Shown here piece after piece: positions 1 to 64,000 of a stretch of DNA of 64,000 bases. The notes beneath the pieces are model-generated. The model was not told the origin of the DNA. It saw nothing but the letters and a program-made list of their open reading frames with translations, and made no database searches. Numbering within the stretch: position 1 is the first letter of the stretch; every line of letters begins with the position of its first letter. The position numbers and the translations under genes were made by a program. Source of the stretch: Okamejei kenojei (Eukaryota); assembly GCA_035221665.1 (NCBI GenBank), contig CM069140.1, forward strand, positions 5,022,001 through 5,086,000, given 5' to 3'.

Positions 1-53
1 CAGCCTAGTCGCCTGTACTAGCCTAAAAAATCGTCCAAGTGGGACAGGCCCCT
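1..53. mobile_element. Right end of a PIF/Harbinger-type MITE
   Basis: Ends AAGTGGGACAGGCCCC-TAA, the reverse complement of the GGCCTGTCCCACT TIR shared by other MITEs in the window. Confidence 0.6.
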
Positions 54-134
54 AACTACAGTGCAAATTGGTGCCAAGCAACACAATTAATGGAAAATCT
101 TTGTGCTATTCTTAAGCAAATTGGGCCCTGTATC

Positions 135-810
135 AAAGGAGCAGATGTGCTGGAGAGGGCCAGAGGAGGATGATTGGGTTAATGTATGAGGAGTTTATGA
201 TTGCTCTGGGCCTATACTCAATGGAGCTTTGAAGGATGAGGGATCTAATTGAAATCTACCGAATAATGAAATGCCCAGATAGTGGATGTAGAGGATGTTG
301 TCATAGGAGAGTCTAGGAACAGAGGGCACAGCCTCAGAATAAAAGGACGTACCTTTGCAATGGAGATGAGGATTTTTTTTTAGCCAGAGGGTGTTGAATC
401 TGTGGAATTCATCGCATGTGGAAGCCAAGTCATTGAGTATTTTTAAAGTGGAGAGCGACAGGTTCTTGATCAGTAAGCACATGAAAGGTAGAGGCAGGAA
501 ACATGTTCCCGGTGTTGGGGGAGTCCAGAACCAGGGGCCACAGTTTAAGAATAATGGGTAGGCCATTTAGAACAGAGATGAGCAAAAACTAATTTCATCC
601 AGAGAGTTGTGAGTCTGTGGAACTCTTTGCCTCAGAAGGCTGGAGGCCAATTCTGTGAATGCTTTCAAGAGAGAGTTAGATAGAGCTCTTAAAGATGGTG
701 GAGTCAAGGGATATGGGGAGAAGGCAGGAACGGGGTACTGATTGTGAATGATCAGCCATGATCATATTGAATGAGGGGCGAATGGCCTACTTCTGCACCT
801 ATTGTCTATT
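135..810 (+). mobile_element. Degraded CR1 (HER1-like) LINE 3' fragments, two stacked copies
   Basis: Decayed ORF2 C-terminus (GLYS.E...RGDLIE, GESRTRGH) and CR1 3' UTR (GATCAGCCATGATCATATTGAATG...CCTACTTCTGCACCTATT). Confidence 0.75.
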
Positions 811-964
811 GTGTATTGTAAGGGGAAAAGGCAGGAGAATGGGCTTCAGAGGGAAAATAGATCAACCATGATCGAATGGTGGAGAGGACTCAGTGGGCTG
901 AATGGTCTAATTCTGCTCCTATGTCTTGTTGGAAGCAGTGCTAGCTGGGTATGGTCACAAATTA

Positions 965-1235
965 CTGGAGTAACTCGTCGCCACAGGCAGCATCTCTGGA
1001 GAGAAGCAATGGGAGACGTTTCGGGTCAAGACCATTCTTCAGACTGAGAGTCAGGGGAAAGGGAAACAAGAGATTTCGAGAGACATAGAACAAATTAATG
1101 AAAGATATGCAAAGAAGTAACGATGATAAAGGAAACAGGTCATCATCAGCTGTTTGCTGTCTGTCCCGCTGAGTTACTCCAGCATTTTGTGAGTCTCTTC
1201 AGTTTAGACCAGCATCTGTAGTTCCTTCCTACACA
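965..1235. mobile_element. Penelope-like short element, inverted pair, with minimal hammerhead motif
   Basis: Arms GGAGTAACTC...GCAGCATCTCTGGAGAGAAG and their reverse complement; minus strand 1012-1045 reads CTGAAGAATGGTCTTGACCCGAAACGTC. Confidence 0.55.
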
Positions 1236-1494
1236 AGCTGGGGATGGTGTTGGCAGATGTATCTGTTACAACCAAAATCCGTTATAAAGAGGTCCGTTAC
1301 AATGAGGCTTTACCCTGCATGAATGTAATTCACAGCATTGTAGCACACCAGTTCCAGAGACAAAGTCCAATGTCTGCAATTGGGTAGAGGTGAATTAGAT
1401 TATAGCTCTTGCCAGAGAGAAAATGCAATGAAAGGTCACCAACATGAAGAGCCACCTTGTTTCTCCATTCACAGATGCTGCTGGAGGCCTGTTA

Positions 1495-1731
1495 AGGACC
1501 TGTCCCACTTCCACGACCTAATTCACGACCTCTGCTGAGTTTGCCCTTGACTCATACTCGCAGCATGGTCGTCACGAGGTCGTAGGAGGTCGTAGGTAGG
1601 TCGTAGCAGGCCATGATGCTAGTCGTAGATACTTGTGGCATCAAGTAGGTTGGGGCGTTTTTCTAGCCTGATGAAAAATGTCCACGAGTAAAAAAGGTTG
1701 TTAATTAGGTCATGAAAGTGGGACAGGCCTG
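1495..1731. mobile_element. PIF/Harbinger MITE
   Basis: TIRs (AGGACCTGTCCCACTT...AAGTGGGACAGGCCTG) with extended subterminal inverted repeat; TTA on both sides. Confidence 0.8.
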
Positions 1732-2504
1732 TTAGTTTAGTTTAGTTTTAGTGTAGAGATACAGCGCAGAAACAGGCTCTTCAGCCCACCAAGTCCGCAC
1801 TGACCAGCGATCCCCACACATTAACACTATCCCTCCACTACATGTATCACACACATTTATACCAAGCCAATTTACCTACAAACCTGCACGTCTCTCCCGC
1901 TTCACTACGGCGCCACCCTCTGGCGTTGTTTTGTAAACCAGCATCTGCAGTTCCTCGAGTCTTAAGCACTGATTGAAAGGTACAGCATGGAAACAGGCCC
2001 CTCAGCCCGCCATAGAACTTCTGTGTTATGCTGCTTCCTACACATTAGAGGAGGTAGGGGCAATTAGCAGAGGCTAATTAACCTAGAAAGCCACACATCT
2101 TTGGGATGAGGGAGGAAACCCATACAAGAACGTGCAAACTCCACACAGTCAGCAGGGAGGTCAGAATCAATCCCGGGTGTCACCTTCTTAGGACACATAG
2201 GTAGCAGCAACTTCTTGGAGGATAGAACAAGGTCCCAAGATGGATTTCCAAGATAAATCACTGGATTGAAATCTATGAAAATAAGCATCCCATGCGATTT
2301 GAAAGGAAACAAATGCTTACAGGATACAATGAAGTACTTGAAATTAAACCATTAGTCCCAGCACTGATGTCAAACATTAATGTGGCTGCATAAACAGATC
2401 ACACTAAATTGCCCGCAGCTGAGTTAAAGGTTAATGTGTAGGAAGGAACTGCAGATGCTGGTTTACACAAAATGCTGGAGTAACTCAGTGGGACAGGCAA
2501 CAAC

Positions 2505-2815
2505 TTTAGATTTAGTTTTTAGTTTTAGAGATACAGCACGGAAACAGGCCCTTCGGCCCACCGGATCTGCATCGACCAGCAATCCCCGCACATTAACACT
2601 ATCCTACACCCATTAGGGACATTTTATACATTTACCAAGCCAATTAACTTGCAAACCTGTATGTCTTTGCAGTGTGGGAGGACACTGAAGATCTCAGAGA
2701 AAACCCACGTAGGTCACGGGGAGAACGTACAAATTCCGTACAGACAGCACCCGTAGCCGGGATCGAACCCGGGTCTCTGGCGCTGCATTCGTTGTAAGCC
2801 TCAACGCTACCGTTG
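2505..2815 (-). mobile_element. tRNA-derived SINE (HE1/V-SINE-like)
   Basis: Box B-like GGGTTCGATCCC on the minus strand, conserved core, CR1-derived tail GGCCGAAGGGCCTGTTTCC and (TAAAC)n tail. Confidence 0.8.
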
Positions 2816-3011
2816 CCTTCTCTGGAGAGAAGGAAAGCGTGTTGTCTCGGGTCGGGACTCTTGAAGATTAATGTCCTTTCTCAAAATAGTCAGCTAACAA
2901 TCTCGTGAAACATGGCCTGGAAACGCCAAATTTCAATATTTCTATATAGAGAGGCAAAGTTAAAAACTGGCAAAACATCAAATCAAATATTCCCGTTCAC
3001 AGGAAGAACAA

Positions 3012-3285
3012 GGGCGGTACGGTGGCGCAGCGGTAGATTTGTTGCCATACAGCACCAGAGACCCAGGAGCCATTCTGGCTGTACAGAGTTTGTACATTCT
3101 CCCCGTGACCGTGCGGGTTTTCTCCGGGTGCTCTGGTTTCCCCCCACACTCCAAAGATGTACAGGTTTGTAGGTTAATTGGCTTCTGTGAATTGTCCCCT
3201 GTGCGTCGGATGGAACTCGTGTATGGGCGGTTCAGCATGGGCTGAAGTGCCTGTTTCTAGGCTGCATCTCGAAACAAAAGTAAAA
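3012..3285 (+). mobile_element. HE1-like SINE
   Basis: GGTGGCGCAGCGGTAGA box A head, core and tail. Confidence 0.75.
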
Positions 3286-3460
3286 ATGCAATGCAACTTG
3301 AAAGTGGTTGCTCTCAAAAAAGGCAGGCAGATGTGGAGTAGGGGGGAATTTGAGCTTATTCATCGACAAACACTTTAGATGCAGGTTACCCCTTTGAACC
3401 CTATGTTGTGCAGTCAATATTCATACAAGGTACCCACCAGGTCATTACCCTGTCCCTTAG

Positions 3461-3757
3461 TGGTGCAGCGGTAGAGTTACTGCCTTACAGCGCCAGAGCC
3501 CCGGGTTCTATCCCGACTACAGGTGCTGTCTGTATGGAGTTTGCATGTTCTCCCTCTGACTACGTGGGTTTTCTCCAAGATCTTCTCTTTCCTCCCACGC
3601 TCTAAAGACATACAGGTTCGTAAGTGAATTGGCTTGGTGTGAATGTAAATTGTCCCCAGTGTGTGTAGGGTAGTGTTAGCGTGCAGGGATCACTAGTCGG
3701 TGCGGACTCGGTGGGCCGAAAGGCCTGTTTCCACGCTGTATCTCTAAACTAAACAAA
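3461..3757 (+). mobile_element. HE1-like SINE
   Basis: Box A/B head, core, GGGCCGAAAGGCCTGTTTCC tail. Confidence 0.8.
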
Positions 3758-4274
3758 GTTCAAAACCCCACCTCCAACCGTCTGATGAACAGTCTTGAAC
3801 CAAAACATCACCCGTTCCTTCTCTCCAGAGATGCTGCCTGACCCGCTGAGTTACTCCAGCATTATGTGTCTATCTTCAACAATTCAAACTTGGATAGATA
3901 TTTACTAAACAAGTTAGCGCGCTTCCCTAAGCCCTGCAAGTTAGAGGTATCACCTGCTATAGAATGTAGAACAATATATCATAGAAATAGACCCTTCCTT
4001 CCACAATGTCCATGCCAAATATAATGCCGAACTCTCTTATTTGCCTGAACACGATCCATATCCAATCCCTGCATCAGTATCTGAAAGCCTCTTAAACGCC
4101 ACTATCGTACATGCCTCCCCCACCACCCTTGCCAGCGCATTCGAAGCACCCACCACTCCAAAACAAACATTGGCCCTCATATCTCCTTTAAACTTGACCC
4201 CTCTCACCTTAAATTTTGTCTACCCTGACATTTCCACCCTGGGGAAAAAGGACTATTCAGCAACGATTCAGGTT

Positions 4275-4555
4275 GTTTAGACTTTAGAGATACAGCATAG
4301 AAACAGGCCCTTCTCCCACCGGGTCTGTGCCGGCCAGCAATCCCCGCACGCTAGCACTATCCAATACGCAAGTGACAATTTAACCGAAGCCAAATAACCT
4401 ACAAACATGTACATCTTTGGAGTGTGGGAAGAAACAAGGGCACGCGGAGAAACCCACGCTGTCACGGGGAGAACGTACAAACTCCTTAGTCAGGATCGAA
4501 CCCGGGTCTCTGGTCTCTGTAAGGCAGCAACTGTACCGCTGCACCACCATGTGAC
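4275..4555 (-). mobile_element. HE1-like SINE
   Basis: Same family on the minus strand. Confidence 0.75.
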
Positions 4556-4579
4556 CTGCAGAAACTGAACGGAAAATAA

Positions 4580-4842
4580 AGTGCAGGAAGAAACTGCAGG
4601 TGCTGGTTTAAACCGAAGATAGACACAAAATGCTGGAGTAACTCAGCAGGGCAGACAGCATCTCTGGTGAGAAAGAATGGGTGACTTTTCAGGGCAAGAC
4701 CCTTCTTCGGACTTAAATAAAGTGCTGAATTAACTGTTTCCCAGCCCAAAACGTCACCCATCTACTGTATGTACTCCAGAGATGCTGCCTAACCCTCTGT
4801 GTTACTCCAGCATGACAGATTCCACCATCTGCAGTTCCTCGT
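4580..4842. mobile_element. Penelope-like short element, inverted pair
   Basis: GGAAGAAACTGCAGGTGCTGG... arm and reverse arm ending CATCTGCAGTTCCT; degenerate hammerhead cores. Confidence 0.55.
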
Positions 4843-4891
4843 ATATGAATGGAAAATAACATGAGCTGTAAACTTTTCCAAATTAATACTT

Positions 4892-4939
4892 GGGGGGGGG
4901 GGGTGGGGGGGGGGGGGTGGGGGGGGGGGGGGGGGGGGG
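4892..4939 (+). repeat. Poly-G tract (~48 nt, two T interruptions)
   Basis: Read directly from the sequence. Confidence 0.9.
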
Positions 4940-5402
4940 AAACCTGACAAGTTGATAGCAGGAAAAATAAAATGTCACAGATGGAGTTAATGATCTGAGC
5001 TAATGCCTCCCTTCCATTGGTCTTGTGGGACTGATTTGCCTTGAATGATTAATCAGCTAATCCTATCAGGCAAAACACTTTCTGCACACGGCACACAAGA
5101 GTTTACCCATGTAACAAACATCTGAAGGGCAGCTTTCTGCAAATAACTCTGACAGCAATGTTGATGAAATAACAAAAGTAACATCCGTTTACTGCTAGTC
5201 TGCAGATCATAATTGTTGCAGAGATTGTGGTGCTTTCAAGGCAGCTTTGAGTCAGAGTCATACAGTGTGGAAACAGGCCCTTCGGCCCAACTAGTTCACA
5301 CCAACCACACTAGCTCCATCTGCCTGCGTTTGGTCCATATCTCTCCAAACCTATCCTATCCATGTACCTGTCCAAATGTTTTTAATGCTTTGATAGTAGT
5401 AT

Positions 5403-5675
5403 AGTTTAGTGTAGAGATACAGTGCGGAAACAGGTCCTTCAGCCCACAACACTATCCTACACACACACTAGGGCCAATTTACATTCATACCAAGCCAATT
5501 AACCTACAAATCTGTCGCCTTTGGAATGTGGGAGGAAACCAAAGATCTAGGATAAAACCCACGCAGGTCACGGGGAGTAGGTACAAACTCCACACAGACA
5601 GCACCCGTCGTCGGGATTGAACCCGGGTCTACTGGTGCTGTGAGGCAGCAACTCTACCGCTGCGCCACCGTGCTG
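5403..5675 (-). mobile_element. HE1-like SINE
   Basis: Same family. Confidence 0.75.
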
Positions 5676-5679
5676 CCTC

Positions 5680-6078
5680 AATTACCTCCTCTAGCTGCTC
5701 CTTCCATACACCCACCACCCTTTGTGTAAAAAAAAATTGCCCCCAGTTCCCATTAAATCTTATCCCCCTCTCAGCTTAAACCTGTCCTCGGGTTCTTGAA
5801 TCCCCTACTCCAAGTAAAAGACTGCGCATTTACTCGATCTATTCCTCTCGTGATCTTAGACACTTCTACAAGATCACCCCTCATCCTCCTGTGCTGCAAG
5901 GAATAGAGCCCTGGACTGCTCAACCTCCCCCTGTAGCTCAGGCCCTCGAGTCCTGGCAATGTCCTTGTAAATCTTCTCTGCACCCTTTCCAGTTTAACAA
6001 CATATTTTCGATAACAGAGTGGCCAAAACTGAATACAATATTCTGAATGTGGCCTCACTAAAAGTCTTGCATAACTTT
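5680..6078 (-). mobile_element. CR1 LINE 3' fragment
   Basis: ORF 5771-6058 RPH.EYC.QFW.P...LERVQRRFTR...GLYSL..RRMRGDL. Confidence 0.85.
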
Positions 6079-6099
6079 GGTGGATAGTTCAATGCATCT

Positions 6100-6383
6100 T
6101 CACAGTGGCGCAGCGGTAGCGTAGTTGCCTTACAACGAATGCAGCGCCAGAGACCCGGGTTCGATCCCGACTACAGGTGCAGTCTGTATGGAGTGTGTAC
6201 GTTCTCCCCATGAGCTGCGTGAATTTTCTCCGGGATCTTCAGTTTCCTCCCACACTCCAAAGACGAGCAGGTGTAAATGTAAATTGTCCCTAGTGTGTGT
6301 TAGTGTGCGGGGATCGCTCGTCGGTGTGGGCCGAAGGGCCTGGTTCCTAAGGGCCCGTTATCCCCAAACCAAACTAAACTAAA
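6100..6383 (+). mobile_element. HE1-like SINE
   Basis: GTGGCGCAGCGGTAG...GGGTTCGATCCCG head, AAACTAAAC tail. Confidence 0.8.
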
Positions 6384-8571
6384 AGGAATTGCAGATGCTG
6401 ATTTCTTAAAAGATAAAAAGCTGGAGTAAAATGCAGTTGGTCAGGCAGTTTCACAGGGGAACATGGATAGGTGACCTTTCTGGTCACGATCCTTCCTCAG
6501 ATTTGATGTCTGAATAAAGGTGCTTTTCCAATTTCCCAATGTCTGAAGAATGATTCCAACCCAAAACATTGCCGATCCATATTCTCCCGAGATGCTGCCT
6601 GACCTGCTGAGCTACTCCAGCAGGCGTTAAGTGATAGGTGGATACAATCAAGGGAGGGGGTTGGTACTAGCAGATGGTTGGACAATGACCAGAGGTGAAG
6701 ACATAAAAGTGTGAGTCGAGGATAGAAGAGGTGTTAAATGTGAAGGAACGAACTGCAGATGCAGGTTTATACTTAGATATAAAACGGTGCAGTAACTCAG
6801 TGGGTCAGGCAGCTTCTCTGGAGAAAAGGAACAGGTGACGTCTGCATGTTTGATAGGTGAAGCCAGAGGAAGGAATAGAGGTGGAAGGGATGTTATTGTT
6901 TGAATTTCACTGTACTTGGGAGCATGGTGCTTTGTGAGTGTAATCCCTCTGACAGATCCTGCCTTTGGGCAGAGTATGCGAGAGGGGGAGGGGGGGAGGA
7001 AGGAAGAGAAGAATCATTCAACCTGTCAGAAACAAAAACAGGATTCTACTCCTCAACTCCCGATAAGTGGTGTAGGAAGGAACGGCGGATGCTGGTTTAA
7101 CCCAAAGATAGACACAAAATGCTGGAGTAACTCAGGCAGCATCTCTGGAGAGAAGGAATGGGTGGTGTTTGGGTCAGAAGAGGGGTCTCGCTATGAAATG
7201 TCACCCATTCCTTCCCTCCAGAGATGCTGCCTGTCCCGCAGGGTTACTCCCGATTAGTGGTTACCGGTTAACGCACAAAGGGTGCGGAGAGAGTAAGCTG
7301 AGAGTCTCTGGGGAATGGCTGTCACACCGGTATAAAGAGCGCTTGTTTGATGGAAAGGTGGCAGCAATGCAGGACTGAGTGGGCAGCAATACTTACCCAG
7401 TCAAAGACAAGAAGCAGAGCGCAGTGACTAAAGCCATGAAGCACCTGCCACTGACTCGACTCTTTGTGCCAAATGAGTGCAGTGATAACATGAATCAGCC
7501 TTCAGAAAGGTGAGTGTCCCCTTTCCCACCCTGCCCCCTCTAATTAATTAATTGATGTAGAAAACATTATAGACAATAGACAATAGATGCAGGAGTAGGC
7601 CATTCGGCCCTTCGAGCCAGCACCACCATTCAATGTGATCATGGCTGATCATCCCCAATCAGTATCCCGTTCCTGCCTTCTCCCCATATCCCCTTCTCCC
7701 CATATCCCCAATCTTTAAGAGCTCTATCTATCTCTCTCTTGAAAGCATCCAGAGAACCGGCCTCCACCGCCCTCTGAGGCAGAGAATTCCACAGACTCAC
7801 CACTTACCATTCCACAGACTCACCATGAGAAGACTCACTCATTCTATATTCTCCCCCTCAGTGAATGCTAATGTTTACAACTGACACACACAATCCTAAC
7901 CCATTCCTTCTCTCCAGAGATGCCGCGTGTCCCGCTGAATTACTCCAGCAGTTTGTGTCTATCTCCTAACCTGTAGATCTGAATCACTGGTGCCCTCTGC
8001 TGGCCACACAATGTATTTCCAAAGAGAGGCACAAAGTGCTGGGTAGATTAAAAATGCTGGAGAAACGCATCTAAGGGGCGAAGGAAAAGGTGACGTTTCG
8101 GGTCGAGACCCTTCCTCGGACTGATGTGGGGGTGGTGGGGGTGGTGGGGTGGAGAGAAGAAAGGAAGAGGCGGAGACAGTGGGCTGTGGGAGAGCTGGGA
8201 AGGGGAGGGGAAGGAGGGAGAAAGCAAGGACTACCTGAAATTGGAAGTCAAAGTTCATACCACTGGGGTTTACACCATCACACAAGCCAACCTCCCTTCC
8301 ACTGACTCCATCGACACTCCACACATGAACCAGACTCCAGCGAGCTCGGAGTACAATACATCTGATTCAGTGATACTTCAGTAGCACCTATACCTGGATA
8401 CAGCATATAATACATTAGTACACAAAGAGTACCTACCTTGCTGGAGCCAACAATGTTACAAAACACTCATTAGAGTTGGGTTGGCCCCTTCCCCACCCCA
8501 GGTCCCTCTTAGTTCTCGGCAGCGTGACCCGGGCCCCCCCCCCCCCCCCCCCCTCCACTGCCCGTTATAAG

Positions 8572-8950
8572 GTCATAAGTGATAGGAGCAGAATTAGGGC
8601 ATTCGGCCCATCAAGTCTACTCCCCCATACAATCTTGGTCTCCCTCCTAACCCCATTCTCCTGCCTTCTCCTCATAACCCTTGACACTAATCAAGAATCT
8701 ATCTATCTCTGCCCAAAAATTATCCACTAACTTGGCCTCCACAGCCTTCTGTGGCAATGAATTCCACAGATTCATCACCCTCTGACTAAAGAAATTCCTC
8801 ATCTCCTTCCTAAAGGAACGTCCTTTAAATCTGACGTGATGACCTCCAGTCTTAGACTCTCCCACTGGTGGAAACATCCTCTCCACATCCACTCTATCCA
8901 AGACTTTCACCATTCTGTAGGTTTCAATGAGGTCCCCCCTCATTCTTCTC
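8572..8950 (-). mobile_element. CR1 LINE 3' fragment
   Basis: ORF 8647-8943 RGDLIETY...FFSQRVMNLWNSLPQKAVEA plus 3' UTR. Confidence 0.85.
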
Positions 8951-9384
8951 TCCTTGGATCAACATCCTCCCCTCTCCAAGGCCTGCCCTCCTTCCCTCAG
9001 CCCGACCTCGTCTCCTCTTCAGGGGCAGTCCTCGGAACGGACCTCATCCCCCCTCCACAGCTCGATCTCCTCGGCCCGACCCCCTCTCCTTTCCACGACC
9101 TGTCCTTGGCCCCCCCACTGGGTCCGCTCTCACCCTCCCCCTACTGCGCCACCGCAGCGCTCCCCGGGAGCATGGCATTGTCATCATTCAGTAGCCTTGA
9201 TGGTTGAACGAACCAAAATACCAATTGCTAACAGCACGTAAGATTGAAAATGATTACGTTTCGGTAAGATTGTAAATTGTTCCTAGTGTGTGTAGGATAG
9301 TGTTAGTGTGCGGGGATCGCTGGTCGGAGCGGACTCGGTGGGCCGAAGGGCCTCTTTCCGCGCTTTGTCTGCGTCTCTAAACAA

Positions 9385-12300
9385 AATATTAAGATTAAAT
9401 CAGAACTTACCAGTTTGAAGTTTGATCTTTATTTTATGGGAAGTTACGATGAGGGATTACGTGAAGACCCCGCCAGCACGCATGCGCGACATTCTTCAAA
9501 GCAGCGGTGTCAAATCACAGATAACAGAGTTGACTAACATAGTAAGATAAGAGAACTAGCATACCAATTGACCTTTATATTAGAGGGTTTGGGAGCGGAG
9601 GGCATGTAATCCCTCATCGTAACTCCTCATAAAATAAAGATCAAACTTCAAACTAACTGGTAATTTCTCATTTAATTCTACTATTTTACTTCGGAGTCAC
9701 TGTGAGTGACTACCATGAAAGATTTCAAAGCTCTGTGATTTCATGACCATGGAACGAGTCCACGCTACACACCACTGCCATAATGGTCAAATGGAGGAAG
9801 TATGTAACATTATTTCAGACATGAACTGGACTGAAAAACCAAAAGGGTGTTTATTTAACAATACCAAATAATAAGACTACTCCTACATCGGGGAAATGAT
9901 AATACAGGACTAATATTTCTGTCGGCAAACGTCTCAGGCGTGGCCACGGGTTTATTATTAAAAAACCCCTGAAAGGTTTTATCATTGTCCAACCCACCGT
10001 TGCAAGGATGTGGTCCATAGGAACTTCCAGATCCTCCCGCTGCCAGATGTAGATGCAGCCGCTGGTGAGTGAGAATTTTAAAACATCAGTGTCCACCCCC
10101 ACTGCAGCCCAATACCACCCTTAAAACCATCTTGAAACCGGTTTGGCACGGTGACTATGTGATGAGAACGGTTGTGAACTTATAAGCCAGAAGCCCTTTC
10201 TGTGCCCCTGAGACACTTGGTGACCTCTATAATCGCGTAAAAGGTGGGTCAACTATGCAATAAGCGGCGGCTGTCCTACGGGTAGGCCAGGAAATCCAAC
10301 TTTCAGCCAGAAGATCCAGGCACTGTCTTGTTTTGAGTAACCCCTGTATATAAGAAAGTTACCTTGTTGTGTTGGTTATAAACCATGGCGTCCATATTTA
10401 GCTTGTGTAGGAACTGGACCCGTTGCGCTGTCACGAGTGCCATCAGCATGACCATTTTGTAAGTCAATTTGTCCAAGGAAAGGGACGTTATTGGTGCCCA
10501 CCCTCGGAGAATGGTTAGCACAATGCCAATATCCCAGTCTGGAATATCTAGGCCTGGGGGGATTTGAATTAAATATTCCCCTCATTAGTTTCGACACCAA
10601 AGGGTGAAAGGGTAAGGTGATCGTAATCTTGTCTGAGATAATTGGATAGGGCACTCCTGGCACAGTTGATGGCACTGTAGCTTAAACCTTCGTCGAAATG
10701 AAGGCTTGCCAGGAACTCCAGCACTTCCGTGATGGTGGCTGTGTCATATGTGGTGTTTTGTTTTGGTACAAAACACCTCCCATGTCTTCTTCACGTAATG
10801 AGGGTACTGTCTCCTGGTGGACTACCCGCTGCACGATGCCTTGTGATGATATTGATTGTTCTGGAGGTCCGAGAGTCCAAAATCCAGAAGTGGCCTTTTC
10901 CAAACCCTGCAAACCAATAGGTTTCATCCAGGTCATGCCATGGGTGACTCTCCCCTGTCACAGGATGTACCAATAAACCTCGGACATTTAGGTATTGGAA
11001 TGCACGTTCTGAGACCATATCCAGTACCACAAGGAACCATGGTTGAGTAGGCCAGTCGGGCACAACCAGAATACCCCGATGCGGAAGTATTGGGTTGATT
11101 TTTTTTTGCAAGACCCGACTGATGAGCAGAAGGGGGAAATGCATAGAAAAACAAATCCCCCCCCAGTGTAATGAGAAATGCATCCATCGGCTACTCTGCC
11201 CCAAGGTCTGGTTCCCATGCAACCTATGTTGGCATTTGGTGATTAAGTCTGGATGCAAAAAGGATCAATATCTGGTGTTCCATTACCGAGCTATAATATT
11301 CGGCAAATACTTTGCGGACGAACATCCATTTGTTGTTGTCATTAAACTTTTGCATGACCTGGTGTCCGCCGACTGTATTTAGCCTACCTGGAAGGTAAAT
11401 GGCTGATATCCCAAAATGCCCATTCCTTTCTCCTAGGCAACATGCCAGATTGTATTGACCAATTTGTCATAGGATATCGATTTTATTCCACCCATATGAT
11501 TGATATAAGCCACCACAGTGGCATTATCAATTTGTAAGCGTACGTGCAGATGGTGTCTGGCTGAACAGTAAGCCCGGAGTCCATGAAATGCTCCCAGCAT
11601 TTCTAGATAATTAATTCCCAGTGCCGGGAGTAGGGTTAATTCATGTGTATTCCATCTACCACCGCAACTGGAGGTGGTATTAGTTGCTCCCCAGCCTTGT
11701 GCGCTGGCATCAGTTTGTAATATAACTGAGGGATTTGGGATTTTGATGGGGTTAGAGCAATGTCGAGCATTGTCTATCGACCATTGTAATTCCAATTTCG
11801 CTTTCCCTGGTAATTGCATTGGCCTGTCAAAATGGCCCGCATGGTGCTTGAATGCTGCTATTTTTGCCCTTTGTAGGTTTTGGTAATGTAGTGGGCCAAA
11901 TTGTGTGGCTGGGACAGCAGCCACAAGTTTCCCAATCACCCTGGCTACTTGCCGAATAGACGGTTACTGATGCCAGCAAGGCTGTTGCATGCTTCTATCA
12001 AGTCTGACGCTTTATTCAGTGGCAAAGTGACAGACATATGAACAGAGTGAATTGTGAATCCCAAATAGTCCATAGTGGTAGAAGGCATCAATTTTGATTT
12101 ATCTGGATGGATGATAAACCCCAGTTTTTGAAGTAAATGCTCAGTGGCTGAGACAACCAATTTGGCCAACTCCAAGGTTTTCCCCATGATTAAAATGTCA
12201 TTGAGGTATGCCATAACAATATGTTTCTGTTTTCTGATTCACGCTAAAGCTGGTTTTAATAATTTGGTAAACAGTCTGGGTGCTGATGATAATGCATTAG

Positions 12301-13118
12301 GCAGCACTTTATACTGCCAGAGCTGCCCCATCCAGCCAAATTTCAAATATCTGCGATGATCCTTGTCTAGTGGTACTGAATAGTATGCATCCTGTAGGTC
12401 GATGCAAGCCATGAAGTATCTCTTGGAAACTAATTGTTTGGCAGTGAGAAAGGTTTTCATTTTGAAGTGGGCATACTGCACGAAAGTATTCAGTTCTGTC
12501 AAATCAATAATGATGTGGCATCCGCTGTCTTTTTTATTTTTAGTGAAAATGTTCGATACAAACTCATGAGACTCTCTTTTGGTTTTCTCAATTACCCCTT
12601 TTGAATGTAGTCTTAAGAGTTCAGTATGACCTTCTGTCTTTTCTTTCTGTGAAAGTACAAACTTTCGACTAGGTGTATGCTGAACAGGGGAAGGGAGTTT
12701 GTGAACAAATTCAATATTATATCCCTAAATACTTTGCAGTATGAAAGGATCAGAGGTTAAAGTACTCCATGCATCCCGAAACAAGTGCAACCGTCCCCCA
12801 ACCCATGAGGAGTTTAAACATGCAATGTTCCTGAGGCAACCAGACCCACCTACCTCCATGGTTACCGGCAGTGCTACGTTGGTTGCCTCTGTCCTTGTTT
12901 CTTGGGATGTGGAGGCGCTGTGGTGTGGGGGTGGCGTATCTTCCAAGAAGGCCGTGCTGGGCAATGGTCTAAAAAAGACCGTTGAGCAGGTTGGGTGGCC
13001 TTTGAGCTCTCACCAGCAGGTGGTCTATCACTGTAGCATTGTCTGCTGGTGGATGCAGAGGGGTGCTGCCGCCGCTGGTATGAGGACTTGGTGGCAGCCG
13101 GCACCTTAATCTAGTCCG
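9385..13118 (-). mobile_element. DIRS1-type tyrosine-recombinase retrotransposon, 5'-truncated and degraded
   Basis: On the minus strand: gag tail, RT (DLQDAYYSV, YLND), RNase H (TDAS..GWG, INYLEM, DNAT), MT domain (DAF...YAFPP, VVPDWPTQPWF) and YR (LVTAQRVQ, DHILATVGW). Terminal repeat 9391-9465 is inverted against an internal complementary region at ~9605-9690. Confidence 0.9.
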
Positions 13119-16100
13119 GTCAGGAGGCATAACTCAGCGAGCCACGGGGGCTTGCAGCAGTGCCTGGTGCAGGGCTGCATGATGTGTCCCCGTCGGAAAA
13201 CAGGAGCACAGAGCAGCAGTCATGGGCGGAGGATCGCTCGGTGCGAGACCCGCGGGATGCGGAAGTACCGACCATGGTCACTAAGTTTGCTATGCCGTTG
13301 CTGGTTGGGGAGCCTCTGGAAGAAGAGCTTGCAGCCAGCATAAACTATCTGGCTTCCCATCAGCTGCAAGAGCAGGTTATGATGGAGACAGCCATGAGGT
13401 ACCATGCTCCTAGCAATTGTCCTGCCCTGAAGGTATCCATGGTCAATAGTTCCATCTGGAGCTCTATCGGCGGTGGCATAAAGACCCAAGAGGTCAAATT
13501 GCAGAGAATTCTGAATCTGCTGGCATCGGGGCTGACAGCATTTGCCAGGTCGGTAGATGGCTGCGCATTATCGGAGGCTCAAAGGGACGCAATGGCACTG
13601 TTGTGCAACGCACAGTTCGAAATTAACTTTTCGGAAGAATGCCATTCATCCTGTTCTCAACCCCAAGTTTGCGGGGTTGTGTAAGGCCAGTAATGTGCAG
13701 CCGCCCAATTTGCTGTTTGGAGACGACCTGTCCAGGCAGGTGAAGGATTTGGATGATGAGTCTAAGGCTGTGGGGCTACTGCGGGCTCCACCACCTAACA
13801 GACAACCGTTCCGACGCCAGCACCCCTACACCTCGACCAGCAGAAGACCCACTGAGGAGACCACCTCCAACTTGAAAAACAAAAAACATGTCCGGAGGTC
13901 TTTTTTATGACATGGCCCAAGCCGGCCAACAGCCAAGATGCGCAGCTGGCACACATCAGCACCTCTACTCCCCAAACATCGGGGCAGGAAATAAACGTCC
14001 AGAGTCCATCGACTAATACGGAGGCAAGTGGGTCTGGGTCTCAATGTAACATACTGGGTGCGGACTTATTGCATGTTGGTGGTAGGTTACGTTTCTTTGT
14101 GCATGAGTGGCGATGGTTAACTTCTGACTTGTTCATACTGCACAGTATAGAGGGGTTCAAAATTGAGTTTGCAGGCTCTCTCCCACCCACGCAGCATGTT
14201 CCAAATCGTACCTTTACTCATTCAAAGCGGGATGATTTGGAAGTTCTGGCTGAAATTGATAAGTTATGTGTTAAAAGAGTGATTGAAAAGACCAGTCATG
14301 AACCTCATGAATTTGTACCTAATATCTTCCCTAGGGATAAGAAGGATGGGGGATGTTGCATTATTTTGGATTTAAACCAACTTAATACCTTTGTGCAGTA
14401 CAAACATTTCAAAATAGAAAGTTTAATAATGGCAAAACAGCTAATTTCCAGGGGATGTTATATGGCATGCATTGATCTTAAAGATGCTTATTATTCTGCA
14501 TCTATTCACAAGGATCACAGAAAATACTTAAAGTTTAAATGGATGGGGCAGCTATGGCAGTTGAAAGCATTGACGAATGGGTTAACCTCAGCTCCCAGGT
14601 TGTTCACTAAAATATTAAAACCTGTGTTGGCTCTGTTAAGAGAGCAGAAACACATAGTTATGGCTTATTTGGACAATAAGGGATCAGGGGGTATGGAAAG
14701 AAGGCAGGGTAAGGGATACTGTTGGATGATCAGCCATGATCATATTGAATGGCGGTGCAGGCTCGAAGGGCCGAATGGCCTACTCCTGCACCTATTTTCT
14801 ATATCCTCATTATAGGGAAAACCATGGAATTGGCTATATTGGCGGTTTCAAACCACCAACTTACTGTTTGAACAGCTGGGGTTCTTAATTCACCATGAAA
14901 ATCCAGGTTGACTCCATCCAGGATTATGGATTATTTGGGATTTATACTATTAATTCCAATCACCTGTTAATCATCTTGCCTGAGGGCAAGAGATTGAAGT
15001 TAATCGAGAGCCTGCAATCATCTGAGCACACAGCAGCTGCCTTCAATTCGACAAGTAGCTAGCTTAATTGGGAAATTGGTGGCTACATTTCCAGCTGACA
15101 AATATGGGCCTTTGCACTATCAGCGATTACAAAGAGCAAAGGTGCAGGCACTCAAACTTAATTTAGGCCACTTTGACAGAACCATGCAATTACCGGCCGA
15201 AGCCATTAATGAGCTACAATTGTGGTAGCCAATATTGGCCATTGATCTGGCAATATTTTAATTGAAAGCCCTGCAATTATTTTACAGACTGATGCAAGTT
15301 CTCTGGGGTGGGATTTATAAACATCAGTGTCCATGTGTTTATAAACATTGGCGCCACTGACACCGTTACTAGCTGCGATTGGCAGATGGAATATGCATGA
15401 GATATCATTTCTGCAGCTGCATGGTGTTAACTATTTGGAGTTGCTTGCAGCCCTGTATGGCTTGAAAGCTTATTGTGCACATATCCACCATGTGCACGTT
15501 CAAATACAGATAGATAACACCACAGCAGTGGCATGTATAAATCACATGGGTGGTATCAAGTCAGTATCCTGTGATAATTTGGCATGTCGCATTTGGAAAT
15601 GGTGTATTGCTCGACATATTTGGGTTTCAGCTATCTACCTTCCAGGTTCCAGATTCAACACGGTGGCGGACACCAGGACACGTAATTTCAATGACAACAC
15701 AGAATGGGTGTTGAATTATAGAGTGTTTAAGGATATTATTTCTAGATATGGAACACCGGATATGGATTTGTTCGCTTCAAGGCTAAACGATCAATTACCC
15801 AAGTATGTTGCATGGGAACCAGACCCAGGGGCAGTAGCAATAGATGCTTTTTCGTTACATTGGGGTGCAATAATTTCTATGCATTACCCCCATTTTGCCT
15901 CGTCAGTCGCTGTCTGCAGAAAATTCAGCAGGACTCTGCCTCCGGCATCCTGGTAGTCCCTGACTGGCCGACTCAGCCCTGGTATCCTCTAGTTCTGAGC
16001 AAGGTTGTAGAACCCGTGAGGAAGATTCCTAAAGGAAGGACGTTGTTAACAAATCCGGTGTCTGGTGAAATACATCCTCTACATGATCAGCTCAATTTAT

Positions 16101-17558
16101 TGATTTGGAGGTTTTAAGAAGACCGTTCCTTGGGCTGGGACTAGCTCATCTTCGCACGGTGGATGTTCTAACTGCGGCATGGAGAGGCAGTACTCAGAAA
16201 CAATATGCTTCATATATCAGGAAATGGAACTGTTCTGTGCACAGGCTGACATTTCTTATGAGGCAGTACAAAATGCTAATGTTCTGGAGTTCCTCTCAAA
16301 ACTGTATTAATGATGAAAAATTGAGCTACAGTGCCCTCAATAGTGCCAGAGGTGCACTGTCATCATACCTGCTGCCATATTCAGGAACACCAATTGGTGG
16401 GTCTAACCTCTAGTGGTCTAGGTTCATGAGGGAATCTCAATTCAAATCCCCCTAGGCCCAGATATTCAGAAATTTGGGATGTAGGGGTGGTGTTAACGGT
16501 TACTCTGGTCATGATCTCCGCCAACTTCCCTGTCTCTACTCCAACTCATGCATAAAGGTGGCTATGCTGAATGGCATTAGTTTCAGCACAGAGGGTCCTA
16601 GTCCTTGCATAAGCTTAGTTTAGACAGGATGCTCACCTCGGCTATAGTTTCACCTTCTTTGTGGATGTGCCTATAAAACAGAGTAGACCAGGTACCTCGG
16701 GATTGAAGTTACAGTTCATGTCATATCCTTTGAATCCCAATTTGTGTGTAGTACCTCACCTCCGGCAGTATATACCCTCACCAAGGGGCTTCGGGGTCTG
16801 AGTCAGCATTATTGATTAGCCACAGGAAATCACATAAGCAGGTCTCAACTCAGACTATTTCCAGGTGGTTAAAGCAAGTTTTGATAAAGGCTGGGATTGA
16901 TACTAAAATGTTTAAATCTCATTCCACCAGGTCTGCAGCTACGTCAGCATGGACGTCCCGCTAGACCAGATATTGTCGGCTGCAGGGTGGTCCTCAGCAC
17001 GCACGTTTCAAACGTTTTATAATAAGCCTTTAGCCGGAACGAGCGTGTTTGCTAGCTCAGTTTTAAGCTTGCGTTAATGTCCTCTCGGGTAGGATCTGTT
17101 GTTGCTTTGTTATCGTTAACTACACATTAAATTCAATTTGTTCATTATGTCATGTCTCTACAATTTTGTCCACTCTCCCTGGTCAACTATACAGTGTGTG
17201 ACGCATGGATTTGTTCCACGGAGAGCTTTAAAATCTTCACGTAGTCACTCACGTGACTCCGAAGTAAGATTGAACGAGAATTTACCAGTTTGAAGTTTGA
17301 TCTTTATTTTATGAGGAGTTACGGTGAGGGATTACGTGCCCTCTGCTCCAAACCCATCCTCATAAAACCAGCTGGTAGTTCTAATTTCTTCAATCTTACT
17401 ATTCTCAGGTCAATGTTCCTGTCTGTGACTCCACACCGCTGCTTTGAAGGTTGACGCACATGCGCGGCTGATGGGTTCTTCACGTATTCCCTCATCGTAA
17501 CTCCTCATAAAATAAAGATCAAACTTCAAACTGGTAAGTACTCGTTTAATCTTACTAT
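13119..17558 (+). mobile_element. DIRS1-type retrotransposon, 5'-truncated, second subfamily
   Basis: gag 13160-13910; RT 13907-14815 (DLKDAYYS, YLDN); RNase H/MT 15348-16117 (DLFASRLN, YALPPF); YR ~16105-17075 (SHSTRSA, AAGWSS). ICR ~17265-17340 is inverted against terminus 17480-17558. Confidence 0.92.
14678..14802 (+). mobile_element. CR1 3'-end fragment inserted in the DIRS RT
   Basis: CR1 3' UTR sequence interrupts MAYLDN|ILIIGK. Confidence 0.8.
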
Positions 17559-18084
17559 ACCAATTCCCACACAGGGTTCCCAACTGTCCCATATTAGCCC
17601 GGACATCCTGGATTTTGGGCTAAATTTGTTTGTCCCATATGGGACCGCCCTTGTCCCGTATTTGACTGGTACTACTCGGGTCAAGGGGACTGTCGGGTCG
17701 GAGCGCCACATCCGGCCCGCCTCACCCGTCCCGATATAGTGCAGCCCCTGGAGTGCAGCAGCAGCGCCACAGTTTAAGAATAAGGAGTAAGCCATTTAGA
17801 ACGGAGACAAGGAATCACTTTTTCTCCCAGAGAGTGGTGAGTCTGTGGAATTCTCTGCCAACACCTATAAACAATTCTTATGTTACTGAAAAGATAACCG
17901 ACCAATAGGACTGACTCTGAAGACAGGACAATGAAGAGATGTGCTTCATGCAAGCGTGGAGAATATTGGTTATTTTTAGAAAAACAACTCTGCATTTGGT
18001 TGGATTAAACCTCATTTTCCATTTCTTTGCCCATTTCTGAGCTGATCTATACCGTCTAAACTATAGAGTGCATCTTCCCACTCA

Positions 18085-18560
18085 CCCAACCTATCCAAGT
18101 CACCCTGCAGTCTCATAGCATCCTCTTCGCAGATCTATACTTTATCATCCTTGCTCACTGTCTGCAGATCCCTGCAGAACTCAGCTGGTCACAGACTTCC
18201 AGTCTGAATAATGCCCTTCACCACAACCCTCTGTCTTCTATCAGTAAACCTGTATTGACCCAGACGACAAAATCACTATGAATGCCGTGCATTTTGACTT
18301 TCTTGGACAACCAACCATGGAGAACTTTCTGAAAATGCCTTACTAAGGTCCATATAGACAAGCATCCACTGCCCTACCTTCATCGATCACCTTTGTCACC
18401 TCTCCTCAAAAAAAATCATTCAAGTTAGTAAGACATGATCTGTGGCGTACAAAGCCATGTTGATGGTCCCTAATTAGCCCATTGTCCTTCCAAATGGTAG
18501 TAAAATCCAAAGAATCCTCTCCAATTGCCTCCTTACCACTGATGTGAGGCCAAAGTAATA
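18085..18560 (-). mobile_element. Old CR1 RT fragment
   Basis: LIRDHQHGF...SCLTNL.DFF. Confidence 0.75.
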
Positions 18561-19672
18561 CTTTGGAATGCAAGTGGAACCAAAACATTCATACCCTGGG
18601 AGAAAGGAAATACTGAATGTCTAATCTATCTCTAAATTTTTTTTAATCATTGCTGTTGTATCTGCTTCAACACCTTCCCCTGGTAATGCATTCCAGACAT
18701 CAATGTTTTGTACAATCTTCATAGGTCTTATCTAGTCATACACCTGAGGACATCGAGCACCTACATGTCCAAATACGCACTGTCCTCAAGACATCCCGAT
18801 GTCCTCTGTCTGACTGTCCCCAAGTTCCTGTAAAAGGACAAATGGCAATGGTAAAAGTGAGGTTGAAAGGGTAACAGGACATCTGCTTAGCTGCCATGGG
18901 AGTTGGAGTGAGCTGTGTTTGTTGCTCTATGTCTGTTGGAGGTGCACGATTTAGAACTGTTGTGAGACCATTCTGAAGAAGGAACAGATGCTCCACAGAA
19001 CGCCTCCCTGGGATTTCCTGCCATTGACCCGTCCAGCAGCACTTGGCTGCCCCCTTGACTGGGCAGCCTCCCGCTTCTCAGTACAACTGCTTCTCTTAGT
19101 GTTGCACTTCCTGTTCTTGAAAACTTGCATCAAAAAACTCATGGCTGACACAGATCAAAGGGTTTTATAACAGTAGCGAGGGGACACCTGTCCAGTAGTG
19201 AAACTCTGTTTTAATATCTGGGAAAGAAAATTCCTCATCAATATATAATCCTCCTTCCACCCAAGTAATTCTGGTTCACATTGATTCTTCCAAGGTTAAT
19301 GGAGGCAGACGATTCTGCAAATTAGTTTTATCAATTCAGTCCCTTTATCTCACTGCATGGGTTCTCTCAGTCAATCTCTCTCAGGGGGCTAACTTTACAC
19401 TGCTCAGTTTCTCTGCAGCTTTCAGTCTCTCTCTCTCTTTCTATCTCTATCTCTCTCAGAGGGTTATCTGTATACTGACCGGTGAACCTTACTCCCTCTC
19501 TCTCAGCTTGATATCTGTACACTGAGTTGCGAATCTGTGGAATTCTCTGCCACAGACGGAAGTGGAGGCCAATTCACTGGATGTTTTCATGAGAGAGTTA
19601 GATTTAGCTCTTAGTGCTAAATGAATCAAGGAATATCCGGAAAAAGCAGGAATGGGGTACAGGCTCTCTCTC

Positions 19673-19717
<45 letters not shown>
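19673..19717 (+). repeat. Poly-C tract (~45 nt)
   Basis: Read directly from the sequence; explains the poly-Pro ORFs. Confidence 0.9.
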
Positions 19718-19718
<1 letters not shown>

Positions 19719-20053
19719 CTCCGCTCTCCCCCTCTCTCTGCCCCTCTCCTTTCTGTAAACGGATCGGTCTCCCTCATTCCCTCTCTCTTGAGACATCTAC
19801 ACTGACCAGTGTGCCACTGTCAGGGGTATATCTGTACACTCTTTCATGGGATATCTACAGTCTGATACCATTATACCAGCCAAGCTCATCACCAAACTCG
19901 AGGGAGTCAGTACTCACCTCTGCAACTGCATCATTGACTTCAATTCAGTTCAGTTTAGTTTATTCTCATGTGCACCAAGGCACTGTGAAAAGCTTTTGTT
20001 GTGTGTTAATCTGTCAGCAGAAGGACAATGCATGATTACAATTAAGCCATTTC

Positions 20054-20885
20054 AGGGCCTGTCCCACTTGGGCGACTGCCTGCGAATATCATACTCGTAG
20101 CTGGTCGCCGAAACACCGGTGACTGGACCCCCCTACAACAATGTCTACGACAAGCTTCAACAACCTACCACCTAGTCGACGTCAAGCTGAGGCAAGCTAC
20201 CGACCACCGGCGACCCAATCGTCGCGACTTGGGACGTGCACCTACGACAACCTACGATGACTCATACAACAATCTACGACCACAAAGGGCACGACAATGT
20301 CACGACTGTCGGAGACAACTGAAGACAGTCCATGTCATTTTGGCCTCCAAAACAATGGAATCATCCAGTTATAAAAGGGGATGTATTGTTTCCAACATCT
20401 GAGGGCATTGCTCTCACAAGAAGAAGCCCTGCTGCTTGCAGCAGCCCTCATGCTTAAAGATCAGCAAGACAGAAGGACAAAAAGAATGGGGAAGAGGAAG
20501 CCCAAGAAGAGGTGTGTGTGGTTGAAGCCCTTGTCCCTGTAGAGACCCAGGTTGGGCCAGTATGACAACCTGATGATTGAGCTCCAGCAAGAAGATGAGG
20601 CTGCCTTCAGAAACTTCACCAGGCTTCCCCCTGAGCTGTTTCAGGAGCCGAAGACACTGGGTGGGCCCTCTTCTGGAGAAAAAGGAGACCCACGGAGGAG
20701 TCACTGTCGTAGCCTGGTGTAGCTAGTCGCGTCAACTATTGCCGATAGTCGCCAGCTATCGTAGCATATTGCCGGTATGGTCGTAGGTAGTCGTTGGTAT
20801 GGTCATACATTGTCGTAGATTGTCGCCGATATAGGCGTAGATGGACTTCACTCATAGCATCACGACTGGATGTTGTAGCTTGACT
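20054..20885 (+). mobile_element. PIF/Harbinger internal-deletion derivative with transposase N-terminal remnant
   Basis: Left TIR AGGGCCTGTCCCACTT and subterminal CGAC/GTCG repeats. ~20495-20690 translates to RKPKKRCVWLKP..RPRLGQYDNLMIELQQEDEAAFRNFTRLPPELFQE..VGPLLEKKET (one stop, one indel). Right TIR not found. Confidence 0.7.
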
Positions 20886-21084
20886 TCTCTGCACTACCCA
20901 CCTCACTGGGGACCCTCGCACTATCTTTGATCGGAATTTACTGGTTTTATCTTGCACTGAACTTTATTCATGTTATTCCCTTCATCATGTTTCTGCTCAC
21001 TGTATTGTCCATCTGTTGTCTGGTGAACTCGCAACTAAAGGTGGTCACTGTACCTCGTGACAATAAACTCAACTCAAACTGACT

Positions 21085-21505
21085 GGTGTCACTCAGCCCT
21101 CTCATTGATGGGGATATCTGCACTAACTGGTGTCTCTCAGTCCCTCTCTCACCAGGATATCTGTACACTGACCGGTCTCTCAGTCTCCCGTTCAGGGGGA
21201 TATCTGTACACTCACCAGTCTCTCAGTCCTCTCTCTCAGGGGGATATCTGTACACTCACCAGTCTCTCAGTCCTCTCTGTCAGGGGGATATCTGTACACT
21301 GACCAGTCTCTCAGTCCCTCCCTCACCAGGATATCTGTACACTGATTGGTCTCTCTCAGTCCTCTCTCTCAGGGGGGATATCTGTACACTGACCGGTGAA
21401 CCTGAGCCCCTCTCTCCCAAGGGGATATCTACATTGACAGGTGTCCCTCTCTCTCAGGCGGATATCTGTACACCGACTTTTAACTCGGCCCCTCACTGGG
21501 GTATC
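21085..21505 (+). repeat. ~42-45-bp minisatellite (GGGGATATCTGTACACTGACCGGTCTCTCAGTCCTCTCTCTCA), about 9 units
   Basis: Tandem units visible; related degenerate units at ~19380-19870 and 26593-26787. Confidence 0.85.
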
Positions 21506-21549
21506 GCTTCTCGGCCTTTTGGCTAAGATCAAGTGTAGTATCTGTTCTT
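21503..21549 (+). ncRNA. RNU2: U2 snRNA 5' fragment (nt 1-47), non-functional, part of the LINE 5' end
   Basis: ATCGCTTCTCGGCCTTTTGGCTAAGATCAAGTGTAGTATCTGTTCTT matches the vertebrate U2 5' end, including the branch-site recognition GTAGTA; no Sm site or 3' half. Confidence 0.92.
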
Positions 21550-21712
21550 TTTGTGAAAGAGACTATCTGTTCTTATCAGAACAGTTCTGGCGGTCCCTTG
21601 GGGACAAGGGCCGTGGATTGCGGAGCAAAATCGTTGAGGAGTTGGTCGGCTGCAGGCTTAGAGGTGGATCCATGCTGGTTGGGAAACCAACCTAACACCT
21701 TATTCAGCCACA

Positions 21713-22429
21713 ATGTCAGTAGGAGCAGGAGTGCAGGGTATTCGGAATACCCTGCGAATAAGTGTCAAGGACCTCAGCAAGGGGACCCCCTTCTCACGAG
21801 ACCTGTTCGTGAAGAAGGTCTTGCTAGAGGCCTGCAAATTTGAGGCCAAGGACATCTACTGCCTCCAGGATTTTCCGGGTAACGGATATTTTGACGTTAC
21901 CTTCAAGTATCCAACGGGTTGGCAGAAGGTGATGGACAAGGATGGAGAAATCGTCCACCCCCCCTCGGTTTTCGCGATTGGAGGAAACCGAGGATACTTG
22001 AGCTATGTTGGGCAACCCAGGCTGTGCAGGAAATGCAACAAGCCTGGGCATGTGATGGCCCAATGCACTGCAGTTGTCTGCAAAAACTGCAAGATGGAGG
22101 GCCATGAGACAAAGGACTGTCAGGCCAGCAAGAACTGCAACCTGTGCGGGGAGGCAGGCCACCTTTACAGGGCTTGCCCTAAAAGAACCTGCACCTACGC
22201 ACAGGCAACAAGAGGAGCTGCTGCCAGCACCCCAAAGGGGAGTGAGGCACCCCCCACCACTGCAAAGACCCCAGCAGAAAGAGGGAACACGGATGAGGAC
22301 AGCCCGACCACCTTGAGGCCCCAAGTGCCAGAAGGAGACGCCCAGCATCCTGCCCAGGACGGAGAGTCGATGGAGGAGGGGGAACAGCAGGAGAAGTGGA
22401 CAATGGTGAAGTATAAGAAGAGGGGTTAG
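21713..22429 (+). CDS. Tx1/Keno ORF1 (gag-like, ZCCHC3-related), with apparent in-frame internal deletion
   Basis: Three knuckles CRKCNKPGHVMAQC, CKNCKMEGHETKDC, CNLCGEAGHLYRAC; FDVTF and HPP..FAIGGNRGYL..GQP motifs lie unusually close together. Confidence 0.8.
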   Translation: MSVGAGVQGIRNTLRISVKDLSKGTPFSRDLFVKKVLLEACKFEAKDIYCLQDFPGNGYFDVTFKYPTGWQKVMDKDGEIVHPPSVFAIGGNRGYLSYVGQPRLCRKCNKPGHVMAQCTAVVCKNCKMEGHETKDCQASKNCNLCGEAGHLYRACPKRTCTYAQATRGAAASTPKGSEAPPTTAKTPAERGNTDEDSPTTLRPQVPEGDAQHPAQDGESMEEGEQQEKWTMVKYKKRG

Positions 22430-22921
22430 CCCAAAGAGCCGAGGCCGGAAAGGAGTGGTAAGTCCAAACGAAAATCACCAAAAAGGTGTATTTCTCTTAC
22501 AGAAGGCAGCAAGGATGAGGCGACCGGGAAGTCCCAACGAGGGAGGCAGAGGAAGAAAACGGGGGAGGAAAAGGAGACCGAGAGCAGAGAAGTGGCCGAG
22601 GGGCTCCAGCCCCAGGACATCGGGAGCAGCGCAGTGGTTGAGGGGCTCCAGCCCCTGGAGACAGGAATCATCACAACGGCAAGTGGACCCCAGCTCCAGG
22701 CGACTGGGAAGAGTGCAACGGCCGATGGGTCCCAGCTCCGGGCGACCGGGAGCAGCGACAGAGGAAGCGGCATGCCCAAAAGGGGGTGGAACGAGAAGGC
22801 CCCCCCCCAACTTTGGTTACGCCACCTGATACTCACCTCACAGCTGGATTCCTGAGCCCAGGAAATTCACCGAAGCGGTGGGAATGAGGGGACATGAAAA
22901 TGGTCAGTGACTCTAAAGACA

Positions 22922-25900
22922 ATGGAGCTCAAACTGGCATCTTTAAACGTACGCAGTATAAAGAGCACTGCGCGATGTGTTAATGCCTTACAGTACCTGG
23001 CCAAGGTCAAGGCAGATGTGACTTTTCTTCAGGAGTGTGGGCTGCCACACCTCCGCTGCTATCGGAGGTGGTCGCGATGGTGGCCCCACGGACTGTCGGT
23101 GTGGTCGGGGGGAAATGACTGTCGTGCTTCCGGCCTGGGGATTTTGCTGCGGGGAGGGAACTTCACCATCACTGAGGTCAAGGAAGTGGTTGGAGGGCGT
23201 CTCCTCGTGGTGGATGTTATGTACCATGGCTCTCCGCTCCGGCTGATAAATGTGTATGCTCACCCACGCAGAGCGAGCGGCTGGCCGTTCTCCAGCAGCT
23301 CCCAGTGCTGCTGGCCACGTCCCGGCAGCTCGTTCTGGCCGGTGACTTCAACTGCATCATTGATGCGGCTGGACGATCCGGCAGTGCCGACAGCAGACTG
23401 GACAGCACGTCCAAGTTTCTGATGGAGATGGTAAAAGACGCAAAGCTGCGTGACGCCTTCAGCGACCCTGCAGGCGGGTCCCAGCCGCAGTTCACTTGGT
23501 CGAGATCGGACGGTTTAGCCCGATCTCGGATAGACTTTGTCTTCACGACGAAGGCCGTCATGGTGAGACACACTGACCTCAAGCCAGTGTTCTTCTCCGA
23601 CCACTGCCTCCATCAGGCTTCCTGTCACCTACAGGAGGACCGGAAGGCAGGCAGAGGGACGTGGAAGTTAAACACGAAACTGTTGACCCCAGAGAATGTC
23701 AAGGAGCTAAAGAGGGACTACGCATGTTGGAGAACGGTGAAGCCCCTCTTTGACTCCCCCACACTCTGGTGGGAAGCAACCAAGGAGAACATTAAGAGTT
23801 TCTTCATAATTAAAGCGGTTCAGAGAGCAAGACAGAGTCAGAGGGGAATTGTGCCAACTCCAGACAGATTTGCAGCAACTGCTCCTTCTGCAGTCGAGCG
23901 GGGTGGATGTGAGGGAGGAACTTAGAGAGTTGAAGGACCGGCAAGCTCAGCTCTTCACCTCTGAATCCTCCAAGATCATCTTCCGATCTAGGGTCCGCCA
24001 TGTGTGGAGCAGGATGAGACGTGCTCACGTTTCTTCTTCCATAAGGTTCACAGGGGGAGCTCTGTGATGAACAGCCTTATGGAGGAGGACGGCACGGTAG
24101 CATCCTCACAGACAGACATGCTGAGGATCTGCAAATCCTTTTACACAGATTTGTATGACCAAAAGACCACAGACAGTACCTCCTCCCAGAACTTCCTGTC
24201 CTCAATCACGGAGGTCTTGGAGACAGCAAGCGGGAGAGTCTGGACCCCAACCACTGACCCTAGAGGAACTGACTGGCTCCATCCGTTCCTTTGACTCGAA
24301 TAAAAACTCCCGGAAGCGATGGCTTACCGGCCGAGTTGTATTTGGCTCTGTGGGACTGGATGGGCCCGGACCTGCTAGAAGTGTACAACGACATGCTTCT
24401 GGCTGGTAGCATGTCAGACTCCATGAGGAAGGGCAACATCAGCCTAATCTACAAGCAGAAGGGGGAGATGAAGGACATAAAGAATTGGAGACCCATAACA
24501 CTCTTGAATGTAGACTACAAGATCCTGTCTAAGGCCATCGCCAACCGGGTCAAGTCTGTTCTGGGACAGGTGATCCACCCGGACCAAACCTGTGCTGTAC
24601 CTGGCAGGAAAATCTCAGACAGCCTAGCGCTGCTGAGAGATACCATCGCCTACGTGCAGGACAGACGGGTGGATGCCTGCCTAGTCAGCTTGGACCAGGA
24701 GAAGGCCTTCGACAGGATTTCGCACACGTACATGAGGGACGTGCTCTCCAAAATGGGTTTTGGGGAGGGAATCAGAAATTGGATCAAACTGCTCTACACC
24801 AACATCCATAGTGCAGTCCAAATCAATGGGTGGGAATCAGACAGTTTCCCTGTAAGGTCTGGAGTTAGGCAGGGTTGCCCTCTCTCTCCTGTCTTGTTTG
24901 TCTGCTGTATTGAACCTTTTGCTGAATCCATCAGGAAGGATGCGAGCATAAGAGGAGTGACATTGCCAGGCAGTGGGGGCATTCAAGTAAAGACCTCCTG
25001 TACATGGACGATGTTGCTGTCTTCTGCTCGGATCCAGGGTCGGTCTGCAGACTGATTAGTATCTGCGACCAGTTTGAGTCGGCCACGGGAGCCAGGGTGA
25101 ACCGCAGGAAGAGCGAGCCATGCTCTTTGGCAGCTGGCCCGACAGATCTTCCGTCCCCTTCACCATCAAGCCTGACTTCTTGAAGGTGCTGGGGATCTGG
25201 TTCGGGGGGGCTGAGGCATGTAACAAAAATTGGCTGGAGCGGATAGCCAGGGTGGGGAGGAAGCTGGAGCTGTGGGAGGCAACGCTCCCTCTCCATAACG
25301 AGAAAAGAATTTGGTCATCAGGTGTGAGGTGCTCTCGGGGCTGCTGTACTTGGCACAAGTGTGGCCTGTCCCTCCCTCATACGCCACAGGGATCACCCGG
25401 GCCATCTTCCAGTTCATCTGGGGGTCGAGGATGGACCGGGTGCGACGGGCCACAATGTACAAGTCGGCAGACAACGGGGGTAAAAAAGCGTGCCCAACGT
25501 CGCCCTCATTCTGATGGCCACCTTCGTGTGTGGCTGCATCAGGCGGAGTGTAGAGCCAAGGCACGTGGGCACCAAGTGTCACTACCTGCTGAGGTTCTAC
25601 CTGTCCCGGTGTTGAGAAGGATGGGCCTGGCGCAGGTGCCCACGCAATGTGCCAGTCAGCTGGACATTGCCGCCCCATCTGTCGTCGGTGGAAGGGTTCT
25701 TCCGGGACCAACACCTTTGACCACATGTCCATCGGGCAGTGGTCAGCACAGAATGTCCTGCAGGCACTGCAGGGAATGGACTCTATGGACCCGGTGGCAT
25801 GGTTCCCTGAGCAGACTGCCCAGCTCGTCTGGCAAAATGCCTCATCGCCAGAACTCACCAACAAGCACCAAGACCTGGCTTGGCTGGCGGTGAGGGGAGC

Positions 25901-26338
25901 CCTCCCAGTCAGATCCTTCCTGCACCGTCGGAACCTCACTACCAGCGCACGCTGCCCTCGGGACGGCTGCTATGGCGAGGAGACGGTTGCCCACCTCTTT
26001 ACAGAATGTGGGTTTGCTAAAAGAGTCTGGAGAAAAATGCAAGGTTCCCTGGTTACGCTTTATCCCGAACAGCTCCGTCACAGAGGACTCTGTGATTTAC
26101 GGACTGTTCCCAGGGACACATTCAGAGACTGACATCGAGTGCTGCTGGAGGGTCATCAACTCGGTAAAAGACGCCCTTTGGTCTGCCCGAGCATTGTTCA
26201 CCACCCAGCAGAGCGAGATGTCCGTCAGGGAATGTTTGCCGACTGGCCCGCTGCAGACTGCAGGAGTACGTGCTGAGGGACGCACTGAAGCTCGGTGCAG
26301 CCAACGCCAAGGCTCGGTGGGGGAGGGCCACAGTCTAA
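22922..26338 (+). pseudogene. Tx1/Keno ORF2 (endonuclease + reverse transcriptase), many 1-nt frameshifts
   Basis: SLNVRS, FLQEC, GDFNC, SDH (APE); NWRPITLLNVDYKI, DQEKAFD, GVRQGCPLSP, YMDD (RT); CPRDGC..EETVAHLF.EC. Confidence 0.9.
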
Positions 26339-26611
26339 GGCCCTTCCGCTGCTGGACATGGGGGGCACGGTATGGTGGAGACGCCCCTCAATATAAGGGA
26401 AGGTATCCCACGCCACTGTGGCATGAGTGGGGGACTGATTTGTGGAAATTTGGGGGAAAGAAATGTCTAAACTGTATTGATCTATTGTACAGCCTCCGAA
26501 AATGTCGGATGGATTTTCCGCAAGGTTAATGTATTGTATATATTTATCATTCGAATAAAGTATATTTTGAAATAAAATTTTTTTTAAAAAAAGACCGGTC
26601 TCTCTCAGGGG

Positions 26612-26787
26612 GGATATCTGTACACTGACCGGTCTCTCTCAGTCCTCTCTCTCAGGGGGATATCTGTACACTGACCGGTGAACCTGAGCCCCTCTCTCCC
26701 AAGGGGATATCTACATTGACAGGTGTCCCTCTCTCTCAGGGGCATATCTGTACACCGACTTTTAACTCAGACCCTCACTGGGGTATC
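26612..26787 (+). repeat. Direct duplicate of 21329-21505 flanking the Keno element (putative long TSD)
   Basis: ~176 bp, including the non-unit segment GGTGAACCTGAGCCCC...CCTCACTGGGGTATC; about 7 differences between the copies. Confidence 0.8.
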
Positions 26788-26939
26788 TGAGTGACCTCTT
26801 GCTCCACAAAGTGTTCAGCATTGTAATGAGTGGATGGAGCAGAGTGTGATCAATCTTTAATCCGGACCTCATCATTGCCCCTCCACCCGCCGCCTGTTGT
26901 GGAGACAAACATCTTTTGGGGAATTGAACTGGGTGCTGG

Positions 26940-27060
26940 GGGCAGGGGCAGGGACAGGGACAGGAAGCCGCGCCTCTGGTTTCAGTGGGTGGGAACCTGT
27001 TCAAGCCGCGGCTCCCCCTCTCTCTCACAGCTCACTTGCCTATTTAAACAGCGCTGACTG
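26940..27060 (+). promoter_or_regulatory. Putative IgW VH promoter
   Basis: TATTTAAA at 27041-27048, ~80 nt upstream of the leader ATG; E-box CACTTG 27033-27038; Ets-like CAGGAAG 26961; no ATGCAAAT octamer seen. Confidence 0.55.
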
Positions 27061-27120
27061 CGGCTCCGGACAAAGCCACCCCTTCCTGGAGTGTCCAAGT
27101 GTGTGTCAGTGCTCAGAGTG

Positions 27121-27166
27121 ATGGGGGTCGTTGCTTATCTCTGTCTCCTTCTGTCCTGTCTGCCAG
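27121..27166 (+). pseudogene. IgW: IgW VH leader exon (MGVVAYLCLLLSCLPG)
   Basis: 46-nt hydrophobic exon, phase-1 donor GTGGGT, 101-nt intron ending TTTTATTGGCAG. Confidence 0.9.
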
Positions 27167-27267
27167 GTGGGTGTCGTCCCCACTCGGGGCCGGGCTGCTT
27201 CTCGGACACTCTTTCACCCTCTGCCTCTTCAACTGTTTATTCAACTTTGTTTATCTTTTATTGGCAG

Positions 27268-27573
27268 GCGTTCGATGCGCGGTCGCGCTGAATCAGACCC
27301 CGACCCCGGAGAGTCCCACAAACTGACCTGTGCAACCAGCGGGCTCAGCCTCAGCAGTACAGCGTGCACTGGGTGAAGCAGGTCCCCGGGAAAGGGCTGG
27401 AGTGGGTGGGGGTAGTGTGGTATAACGGTGACAACAATTACACGCCTGCCGATTCGAGGTTTCCAAGGACAGCAGCAACGTCTATCTCCAAATGAACGGC
27501 CTGAGTCTGAGCTATCACTGTGCGTAACTTTGACTACTGGGGTGCAGGAACCTCGCACAGTGACGGTGACCAG
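27268..27573 (+). pseudogene. IgW: Pre-joined VH-JH exon, frameshifted
   Basis: Across frames: [96 protein letters not shown], then donor GTAAT. Confidence 0.9.
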
Positions 27574-28487
27574 GTAATGGCCCTGTCTCACGGTGCGAGT
27601 CATCCCACGAGTGACCCCAAGTGAAAGAAAAAAAACAGACTCGTGGTTATGTACGAGATTTCAAGTTTATGATCAAGTGTTGAACCGAGTTCCCACGGGT
27701 ATGTCATTGCTGCGATGTTCCAAGTTCCTCTCCTGAGTTACCAAGTTCCTCTCCCGTTACTCTTGAGCCAATCGTGAATGAAGGTAAGTGTGTGAGGGTG
27801 TGAGAAGTCCATGCCGGGTGCCGGCCGCAGCCGCTGTTCTTTCACATCAGTTGCACATCAGATTGTTGGGAGACGGACCTCAGGGGTCGCCTCCTGAGCT
27901 GCTTTGGTGCCCAGGCGTAAGTTGAGGTGGAGGGTGGTTGGGGGTGGGGGGTGACAGACAAGGCTCTTGGGTGCTGGGATCATTCTCTGCGGGATGGTTA
28001 GCGCGGGAGACATGTGTAGGAGAGGTGCGCTGTCTGCAGGCAGACACTTTGGTAGTGATTGCCCACCAGCCTCAAAAGCCGCTGTGTTTCCCTGTCCCTA
28101 TGATAGCAGGGTGCAATCAAGCAGCACAATACCCCTCCCCCTCTACGCCAACACAAAGGGCAACGATCCCAAGGCTTTAGGGGCAGAAACAGCGGACAGG
28201 CGACAATCACCCGCCATAACGCGAGAGAGATCATGCGCTATTGTAGGTCTTCTTTGCACGTCGGTGTTTCTGTATTTCTCCATCTCATTGTTGGCCCTGA
28301 CTGTCACCAACCCCACCCCCACCTCTCTGCTTCCCGGCCATGTGTGTGACCCCTTCCCTCCCCTCTCCAGCTCCCTGTCCATTGCACCGGGCGCGGGGGC
28401 TTCGCACCGTCTTCATGTTGGCGACGATCCCAAGGCTTTGGACGGGAAGGCAGACGCAACAAGCTGGAGTAACAACGCGGGCCAGGT

Positions 28488-31400
28488 AACATAGAAACAT
28501 AGAAACATAGAAATTAGGTGCAGGAGTAGGCCATTCAGCCCTTCGAGCCTGCACCGCCATTCAATATGATCATGGCTGATCATCCAACTCAGTATCCCGT
28601 ACCTGCCTTCTCTCCATACCCTCTGATCCCCTTAGCCACAAGGGCCACATCCAACTCACTCTTAAATGAACTGGCCTCAACTACCCTCTGTGGCAGAGAG
28701 TTCCAGAGACTCACCACTCTCTGTGTGAAAAAAGTCTTTCTCATCTCGGTCTTAAAGGATTTCCCCCTTATCCTTAAGCTGTGACCCCTTGTCCTGGACT
28801 TCCCCAACATCGGGAACAATCTTCCTGCATCTAGCCTGTCCAACCCCTTAAGAATTCTCTGCACTCCCTCTATGGCAATAATGTCCTTCCTCAGATTTGG
28901 AGACCAAAACTGTACGCAATACTCCAGGTGTGGTCTCACCAAGACCCTGTACAACTGAAGTAGAACCTCCCTGCTCCTGTACTCAAATCCTTTTGCTATG
29001 AAAGCTAAACATACCATTCGCTTTTTTCACTGCCTGCTGCACCTGCATGCCTACTTTCAATGACTGGTGTACCATGACACCCAGGTCTCGCTGCATCTCC
29101 CCTTTTCCTAATCGGCCACCATTTAAATAATAGTCTGCTTTCCTGTTTTTGCCACCAAAGTGGATAACCTCACATTTATCCACATTATACTGCATCTGCC
29201 AAACATTTTGCCCACTCACCCAGCTATCCAAGTCACCTTGCAGTCTCCTAGTATCCTCCTCACAGCTAACACTGCCCCCCAGCTTAGTGTCATCTGCAAA
29301 CGTGGGGATATTGCCTTCAATTCCCTCATCCAGATCATTAATATATATTGTAAATAGCTGGGGTCCCAGCACTGAGCCCTGCGGTAACCCCACTAGTCAC
29401 TGCCTGCCATTGTGAAAAGGACCCGTTTACTCCTACTCTTTGCTTCCTGTTTGCCAGCCAGTTCTCTATCCACATCAATAACTGAACCCCTAATACCGTA
29501 TGCTTTAAGTTTGTATACTAATCTCTTATGTGGGACCTTGTCGAAAGCCTTCTGGAAGTCCAGATATACCACATCCACTGGTTCTCCCTTATCCACGCTA
29601 CTAGTTACATCCTCGAAAAATTCCACAAGATTCGTCAGGCATGATTTACCTTTCGTAAATCCATGCTGACTTTGTCCAATGATTTCACCACTTTCCAAAT
29701 GTGCTGCTATCCCATCTTTAATAACTGACTCTAGCAGTTTCCCCACTACCGATGTTAGACTAACTGGTCTGTAATTCCCCGTTTTCTCTCTCCCTCCCTT
29801 CTTAAAAAGAGGGGTTACATTTGCTACCCGCCAATCCTCAGGAACTACTCCAGAATCTAAAGAGTTTTGAAAGATTATCACTAATGCATCCACTATTTCC
29901 TGAGCTACATCCTTAAGTACTCTGGGATGCAGCCTATCTGGCCCTGGGGATTTATCGGCCTTTAATCTATTCAATTTACCCAACACCACTTCCCGACTGA
30001 CCTGGATTTCACTCAATTCCTCCTTTGACCCACAGTCCCCTGCTATTTCAGGCAGATTATTTATGTCTTCCTTAGTGAAGACGGAACCAAAGTAGTTATT
30101 CAATTGGTCCGCCATATCCTTGTTCCCCATGATCAACTCACCTGTTTCTGACTGCAAGGGACCTACATTTGTTTTAACTAACCTCTTTCTCTTCACATAT
30201 ATATAAAAACTTTTGCAGTCAGTTTTTTATGTTCCCTGCCAGTTTTCTTTCATAATCTATTTTTTCCTTTCCTAATTAAGCCCTTTGTCCTCCTCTGCTG
30301 GTCTCTGAATTTCTCCCAGTCCTCTGGTATGCTGCTTTTTCTGGCTACTTTGTACGCATCATCCTTTGCTTTGATACTATCCCTGATTTCCCTTGTTATC
30401 CACGGATGCACTACCTTCCCCGATTTATTCTTTTGCCAAACTGGGATGAACAATTTTTTTAGTTCATCCATGCAGTCTTTAAATGTCTTCCATTGTATAT
30501 CCACCGTCAACCCTTTTAGAATTAATTGCCAGTCAATCTTGGCCAATTCACGTCTCATACCCTCAAAGTTACCTTTCTTTAAGTTCAGAACCATTGTTTC
30601 TGAATTAACAATGTCACTCTCCATCCTAATGAAGAACTCAACCATATTATGGTCACTCTTGCCCAAGGGGGGCACGTACAACAAGACGGCTAATTACCCC
30701 TTCCTCATTACTCAAAACCCAGTCTAAAATAGCCTGCTCTCTCGTTGGTTCCTCTACATGTTGATTTAGATAACTATCCCGCATACATTCCAAAAAAATC
30801 CTCTTCCTCAGCACCCCTGCCAATTTGATTAACCCAATCTATATGTAGATTGAAGACACCCATTATAACTGTTTTGCCTTTGTCGCACGCATTTCTAATT
30901 TCCTGTTTGATACCATCCCCAACTTCTCTGCTACTGTTAGGTGGCCTGTACACAACACCCACCAGCGTTTTTCTGCCCCTTAGTGTTTTGTAGCTCTACC
31001 CATACCGATTCCACATCCTCCAAGCTAATGTCCTTCCTTTCCATTGCGTTAATCTCCTCTCTAACCAGCAACGCTACCCCACCTCCTTTTCCTTTCTCTC
31101 TATCCCTCCTGAATATTGAATATCCCTGGATGTTCAGCTCCCAGCCTACGTCACCCTGGAGCCATGTCTCCGTGATCCCAACTATATCATAATCATTAAT
31201 ATCTATCTGCACGTTCAACTCGTCCACCTTATTACGAATACTCCTTGCATTGAGACACAAAGCCTTCAGGCTTGTCTTTACAACGCACTTACCCCTTATA
31301 CAATTTTGCTGAAAAGTGGCCCTTTTTGATTTTTGCCCTGGTTTTGTCTGCCTGCCACTTTTACTTTTCACCTTGCTACCTATAACTTCTACCCTCATTT

Positions 31401-31722
31401 TACACCCACCTGCCTCTCTGCTCTTGTACCCATCCCCCTGCCACATTAGTTTTAAATCCTCCTCGACAGCACTAGCAAACACTCCCCCAAGAACATTGGT
31501 TCCATTCCATTCCAGGTGCAAACCGTCCTGTTTGTACCGGTCCCACCTCCCCCAGAACTGGTCCCAGTGCCCTAAAAAATTTGAATCCCTCCCCTTGCAC
31601 CACTTTTCAAGCCATGTATTCATTTGCAATATCCTCCTATTTCTACTCTGACTGGCCCGTGGTACTGGTAGTAATCCGGAGATTACTACCTTTGAGGTCC
31701 TACTTTTAAGTTTATCTCCTAA
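28488..31722 (-). mobile_element. Long CR1 LINE (ORF1 esterase C-terminus + ORF2 APE/RT), nested in the Harbinger element
   Basis: ORF1 SGNH-like VVISGLLP...DGLHL; ORF2 CLNARS, GITETWL, YRPP, SDH, NYRPVSLTS, PQGSVLGP, FADD; tail (CATAGAAA)n; ~130-bp internal deletion near 28857. Confidence 0.92.
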
Positions 31723-31895
31723 GAACATCTCTGGAGAAGGTGACGTTTTGGATAAGGGCTCGTCTTCTGAAGAAGGATCTCGACCCGAAAAGTCACCTAT
31801 TCCTTCTCTCCAGAGTTGCTGCCTGACCCGCTGAGTTACTCCAGCTTTTTCGTTGAATGGGTGACGTTTCGGGTCGAGACCCTTCTTCGGACTGA
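31722..31895. mobile_element. Cluster of Penelope-like hammerhead-motif repeats in alternating orientation
   Basis: CTGAAGAAGGATCTCGACCCGAAAAGTCACC (+) and the reverse complement of CCGAAGAAGGGTCTCGACCCGAAACGTCACC (-). Confidence 0.55.
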
Positions 31896-32169
31896 AAATA
31901 AAACTTGCCTCGCTTGAAGCAGCTTGTAAATTAAAACATAAAATCAAGAAATATTAAAGGTCGACTCATTTATGTGCTGTATTCATTCACCTGGCCTATT
32001 GCTGTCCTCCCTCGTCCACCGTGAGCACTGGACAACTCACCGGATGGAAACCTCCGCTGCATCCCGGGCGGAGGGCGATGATCACTGGACTGACCGGCAA
32101 GTAGAGGCGGCGGGTCGGCCAAGCCCGGCTCCCCGCCACCGGGATAGACACCAACTACTGGACTAAAGC

Positions 32170-32680
32170 TCAGCAGGATCTCTGGAGAAGTCTGAAGTAA
32201 GGTCTCGACCCGAAATCTCACCCATCCCATCTCTCCAGAGATGCTGCCTGTCCCTCGGAGTTACTCCAGCATTGTGTGTGTCTATCTCGGTGTGAACCAG
32301 CATCTGCAGTTCCTTCCCAATCCCACACTCTCGGCCCCGGGGGGTGGATGGAGCATCACACGTGGACACATCCCACCCACCACCCCAGACTTGCCCCTTC
32401 GGCAGGTCTTTAACCGCGTCCTCATGAGACAGAGTGACGAATACGAAGCCACGGGGCAGGCGCCTCAGTAATAAAGGACAAGTGGCAGATCATCGCAAAA
32501 GGCCGAAGATAGACACAAAATGCTGGAGTAACTCAGCAGGACAGGCCGCATCTCTGGAGAGAAGGAATGGGTGGCATTTCGGGTAAGTCTGAAGAAGGGT
32601 CTCGACTCTATTCCTTCTCTCCAGAGATGCTGCCTGGTCCGCTGAGTTACTCCAGCATTTTGTGTCTATCTTTGGTTCAG
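32170..32680. mobile_element. Further Penelope-like hammerhead-motif repeats (32170-32315 and inverted pair 32500-32680)
   Basis: Same family arms and cores. Confidence 0.55.
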
Positions 32681-33204
32681 TCTTTACTCGAGCAAAAGAA
32701 CAGATTATTAAAGTTCCCACGGTAGACTCACGAGACACTAAGATAAACGCACGGGCCACTACGTTATTACGAGTTTAAATGTTTCCATTTTTAACTTGAA
32801 CAGTTAATTTGACTCGTGGAAAAAATCAAACATGTTTGATTTTTTTCACGAGTTAACAAGTTTCCCGAGTACCTGCCGTTAGCGCCACGAGTCGATAAGT
32901 TGCTCGTGCGAGTTCCGACGTTCCCGCTACGTGATCACCACGAGTGAAAACTCGGGGTCACTCGTGGGCCAACTCGCACAGTGAGACAGGGGTTTAAGAC
33001 CAATTCCTCAATACCCAGTTGTGTTTTATTAATTTATGGTCTTTGCGAATTCTGTCATTGACCTGAACTCGGTGAGATATTTGGAACAATTGCACGGGTT
33101 TCCCGGAGACAGGCGGGTTTCTCCGGAGTTAGAATCTACCCAGCAACAGTACATTCCCACAGCGTTGAACTGCCCCACAGGCTGTTCTGTCCCTGAGATT
33201 CGCC

Positions 33205-34500
33205 ATTATCTGCCTTCAGTCCATCTTGTGCATGCCGACCAAGCTGGCTTTCTGGGCTCGTCCCATTGACCACATATCCTTCTCATCCATAGACCGGATT
33301 TTTTTGATCATCGTAATTCTATCTGCTTTTATAGTTTCCTCTGGCAACTCATTCCAGATACTGCCGACCCAATGTGAATAAAAATGCCCCTGAAGTCCCC
33401 TTTTAAATATCTCGCCACGCACCGTACGCCTGTGCCCTCTTGTTTTAGAAACCTCCATCCTGGGAAAAAGCCTGTGAGCGTGCACCTCATCCATGCCCCT
33501 CATGATCTTGTTTACCTCAATAAGGTTGCCGCCTAGTCCTTTGCTCCAAAGGGAAAAAAAACACCTTATCCTCCCTCTCCCTAAAACAGAACCCACATGT
33601 CCAGACAATATCCTGGTGAATCTTTTCCAAGTTCTTTCCAATATAATGACACCCTGTAGCTGGATGACCAGATCTGCACAGTACTTACTCCAAGCGTGGT
33701 CTCACCAATGACCTGTACAGCTGCATCATCATGTCCCAACTTTTATACTCGGTACCCTTCCCATTGAAGGCAGTCTGCCAACAGCCACCCCAGCTCCCTG
33801 TCCACCTAACTCTCCACTCTCAGAGAACCATGCCCCTGCATTTCCACATCTGTCTGTTCTACAACATTCTCCAGGCTCTACCATTTACTGTGGAAGTCTA
33901 GCCCTGGTTTGATCTACCAAAGTTCAACACCGCCTCACTTGTCAGAGTTAAATTACATTTGGCATTCCTTGGCTCCCCTTCCCAACTGATCTAGATCTTC
34001 TTGTAAACTTATCCTTCTCACTGTCCACTCATGCACTGATTTTAGTTTAATCTGCAAACTTACTATCAATGTCCACTATATTGTATGGCAAACTGTTAAT
34101 GTAGATAACCAACAACAGTGGTCTCAGCACTGGTCCCTGCAGCAGTCCACTTCCTCCAAGCTAATTTAGCTAATGTAGGGTTTCATGTGATCTAACCTTC
34201 CACGCCAGCCCACCATGCCAGACCTTGTTGAACCTTATCAGGTTCATGAGGCACAATTTCCCCAACACAAGCCATGCTGTCCCTAATCCTTGGCCCACCC
34301 TCCCAAGTGATCTAGATCTTGTAAACTTAGGTCTATCCCTAATCAATGCGTGCCTATCCAAATACTGGTAGTTCCTGTCCCTAAGGACATTCCCACCAAT
34401 GACGTCAGGCTCACTGGTGTAGATCCCTGGCTTGGCCCTAATGTCCTTCTTCAATTACGCTTCAGTATCAGCCACCCTCCAGTCTTTTGGAGATTAATCT
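33205..34500 (-). mobile_element. Old degraded CR1 LINE
   Basis: ORF 33216-33641 resembles the CR1 ORF2 C-terminus; degraded RT upstream. Confidence 0.7.
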
Positions 34501-34549
34501 GCCTGTTTCCACACCATCAATCTATGACGCTATGACTGCAGTACCTGCT

Positions 34550-34855
34550 CCCGCAAAGCGATCCCATCAAACACATCCAGGGCTGACGGAGCACGAGTCA
34601 AATGCAGAATAAATCTCCCCATGTCATTGTGCTGTCAGCTACAGATTAGATACATCTGGGCTGTCCCAACGCTCCCAGGGAAGGGACAGCACAGGTTAGA
34701 CAAGGAGTGAGGCTCCTTCCAACCTGTCCCCACACACACCCAGGTTAGACACTGAGTGAAGTTCCCTCTACACTGTTACATACTCCCAGTGCAGGGACAG
34801 AGTGCTTGACACAGGGTCAAGCTCCCTCTACATTGCTCTGTCAAACACTCCTTGT
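34550..34855 (+). repeat. Degenerate ~55-65-bp tandem repeat (AGGTTAGA.ACAGAGT.AAGCTCCCTCTACACTGT...AAACACTCC)
   Basis: About 5 diverged units visible. Confidence 0.55.
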
Positions 34856-35698
34856 GTAAATGCTTCAGAACACAGAACTCTAGATTGTAAAACAAATTGA
34901 TGCTGTTTGGTTCAAAAACAAACGTTCACAATAATGAATGATTTGAACATAATGAGAGACTGTTGTACATGGTTCTAGATGTGGGTTTTAGTACACCAGG
35001 TTTTCTTTGCGTCTTGTATTGAATTTCAACATTCAGAGATTCTTAGTAAGTCAAAACCTTTTATTCTTCAGTGTGAATTCACTGATGTGCGCAATTTAGA
35101 TTCGGAGTCAAGTTGCTTGGTGTTTTTGACGTGAGTTTTGCTGCACAAAAGAACTGCTTTCTCCCAGTTCACAGCTGGAGGAACAGCTCTAATTTGATGC
35201 CCTCCTCCGTCAGCCGACTGGGTTTGTCCAACACGTGCTTTGCTCCATTAACCAGGGCTGCTGGTGTCTCAGTGAATCTCAGTGGTCATTCACAGAGCAC
35301 CTTTCATGGTGTCCGCGATCGCTTCACAGGCAGTGAGGCATGTTCACAATAGAGCCGTGTTGTAAAGGAGGGACTGTGGAACCACTCTGCACACAGCAGT
35401 ATCGGCAAACCGCTGGTGAGGGGGAAATGTTGTCCGAGACACCACAGATACTGTGATCCAATGGACGGGCATCACGCTGCAATTGGACAGATTGGACCTG
35501 TCAGATTTTCTTTTGTCAGTAACCTGGATTTTGTGCACTAATCCACAGTAATGATGACCTCTCAGTTTCCCTGCTGTTCCTCAGTGGAGGAGATCTATTG
35601 TCCTTACCCAGTCGAGCCTATTTCTGACCACTGACCCAGCAACGCAATTGGCACTAAATGCCCCCAGGTTGGCAACCCAGACGGGCAGTTTATTGCCC

Positions 35699-36634
35699 CT
35701 CCTCACCCCGGCACCCAGCTCCTCACCCCGGCGCCCAGCTCCTCACCCCGGCACCCAGCTCCTCACCCCGGCACCCAGCTCCTCACCCCGGCACCCAGCT
35801 CCCCACCCCGGCGCCCAGCTCCCCACCCCCGGCACCCAGCTCCTCACCCCGGCACCCAGCTCCTCACCCCGGCACCCAGCTCCTCACCCCGGCACCCAGC
35901 TCCTCACCCCGGCACCCAGCTCCTCACCCCGGCACCCAGCTCCTCACCCCGGCACCCAGCTCCTCACCCGGCGCCCAGCTCCCCACCCCGGCACCCAGCA
36001 CCTCACCCCGGCACCCAGCTCCTCACCCCGGCACCCAGCTCCTCACCCCAGCACCCAGCTCCTCACCCCGGCACCCAGCTCCTCACCCCAGCACCCTGCT
36101 GCTCTTCACCCCGGCACCCAGCTCCTCACCCCAGCACCCAGCTCCTCGCCCCGGCACCCAGCTCCTCACCCCGGCACCCAGCTCCTCACCCCGGCACCCA
36201 GCTCCTCACCCCGGCACCCAGCTCCTCACCCCAGCACCCAGCTCCTCACCCCGGCACCCAGCTCCCCACCCCAGCACCCAGCTCCTCACCCCCGGCACCC
36301 AGCTCCCCACCCCAGCACCCTGCTGCTCTTCACCCGGCACCCAGCTCCCCACCCCAGCACCCAGCTCCCCACCCCGGCACCCAGCTCCTCACCCCAGCAC
36401 CCAGCTCCTCACCCCGGCACCCAGCTCCTCATCCCGGCACCCAGCTCCTCACCCCGGCACCCAGCTCCTCATCCCGGCACCCAGCGCCCCACCCCGGCAC
36501 CTAGCTCCTCACCCCGGCACCCAGCTCCTCACCCCGGCACCCAGCTCCTCACCCCGGCACCCAGCTCCTCACCCCGGCACCCAGCTCCTCACCCCGGCAC
36601 CCAGCTCCTCACCCCAGCACCCAGCTCCCCACCC
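35699..36634. repeat. 20-bp minisatellite (CTCCTCACCCCGGCACCCAG)n, ~46 units, in the J-C intron
   Basis: Read directly; the minus-strand unit is GGGGTGAGGAGCTGGGTGCC. Confidence 0.97.
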
Positions 36635-38410
36635 AGAATTCCAGAGACTCACCACTCTGTGTGAAAAATGTTTTTCTCATCTCGGTCCTAAAAGACTTCC
36701 CCCTTATCCTTAAACTGTGACCCCTTGTTCTGGACTTCCCAACATCGGGAACAATCTTCCTGCATCTAGCCTGTCCAACCCCTCAAGAATTTTGTACGTT
36801 TCTATAAGATCGCCCCTCAATCTTCTAAATTCTAGCGAGTACAAGCCGAGTCTATCCAGTCTTTCCTCATATGAAAGTCCTGACATCCCAGGAATCAGTC
36901 TGGTGAACCTTCTCTGTACCCCCTCTATGGCAAGAATATCTTTCCACAGATTTGGAGACCAAAACTGCAATACTCCAGGTGTGGTCTCACCAAAACCGTG
37001 TACAACTGCAGTAGAACCTCCCTGCTCCTATACTCAAATCCTTTTGCTATGAATGCTAACATACCATTTGCTTTCTACACTGCCTGCTGCACCTGCATGC
37101 CTACTTTCAATGATTGGTGTACCATGACACCCAGGTCTCGTTGCATCTACCCTTTTCCTAATCGGCCACCATTCAGATAATAGTCTACCCTCCAGTATTG
37201 CCACCAAAGTGGATAACCACACATTTATCCACATTATACTGCATCTGCCATGCATTTGCCCACTCACCCAACCTATCCAAGTCATCCTGCAGCCTCCAAG
37301 CATCCTCCTCACACCTAACACTGCCCCCCAGCTTCGTGTCATCCGCAAACTTGGAGATGTTGCATTCAATTCCCTTGTCCAAATCATTAATATATATTGT
37401 AAATAGCTGGGGTCCCAACACTGTGCCCTGCGGTACCCCATTAGTCACTGCCTGCCATTCTGAAAAGGACCCGTTTACTCCTACCCTTTGCTTCCTGTCT
37501 GCCAGCCAGTTCTCTATCCACATCAATACTGAACCCCCCAATACTGAGTGCTTTAAGTTTGTATACTAACTCTTATGTGGGACCTTGTCGAAAGCGTTCT
37601 GAAAGTCCAGATATAACACCTCCACTGGTTCTCCCTTATCTACTCTACTAGTTACATCCTCGAAAAATTCTATAAGATTCGTCAGACATGATTTACCTTC
37701 CGTAAATCCTTGCTGACTTTGTCCAATGATTTCAACACTTTCCAAATGCGCTGCTATCCCATCTTTAATAACTGACTCTAGCAGTTTCCCCACTACCGAT
37801 GTTAGACTAACTGGTCTGTAATTCCCCGTTTCCTCTCTCCCTCCTTTTTTAAAAAGGGGGTTACATTAGCTACCCTCCAATCCTCAGGAGCTACTCCAGA
37901 ATCTAAACAGTTTAGAAAAATTATCACTAATGCATCCACTATTTCTGTGGCTATTTCCTTGTGTACTCTGGGATGCAGCCTATCTGGCCCTGGGGATTTA
38001 TCAGCCTTTAATCCTTTCAATTTACCCAACACCACTTCCCGGCTAACCTGAATTTCACTCAGTTCCTCCATCTTATTTGACCCCCCGTCCCCTGCTATTT
38101 CCGGCAGATTATTTATGACTTCCTTGGTGAAGACAGAACCAAAGTAGTTATCCAATTGGTCTGCCATGTTCTTGTTCCCCATGACCAATTCACCTGTTTC
38201 TGAGTGCAAGGGACCTACATTTGTTTTAACTAATATTTTTCTCTTCACATATCTATTAAAACTTTTGCAGTCAGTTTTTATGTTCCCTGCCAGTTTTCTT
38301 TCATAATCTATTTTCCCTTTCCTAATTAAGCCCTTTGTCCTCCTCTGCTGGACTCTGCTGAATTTCTCCCAGTCCTCTGGTAAGTTGCTTTTTCTGGCTA
38401 ATTTGTGTAG
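36635..38410 (-). mobile_element. CR1 LINE ORF2 fragment (RT), truncated at both ends
   Basis: ORFs 36710-38434 with NYRPVS, YLDFQ.AFD, GVPQG, FADD. Confidence 0.92.
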
Positions 38411-38915
38411 TTTCACCTTAAAACCAGGTGTCAATGCCTCTGCTCTGCACCAGCAAGTCCTTCTTCATCTATCGCGTGGTCCGGTGACACGGCTGTGGTT
38501 GTGGCTCACATTGTAGCCTCTGGCTGGCAGTGCTTTCTTCAGGCTGCTGCCACTGACAGGGTGCACGGTCACCATGGGGCACCCTCACCTCTCACCAGCT
38601 GCTGCTTCCAAGGTGCAGTGTGTTGGTGACTCCAGGGAGGAGGAGATGCCGGTGGAGAGAGGAGGGGGAAGAGGCCGAGTGGACAGAGCGACGGGAGGAC
38701 GAGGGGGAGATGGCGGTCGAGCAGGAAGTGGACAAAGTGAAGAGCCGACAGGTTGAAGCAGCAGCAGGTGGGAGGGGAGGGAGCCTCATGGTGACCAAGC
38801 ACATCCTGTCGAGGACAGCAGCTTGAAGAAAGCGTTCATCTTGGGGGCTCCGTGAGCCACAACAACAGCAGCATCACGGACCATACGGTGGTGGGTGAAG
38901 AAGGGCTCACTTGCG
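38411..38915. pseudogene. Inverted pair of degenerate histone H1-like globular-domain fragments
   Basis: Minus arm 38411-38612: LKKALPARGYNVSHNHSRV..KKDLLVQSRG..FKV. Plus arm 38752-38915: VTKHILS..LKKA..VSHNNSSI..VKKGSL. Confidence 0.5.
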
Positions 38916-39946
38916 AGTCGGGGATGGAGTTGGAAGCCGGGGCTCTAAGCGGTCAAGAGCCATGCGTGGCAGGGTGGTATCGGCAGGTCCGTCCGCTATA
39001 TCCAAAATCTGTTATAAAGGGGTCCGTTAAAATGAGTGGTTACTGTATATCAATTCCCTGACTCATGAAGAGCTTTTTTTACCAACCTATTTACCTGTGA
39101 CAACGCTTCCTGGGATCTGTGTACCTGTACTCCAAGATCCCTTAGTTATACAACACTCCCCGGAGCCCAGCCTTGAGGGAGGTCCACAACAGGCCAGATC
39201 CAGCACCATTTGGCCCGGTGGTTGTGGATATGGTCCATCTGGCACCGTACCATGTGCTTCCTGACCTGGGGCACATCACCCACAGCACAGGCCGGCTTGT
39301 CCCTCTGGTTGGCAGAAGTTGCTTCACCAGTGTGAGATCAGCATTTCACTGCTTGGTCATGCATGGTGTGAAAGGGATTGGGAAAGGAACCATTTCTCTG
39401 CTCTGCCTGGCCTTCTCTCAGCCTGAATCACCTGCATTTACTCAGCAATCAGCATGAACCTGTTGCATGTGCTGGCAATAATCCATTTACTACAGAACCA
39501 ACTGTTAATTTATTCACATTTCAGAGGTTGAGGCCTTGCCTTCAGTGCACATCACCTCTTCCTGCAACACAGAATCTGTGCATTTAAAGCTGATGATAGA
39601 ACTGAAGTGGAAGCCTTTGTCGAACAATGTAGGAGGAAGTGAATTACTTATTTTGCTCATTCATTCTCCTCCTTTCAGCCAGAGTGCTGCTGCTCAAGGA
39701 AAAAGACAGTGAGAATTTATGTGGAAGGAGATAATGGTGGGGGGTGGGGGTTCAGGGAGGAAGCATCTCGTCATGATCTGCCTCCATTCTATCCACTGCT
39801 TTGTCTAATTCCTGCAGCTCTCTCCCACCCCAAACACCTCCCTGCAGATCAGCTGCTGTGCACAGAGCCACACCTATAGTGCCCGTGCACAGTGTGGAGA
39901 TTTAAACCTTCCTCACTCTTCCTGCATTTTCCCCTCAACCCTGCAG

Positions 39947-39979
39947 CCGACCCCTCACCAAGTGAAATCCAATCTCCTG
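39947..39979 (+). pseudogene. Possible collapsed CH1 remnant
   Basis: Strong polypyrimidine/CAG acceptor, then (A)DPSP-SEIQSP-G|GT, resembling the first and last codons of an IgW CH1 at the expected position. Confidence 0.3.
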
Positions 39980-40714
39980 GTGGAAATGACATGAATCTGC
40001 TTCCACTCTCACTTTTAACCACTGCCTTCCAGTTCTGATCAAATCATTGCTGCCATAACAAACTAAGTTTCTCATCCATCTGACCTCCTTTCCCATTAAA
40101 CTTAAAGTTGTGTCAGAAGGAACTGTAGATGTTGGTTTAAAGCAAAGTTAGACAGCTGGAGTAACTCAGCGGGTCAGGCAGCATCTCTGGAGAAAAGGAG
40201 TTGGTGGCGTTTTGGGATGAGATCCTTCTTCAGACTGAGTAGGGAAAGGGAAAAGAGAGATATAGACAGTTATATAGAGAGATATAGAACTAATGAATGA
40301 AAGATATGCAAAAAAGTAATGCTGATAAAGGAAACAGACAAAGGAGAGGTGAAGACAACTTAAAGTTGTGATTCCCAAACCTCCTGCCAGTAGAAACAGT
40401 TGTGTCATCTGTTACTGTGTCTGCTCCAGCACACACTGAGATCACGGATGGTCTGTACGCCACTTACCCACCTCCACCCATACCACTGCAGAGTGGCCCA
40501 CACTGCTGGGGAGGCCTGTGTTCTAACCCAGCCTCCCAATCACAGCTCTGACCAGCACCTCAATGTGGGACCCACCGTATCATCTCATCACCGGCATATC
40601 ACCAGCATTGTGGGGAGGGCTGGTTCTGGGGCACTTGTCCCAGATGCTGGGAGAGTGGAATCCTACACTGTGGCTGAATGAATCATGTAATAACAGATAT
40701 TAAATATGTTACAG

Positions 40715-41018
40715 CTCCACAGCTCATTCCCCCTTGTTCCATCTCCGGAGGTTCTCCACAATCAAATAACTGCTGTCCTGGGCTGCATGATATCCGGATT
40801 CTCTCCTGACAATATTAAAGTTTCCTGGAAAAAAGCTGGAGTTAATCAAGCGGGCGTCGTCGTTCTCCCGTCCACTCCGAGAACTAACGGTGGTTTTGAA
40901 ACAGTTGCTTACCTGCAGTTGCGTGTGAAGGAATGGACCAACAAACAGGAATATACTTGTGAAGTGACTCGCGCGCCTTCCGGCTTCAGCGACAGGATCA
41001 ACATGAGATATCAAGAGG
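40715..41018 (+). pseudogene. IgW: IgW CH2 exon (+1 C in a homopolymer near the 5' end)
   Basis: (A)PQLIP/LVPSPEVLHNQITAVLGCMISGFSPDNIKVSW...EWTNKQEYTCEVT...MRYQE G|GTGAGT. Confidence 0.92.
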
Positions 41019-41384
41019 GTGAGTCGTGTCTGTTAATATACTTACAGCATTAAACAACCTTACTGACATTTCCACCAAATTCCTGTCCCTGAGATCAGTC
41101 CTGTTGAGTGATATATTATGTTCAGATTTGGCTTTTTGCAATTTAAGCCAATGCTTTCCATCAGTAATTCTAACTCATTCTACAGGACATATAGAAAGGA
41201 AGCTCACCCGTGTGTTTACTCTCACTCCTCTAGTTGCCTTTGTGTGCAGTGGTAAGAAAAATGGGACAGTGAAAAACCACAGGTCCCATTCAATATCTGG
41301 AGAAAACCTCTCTTCCCTTCTCACTGTCTTCTTTGTGTTAGTTTCTCCAAATCTATCTTTTTCCACTGTTTCCTGAGTGTTCTG

Positions 41385-42225
41385 TATGGACAATAGGTGC
41401 AGGAGTAGGCCTTCGAGCCAGCACCGCCATTCAATATGATCATGGTTGATCATCCCCAATCAGTACTCCGTTCCTGCCTTCACCCCATATCCCCTGACTC
41501 AGATATATTTAAGAGCTCTAGCTCTCTCTTGAAAGTATCCAGAGAACTGGCCTCCACCGCCCTCTGAGGCAGAGAATTCCACAGACTCACAGCTCTGTGA
41601 GAAAAAGTGTTTCCTCATCTCCGTTCTAAATGACTTGCCCCTTATTCTTAAACGGTGGCCCCTGGTTCTGGACTCCCCCAACATCAGGAACATGTTTCTT
41701 GCCTCTCGCGTGTCCAAACCCTTAATAATCTTATATGTTTCAATACGATCTCCTCCCATCCTTCTAAACTCCAAGGTATACAAGCCCAGCCGCTCCATTC
41801 TCTCAGCATATGTCAGTCCCGCCATTCCGGGAATTAACCTGATGAACCTACTCTGCACTCCCTCAATAGCAAGAATGTCCTTCCTCACATTAGGGGACTA
41901 AAACTGCACACAATACTCCAGGTGCGGTCTCCACTGGGGCCCTGTACAACTGCAGAAGGACCTATTTGCTCCTATACTCAACTCCTCTTGTTATAAAGGC
42001 AAACATGCCATTTGCTTTCTTCACTCCCTGCATGCTTACTTTCATTGACTAATGAACAAGGACCCCGAGATCCCATTGTACTTCCCCATTTCCCAACTTC
42101 ACCCAATTTAGATAGTAATCTGCCTTCATATTTTTGCTACCAAAGTGGAAAACCTCACATTTATCCTCATTAAACTGCATCTGCCATGCATCTACCCTCT
42201 CACCCAACCTGTCCACGTCGCCTGT
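41385..42225 (-). mobile_element. CR1 LINE 3' fragment
   Basis: ORF 41499-41888 and 3' UTR. Confidence 0.88.
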
Positions 42226-42456
42226 AGATTGCCCTTTCATTGAAATGTCGGTGCCCTGGATTATTTTTGAACTCATCTCCACCCTCTTTAAAATGTTGTC
42301 TGATCCTGGACAAAGTGAAGCAGTTTATCGTGGCCGGCATAATCTCATGCTGATAAATACTGAGGACACAGACTGGGAATATGTGGATCTCCTGTTTCCT
42401 CAACACAGGAGGTGAAAATCTCTTAACATTTAAATCAATGAATCTTCCATTTCCAG

Positions 42457-42584
42457 GTGGAGAATGTCCCGGCTGTTCGAAGTGTCTGCCGAAGTTCTTC
42501 TACCAGAGTAATCTCAATGTGACATTCTTAGATGGTTCTACCCGGCAGTATCATTGTTGGGCAGGAAAGTGTGAAATAAAGTAA
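42457..42584 (+). pseudogene. IgW: IgW short-form (IgX) cysteine-rich secretory tail exon, reading frame intact
   Basis: CCAG|GT GGA GAA TGT...: GGECPGCSKCLPKFFYQSNLNVTFLDGSTRQYHCWAGKCEIK*; AATAAA at 42575-42580. Confidence 0.88.
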
Positions 42585-44558
42585 TTGGCTGCGTATGGAA
42601 TTTGTCATTCTATTATTACAACCCATTTATAAGATTCAAATCCAACCCCTGGTATCCATTTGGATCAAAGTGTACCAGAGTGGGGGAAAATACTCAAAAG
42701 CTGCTTCCCTCTCCCCTCCACTCGTTGCCTGTATATTCATTCATTTGCAGACATTGCTGCCTCACATCCCAGTGCCACTGGCCAGATTTATCCATGCTCA
42801 GACTCTAGTCAGCAAGGACTACCCAGAGATCGCAATGCAGGAGATGTTTAAGGTAAACGGTGTGAAATGTCAAAGTGGGTCAGTAAAAAATTGGGTGACC
42901 ATATAATAAAGGCAAACTGGTGAGGCAAGATCCAGGGCTCTAACCGGTCTCCTGTCCTATACTGGCTTTGGGTGAAAACCGTGGTTAGCATAAATTGCCA
43001 CAGATTTATTAACCCACCTCCCGGACACAGACCTCAGCCCAAAGGAGAAACTCGGGGAATGCAAGGAATGTTGCAAGGAATGGACGTGTTTGGTTATAAT
43101 CATCCAAGGATGAGCAGGACAAATTGTCTCTTGTGGAAGATACCAGTATTTGACAGCATGGAGAGTATCAGGTTTCATATGAGGTGATTTCCCCCCCAAC
43201 ACCGCGATGGTGGCTACACGACTGTCACTGATGTGGGACGGGATTGAGCATCTTGCAAACACACATGTTTAACAATATCACATTGCTGATTAAAACAAGA
43301 TTCACAAAGCAAAAACATTGTACACTGTAAAACTAGGCTTACAGATTTCCGATGACACTGCAACGACTGTTAGCCACACTAATACCGCGCACATAACTAT
43401 TTTTGAAAGGAATTTGCTCACCATTTTGCTTAAAGCAGGAGGGGTTGTGAAAGAGAAAACATCTTACATTGACAAATGTTATGTCTCCTGTCAGACAGAC
43501 ACAGTATATGACCTCTGCGTTCTACGCAGCTGAAGGCTTTGATCTCCAGGCTCACTGAAAGTTTCAAATCTGACACAAACGTAATCACCCTCCACAATAA
43601 GTGTTTGCGAGCAAAATCAGCTCATGTGGTCCAAGTGACTGAGTGTGTAAACAGTGCACACACGAGAGTGGGCTGAGTGGAACTAGACTCATGATGCTGC
43701 TTCAGAAGACAAGTGGCAGTGCAGGTCAGTCAGGGGCAATGAATGAATAAATCATTCTCTTCCTCACCCAATGATTCTGAAGTGAAGCGGGAAAATACAT
43801 CTAATGCAGAATTTCATCGCAATCTGCAGCAGGAGGGGGACCTTGATACTTCTAACCATTCATGATTTGCTCTGCTGTCGCTGGAGAGTCAGCCACTAAT
43901 TTATTTCAGATAGTTTCTATCAATTACTGAAACGCCTCAACGTCTTCACTGAATCACAGTCACACTAAACTGACGCTAGTCTGTGGCTGAGTGAGTTTTG
44001 GTGCTTGTGGGCAACACTGCAACGTGACACAGCAAGTGGTACAAAGGTGAAAGGAGTGCAGGCTTACGAGTGCCCAGAGTTGGAAGAATGACACCTTTAC
44101 TGAAGGTTGTGTTTGTGGTGAAGGTTTCTGAGATGGTGAGACACATGGTCAGAGTAAGGCTGCGATATCAGCATGTGACATTCTTAAACTGAGGGAATCC
44201 CAGGCTTGGCCTACAGGGAGAAAAGTTGCTTTTCTCAGTCATGTTGCTCAGTATTACTAATCGATGCTGCAGGGGTTCCAAGCAAAGCACGTATCAAATT
44301 GTGCCCCTGTAATGTACCAGCTGATCATGGTGATGGGAAAGAGAGTCAAATCCCAGTTGACGGCTCCTTTGTTCTGTTTTTTTCAGTCAAAACACCCAAC
44401 CTGCTATTTAACACGAGTTTTTCTACTATTCTGTTTGCAATAAATCTAGTCCGTGTATAGTTTGATCTGGCATTGATCAGTCTTTTATGTGATGACATAA
44501 ACATCTTAAAGTTCTTTTATAAGACACCTGTTTGGATTTCTGCCCTGGCTTTCCATAA

Positions 44559-44900
44559 ATAGCCTGAGCCACTTACGCAATTTTTTCCGGCGACTGCCAG
44601 CACCTGTCATAGTCGCAGCAGGTCGTTGAAAATTTTTACCGCGTTAAAAATTCAGCGGCGACCAGAAAGACGCTACGACTCTTTAGGCGACTGAGGAGAC
44701 TACTCACGACCATACAGGCGACACCCTGACAACATGTCGCGGAGTGAAGCCTATATGGTCGTGAGTAGTCGCCCAAAGAGTCGTACCTTGTTCTGTTCGC
44801 CGCTGGATTTTCAACATGCTTAACATTTTCGGCGACCTGCAACGACCTCTGACGGGTACCAGCAGTCGCCGAAAAAGTTGCGTAAGTGGGACAGGCCCTT
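44559..44900. mobile_element. PIF/Harbinger MITE immediately upstream of CH3
   Basis: Inverted ends CCACTTACGCAATTTTTTCCGGCGACTGC / GCAGTCGCCGAAAAAGTTGCGTAAGTGGGACAGGCCCT. Confidence 0.75.
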
Positions 44901-44955
44901 TAGTAACAGATGAGTCTCAACTAAAATTCTGAACTTTTCCATTTCTGATCCACAG

Positions 44956-45257
44956 TATTGTCCATTTCATTCAAAATCCTGGCATGAAAGAGATTTGGAT
45001 CAACAAGACCGCTACGCTGGTGTGTTCAGTGATCTGTAGTGATCCGAGCCAGGTCCATCTCACCTGGAAGGTGGGAGGAAAGGAGAGAAGTGAAGGAGTT
45101 GTGACCCGTACACCGAGCCATGAAGGCACCCGATACCCATTGATCAGTGAGCTCCGGACCAGCGTGGAGGAGTGGACCAGCGGGGTGGAGTTTGTGTGCT
45201 TTGCCCAACAATCTTCTTCATCCTCACCAATGTCAACGCGGACCCACCATAACAAAG
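44956..45257 (+). pseudogene. IgW: IgW CH3 exon (apparent -1 T near the 5' end)
   Basis: IQNPGMKEIWINKTATLVCSV...VHLTW...EEWTSGVEFVC...HHNK G|GTGGGC. Confidence 0.9.
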
Positions 45258-45304
45258 GTGGGCAACAGATCAGTGATTAAATGGCCGTGACAGAGAGAGC
45301 GACA

Positions 45305-45755
45305 GGGTACAGAGAGGATTTACAAGGATGTTGCCTGGGCTAGAGAGCTATAGGGAGAGGTTGAGTGGGCTGGGACTCTATTCCTTGGAGCGTAGGAGGA
45401 TGAGGGAATATCTTATTGAGGTGTATAAAATCATGAGTGAACTTGATTGGATAGATGCACAGAGTCTCTTGCCCAGAGTAGGTGAATTGAGAACATAGGT
45501 TTAAGTTGAAGGGGGAAAGATTTAATAGGAATCTGAGCGGTAACATTTTCACACAAAGGGTGGTGGATGTATGAAACAAGCTGCCAGAGGAGGTAGTTGA
45601 GGCAGGGACTATCCTAACATTAAAAAAACAGACAGGGACAGGTTTGGAGGGATGTGGACCAGACACGGCAGGTGAGACTAATGTAGCTGGGACATGTTGG
45701 CCAGGGTGGGCAAGTTGGGCTGATGGGCCGGTTTCCACACTGTATCACTCTATGA
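45305..45755 (+). mobile_element. CR1 LINE 3' fragment
   Basis: RFTRMLPGL...GLYSLERRRMRE, FTQRVV and tail. Confidence 0.85.
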
Positions 45756-45787
45756 GAGAGTTTAACATTTATTTTCCTCTGTTCCAG

Positions 45788-47933
45788 TTGAGCCACAAAA
45801 ACCTGAAGTCAGACTGCTGCTTCCAGCACATGAAGAGACCAAGCGTGGCCACAAGGTCACCCTCGAGTGCGTGGTCTCTGGATTCTACCCAGACCTCATC
45901 AACGTCACTTGGAGTAAAGACGGTGCCCTGATCTCCAACAACACCAGCGCTGCACCAACTGCTCTGGAGCAAGGGGGCACTTTCAGTGCCAGCCACTTCC
46001 TGACCATGAGTACCGAGGATTGGAAGTCAGGCTCACGGTTCAATTGTACAGTGTATCATCGTGCCTCCAACACCATCATCACGAAGGATGCGAAGAACAT
46101 AACCGTATAACCATATAACAATTACAGCACGGAAACAGGCCCTCTCGGCCCTTCCAGTCCGTGCCGACCATTTGTTTTCCCCTAGTCCCATCTACCTGCA
46201 CTCAGACCATACCCCTCCATTCCCTTCCCGTCCATATACCTATCCACTTTACTTTTAAATGTTAAAATCGATCCTGCCTCCACCACTTCTGCTGGAAGCT
46301 CATTCATGTACGTCCTATTTTGATTTGTCCTGCCAAGATGTAGCACTTCACACTTATCAGCATTAAACTCCATCTGCCATCTTTCAGCCCACTTTTCCAA
46401 TTGGCCCAAATCTCTCTGTAGACTTTGAAAATCTACTTCATTATCCACAACACCACCTATCTTAGTATCATCTGCATACTTACTTATCCAATTTTCCACC
46501 CCATCATCCAGATCATTGATGTACATGACAAACAACAGTGGACCCAACACAGATCCCTGAGGCACCCCACTGGTTACCGGCTTCCAACCTGACAAACAGC
46601 CATCCACCATTACTCTCTGACATCTCCCATTCAGCCACTGTTGAATCCATCCTGCTACTCCGCCATTAATACCCAAAGATTGAACCTTCTTAACCAACCT
46701 TCCATGGGGAACCTTGTCAAAGGCCTTACTGAAATCCATATAGACAACATCCACTGCTTTACCCTCATCAATTTCCCTAGTAACCGCTTCAAAAAATTCA
46801 AGAAGGTTTGTCAAACATGACCTTCCAGGCACAAATCCATGTTGACTGTTCCTGATCAGACCCTGTTTATCCAGATGCTATATATATTATCTCTAAGTAT
46901 CCTTTCCATTAATTTACCCCACCTCCGACGTCAAACTAACAGGTCTATAATTGCTAGGTTTATTCTTTGAACCCTTTTTAAACAATGGAACAACATGCGC
47001 AGTACGCCAATCCTCCGGCACTATTCCCGTTTCTAATGACATTTGAAATATTTCTGTCATAGCTCCTGCTATTTCTACACTAACTTCCCTCAATGTCCTA
47101 GGGAATATCCTGTCAGGACCTGGAGACTTATCCACTTTTATATTTTTCAAAAGTGTCAGTACTTCCTCCTCTTTGAATCTCATAGTTTCCATAGCTACTC
47201 TACTTTTTTTCCCTTACCTCACAGAGTTCAATATCCTTCTCCTTGGTGAATACCGAAGAAAAGAAATTGTTCAATATCTCCCCCATCTCTTTTGACTCTG
47301 CAGATAGCTGTCCATTCTGGCTCTCTAATGGTCCAATTTTATCCCTCGTTATCCTTTTGCTATTTAATATAGCTGTAGAAACCCTTTGGGTTTTACTTTC
47401 ACCTTTCTTGCCAAAGCAACCTCATATCTTCTTTTAGCCTTCCTAATTTCTTTCTTAAGATTCTTTTTACATTCTTTATACTCCTCTAGCACCTCATTTA
47501 CTCCATGCCTCCTATAATTATTGTAGATATCTCTCTTTTTTCAAAACAAGTGTCCAATTTCCCTTGAAAACCTATTTCCTTTCAACCTAACAGGGACAGA
47601 AAGATTCTGTACTTACAATTTCCCCTTTAAATGTCCTCCATTTCTCTTCTACATCCTTCCCATAAAACAAAGTGTCACATATATAATTAATTAATTTTAA
47701 ATCCTTATGCATTCCCTCAAAGTTAGCCTTTCTCCAATCAAAAATCTCCACCCTAGGTCCAGTTCTGACTCCCTCCATACTTATATTGAAACTAATATAA
47801 TATATAATTAATAAATATATAATTAATTAATATAATATAATATATAATTAATATGATATTAATTATAATGTATAATTAATATAATATATAATTAATAATT
47901 AATAAACTAATATAATATAATATAACATCCAAG
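45788..47933 (+). pseudogene. IgW: IgW CH4 exon (45788-46100 + 47929-47933) split by a CR1 insertion
   Basis: (V)EPQKPEVRLLLP...VTLECVVSGFYPDLINVTW...DWKSGSRFNCTVYH...KDAKN; the exon resumes AACATCCAAG|GTAGGC after the insert. Confidence 0.88.
46101..47923 (-). mobile_element. 5'-truncated CR1 LINE with AT-rich filler at its 5' junction
   Basis: ORFs 46182-47192 (YMDFSKAFD, GVPQGSVLGP, YADD); (ATAACCAT)n tail; AACAT on both sides. Confidence 0.9.
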
Positions 47934-48926
47934 GTAGGCTCCTGGGATTCATTCCATTCTCCACATTGTAAACTGTGCCACACATGGGCAGCGCTGTAAC
48001 ACGGTGCAGTCCTGTTGTGGGCTTGTAAGTGAGTCTGGCCACAGAAATAATTGTATCTTTAACATTGCTTTAGTAACTTGAGGGCAATCCAAGCCAGTCG
48101 ACAGGCCAGACGGTGGAGATCCACGATACTCTTCTTCAAAACGGTCTTTGCCTCTGCCTTTGTACTTAATGCCAGTGGGTGCCTCAGCTGCGACAGAGTG
48201 TCCAGCAGAGCAGCTCTCTCCCTGCCCCAGCGTGACAACAGCCAGTCTGGGCAATGTGTAGCAGCCTCTGGAACAGGCCGGCTGCAACACACAACATCCT
48301 GACAAAGCATCAGGAGAGTTTAGTTACACCTCATGGATACAATCTGCATTTAAACAGTTGTGACTAAATAAAGGGACACAAAGTGCTGGGGTAACTCAGC
48401 TGGTCAGGCAGCATCCCTGGAGGACATGGGGAAGTGAGGTTTCGGGTCGAGACCTTTCTTCATCCTACTCCGGACCACTCGCGACTAAATAAAATAATGC
48501 CGCTGCTTCTATTTTATAATATAATGTGAAGAACTTTCCACTGACTGGTTAGCACGCGACAAAAGCTTTTCACTGTACCTCGATACACGTGATAATAAAC
48601 TAAAGTGAACTGAACATTTTTACCTCAAACGTTAGTTTGAATTGCCTCTAGAGGGAATTTTATGCATTTGATTCAGTAAATAGCTGGTAACAGGTTCAGT
48701 GATCACGAAACTTGTCAAATAATGTAAAAGTCAACGTGTTAATTCACATTGTTTAGCAAGGTTTCCTTGTGGGATCAATAGGAAGCTTCATTCCTACACC
48801 AATGTAGATAAATCTCCCTGATGTTGATGGGACCGACATATCATTAGGTGGAGATGAGCACAAAATACTTCAGTGGCAAGCTGCTCCATCAGGGAACAAT
48901 AATATAATAATTGTGATTTCTCCCAG

Positions 48927-49247
48927 ATGAATGCCCAGTTACCCGCCCCTCGGTCACTTTAAGCAAACCTTCCTTCGACGAGATCTGGATTAACAAGACA
49001 GCCACCATTCTGTGTAAGGTGGTTCACGGTGATTTAGAGGGATTCAGGGTAACCTGGCAAGTGAATGGAATGAAGAGAGAAGACGGGGTGACAACTCGTG
49101 GTGCAGAGAGGATCGGAGGTGCAGACACCATCACCAGCAGACTGACGGTCCCCGCTGCAGAGTGGGAGAGTGGGGCTCTGTACACCTGTGTGGTGGAGGA
49201 CAAGAGTTTGCCAACACCGGAGAGCAGATCCTTGGAGAAGCCGACAG
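48927..49247 (+). pseudogene. IgW: IgW CH5 exon, reading frame intact
   Basis: (D)ECPVTRPSVTLSKPSFDEIWINKTATILC...VTW...EWESGALYTCVVEDKSLPTP...KPT G|GTACGT. Confidence 0.92.
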
Positions 49248-49949
49248 GTACGTGTTGACAGAGGTTGGTGCGAGTCTGATCTGAGCAAATGGACAGACAT
49301 ATCACATCCAGCATTGAAAATAATTGCAGGAGCAGGCCATTCAGCCCTTCAATCCTGCACAGACATTCAATATGTGCACGGCTGATCATCCATATTCAGT
49401 ACTCGCTTCCTGCATTCTCTCCATATCCCTTGATCCCTTTACCCTAAGAACTGGATCCAACTAATTCTTGCATATATCTAATAATTGGGCTTCAGTGGCA
49501 GAGAATGCCCAGATTCACCACTGTCTGGGTGAAGACATTTCTCCCCCTCACACACCTAAACACCTTCACCTCAGACTGTCAACTCCTGGCCTGGATTCCC
49601 CAATATCTGAAACATTCTTCCTCTGCCTCACCTGTTCAAAGAAACATAGAAAATAGGTGCAGGAGGAGGCCATTTGGCCCTTCGAGCCAGCACCGCCATT
49701 TAATGTAATCATGGCTGATCGTCCCCAATCAATAACCAGTGCCTGCCTTCTCCCCATATAACCATATAAGAATTACAGCACGGAAACAGGCCCTCTCAGC
49801 CCTTCCAGTCCGTGCCAAATATCCCTTGATTCCACTAGCTCCTAGAGCTCTATCTAACTTTCTCTTAAATCCATCCAGTGACTTGGCCTCCACTGCCCTC
49901 TGCTGCAGGGAATTCCACAAATTCACAACTCTCTGGGTGAAAGATTTTT

Positions 49950-50962
49950 TTCAGGATGTTCAAAAAGCCTTTGACATGGTCCCACACAAGAGATTTGTGT
50001 GCAAAATGAGAGCACACAGTATTGGGAGTAGGGTACTGACATGGATAGAAAACTGGTTGGACAGGAAGCAAAGAGAAGGAATTAACATGTCCTTTTCAGA
50101 ATGGCAGACAATGACGAGTGGGGTGTCGCAAGGCTTGGTGCTGGGACCCCAATTATTATATATATTAACGATTTAGACAAGGGAATCAAATGTAACATCT
50201 CCACGTTTGCGGATGATACAAAGCTGAGTGAAATATGAGCTGCGAGGAGGATGCTATAAGGCTGCAGGGTGACTTGGATAGGTTGGGTGAGTGGGCATAT
50301 GCATGGCAGATGCAGTATAATGTGGATAAATGTGAGGTTATCTACTTTGGTGGCAAGAACAGGAAGGCAGATTATTATCGGAATTGTGTCAGATGAGGAA
50401 AAGAGGAAGTGCAATGAGACCTGGGTTTCCCTGTACATCAATCACTGACAGTAAGCATGCAGGAACAGCAGGCTGTGAAGAAAGCTAATGGCATTTAGGC
50501 CTTCATACCGAGAGGATTTGAGTAAATGAGCAAGGAGGTCCTACTGCAGTTGTACAGGGCCCTGGTGAGACTGCACCTAGAGTATTATTGTGTGCAGTTT
50601 TGGTCTTCTAATTTGCTATTGAGGGAGTGCAGAGTAGGTTCACCAGGTTAATTCCCAGGATGGCGCGACTAACATATGATGAAAGAATGGGTCGACTGGG
50701 CTTGTATTCACTGGAATTTAGAAAGATGAGAGGCGATCTTATAGAAACATATAAAATTCTTCAGGGATTGGACAGGCTAGATGTAGGAAAAATGCTCCTG
50801 ATGTTGGGGGAGTCCAGAACCAGAGTTTCAGAATAAGGGGTAGGCCATTTAGGACTGAGATGAGGAAAAACGTTTTCACCCGTAAAGTTGTGAATCTGTG
50901 GAATTCTGTACTACAGACGGCAAGGAGGCCAAATTGCTGATGTTTTCAAGAGAGTTAGATAT
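49950..50962 (+). mobile_element. CR1 RT fragment
   Basis: QKAFD.VPH, GVSQG.VLGP, FADD, RGDLIETY. Confidence 0.85.
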
Positions 50963-50969
50963 AGTTACA

Positions 50970-52160
50970 TCGAAACATAGAAAATAGGTGCAGGAGGAGG
51001 CCATTCGGCCCTTCGAGCCAACACCGCCATTCATTGTGATCATGGCTGATCGTCCCCAATCAATTACCTTCTCCCCATATCCCTTGATTCCCCTAGCTCC
51101 TAGAGCTCTATCTAACTCTCTCTTATATCCATCCAGTGACTTGGCCTCCACTGCCCTCTGCTGCATGGAATTCCACAAATTCACAACTCTCTGGGTGAAA
51201 GAGTTTTTTCTCACCTCAGTCTTATTCTAAGACTGACCCCTGGTTCTGGACTCGCCCAACATTGGGAACATTTTTCCTGCATCTAGCTTGTCCAGTCCTT
51301 TTATAATTTTATATGTTTCTATAAGATTTCCCCCCATCCTTCTAAACTCCAGTGAATACAAGCCTAGTATTTTCGATCTTTCCTCAAATGGCAGTCCCGC
51401 CATCCCAGGGATCAATCTCGTGAAACTACGCTGCACTGCCTCAATCACAAGGATGTCCTTCCACAAATTAGGAGACCAAAACTATACACAATACTCCAGA
51501 TGTGGTCTCACCAGAGCCTTATACAACTGCAGAAGAACCTCTCTACTCCTGTACTGAAATCCTCTTGTTGTGAAGGCCAACATTCCATTACCCTTCTTCA
51601 CTGCCTGCTGTCCCTGTAAGCCAACTTTCAGTGACTGGTGTACAAGGACGCCCAGGTCTCGATGTACTTCCCCCTTACCTAACCTAACCCCATGGAGATA
51701 ATAATCTACCCCCTTGTTTTTGCCACCAAAGTGGATAAGCTCACATTTATCTATATTATACTGCATCTGCCACGCATCTGCCCACTCACTCAACCTGTCC
51801 AGGTCACCCTGCAACCTCCGAACATCCTCTTCACTGTTCACACTGCCACCCAGCTTTATCATCCGCAAACTTGCTGGTATTGCTCCTAATTCCCTCTTCC
51901 AAATCATTAATCTATATGGTAACAGTTGCGGCCCCAACACCGAGCCTTGCGGCACTCCACTCGCCACTGCCTGCCATTCTGAAAAGGACCTGTTCACTCC
52001 TACTCTTTGCTTCCTGTCTGCCAAGCAATTTTCTATCCACATCAACACCCTACCCAATACCATGTGCTCAAATTTTAGTCACCAGTCTCCCGTGCGGGAC
52101 CTTATTAAAGGCTTTCTGAAAGTCTAGACACACGACATCCACTGGCTCCCCTTCATCAAT
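50970..52160 (-). mobile_element. CR1 LINE 3' portion
   Basis: ORFs 51227-52063 and 3' UTR. Confidence 0.88.
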
Positions 52161-52614
52161 CCGGTTAAGAATTTAATAGTTTCTCTCAGATTCCTTTGGA
52201 TTTTCTGAACTCCAGGGGATATCTAATGGATATTGGGTGGACTTACAGATGGTCAGAGAGTGTGAGGGAGCAAAAGAAGATTAAACTCAGCTGATTAACC
52301 ACATCATTAAAATCCCAGGTCACCACGACAGCCTCGCCCAATACCACAGTTGTTCCCACAACGTGAGCTGCTTAGATAGAGTCGAGGGAGAGGGATTTGC
52401 AGCTTTCACAAGCCGAGATACAGACTGAGACAGGACTGGAAGAGCAGGGAGCTTGAGGCAAAGACCAGCAGATCATTTAAGCAGAAGGGGAGATGGAACA
52501 GACAGCGCAGGACAAGGAAGATCCATGGACTGAGTTCCACTTTCTGTAGAGTCTCAGCATTCAGTGGTTCCTGTTGATTAACTAACCAATTTAAACTGAC
52601 TGGAAGCTATAGAT

Positions 52615-53360
52615 CAGTTTAGTTTAGAAATACAGCTCCCTTCGGCCCATCAAGTCCGGGCTGACTAGCAATCCCCGCACATTAACACTACCCAGCACAT
52701 ACCAAGGACAATTTACAATTAAACCAAGACAATTAGCCTACAAACAATAGGCAATAGGTGCAGGAGTAGGCCATTCGACCCTTCGAGCCAGCACTGCCAT
52801 TCAATGTGATCGTGGCTGATCATCCCCAATCAGTACCCCGATCCTGCCTTCTCCCCATATCCCCTGACTCCGCTATCTTTAAGAGCCCTATCTAGCTCTC
52901 TCTTGAAAGTATCTAGAGAATCGGCCTCCGCCGCCCTCTGAGGCAGAGAATTCCACAGACTCACAACTCTCTGTGTGAAAAAGTGTTTCCTCATCTCTGT
53001 TCAACATGGCTTACCCCTTATACTTAAACTGTGGCCCCTGGTTCTGGACTCCCTGAACATCAGGAACATGTTTCCTGCCTCTAACGTGTCCAAACCCTTA
53101 ATAATATGTTTCGATCAGATTCCCTCTCATCCTTCTATATTCCAGAGTACACAAGCCCAGCCACTCCATTCTCTCAGCATATGACAGTCCCGCCATACAG
53201 AGAACATGTACGTTTTTGGAGTGTGGGAGGAAACCTGAGCACCCGGAGAAAACCCATGCAGTCACGTACAAACTCCATACAGGCACCACCCATAGTCGGG
53301 ATCAAACCCATGTCTCTGGCATTGTAGGCAGCAATTCTACCGCTGTGCCATCATACCGCC
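52615..53360 (-). mobile_element. HE1-like SINE interrupted by a CR1 3' fragment (52746-53197)
   Basis: SINE tail half and head half lie on either side of the CR1 piece. Confidence 0.7.
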
Positions 53361-53555
53361 CTGTATAATGCACCAGAGGCATCATTTCTATTCCATACAT
53401 CCCTACAATGAGCAGAAAGTAAAGCCTTTAGTTTCAGGTGAACTGAGGTCCCTCAGGATGTAAACGGTGTCCATGTCAATATAAGATTGGAATGTATTGG
53501 GTAAGTACAGAATTACCGACAGATTCAGTCTAACTCGGGTTCTCTCTGTTCCCAG

Positions 53556-53939
53556 ATGGAGTTGAGAGTCGTCCTCAAGTCTACCTCCTCCCCCCTTCAT
53601 TGGATGAGGTGGAGACGGATGAGACGGCCACCTTGACGTGCCTGGTCACCAGATTCTCTCCTGCAGACATCTATGTGGCCTGGATGGCCAACGACACCCT
53701 TCTGAAGACAGGGATCGTGAACCAGCCCGTGACCAAGGACACCAGGAATGGGTGGAACACCATGACCAGTCAGTTGAAGGTTTCTCCAGAGGAGTGGAAC
53801 AGTGGCACCACCTTCTCCTGTGTTGTGGGACACGGCTCCATCACAACCAGCCTATTCAGAAGCATCAATAAATCTCACAACAAACCCACCCTGGTCAATG
53901 TCTCACTTGTTCTGACATAGCTTTAAATCTTGTTTGTAA
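53556..53939 (+). pseudogene. IgW: IgW CH6 exon plus long-form secretory tailpiece (frameshift in the tail)
   Basis: (D)GVESRPQVYLLPPS...TATLTCLVTRFSPADIYVAW...EEWNSGTTFSCVVGH...KPTLVNVSLVLT*; shifted frame continues SFKSCL*. Confidence 0.92.
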
Positions 53940-55175
53940 GATGATCCATTTCTCAAACACTTGTTTTGTTAATTTCTGGATTTATTAACTGACCCAGAGG
54001 ATGATGGGTTAGCTCCCTAACACATCATCAAAATGTGAACTTTTGCAAATCATTAAAAACATAATTCCACACGAGATACAAATTAAGCCACAGCCATGAT
54101 TCACCACAAATGTCGGAGCTTCTGGATACATTTACAGAACTGTTTTTGCCATCCTTGAACAGATTTTAATCCTGTATGGGATCACACGAGGTATTAAATC
54201 TATGTATGTGTCAATGTACCAATACAAGTTCAATAAATGTGATGTGAAAAAGGTTTTGTGTGCGTGTCTGTGACTGGTGTGTTTTGGGTGGCAGTACATG
54301 GGTAGCTTGGGATGTGAGGTGTGCACATTCTAGGAGAAGCACATTCTGGGAGAAAGAGGTGTTGTTGGATCAATGTGTCCAAAACCTCCCACCATTGGTT
54401 GTTCTCACACCCACGCCTGGACCAGTTGAAGATAGAGATTGATTGTGGTTGTTGGCCATTAACTCCATTATCACTGTGCCATGCGACTGTCAGGGTGACA
54501 CAAGGTGAACTGATTGGACCATGGTCTTTCCTAGCCCAGCTGTGACAATGTACCTGATGCAAGCTCCCACACGACAAACCAAATCTGGCCAGATCTCCTG
54601 CGTCAGGTAGTCCTTACTTTCTCCCTCTTTCCCCTCCCCTTCCCAGCTCTCCAACAGCCCACCTGTGTTTATCTGTTTGGGTTCGGGGTAAATATTAGCT
54701 CAGAACACTCGTGGTCATGTCGTGGCATTGCTGACATCTACCTGAGAAGCACCTCCTTAAAGCCTCATGACAACAGCTTTCATGAGGTGACATTGCTCAT
54801 CACTGAGCCACACATGACATCTGTGTCTAACAAGGGGGATGGTTGTTTGAGGAGTCTCTGTCCTCAGTGGGTGTGCACGGATGATGTTGAATAAAAGAGA
54901 CAACCCATCATTGGTAACTTTTCTATTCCAATGTTACATTTAAACATCTGCCTGTCGGTGCTTAAAGTAAATCTGTTCTTGAATCTGCTGCTATGTGCTT
55001 TCAAGCTTCTTGTATCTTCTGGAGAGGGGAGTAGAGACAATGACTGGGATGTGAGGGTTCCTCGATGATGTTGGCTGCTTTCCTGAGGCAGCGTGAAGTG
55101 CCGATGGTGGAAGGAGTAATGGTTGAGGGTGGGGGTTGCGATGCCCATTGTGTGGGCTGAGGGTTGTGTGGTTTG

Positions 55176-55700
55176 GTTTATTGTCATGTAGACCGAGGTA
55201 CAGTGAAAATGCTTTTTGTTGCGTTCTAACCAGTCACCTGAAAGACTATATAATTACAATCAAGCCATCCACAGCATACAGATACATGATAAAGGGAATA
55301 ACGTTTTGTGAAAAGTATTGACTGATTAAACATAGTCCGAGGGTCTCCAGTGAGGTAGATGATTGCTCAGGACTGCGATCTAGTTGGTGAGAGGATGGTT
55401 CAGTTGCTTGATAACAGCTGGGAAGAAACTGTCCCTGAATCTGGAGGTGTGCGTTTTCACACTTCTATTGCTTTTGCCTGATGGGAGAGGGGAGAAGAGA
55501 GAGTGGCCAGGATGTGACTGGTCCTTGATTATGCTGCTGGCCTTGCCGAGGCAGCGTGAGATGCAATTGGAGTCAGTGGAAGGGAGGTTAGTTTGTGTGA
55601 TGATCCGGCTGCAACCACAATTTGCTGCCATTTCTTGGATGGAGCAGTTCCCAAACCATGTTGTGATGCATCCTGATAAAATGCTTTTCGTAGTGCATTA
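55176..55700 (-). mobile_element. Rex1/Babar-type LINE 3' fragment
   Basis: SRCLGKASSIIKDQSHPGHSLFSPLPSGK...RFRDSFFP. Confidence 0.75.
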
Positions 55701-55884
55701 AAATTGAATACCAATAAAGAATTGAACAGCATGTGTTCATCTCTGGGTTTTGCCCAACCATCTGCCTATCTATATAACCCCTCGCTCGCCTGAGTTTATC
55801 CATGACCTGCCATGGTTTGTCCTGCCCCTCCACTTCCCCATCTTTCTTTCTCCCCACCCCTGCAATCAGCCTTACTCAAATCAT

Positions 55885-56530
55885 TACCACCTTGATGCAA
55901 TGATCAAGATGGCACACCAACACCTCTACTTCCTTAGGCTAAGAAAGATTGGCATGTCCCCTACAACTCTCACCAACTTCTACAGATGCACCACATAAAG
56001 CATTTTATCGGGATGCATCACAGCTGGGTTTGGGAACAGCTCCATCCAGGACCACGAGAAACTATAGAGAATTGTGGACGTAGCCCAGACCATCACACAA
56101 ACCAACCTCCTTCCATTAACTCCATTTGCACCTCACGCTGCCTCGGCAAGGCCAGCAGCATAATCAAGGACGAGTCGCACCCCGGTCACTCCCTCTTCTC
56201 CCCTCTCCCATCGGGCAAAAGGTATAGAAGTGTGAAAACGCACACCTCCAGATTCAGGGACAGTTTCTTCCCAGCTGTTATCAGGCAACTGAATCACCCT
56301 ACCACAACCAGGGAGCAGTGCTGAACTACTATCTACCTCATTGGTGACCCTCGGACTATCCTTGATCGGATTTTACTGGCTTTATCTTGCACTAAACGTT
56401 ATTCCCTGAACATGTGTCTGTACACTGTAAATGGATCGATTGCAATAATGTGTTGTCTCTCCGCTGGCTGGATAGCACGCAACGAAAGCTTTTCACTGTA
56501 CCTCGTTACACGTGACAATAAACTACACTG
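55885..56530 (+). mobile_element. Rex1/Babar-type LINE 3' fragment
   Basis: LYFLRLRK.GMSPTTLTNFYRC and HPGHSLFSPLPSGKRYRS, 3' UTR ending GTGACAATAAA. Confidence 0.78.
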
Positions 56531-56699
56531 AAGGGAATAACATTTAGACTGTACCTTCTTTTATACATTCTTCTAGTTGTTGAAACAATACCTTCTGATC
56601 CAACACTATACCATCTTGTATCCACTCCTTACCACCCCACCTACTCTCCCTTGCCACTCAGACCTACGAAAGATGGGATCCAGATGGGAAGCACCATTA

Positions 56700-57046
56700 A
56701 GGGCCTGTCCCACTGTACGAGGTATTTCAAGAGTTCTCTCCGAGTTTTCACATGATTCGAACTCGGAGAATGTCCGTAGGAGTTCATGGATGTCTCGTAG
56801 TGGCTCATAATGCTAACGGTAGGTACTCGGGAAATCTGGTAAACTCGTGACGTTTTTACAACACTGTGAAAAATGTCCACGGGTAAAAAAATACTCGTGA
56901 TGAAAAAAATGGTTACTTTTTACTCGTACAAGCCACTACAAGACATCCACAAACTTCTACGGACTCGCTATGGACATTCTCCGAGTTCGAATCAGGGGAA
57001 AATGTGGGTGAACTCTTGAATTACCTCGTACAGTGGGACAGGCCCA
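56700..57046. mobile_element. PIF/Harbinger MITE
   Basis: TIRs AGGGCCTGTCCCACTGTACGAGGTA / TACCTCGTACAGTGGGACAGGCCCA; TTA on both sides. Confidence 0.88.
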
Positions 57047-57699
57047 TTAATGAAGTCATTTTGCTGCTCTATAGGACTTTGGTTCGGCCGCATAGGTTGA
57101 GAGGAACTGTTGGAAGTGTATAAAACTATGAGAGGCATGGATAGGGCAGACAGTCAGAACCTTTTACCGAGGATGGAAACGTCATGGATTAGAGATAGGT
57201 CATAAGGTCATAAGTGATAGGAGCAGAATTAGGCCATTCGGCCCATCGTCTATTCTGCCATTCAATCATGGCTGACCTATCTCTCCCTCGTAACCTCATT
57301 CTCCTGCCTTCTCCCCATTACCTCTGACACCCGTACTAATCAAGAGTGAGTGGGTCAAGAATCAAGTGAGTACTCGTTTCTTTTTTTGTCTGATATACAA
57401 ACTTTTTCCAGCTTTTCTTCCCATATCGTGGTTCATTTTAGTTTTGGAGATGCAGCATACTGGAAGCAGGCCCTTCGGCCCTCAAGTCCACGTTGACCAT
57501 CGATCACCCGTTCACACTTGTTCGATGTTATCCCACTTTCTCATCCACTCCCTACACACTAGGGGCAATTTTACGCAGGGCCAATTAACCTACAAACCTG
57601 CACGTCTTTGGGATGTGGGAGGGAACCGGAGCACCCGGAGAAAACCCATGTGGTCACAGGGAGAACGTGCAAACTCCACAACACCACACTAACTTGTGT

Positions 57700-58040
57700 A
57701 GAAGACCATGAGAGGAATAGAAGCACAGAGCCTCTTGCCTAGAGTAGGGGAATTGAGGATCAGAGGACATAGGTTTAAGGTGAAGGGGAAAAGATTTAAT
57801 AGGAACCTGAGGAGTAACTTTTTTACACAAAGGGTGGTGGGTGCATGGAACGAGCTGCTGGAGGAGGTCGTTGAGGCTGACACTAAGAAACAGTTGGACA
57901 AGTACATGGATAGGATAGGTTTCGAGGGATATGGGCCAAACACAGGCAGGTGGGACTATTATAGATGGGGCATGTTAGTCGGTGTGGGCAAGTTGGGCTG
58001 AAGGGCCTTTTTCCATGCTGTATCACTCTATGACTCTATT
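57700..58040 (+). mobile_element. CR1 3' fragment
   Basis: ORF 57708-58001. Confidence 0.8.
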
Positions 58041-59325
58041 GTGCAGCTTGCAGTAAGTTTCAATTAAAATCAAATTTCACTGAATTACATTGGCAAATGG
58101 TGGCAACGTGCAAAGCAATTCTCAGGCATGAGTTCAACCAAACTCTCAAAGGAGCTGCACGGAATTCAACCCAAATGGTCACATATCTACTCTTTTATAT
58201 ATGCCCGCTCCAGAAATTATTTACCATCATTAGTCGTACAATAGAATATGTAGTGGAGGAAATCAAGAGGTCCTTCACAGATTATTTTGATCACGGAGAA
58301 AATGTTGCAGTGGTAGACCTGGGTTAGATCGTGACTACGGGTGCTGTCTGTCTATACAAGGCCTGTACGCTCCTCCTGTGACCACGTGGGTTTTCTCCAG
58401 GTGCTCTGGTTTCCACCCACATCCCAAAGACATGCAGGTTTGTGGGTTATTTGGCTTCTGTCGATTGGCCTTGGAGTGTAGGATAGAATTACTGTGTTGG
58501 TCAGCATGGACGTGGTGGGCCGAAGGGCCTGTTTCCGTGTTGTTTCTTTAAACAAAACTGTGGTTTCCAATGCTGATGGGCACAAATCTAACATATGATG
58601 TTCCAAAGATGTACAGGTTTGTCGGTCTATTGGTTTTGGTATAATTGGAAATTGTACCTAGAGTGTAGGATAGTGCTAGTGTAGTGGACTCAGTGGGCCA
58701 ACGAGTCTGTTTCCATGCTGTATCTCTAACAATTAAAAGATGGTGTTGTGAAGCACATTGGAATTTTAATCAGACCTGTACCTTGTACATTTAAACTGCA
58801 CGGTGCTGCATGCAATTTTCATGTGTTCAAAGTGTTGTTTAAATTTAGTTACCATTTTACAAATTGGCGGTGCCTTGAGTTATGATTACTTAACATCATT
58901 CACCCACTTCAATGACTAATTTGTATTCATATTTTCATCAGTTCATCAGATAGAAGAAGAATTAGACCATTCGGCCCATCAAGTCTACTCCACCATTCAA
59001 TCATGGTTGATTTATCCTTCCCTCTCAACCCCATTCTCTTGCCTTCTCCCCATAAGTCCTGACACCTGTATTAATCAGGAATCTATCTATCTCCGTCTTA
59101 AAAATATCCATTGACTTGGCCTCCACAGCCTTCTGTGGCAAATAATTCCACAGATTCACCACCATCTGACTAAAGAAATTCCTCCTCATCTCCTTCCAAA
59201 GGAACGTCCTTCTATTCTGAGGCCGTGCCCGCTAGTCCTAGACTCTCCCACTAGTGGAAACATCCTCTCAAAATCCACTCTATCCAGGCCATTTCCATAA
59301 GCAGTCAACTGTTCTCGGATGCTTT

Positions 59326-59590
59326 CCCACCCGTGGTCTCCACGTCGGAGCACCCCCCGCGGTCTCTGTGGTGGAGCTCCCCTCGCGGTCTCAACACGGA
59401 GCTCCCCCCCCCCCGCCGTTGTCTCAACACGGAGCTCTCCCGTGGTCTCAGCACGGAGCTCCCCCCGTGGTCTCAGCATGGAGCTCCCCTCATGGTCTCA
59501 GCATGGAGCTCGCTCCCCACACCGCCCATGGCCTCCACGTTGAAGCTATCCCCCTGGTCTCCATGTGGGAGCTCCCCTGTGGTCTCTACA
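59326..59590 (+). repeat. ~24-bp minisatellite (CCCGTGGTCTCAGCACGGAGCTCC)n, about 10 units
   Basis: Read directly from the sequence. Confidence 0.85.
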
Positions 59591-60104
59591 TTCGATAGTA
59601 AATTTATGCTTACACAGTAGCACGTCCGTTTCTGACTTACGTAACATCTGACTTATTCACGGTTACGTGCGACGTAGCCCACACATAAGTTGTGGAGTGC
59701 CTGTGCTCAGGATTACATTAAGAGCTCCACTAAACAACATTAATTTTAAAGTGATAATGCTGGAAACACTCAGAAGGTCAGGCATCATCTGTGGAAAGGC
59801 AGATATGAGGAAATAACAAGCTGCCACGAAAGTGATAACATTGTGGATGTGGTGTATTTTGAATCTTTAGATGTTGGACTTTGGAGTTGCAGCACTGAAA
59901 CAGGCCCTTTGGCCCACCGGGTCCATGCTGACCAGTGATCACCCCACACACCAGCTCTATCCTGCACACTGGACAATTTACAATATTACGAAAACCAATT
60001 ATCCTACAAACCTGTACGTGCTTGGAGTGTGGGAGGAAACCGGAACACATGGAGAAAGTGTAAACTCCTCACAGAAGTGAAAAGACCAGAAATGGCAGGT
60101 TTGG

Positions 60105-60420
60105 TTTAGTTTAGTTTAGTGATACAGCATGGAAACAGGCCCCTCAGCCCACCGTCCATGCCGACCAGCGATCACCTGTTCTATACTAGTTCTATGTTAT
60201 CCCACTTTCCCATCCACTCTCTACAATTGGAGGCTATTTACAGACACTAATTGACTGACAAACCTACACGTGTCTGAGGTGTGGGAGGAAACTGGAGCAC
60301 CCGGAGAAAATCACGGGGGAGAACATACAAACTCCATACAGACAGCACCCATGGTCAGGATCGAACCCTAGTCTCTGGCGCTGTAAGGCAGCAACTCTAC
60401 CGCTGCGCCACCGTGCCACC
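60105..60420 (-). mobile_element. HE1-like SINE
   Basis: Full head-to-tail copy. Confidence 0.8.
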
Positions 60421-60684
60421 CCATTAGATTCAGAAGGTATTTAACAAGGTGCCACATAATCATGAGAACTGTTGTGGTATGAGATGGAATGTGTAGGTAT
60501 AGATTAGTTAAGGCAGAGAAGATAGAGAGTTGGTATGAATTAAGTTTCTTCTGGCTGGAAGGAGGTAAATGATGGATGCCCCAACGATCGGTTCTTTGCC
60601 CTCAGTTATTTACAATTTATATTAAAAACCTGGAAGAGATGGTAAAGTATATTAAGTGATGAGGACATACAAACTATGATGGCG

Positions 60685-61215
60685 GAAATGCACCACAGAT
60701 GCGCCGTATTATCGGGATGCATCACAGCACGGTTTGGGAACAGCTCCATCCAAGACTGCAAGAAATTGCAGATAATTGTGGACGCAGCCCAGACCATCAC
60801 ACAAACCAACCTCCCTTCCATTGACTCCATTTACACCTCACGCTGCCTCGGCAAGGCCAGCAGCATAATCAAGGACCAGTCGCACCCTGGCCGCTCCCTC
60901 TTCTCCCCTCTCCCATCAGGCAAAAGGTACAGAAGTGTGAAACGCACACCTCCAGATTCAGGGACAGTTTCTTCCCAGCTGTTATCAGGCAACTGAACCA
61001 TCCTACCACAACTAGAGAGCGGTGCTGAACTACTATCTACCTCACTGGTGACCCTCGGACTATCCTTGATGGGACTTTGCTAGCTTTACCTTGCACTAAA
61101 CGTTATTCCCTTACCATGTACCTGTACACTGTAAATGGCTCGATTGTAATCATGTGTAGTTTTTCCGCTGACGGGATAGCACGCAACAAAAGCTTTCTAC
61201 TGTACCATAAACTAG
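60685..61215 (+). mobile_element. Rex1/Babar-type LINE 3' fragment
   Basis: ORF 60676-60996. Confidence 0.75.
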
Positions 61216-61569
61216 ACTGAACCAAACTAATGTCCAGACTTTTATGTGATTCGATTAAAAATCCATGTAATAGACTGACACTTAAACCAAGCACCAAGAA
61301 GACAAACCTCTTCAACAACTTGAAAAACTGAAAAACTGTGTGAGATCATGTACCTAGGCAAGAGTATATAAAGGTAGGCGGGAGAAAAGTTGCAGATGAG
61401 TTTAGTACAGAGGGATCTAGGTGATTTTCATGAATAAATCACTGAGGGTTTGCAGGCATGTGCAAATAGTGGCTCAGAAGAAGAGATGATGCCGATCAGT
61501 CACAAACATATATAATAACAATGCAGGTTTCAGTCCATATAAACTACCCAACTCAAATGTTCTTATGGG

Positions 61570-61878
61570 TGGCTCGGTGGCGCAGCGGTAGAGTTGCTGC
61601 CTTACAGCGTCAGGGACCCGGGTTCCATCCGGACTACGGGTGCTGTCTGTACGGAGTTTGTACGTTCTCCCCGTGACCTGCGTGGCTTTTCTCCAAGATC
61701 TTCGGTTTCCTCCCACACTCCAAAGATGTACAGGTTTGTAGGTTAATTGGCTTGGTACAAATATAAAATTGTCCCTAGTATGTGGAGGGTAGTGCTAATG
61801 TGCGGGGATCACTGGTCAGCACGGACTCGGTGGGCCGAAGGGCCTGTTCTTGCGTTGTATCTCTAAACTAAACTAAAA
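61570..61878 (+). mobile_element. HE1-like SINE
   Basis: GGTGGCGCAGCGGTAGAGTTGCTGCC head to TAAACTAAAC tail. Confidence 0.85.
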
Positions 61879-62034
61879 CCTGACATTTATCCTCCTCCAT
61901 TTAAAATATTAACTTTGTTTCACCAGCCACAAATGCTGCTGATTGTTACAAGGATTGGTTTTATTTCAAACATCCGGCATCTGCAAATTTCTTGATTTGC
62001 TTTCTCCAAGTGACATTATTTTGGTTATTATTTG

Positions 62035-62398
62035 GTTATAAAATCATGAAAGGAATCGATCGGGGAGATGCACAGAGTCTCTTGCCCAGAGTAGGTGAAT
62101 CGAGGACCACAGGACATAGGTTCAAGGTGAAGGGGGAGAGATTTAACAGGAATCTGAGGGGTCACCTTTTCACACAAAGGGTGGTGGGTGTATGGAACGA
62201 GCTGCCGGAGGAGGTAGTTGAGGCTGGGACTATCCCAACATTTTAAGGAACATTTAAACAGATACATGGATAGGACAGGTTTGGAGGGATATGGTCCAAA
62301 CACAGACTGGTGGGACTAGTGTAGCTGGGACATGTTGGTCGGTGTGGGCAGGTTGGGCTGAGGGGCCTGTTTCCATGCTGTATCACTCTATGACTCTA
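62035..62398 (+). mobile_element. CR1 3' fragment
   Basis: KIMKGIDR...FTQRVVGVWNELPEEVVEA. Confidence 0.8.
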
Positions 62399-62692
62399 CA
62401 TGGCATCCATATTGTACCAACATGAACCTTGCTGTTCAATAACAGATAAAGGGCGGCACAGTGACCTTGAGGGGGCACCATAGCACAGCTGGTAAAGCCG
62501 CTGCCTCGCCGCGCCGGAGACCCGGGTTTTATCCTGACCCCAGGTGCTGTCTGTGTGGAGTTTGCATGTACTCCCTGTGGCCACGTGGGTGCTTCGTTTT
62601 CCTCCCACATCCCAAAGACGTGTGGGTTTGTAGGTTAATTGACCCTCTGTAAATTGCCCCCTAGTGTGTCGGGAGTGGACGAGAAAGTGGGA

Positions 62693-64000
62693 TAGAAACA
62701 TAGAAACATAGAAATTAGGTGCAGGAGCAGGCCATTTGGCCCTTCGAGCCTGCACCGCCATTCAATATGATCATGGCTGATCATCCAACTCAGTATCCTG
62801 TACCTGCCTTCTCTCCATACCCCCTGATCCCTTCAGCCACAAGGGCCACATCCAACTCCCTCTTAAATATGGCCAACGAACTGGCCTCAACCATCTTCTG
62901 TGGCAGAGAATTCCACAGATTCACCACTCTCTGTGTGAAAAACGATCCTCTCATCTCGGTCCTAAAAGACCTCCCCCTTTTCCTTAAACTGTGACCCCTT
63001 GTCCTGGACTTCCACAACATCGGGAACAATCTTCCTGCATCTAGCCTGTCCAACCCCTTAAGAATTTTGTAAGTCTCTATGAGATCACTCCTCAATCTTC
63101 TAAATTCCAGCGAGTACAAGCCGAGTCTATCCAGTCTTTCTTCATATGGAAGTCGTGCCATCCCAGGAATCAGTCTGGTGAACCTTCTCTGTACTCCCTC
63201 TATGGCAAGAATGTCTTTCCTCAGATTAGGAGACCAAAACTGTACGCAATACTCCAGGTGTGGTCTCACCAAGACCCTGTACAACTGCAGTAGAACCTCC
63301 CTGCTCTTGTACTCAAATCCTTTTGCTATGAATGCCAACATACCATTCGCTTTCTTCACAGCCTGCTGCACATGCATGCCTACTTTCAATGACTGGTGTA
63401 CCTTGACACCCAGGTCTCGTTGCATCTCCCCTTTTCCTAATCGGTCACCATTCAAATAATAGTCTACTTTCCTGTTTTTGCCACCAAAGTGGATAACCTC
63501 ACATTTATCCACATTATACTGCATCTGCCATGCATTTGCCCACTCACCCAATCTATCCAAGTCATCCTGCAGCCTCCTAGCATCCTCCTCACAGCTAACA
63601 CTGCCCCCCAGCTTCGTGTCATCCGCAAACTTTGAGATGTTGCATTTAATTCCCTCGTCCATATCATCAATGTATATTGTAAATAGCTGGAGTCCCAGCA
63701 CTGAGCCTTGCAGCACCCCACTAGTCACTGCCTGCCATCCTGAAAAGGACCCATTCACTCCTACTCTTTGCTTCCTGTCTGCCAGCCAGTTCTCTATCCA
63801 CATCAATAATGAACCACCAATACCGTGTGCTTTAAGTTTGTATACCAATCTCTTGTGTGGGACCTTGTCGAAAGTCTTCTGAAAGTCCAGATATAACACA
63901 TCCACTGCTTCTCCCTTATCCACTCTACTAGTTACATCCTCAAAAAATTCAATAAGATTCGTCAGACATGATTTACCCTTCGTAAATCCATGCTGACTTT
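62693..64000 (-). mobile_element. Young CR1 LINE, RT and C-terminal ORF open, running off the window edge
   Basis: Uninterrupted 377-aa ORF 62790-63923 with FADD; (CATAGAAA)n tail. Confidence 0.93.

Follow-up and report, generated by a model that had tools for sequence, protein, structure and literature searches.

The 936-bp tandem array at positions 35699..36634 of the window (the whole 64,000-nt stretch of Okamejei kenojei DNA analysed here) is best read as an inherited minisatellite of the IgW J-C intron that was expanded neutrally in some gene clusters and has no selected role in isotype switching (probability approx. 0.7). The array resembles a switch (S) region in motif and place, but it is not a member of the switch-region family. 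In the mechanism that we favor, the IgW clusters of the skate would have passed on a 20-bp, G-skewed minisatellite at one set position of their J-C intron, and a seed of ~6 units would have grown to ~47 units. Slippage or unequal exchange is the suggested route, because runs of identical units are mixed with recurrent variants and 42 CpG are intact. The AGCT content of the array would then be a property of a seed that chanced to be amplified.

Composition of the array and state of its host gene

The array has a period of 20, 46.5 copies, 92% matches, and a score of 1585 in TRF, which makes it by a wide margin the strongest tandem array of the window; its right end is truncated. The preliminary description had reported ~46 tandem 20-mers here, a minus-strand unit holding both GGGGT and GAGCT, an AGCT in nearly every unit, and an RGYW motif in most. 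All of this is borne out by the counts: the minus strand contains 42 GAGCT and 41 GGGGT, AGCT occurs 42 times in total, and the RGYW-type motifs comprise 34 GGCA and 10 AGCA. The head-to-tail arrangement and the unit length are those of minisatellites, whose units span 10-100 bp. Twenty-four of the 46 parsed units equal the consensus, and ordered variants occur among the remainder, the commonest being CCCCGG to CCCCAG and CTCAC to CCCAC. In the germline, the G and C of AGCT are unaltered in 39/39 units of regular length. AGCT density reaches 45 per kb, compared with 3-4 per kb elsewhere in the intron, and the peak of 23 AGCT per 500 bp exceeds 60/60 background stretches of 10 kb (maximum 12). 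The array shares with S regions this high density of AGCT/WGCW AID hotspots as well as the placement of tandem repeats behind JH and ahead of the first C exon. It departs from them in strand and length. The non-template strand of S regions is G-rich, whereas the sense strand of the array is C-rich (C565, A143, G136, T92; G4Hunter-type score -1.44), and S regions measure 1-10 kb according to the available portion of PMC2442634, as against 936 bp here and 140 bp in two paralogues.

A hairpin-forming repeat was considered and rejected, as the minus strand of the array folds worse than shuffled sequences (z = +1.9, folding without G4). No structured-RNA match to Rfam was found in 33000-40000, and the long proline-rich ORFs that span the array are a by-product of the stop-free unit.

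The plus strand of the window bears five C1-set exons. The last of them shows 95% identity with proteins from Leucoraja erinacea and Rhinoraja longicauda, 76% with named IgW chains (Carcharhinus plumbeus, Triakis scyllium), and 59% with horn shark IgNAR. Judged by these alignments, the gene is a skate IgW, the identity first assigned to it. Because it is an IgW on the plus strand, the G-rich strand of the array is the template strand, inverted relative to mammals, as the preliminary description also had it.

Damage to the C exons of this gene was scored against paralogue B. Behind the IgW leader exon (27121..27166, plus strand, placed by alignment to paralogues) stands a V that is germline-joined to J (VDJ exon at 27268..27573, plus strand). 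It is dead, as had been claimed: no RSS is left, and deletions of 13, 1, 10, and ~12 nt are present, several of them frameshifting. Its joint differs from those of the joined exons on C376 and is an independent germline join. A 5.4-kb element with terminal inverted repeats and nested retroposon pieces inside (27578..32993, no strand assigned) is inserted at the splice donor of J and is accompanied by a GTAA/TTAA duplication; with it, the distance from J to the array has become 8.1 kb, versus ~2.7 kb in the ancestral layout. The element sits exactly at the J donor yet keeps a GT donor, and related ends are found at 44540-44900 and 56640-57000. Ancestral IgW J-C intron, 86-93% identical to paralogues, forms the left flank of the array (32998..35698, plus strand). 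Upstream of V, decayed retroelements occupy 10300-16400 and 21660-26500 of the window; RT-bearing fragments occur there on both strands (RVT_1 at 13856-14812), as does a minus-strand LINE that retains remnants of endonuclease and RT.

The C exons, all on the plus strand, have fared unequally. CH1 (39525..39577) is a stub of 53 bp and 17 codons, 273 bp including the splice donor having been deleted. CH2 (40709..41020) has a deleted acceptor region (9 nt) and a 1-nt insertion, CH3 (44955..45259) has a 1-nt deletion near its 5' end, and a 1.8-kb insertion stands between CH4 (45788..46100) and its donor. The array had been placed between JH and the first C exon, which is correct as to position, but that exon is only the CH1 stub and the native right flank of the array is replaced. 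CH5, the CH6 body, and the short tail had been listed as open, and all three are: CH5 (48927..49249) is intact, CH6 (53556..53920) is open, and so is the stretch at 42457..42584, read by eye from the sequence, which we take to be the IgW short-form secretory tail. The long secretory tail of CH6, however, is frameshifted by a 2-nt deletion that leads to an early stop. The proposal that foreign VDJ could be recombined onto these C exons fails at this locus, since a VDJ joined in the array would meet the CH1 stub without its donor, followed by frameshifted CH2 and CH3 and a CH4 cut from its donor. The functional downstream C gene that belongs to an S region is missing from the window cluster (CH1 deleted, CH2-CH4 damaged), and with the gene dead to either side of it, the window array can do nothing useful.

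A retroposon fragment with RT remnants (36635..38404, minus strand, RVT_1 matches) adjoins the array, as originally described. It replaces ~1.15 kb of intron, including the native right flank of the array, which is kept in paralogues A, B, C, and D and absent from the window. From its RT motif, we take the fragment to be CR1. An origin of the array from CR1 was rejected, as the seed in paralogues C and D has native flanks and no adjacent CR1 end; so was a repeat derived from a CR1 tail, as the retroposon is cut short (3') at the array junction. Sequence comparison thus shows that CR1 truncated the array and did not create it. The earlier caveat of an incidental minisatellite has become the more likely reading, shorn of its suggestion of a CR1 by-product.

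Distribution among immunoglobulin clusters and related organisms

All 13 genome matches to a two-unit 40-mer lie in the window array. With at most 1 mismatch, a 20-mer has 36 matches, 35 in the array and 1 on C6 (control, 1 match); with at most 2 mismatches, a 24-mer has 44, of which 40 are in the array, 3 in two IgW clusters on C376, and 1 on C5 (control, 0). The single outside matches on C6 and C5 are isolated, and that on C6 is at an unrelated 39-bp repeat. With 43/44 of the 24-mer matches within IgW J-C introns, the array unit is confined to these introns; it is neither scattered genome-wide nor unique to the window pseudogene, the two patterns that the preliminary description had set against its own proposal.

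Four paralogous IgW clusters were found besides the window, A and B on C10 and C and D on C376. Clusters A and B contain unjoined, RSS-flanked segments (V-D-J in A); in both, the assembly shows a single frameshift close to CDR2, either real or a consensus error. Clusters C and D have germline-joined, open V exons. At the site of the array, C and D each carry ~6 degenerate units (~140 bp, 2 AGCT each) with native flanks, 2.6 and 3.0 kb behind J, and cluster B has lost the site through deletion; the repeat is lost or degenerate in 3/5 IgW clusters. Unit number differs between the homologous sites of four clusters (~47, ~6, ~6, and 0), as is characteristic of minisatellites. Open germline-joined IgW VDJ exons with a short cysteine-containing CDR3 are located at L021:8202-8537 and C376:26765-27088. 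In the seen stretches of clusters A and B, one and two extra CH3/CH4-like exon pairs follow CH6 (C10:3023500-3024500 and 3070700-3073800); they are absent from the window.

Cluster A has an open CH1. Over 1.4 kb (C10:3007000-3008400), its assembled sequence mixes the CR1-containing intron of B with an intron of the window type: within ~600 bp of CR1 sequence, fragments of the CCCCGG unit occur at scattered places, after which come ten right-flank bases absent from both B and the window. Further along, A and B are 99-100% identical. We infer from this pattern that, at the repeat site, the assembled cluster A merges two intron types into a chimeric consensus. A long array of ~0.7-0.8 kb, flanked on both sides, probably exists in the true A or in a copy missing from the assembly.

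Presence in related organisms was also checked. Contigs of four runs out of 24, representing organisms A-D and four studies, align to the short-repeat site of cluster C, and in 4/4 organisms both flanks and the repeat site are covered. Loose contig ends bear AGCT-containing units in organisms C and D, and in organism A they bear the CCGG-type unit. When contig depth is summed, run X12 has about 860-920 over the repeat versus 170-190 over the flanks, X11 has 190-250 versus about 50, and X1 has 120-200 versus about 50; in X7, depth over the repeat is not raised above the flanks. The raised depth in three runs hints at multi-unit arrays, though depth does not equal copy number. Since the flanks are as well retained across organisms A-D as the repeat itself, this retention shows descent, not selection.

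The other isotypes were covered by a V search (150 of 162 candidates scored) combined with a paralogue search, which yielded 7 IgM and 2 IgNAR clusters, both numbers being lower bounds. No AGCT array is present in 7/7 IgM and 2/2 IgNAR clusters examined. Among the IgM clusters, five J-CH1 intervals are complete (4.0-4.7 kb), and each has 7-10 AGCT, with no more than 4 per 500 bp; the two IgM clusters without a recognised CH1 reach maxima of 5 and 7 over 19 kb, and the IgNAR regions reach 4 and 5. A switch system needs partner S regions before other C genes, IgM foremost, and their absence from the clusters examined (0/7 IgM, 0/2 IgNAR, a lower bound on clusters) therefore counts against a switch region. 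The expected enrichment of the 20-mer in J-C introns thus held for IgW only, where one paralogue is without the site and two have 2 AGCT, and failed for IgM (0/7). Four of the seven IgM clusters (L033, L037, L038, L039) are germline-joined, two of them almost without CDR3 (YYWGGGT). Both IgNAR J-C introns contain a C-rich low-complexity tract of 1.1-1.4 kb on the sense strand, without AGCT (C15:56.931-56.933 Mb and C15:57.044 Mb), which gives a G-rich template as in the IgW array; similar skew occurs in 7/60 background stretches. Homology of the IgW repeat site with these tracts was rejected, as only common interspersed repeats align.

Chance and alternative explanations

The background was a 600-kb sample taken as 60 stretches of 10 kb. 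Minisatellites of 200 bp or more number 21 in it, and 11 of these reach 500 bp or more. Ten of the 21 come from the 200 kb adjoining the window, another 10 are close to chromosome ends, and 1 is interstitial. G4 motifs are present in 8/21, and 2 short ones have about 20-30 AGCT per kb. Read as a circular unit, 6.4% of genomic 20-mers hold AGCT. The two mammalian pentamers coincide on one strand in 0.8% of units after shuffling and in 0.05% of 20-mers from the genome, for motifs chosen post hoc. As a rough estimate, the odds that a 6-kb intron in such a region carries a long array with AGCT are near 1%, and the independent IgH lineages in which chance could act are few; with odds this low, a switch reading is not scored zero. 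All IgW copies are a single event by descent, however, and the motifs were picked after the fact.

Neutral expansion is favored by the AGCT-poor repeats (2 AGCT) at the same site in both clusters with open joined V exons (C and D), the deletion of the site in B, the lack of an AGCT array in the IgM and IgNAR clusters examined, the G-rich template (in mice, inversion of S-gamma1 lowers switching, according to the available part of PMC5485518), the abundance of minisatellites nearby, the share of genomic 20-mers with AGCT (6.4%), the unaltered G and C of AGCT in the regular units, the dead host gene, and reviews that describe shark switching as independent of S regions (PMC4279169, PMC4588147). 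Against it stand an AGCT density above 60/60 background stretches, the rarity of the pentamer pair, the restriction of the unit to IgW, an AGCT-bearing site in four related organisms with depth raised in three, and the long copy that the RSS-bearing, unjoined cluster A probably has. Also against it, AID mutates the switch cassette equally in both orientations (PMC5485518, available part).

The last finding also bears on an unlikely, though not negligible, alternative, in which a repeat of neutral origin would serve as an incidental, putative AID break hotspot in a transcribed long-array cluster (probably A) and would aid inter-cluster switching without being selected for it. Such a role is consistent with dense palindromic AGCT 2.6-3 kb behind J, at a density above that of the intron remainder (45 versus 3-4 per kb), with orientation-independent AID mutagenesis, with the blurred long copy in cluster A, and with the view, found in the available text of PMC4279169, that AID lesions precede shark switching. 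However, the long copy in A is read from a chimeric consensus, and no intronic promoter was identified. After joining, the array would lie ~3.3 kb from the V promoter, which may exceed the mutated zone as known for mammals.

Far less probable is a selected convergent or proto switch region of skate IgW that would act through AGCT palindromes together with either G-quadruplexes on the template strand or antisense R-loops. The repeat does have the right position, S-mu-like pentamers, restriction to IgW, and presence in related organisms, and amphibian S regions are recognised chiefly by AGCT density (PMC9911811, available part). Opposed to this are the want of a partner in the examined IgM and IgNAR clusters, the loss or degeneration of the repeat in 3/5 IgW clusters, the inverted strand bias, a length below 1 kb, the location of the best-assembled long copy in a dead gene, and flanks retained across organisms as well as the repeat. 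Equally improbable is the evolutionary version, whereby skates, independently of tetrapods, would have evolved an IgW switch-like AGCT/G-run repeat that focuses AID breaks, with cluster A as the working version and the window as a dead relic. The initial suggestion of a proto- or convergent switch substrate stands as to restriction to IgW and presence in relatives, and falls as to IgM partners, strand, and length. Finally, it is scarcely credible that collapse of the IgW family during assembly produced the length or the right junction of the window array: a chimeric consensus does occur at exactly the same site in paralogue A of the same assembly, but the window units are clean (24/46 equal to the consensus) with ordered variants, and a CCGG-type unit is found at the same boundary in an independent organism (loose end, X1).

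The site bears on the mechanism by which elasmobranchs change isotype in the absence of S regions, and on the origin of S regions. Even if the repeat is neutral, near-identical IgW clusters with about 47, about 6, or no units in one genome constitute a natural experiment. Sequencing of B cells could use the 47-, 6-, and 0-unit clusters to ask whether an AGCT-dense repeat draws AID lesions or junctions in cartilaginous fish; such an attraction is a step by which S regions could have begun. The array is thus a concrete test site and, as it stands, a minisatellite in a pseudogene.

Comparison with known systems

Unconventional inter-cluster isotype switching in the nurse shark was reportedly described by Zhu (2012) and Zhang (2013), and the complete genomic sequence of a Raja cluster, said to have been published by Anderson et al. 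in 1994, could mention the repeat. The literature searched, with most subscription papers outside its scope, contains no report of an S-like repeat within the IgW introns of skates or sharks, and the available parts of PMC12227049, PMC13066422, and PMC6795676 hold nothing further on this point. As described in the accessible sections of four articles, shark VDJ is expressed with the C regions of other clusters, including IgW-IgM exchanges, and neither S regions nor cryptic promoters are described there (PMC4279169, PMC4588147, PMC8201067, PMC5192425). The nurse shark has the same kind of IgH locus, of the cluster type, and its inter-cluster switching is a process that the array could in principle feed; however, in the text available, this switching proceeds without S regions, and no array is reported or needed (PMC4279169, PMC4588147).

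The S regions of amphibians (Xenopus, axolotl) resemble the array in being AGCT-dense and in lying between JH and the first C exon. In the portions of the sources at hand, they precede the IgM, IgX, and IgY C genes, whereas the skate array is shorter than 1 kb and confined to IgW; in addition, the S regions of Xenopus are AT-rich and the skate array is GC-rich (PMC9911811, PMC4279169). The S regions of the axolotl are AGCT-dense spans of about 12-15 kb before IgM and IgX (PMC9911811, available part).

The likeness to S-mu extends to position in the J-C intron, tandem repetition, AGCT palindromes, both pentamers, and G4 capacity. Mammalian S-mu is built of GAGCT/GGGGT pentamer repeats. In contrast to S-mu, where the G-rich strand is the non-template strand, that of the array is the template strand; moreover, the array is 0.94 kb long, has no IgM partner, is missing from some clusters, and sits in a dead host gene in which no I-promoter was found. 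GC-rich, G4-capable minisatellites, or VNTRs, form a general class, which the array resembles in its 20-bp unit, strand skew, high unit identity, variation in copy number between paralogues, and proximity to a chromosome end. It is set apart from this class by a unit that carries AGCT and by its location in an antibody heavy-chain intron.
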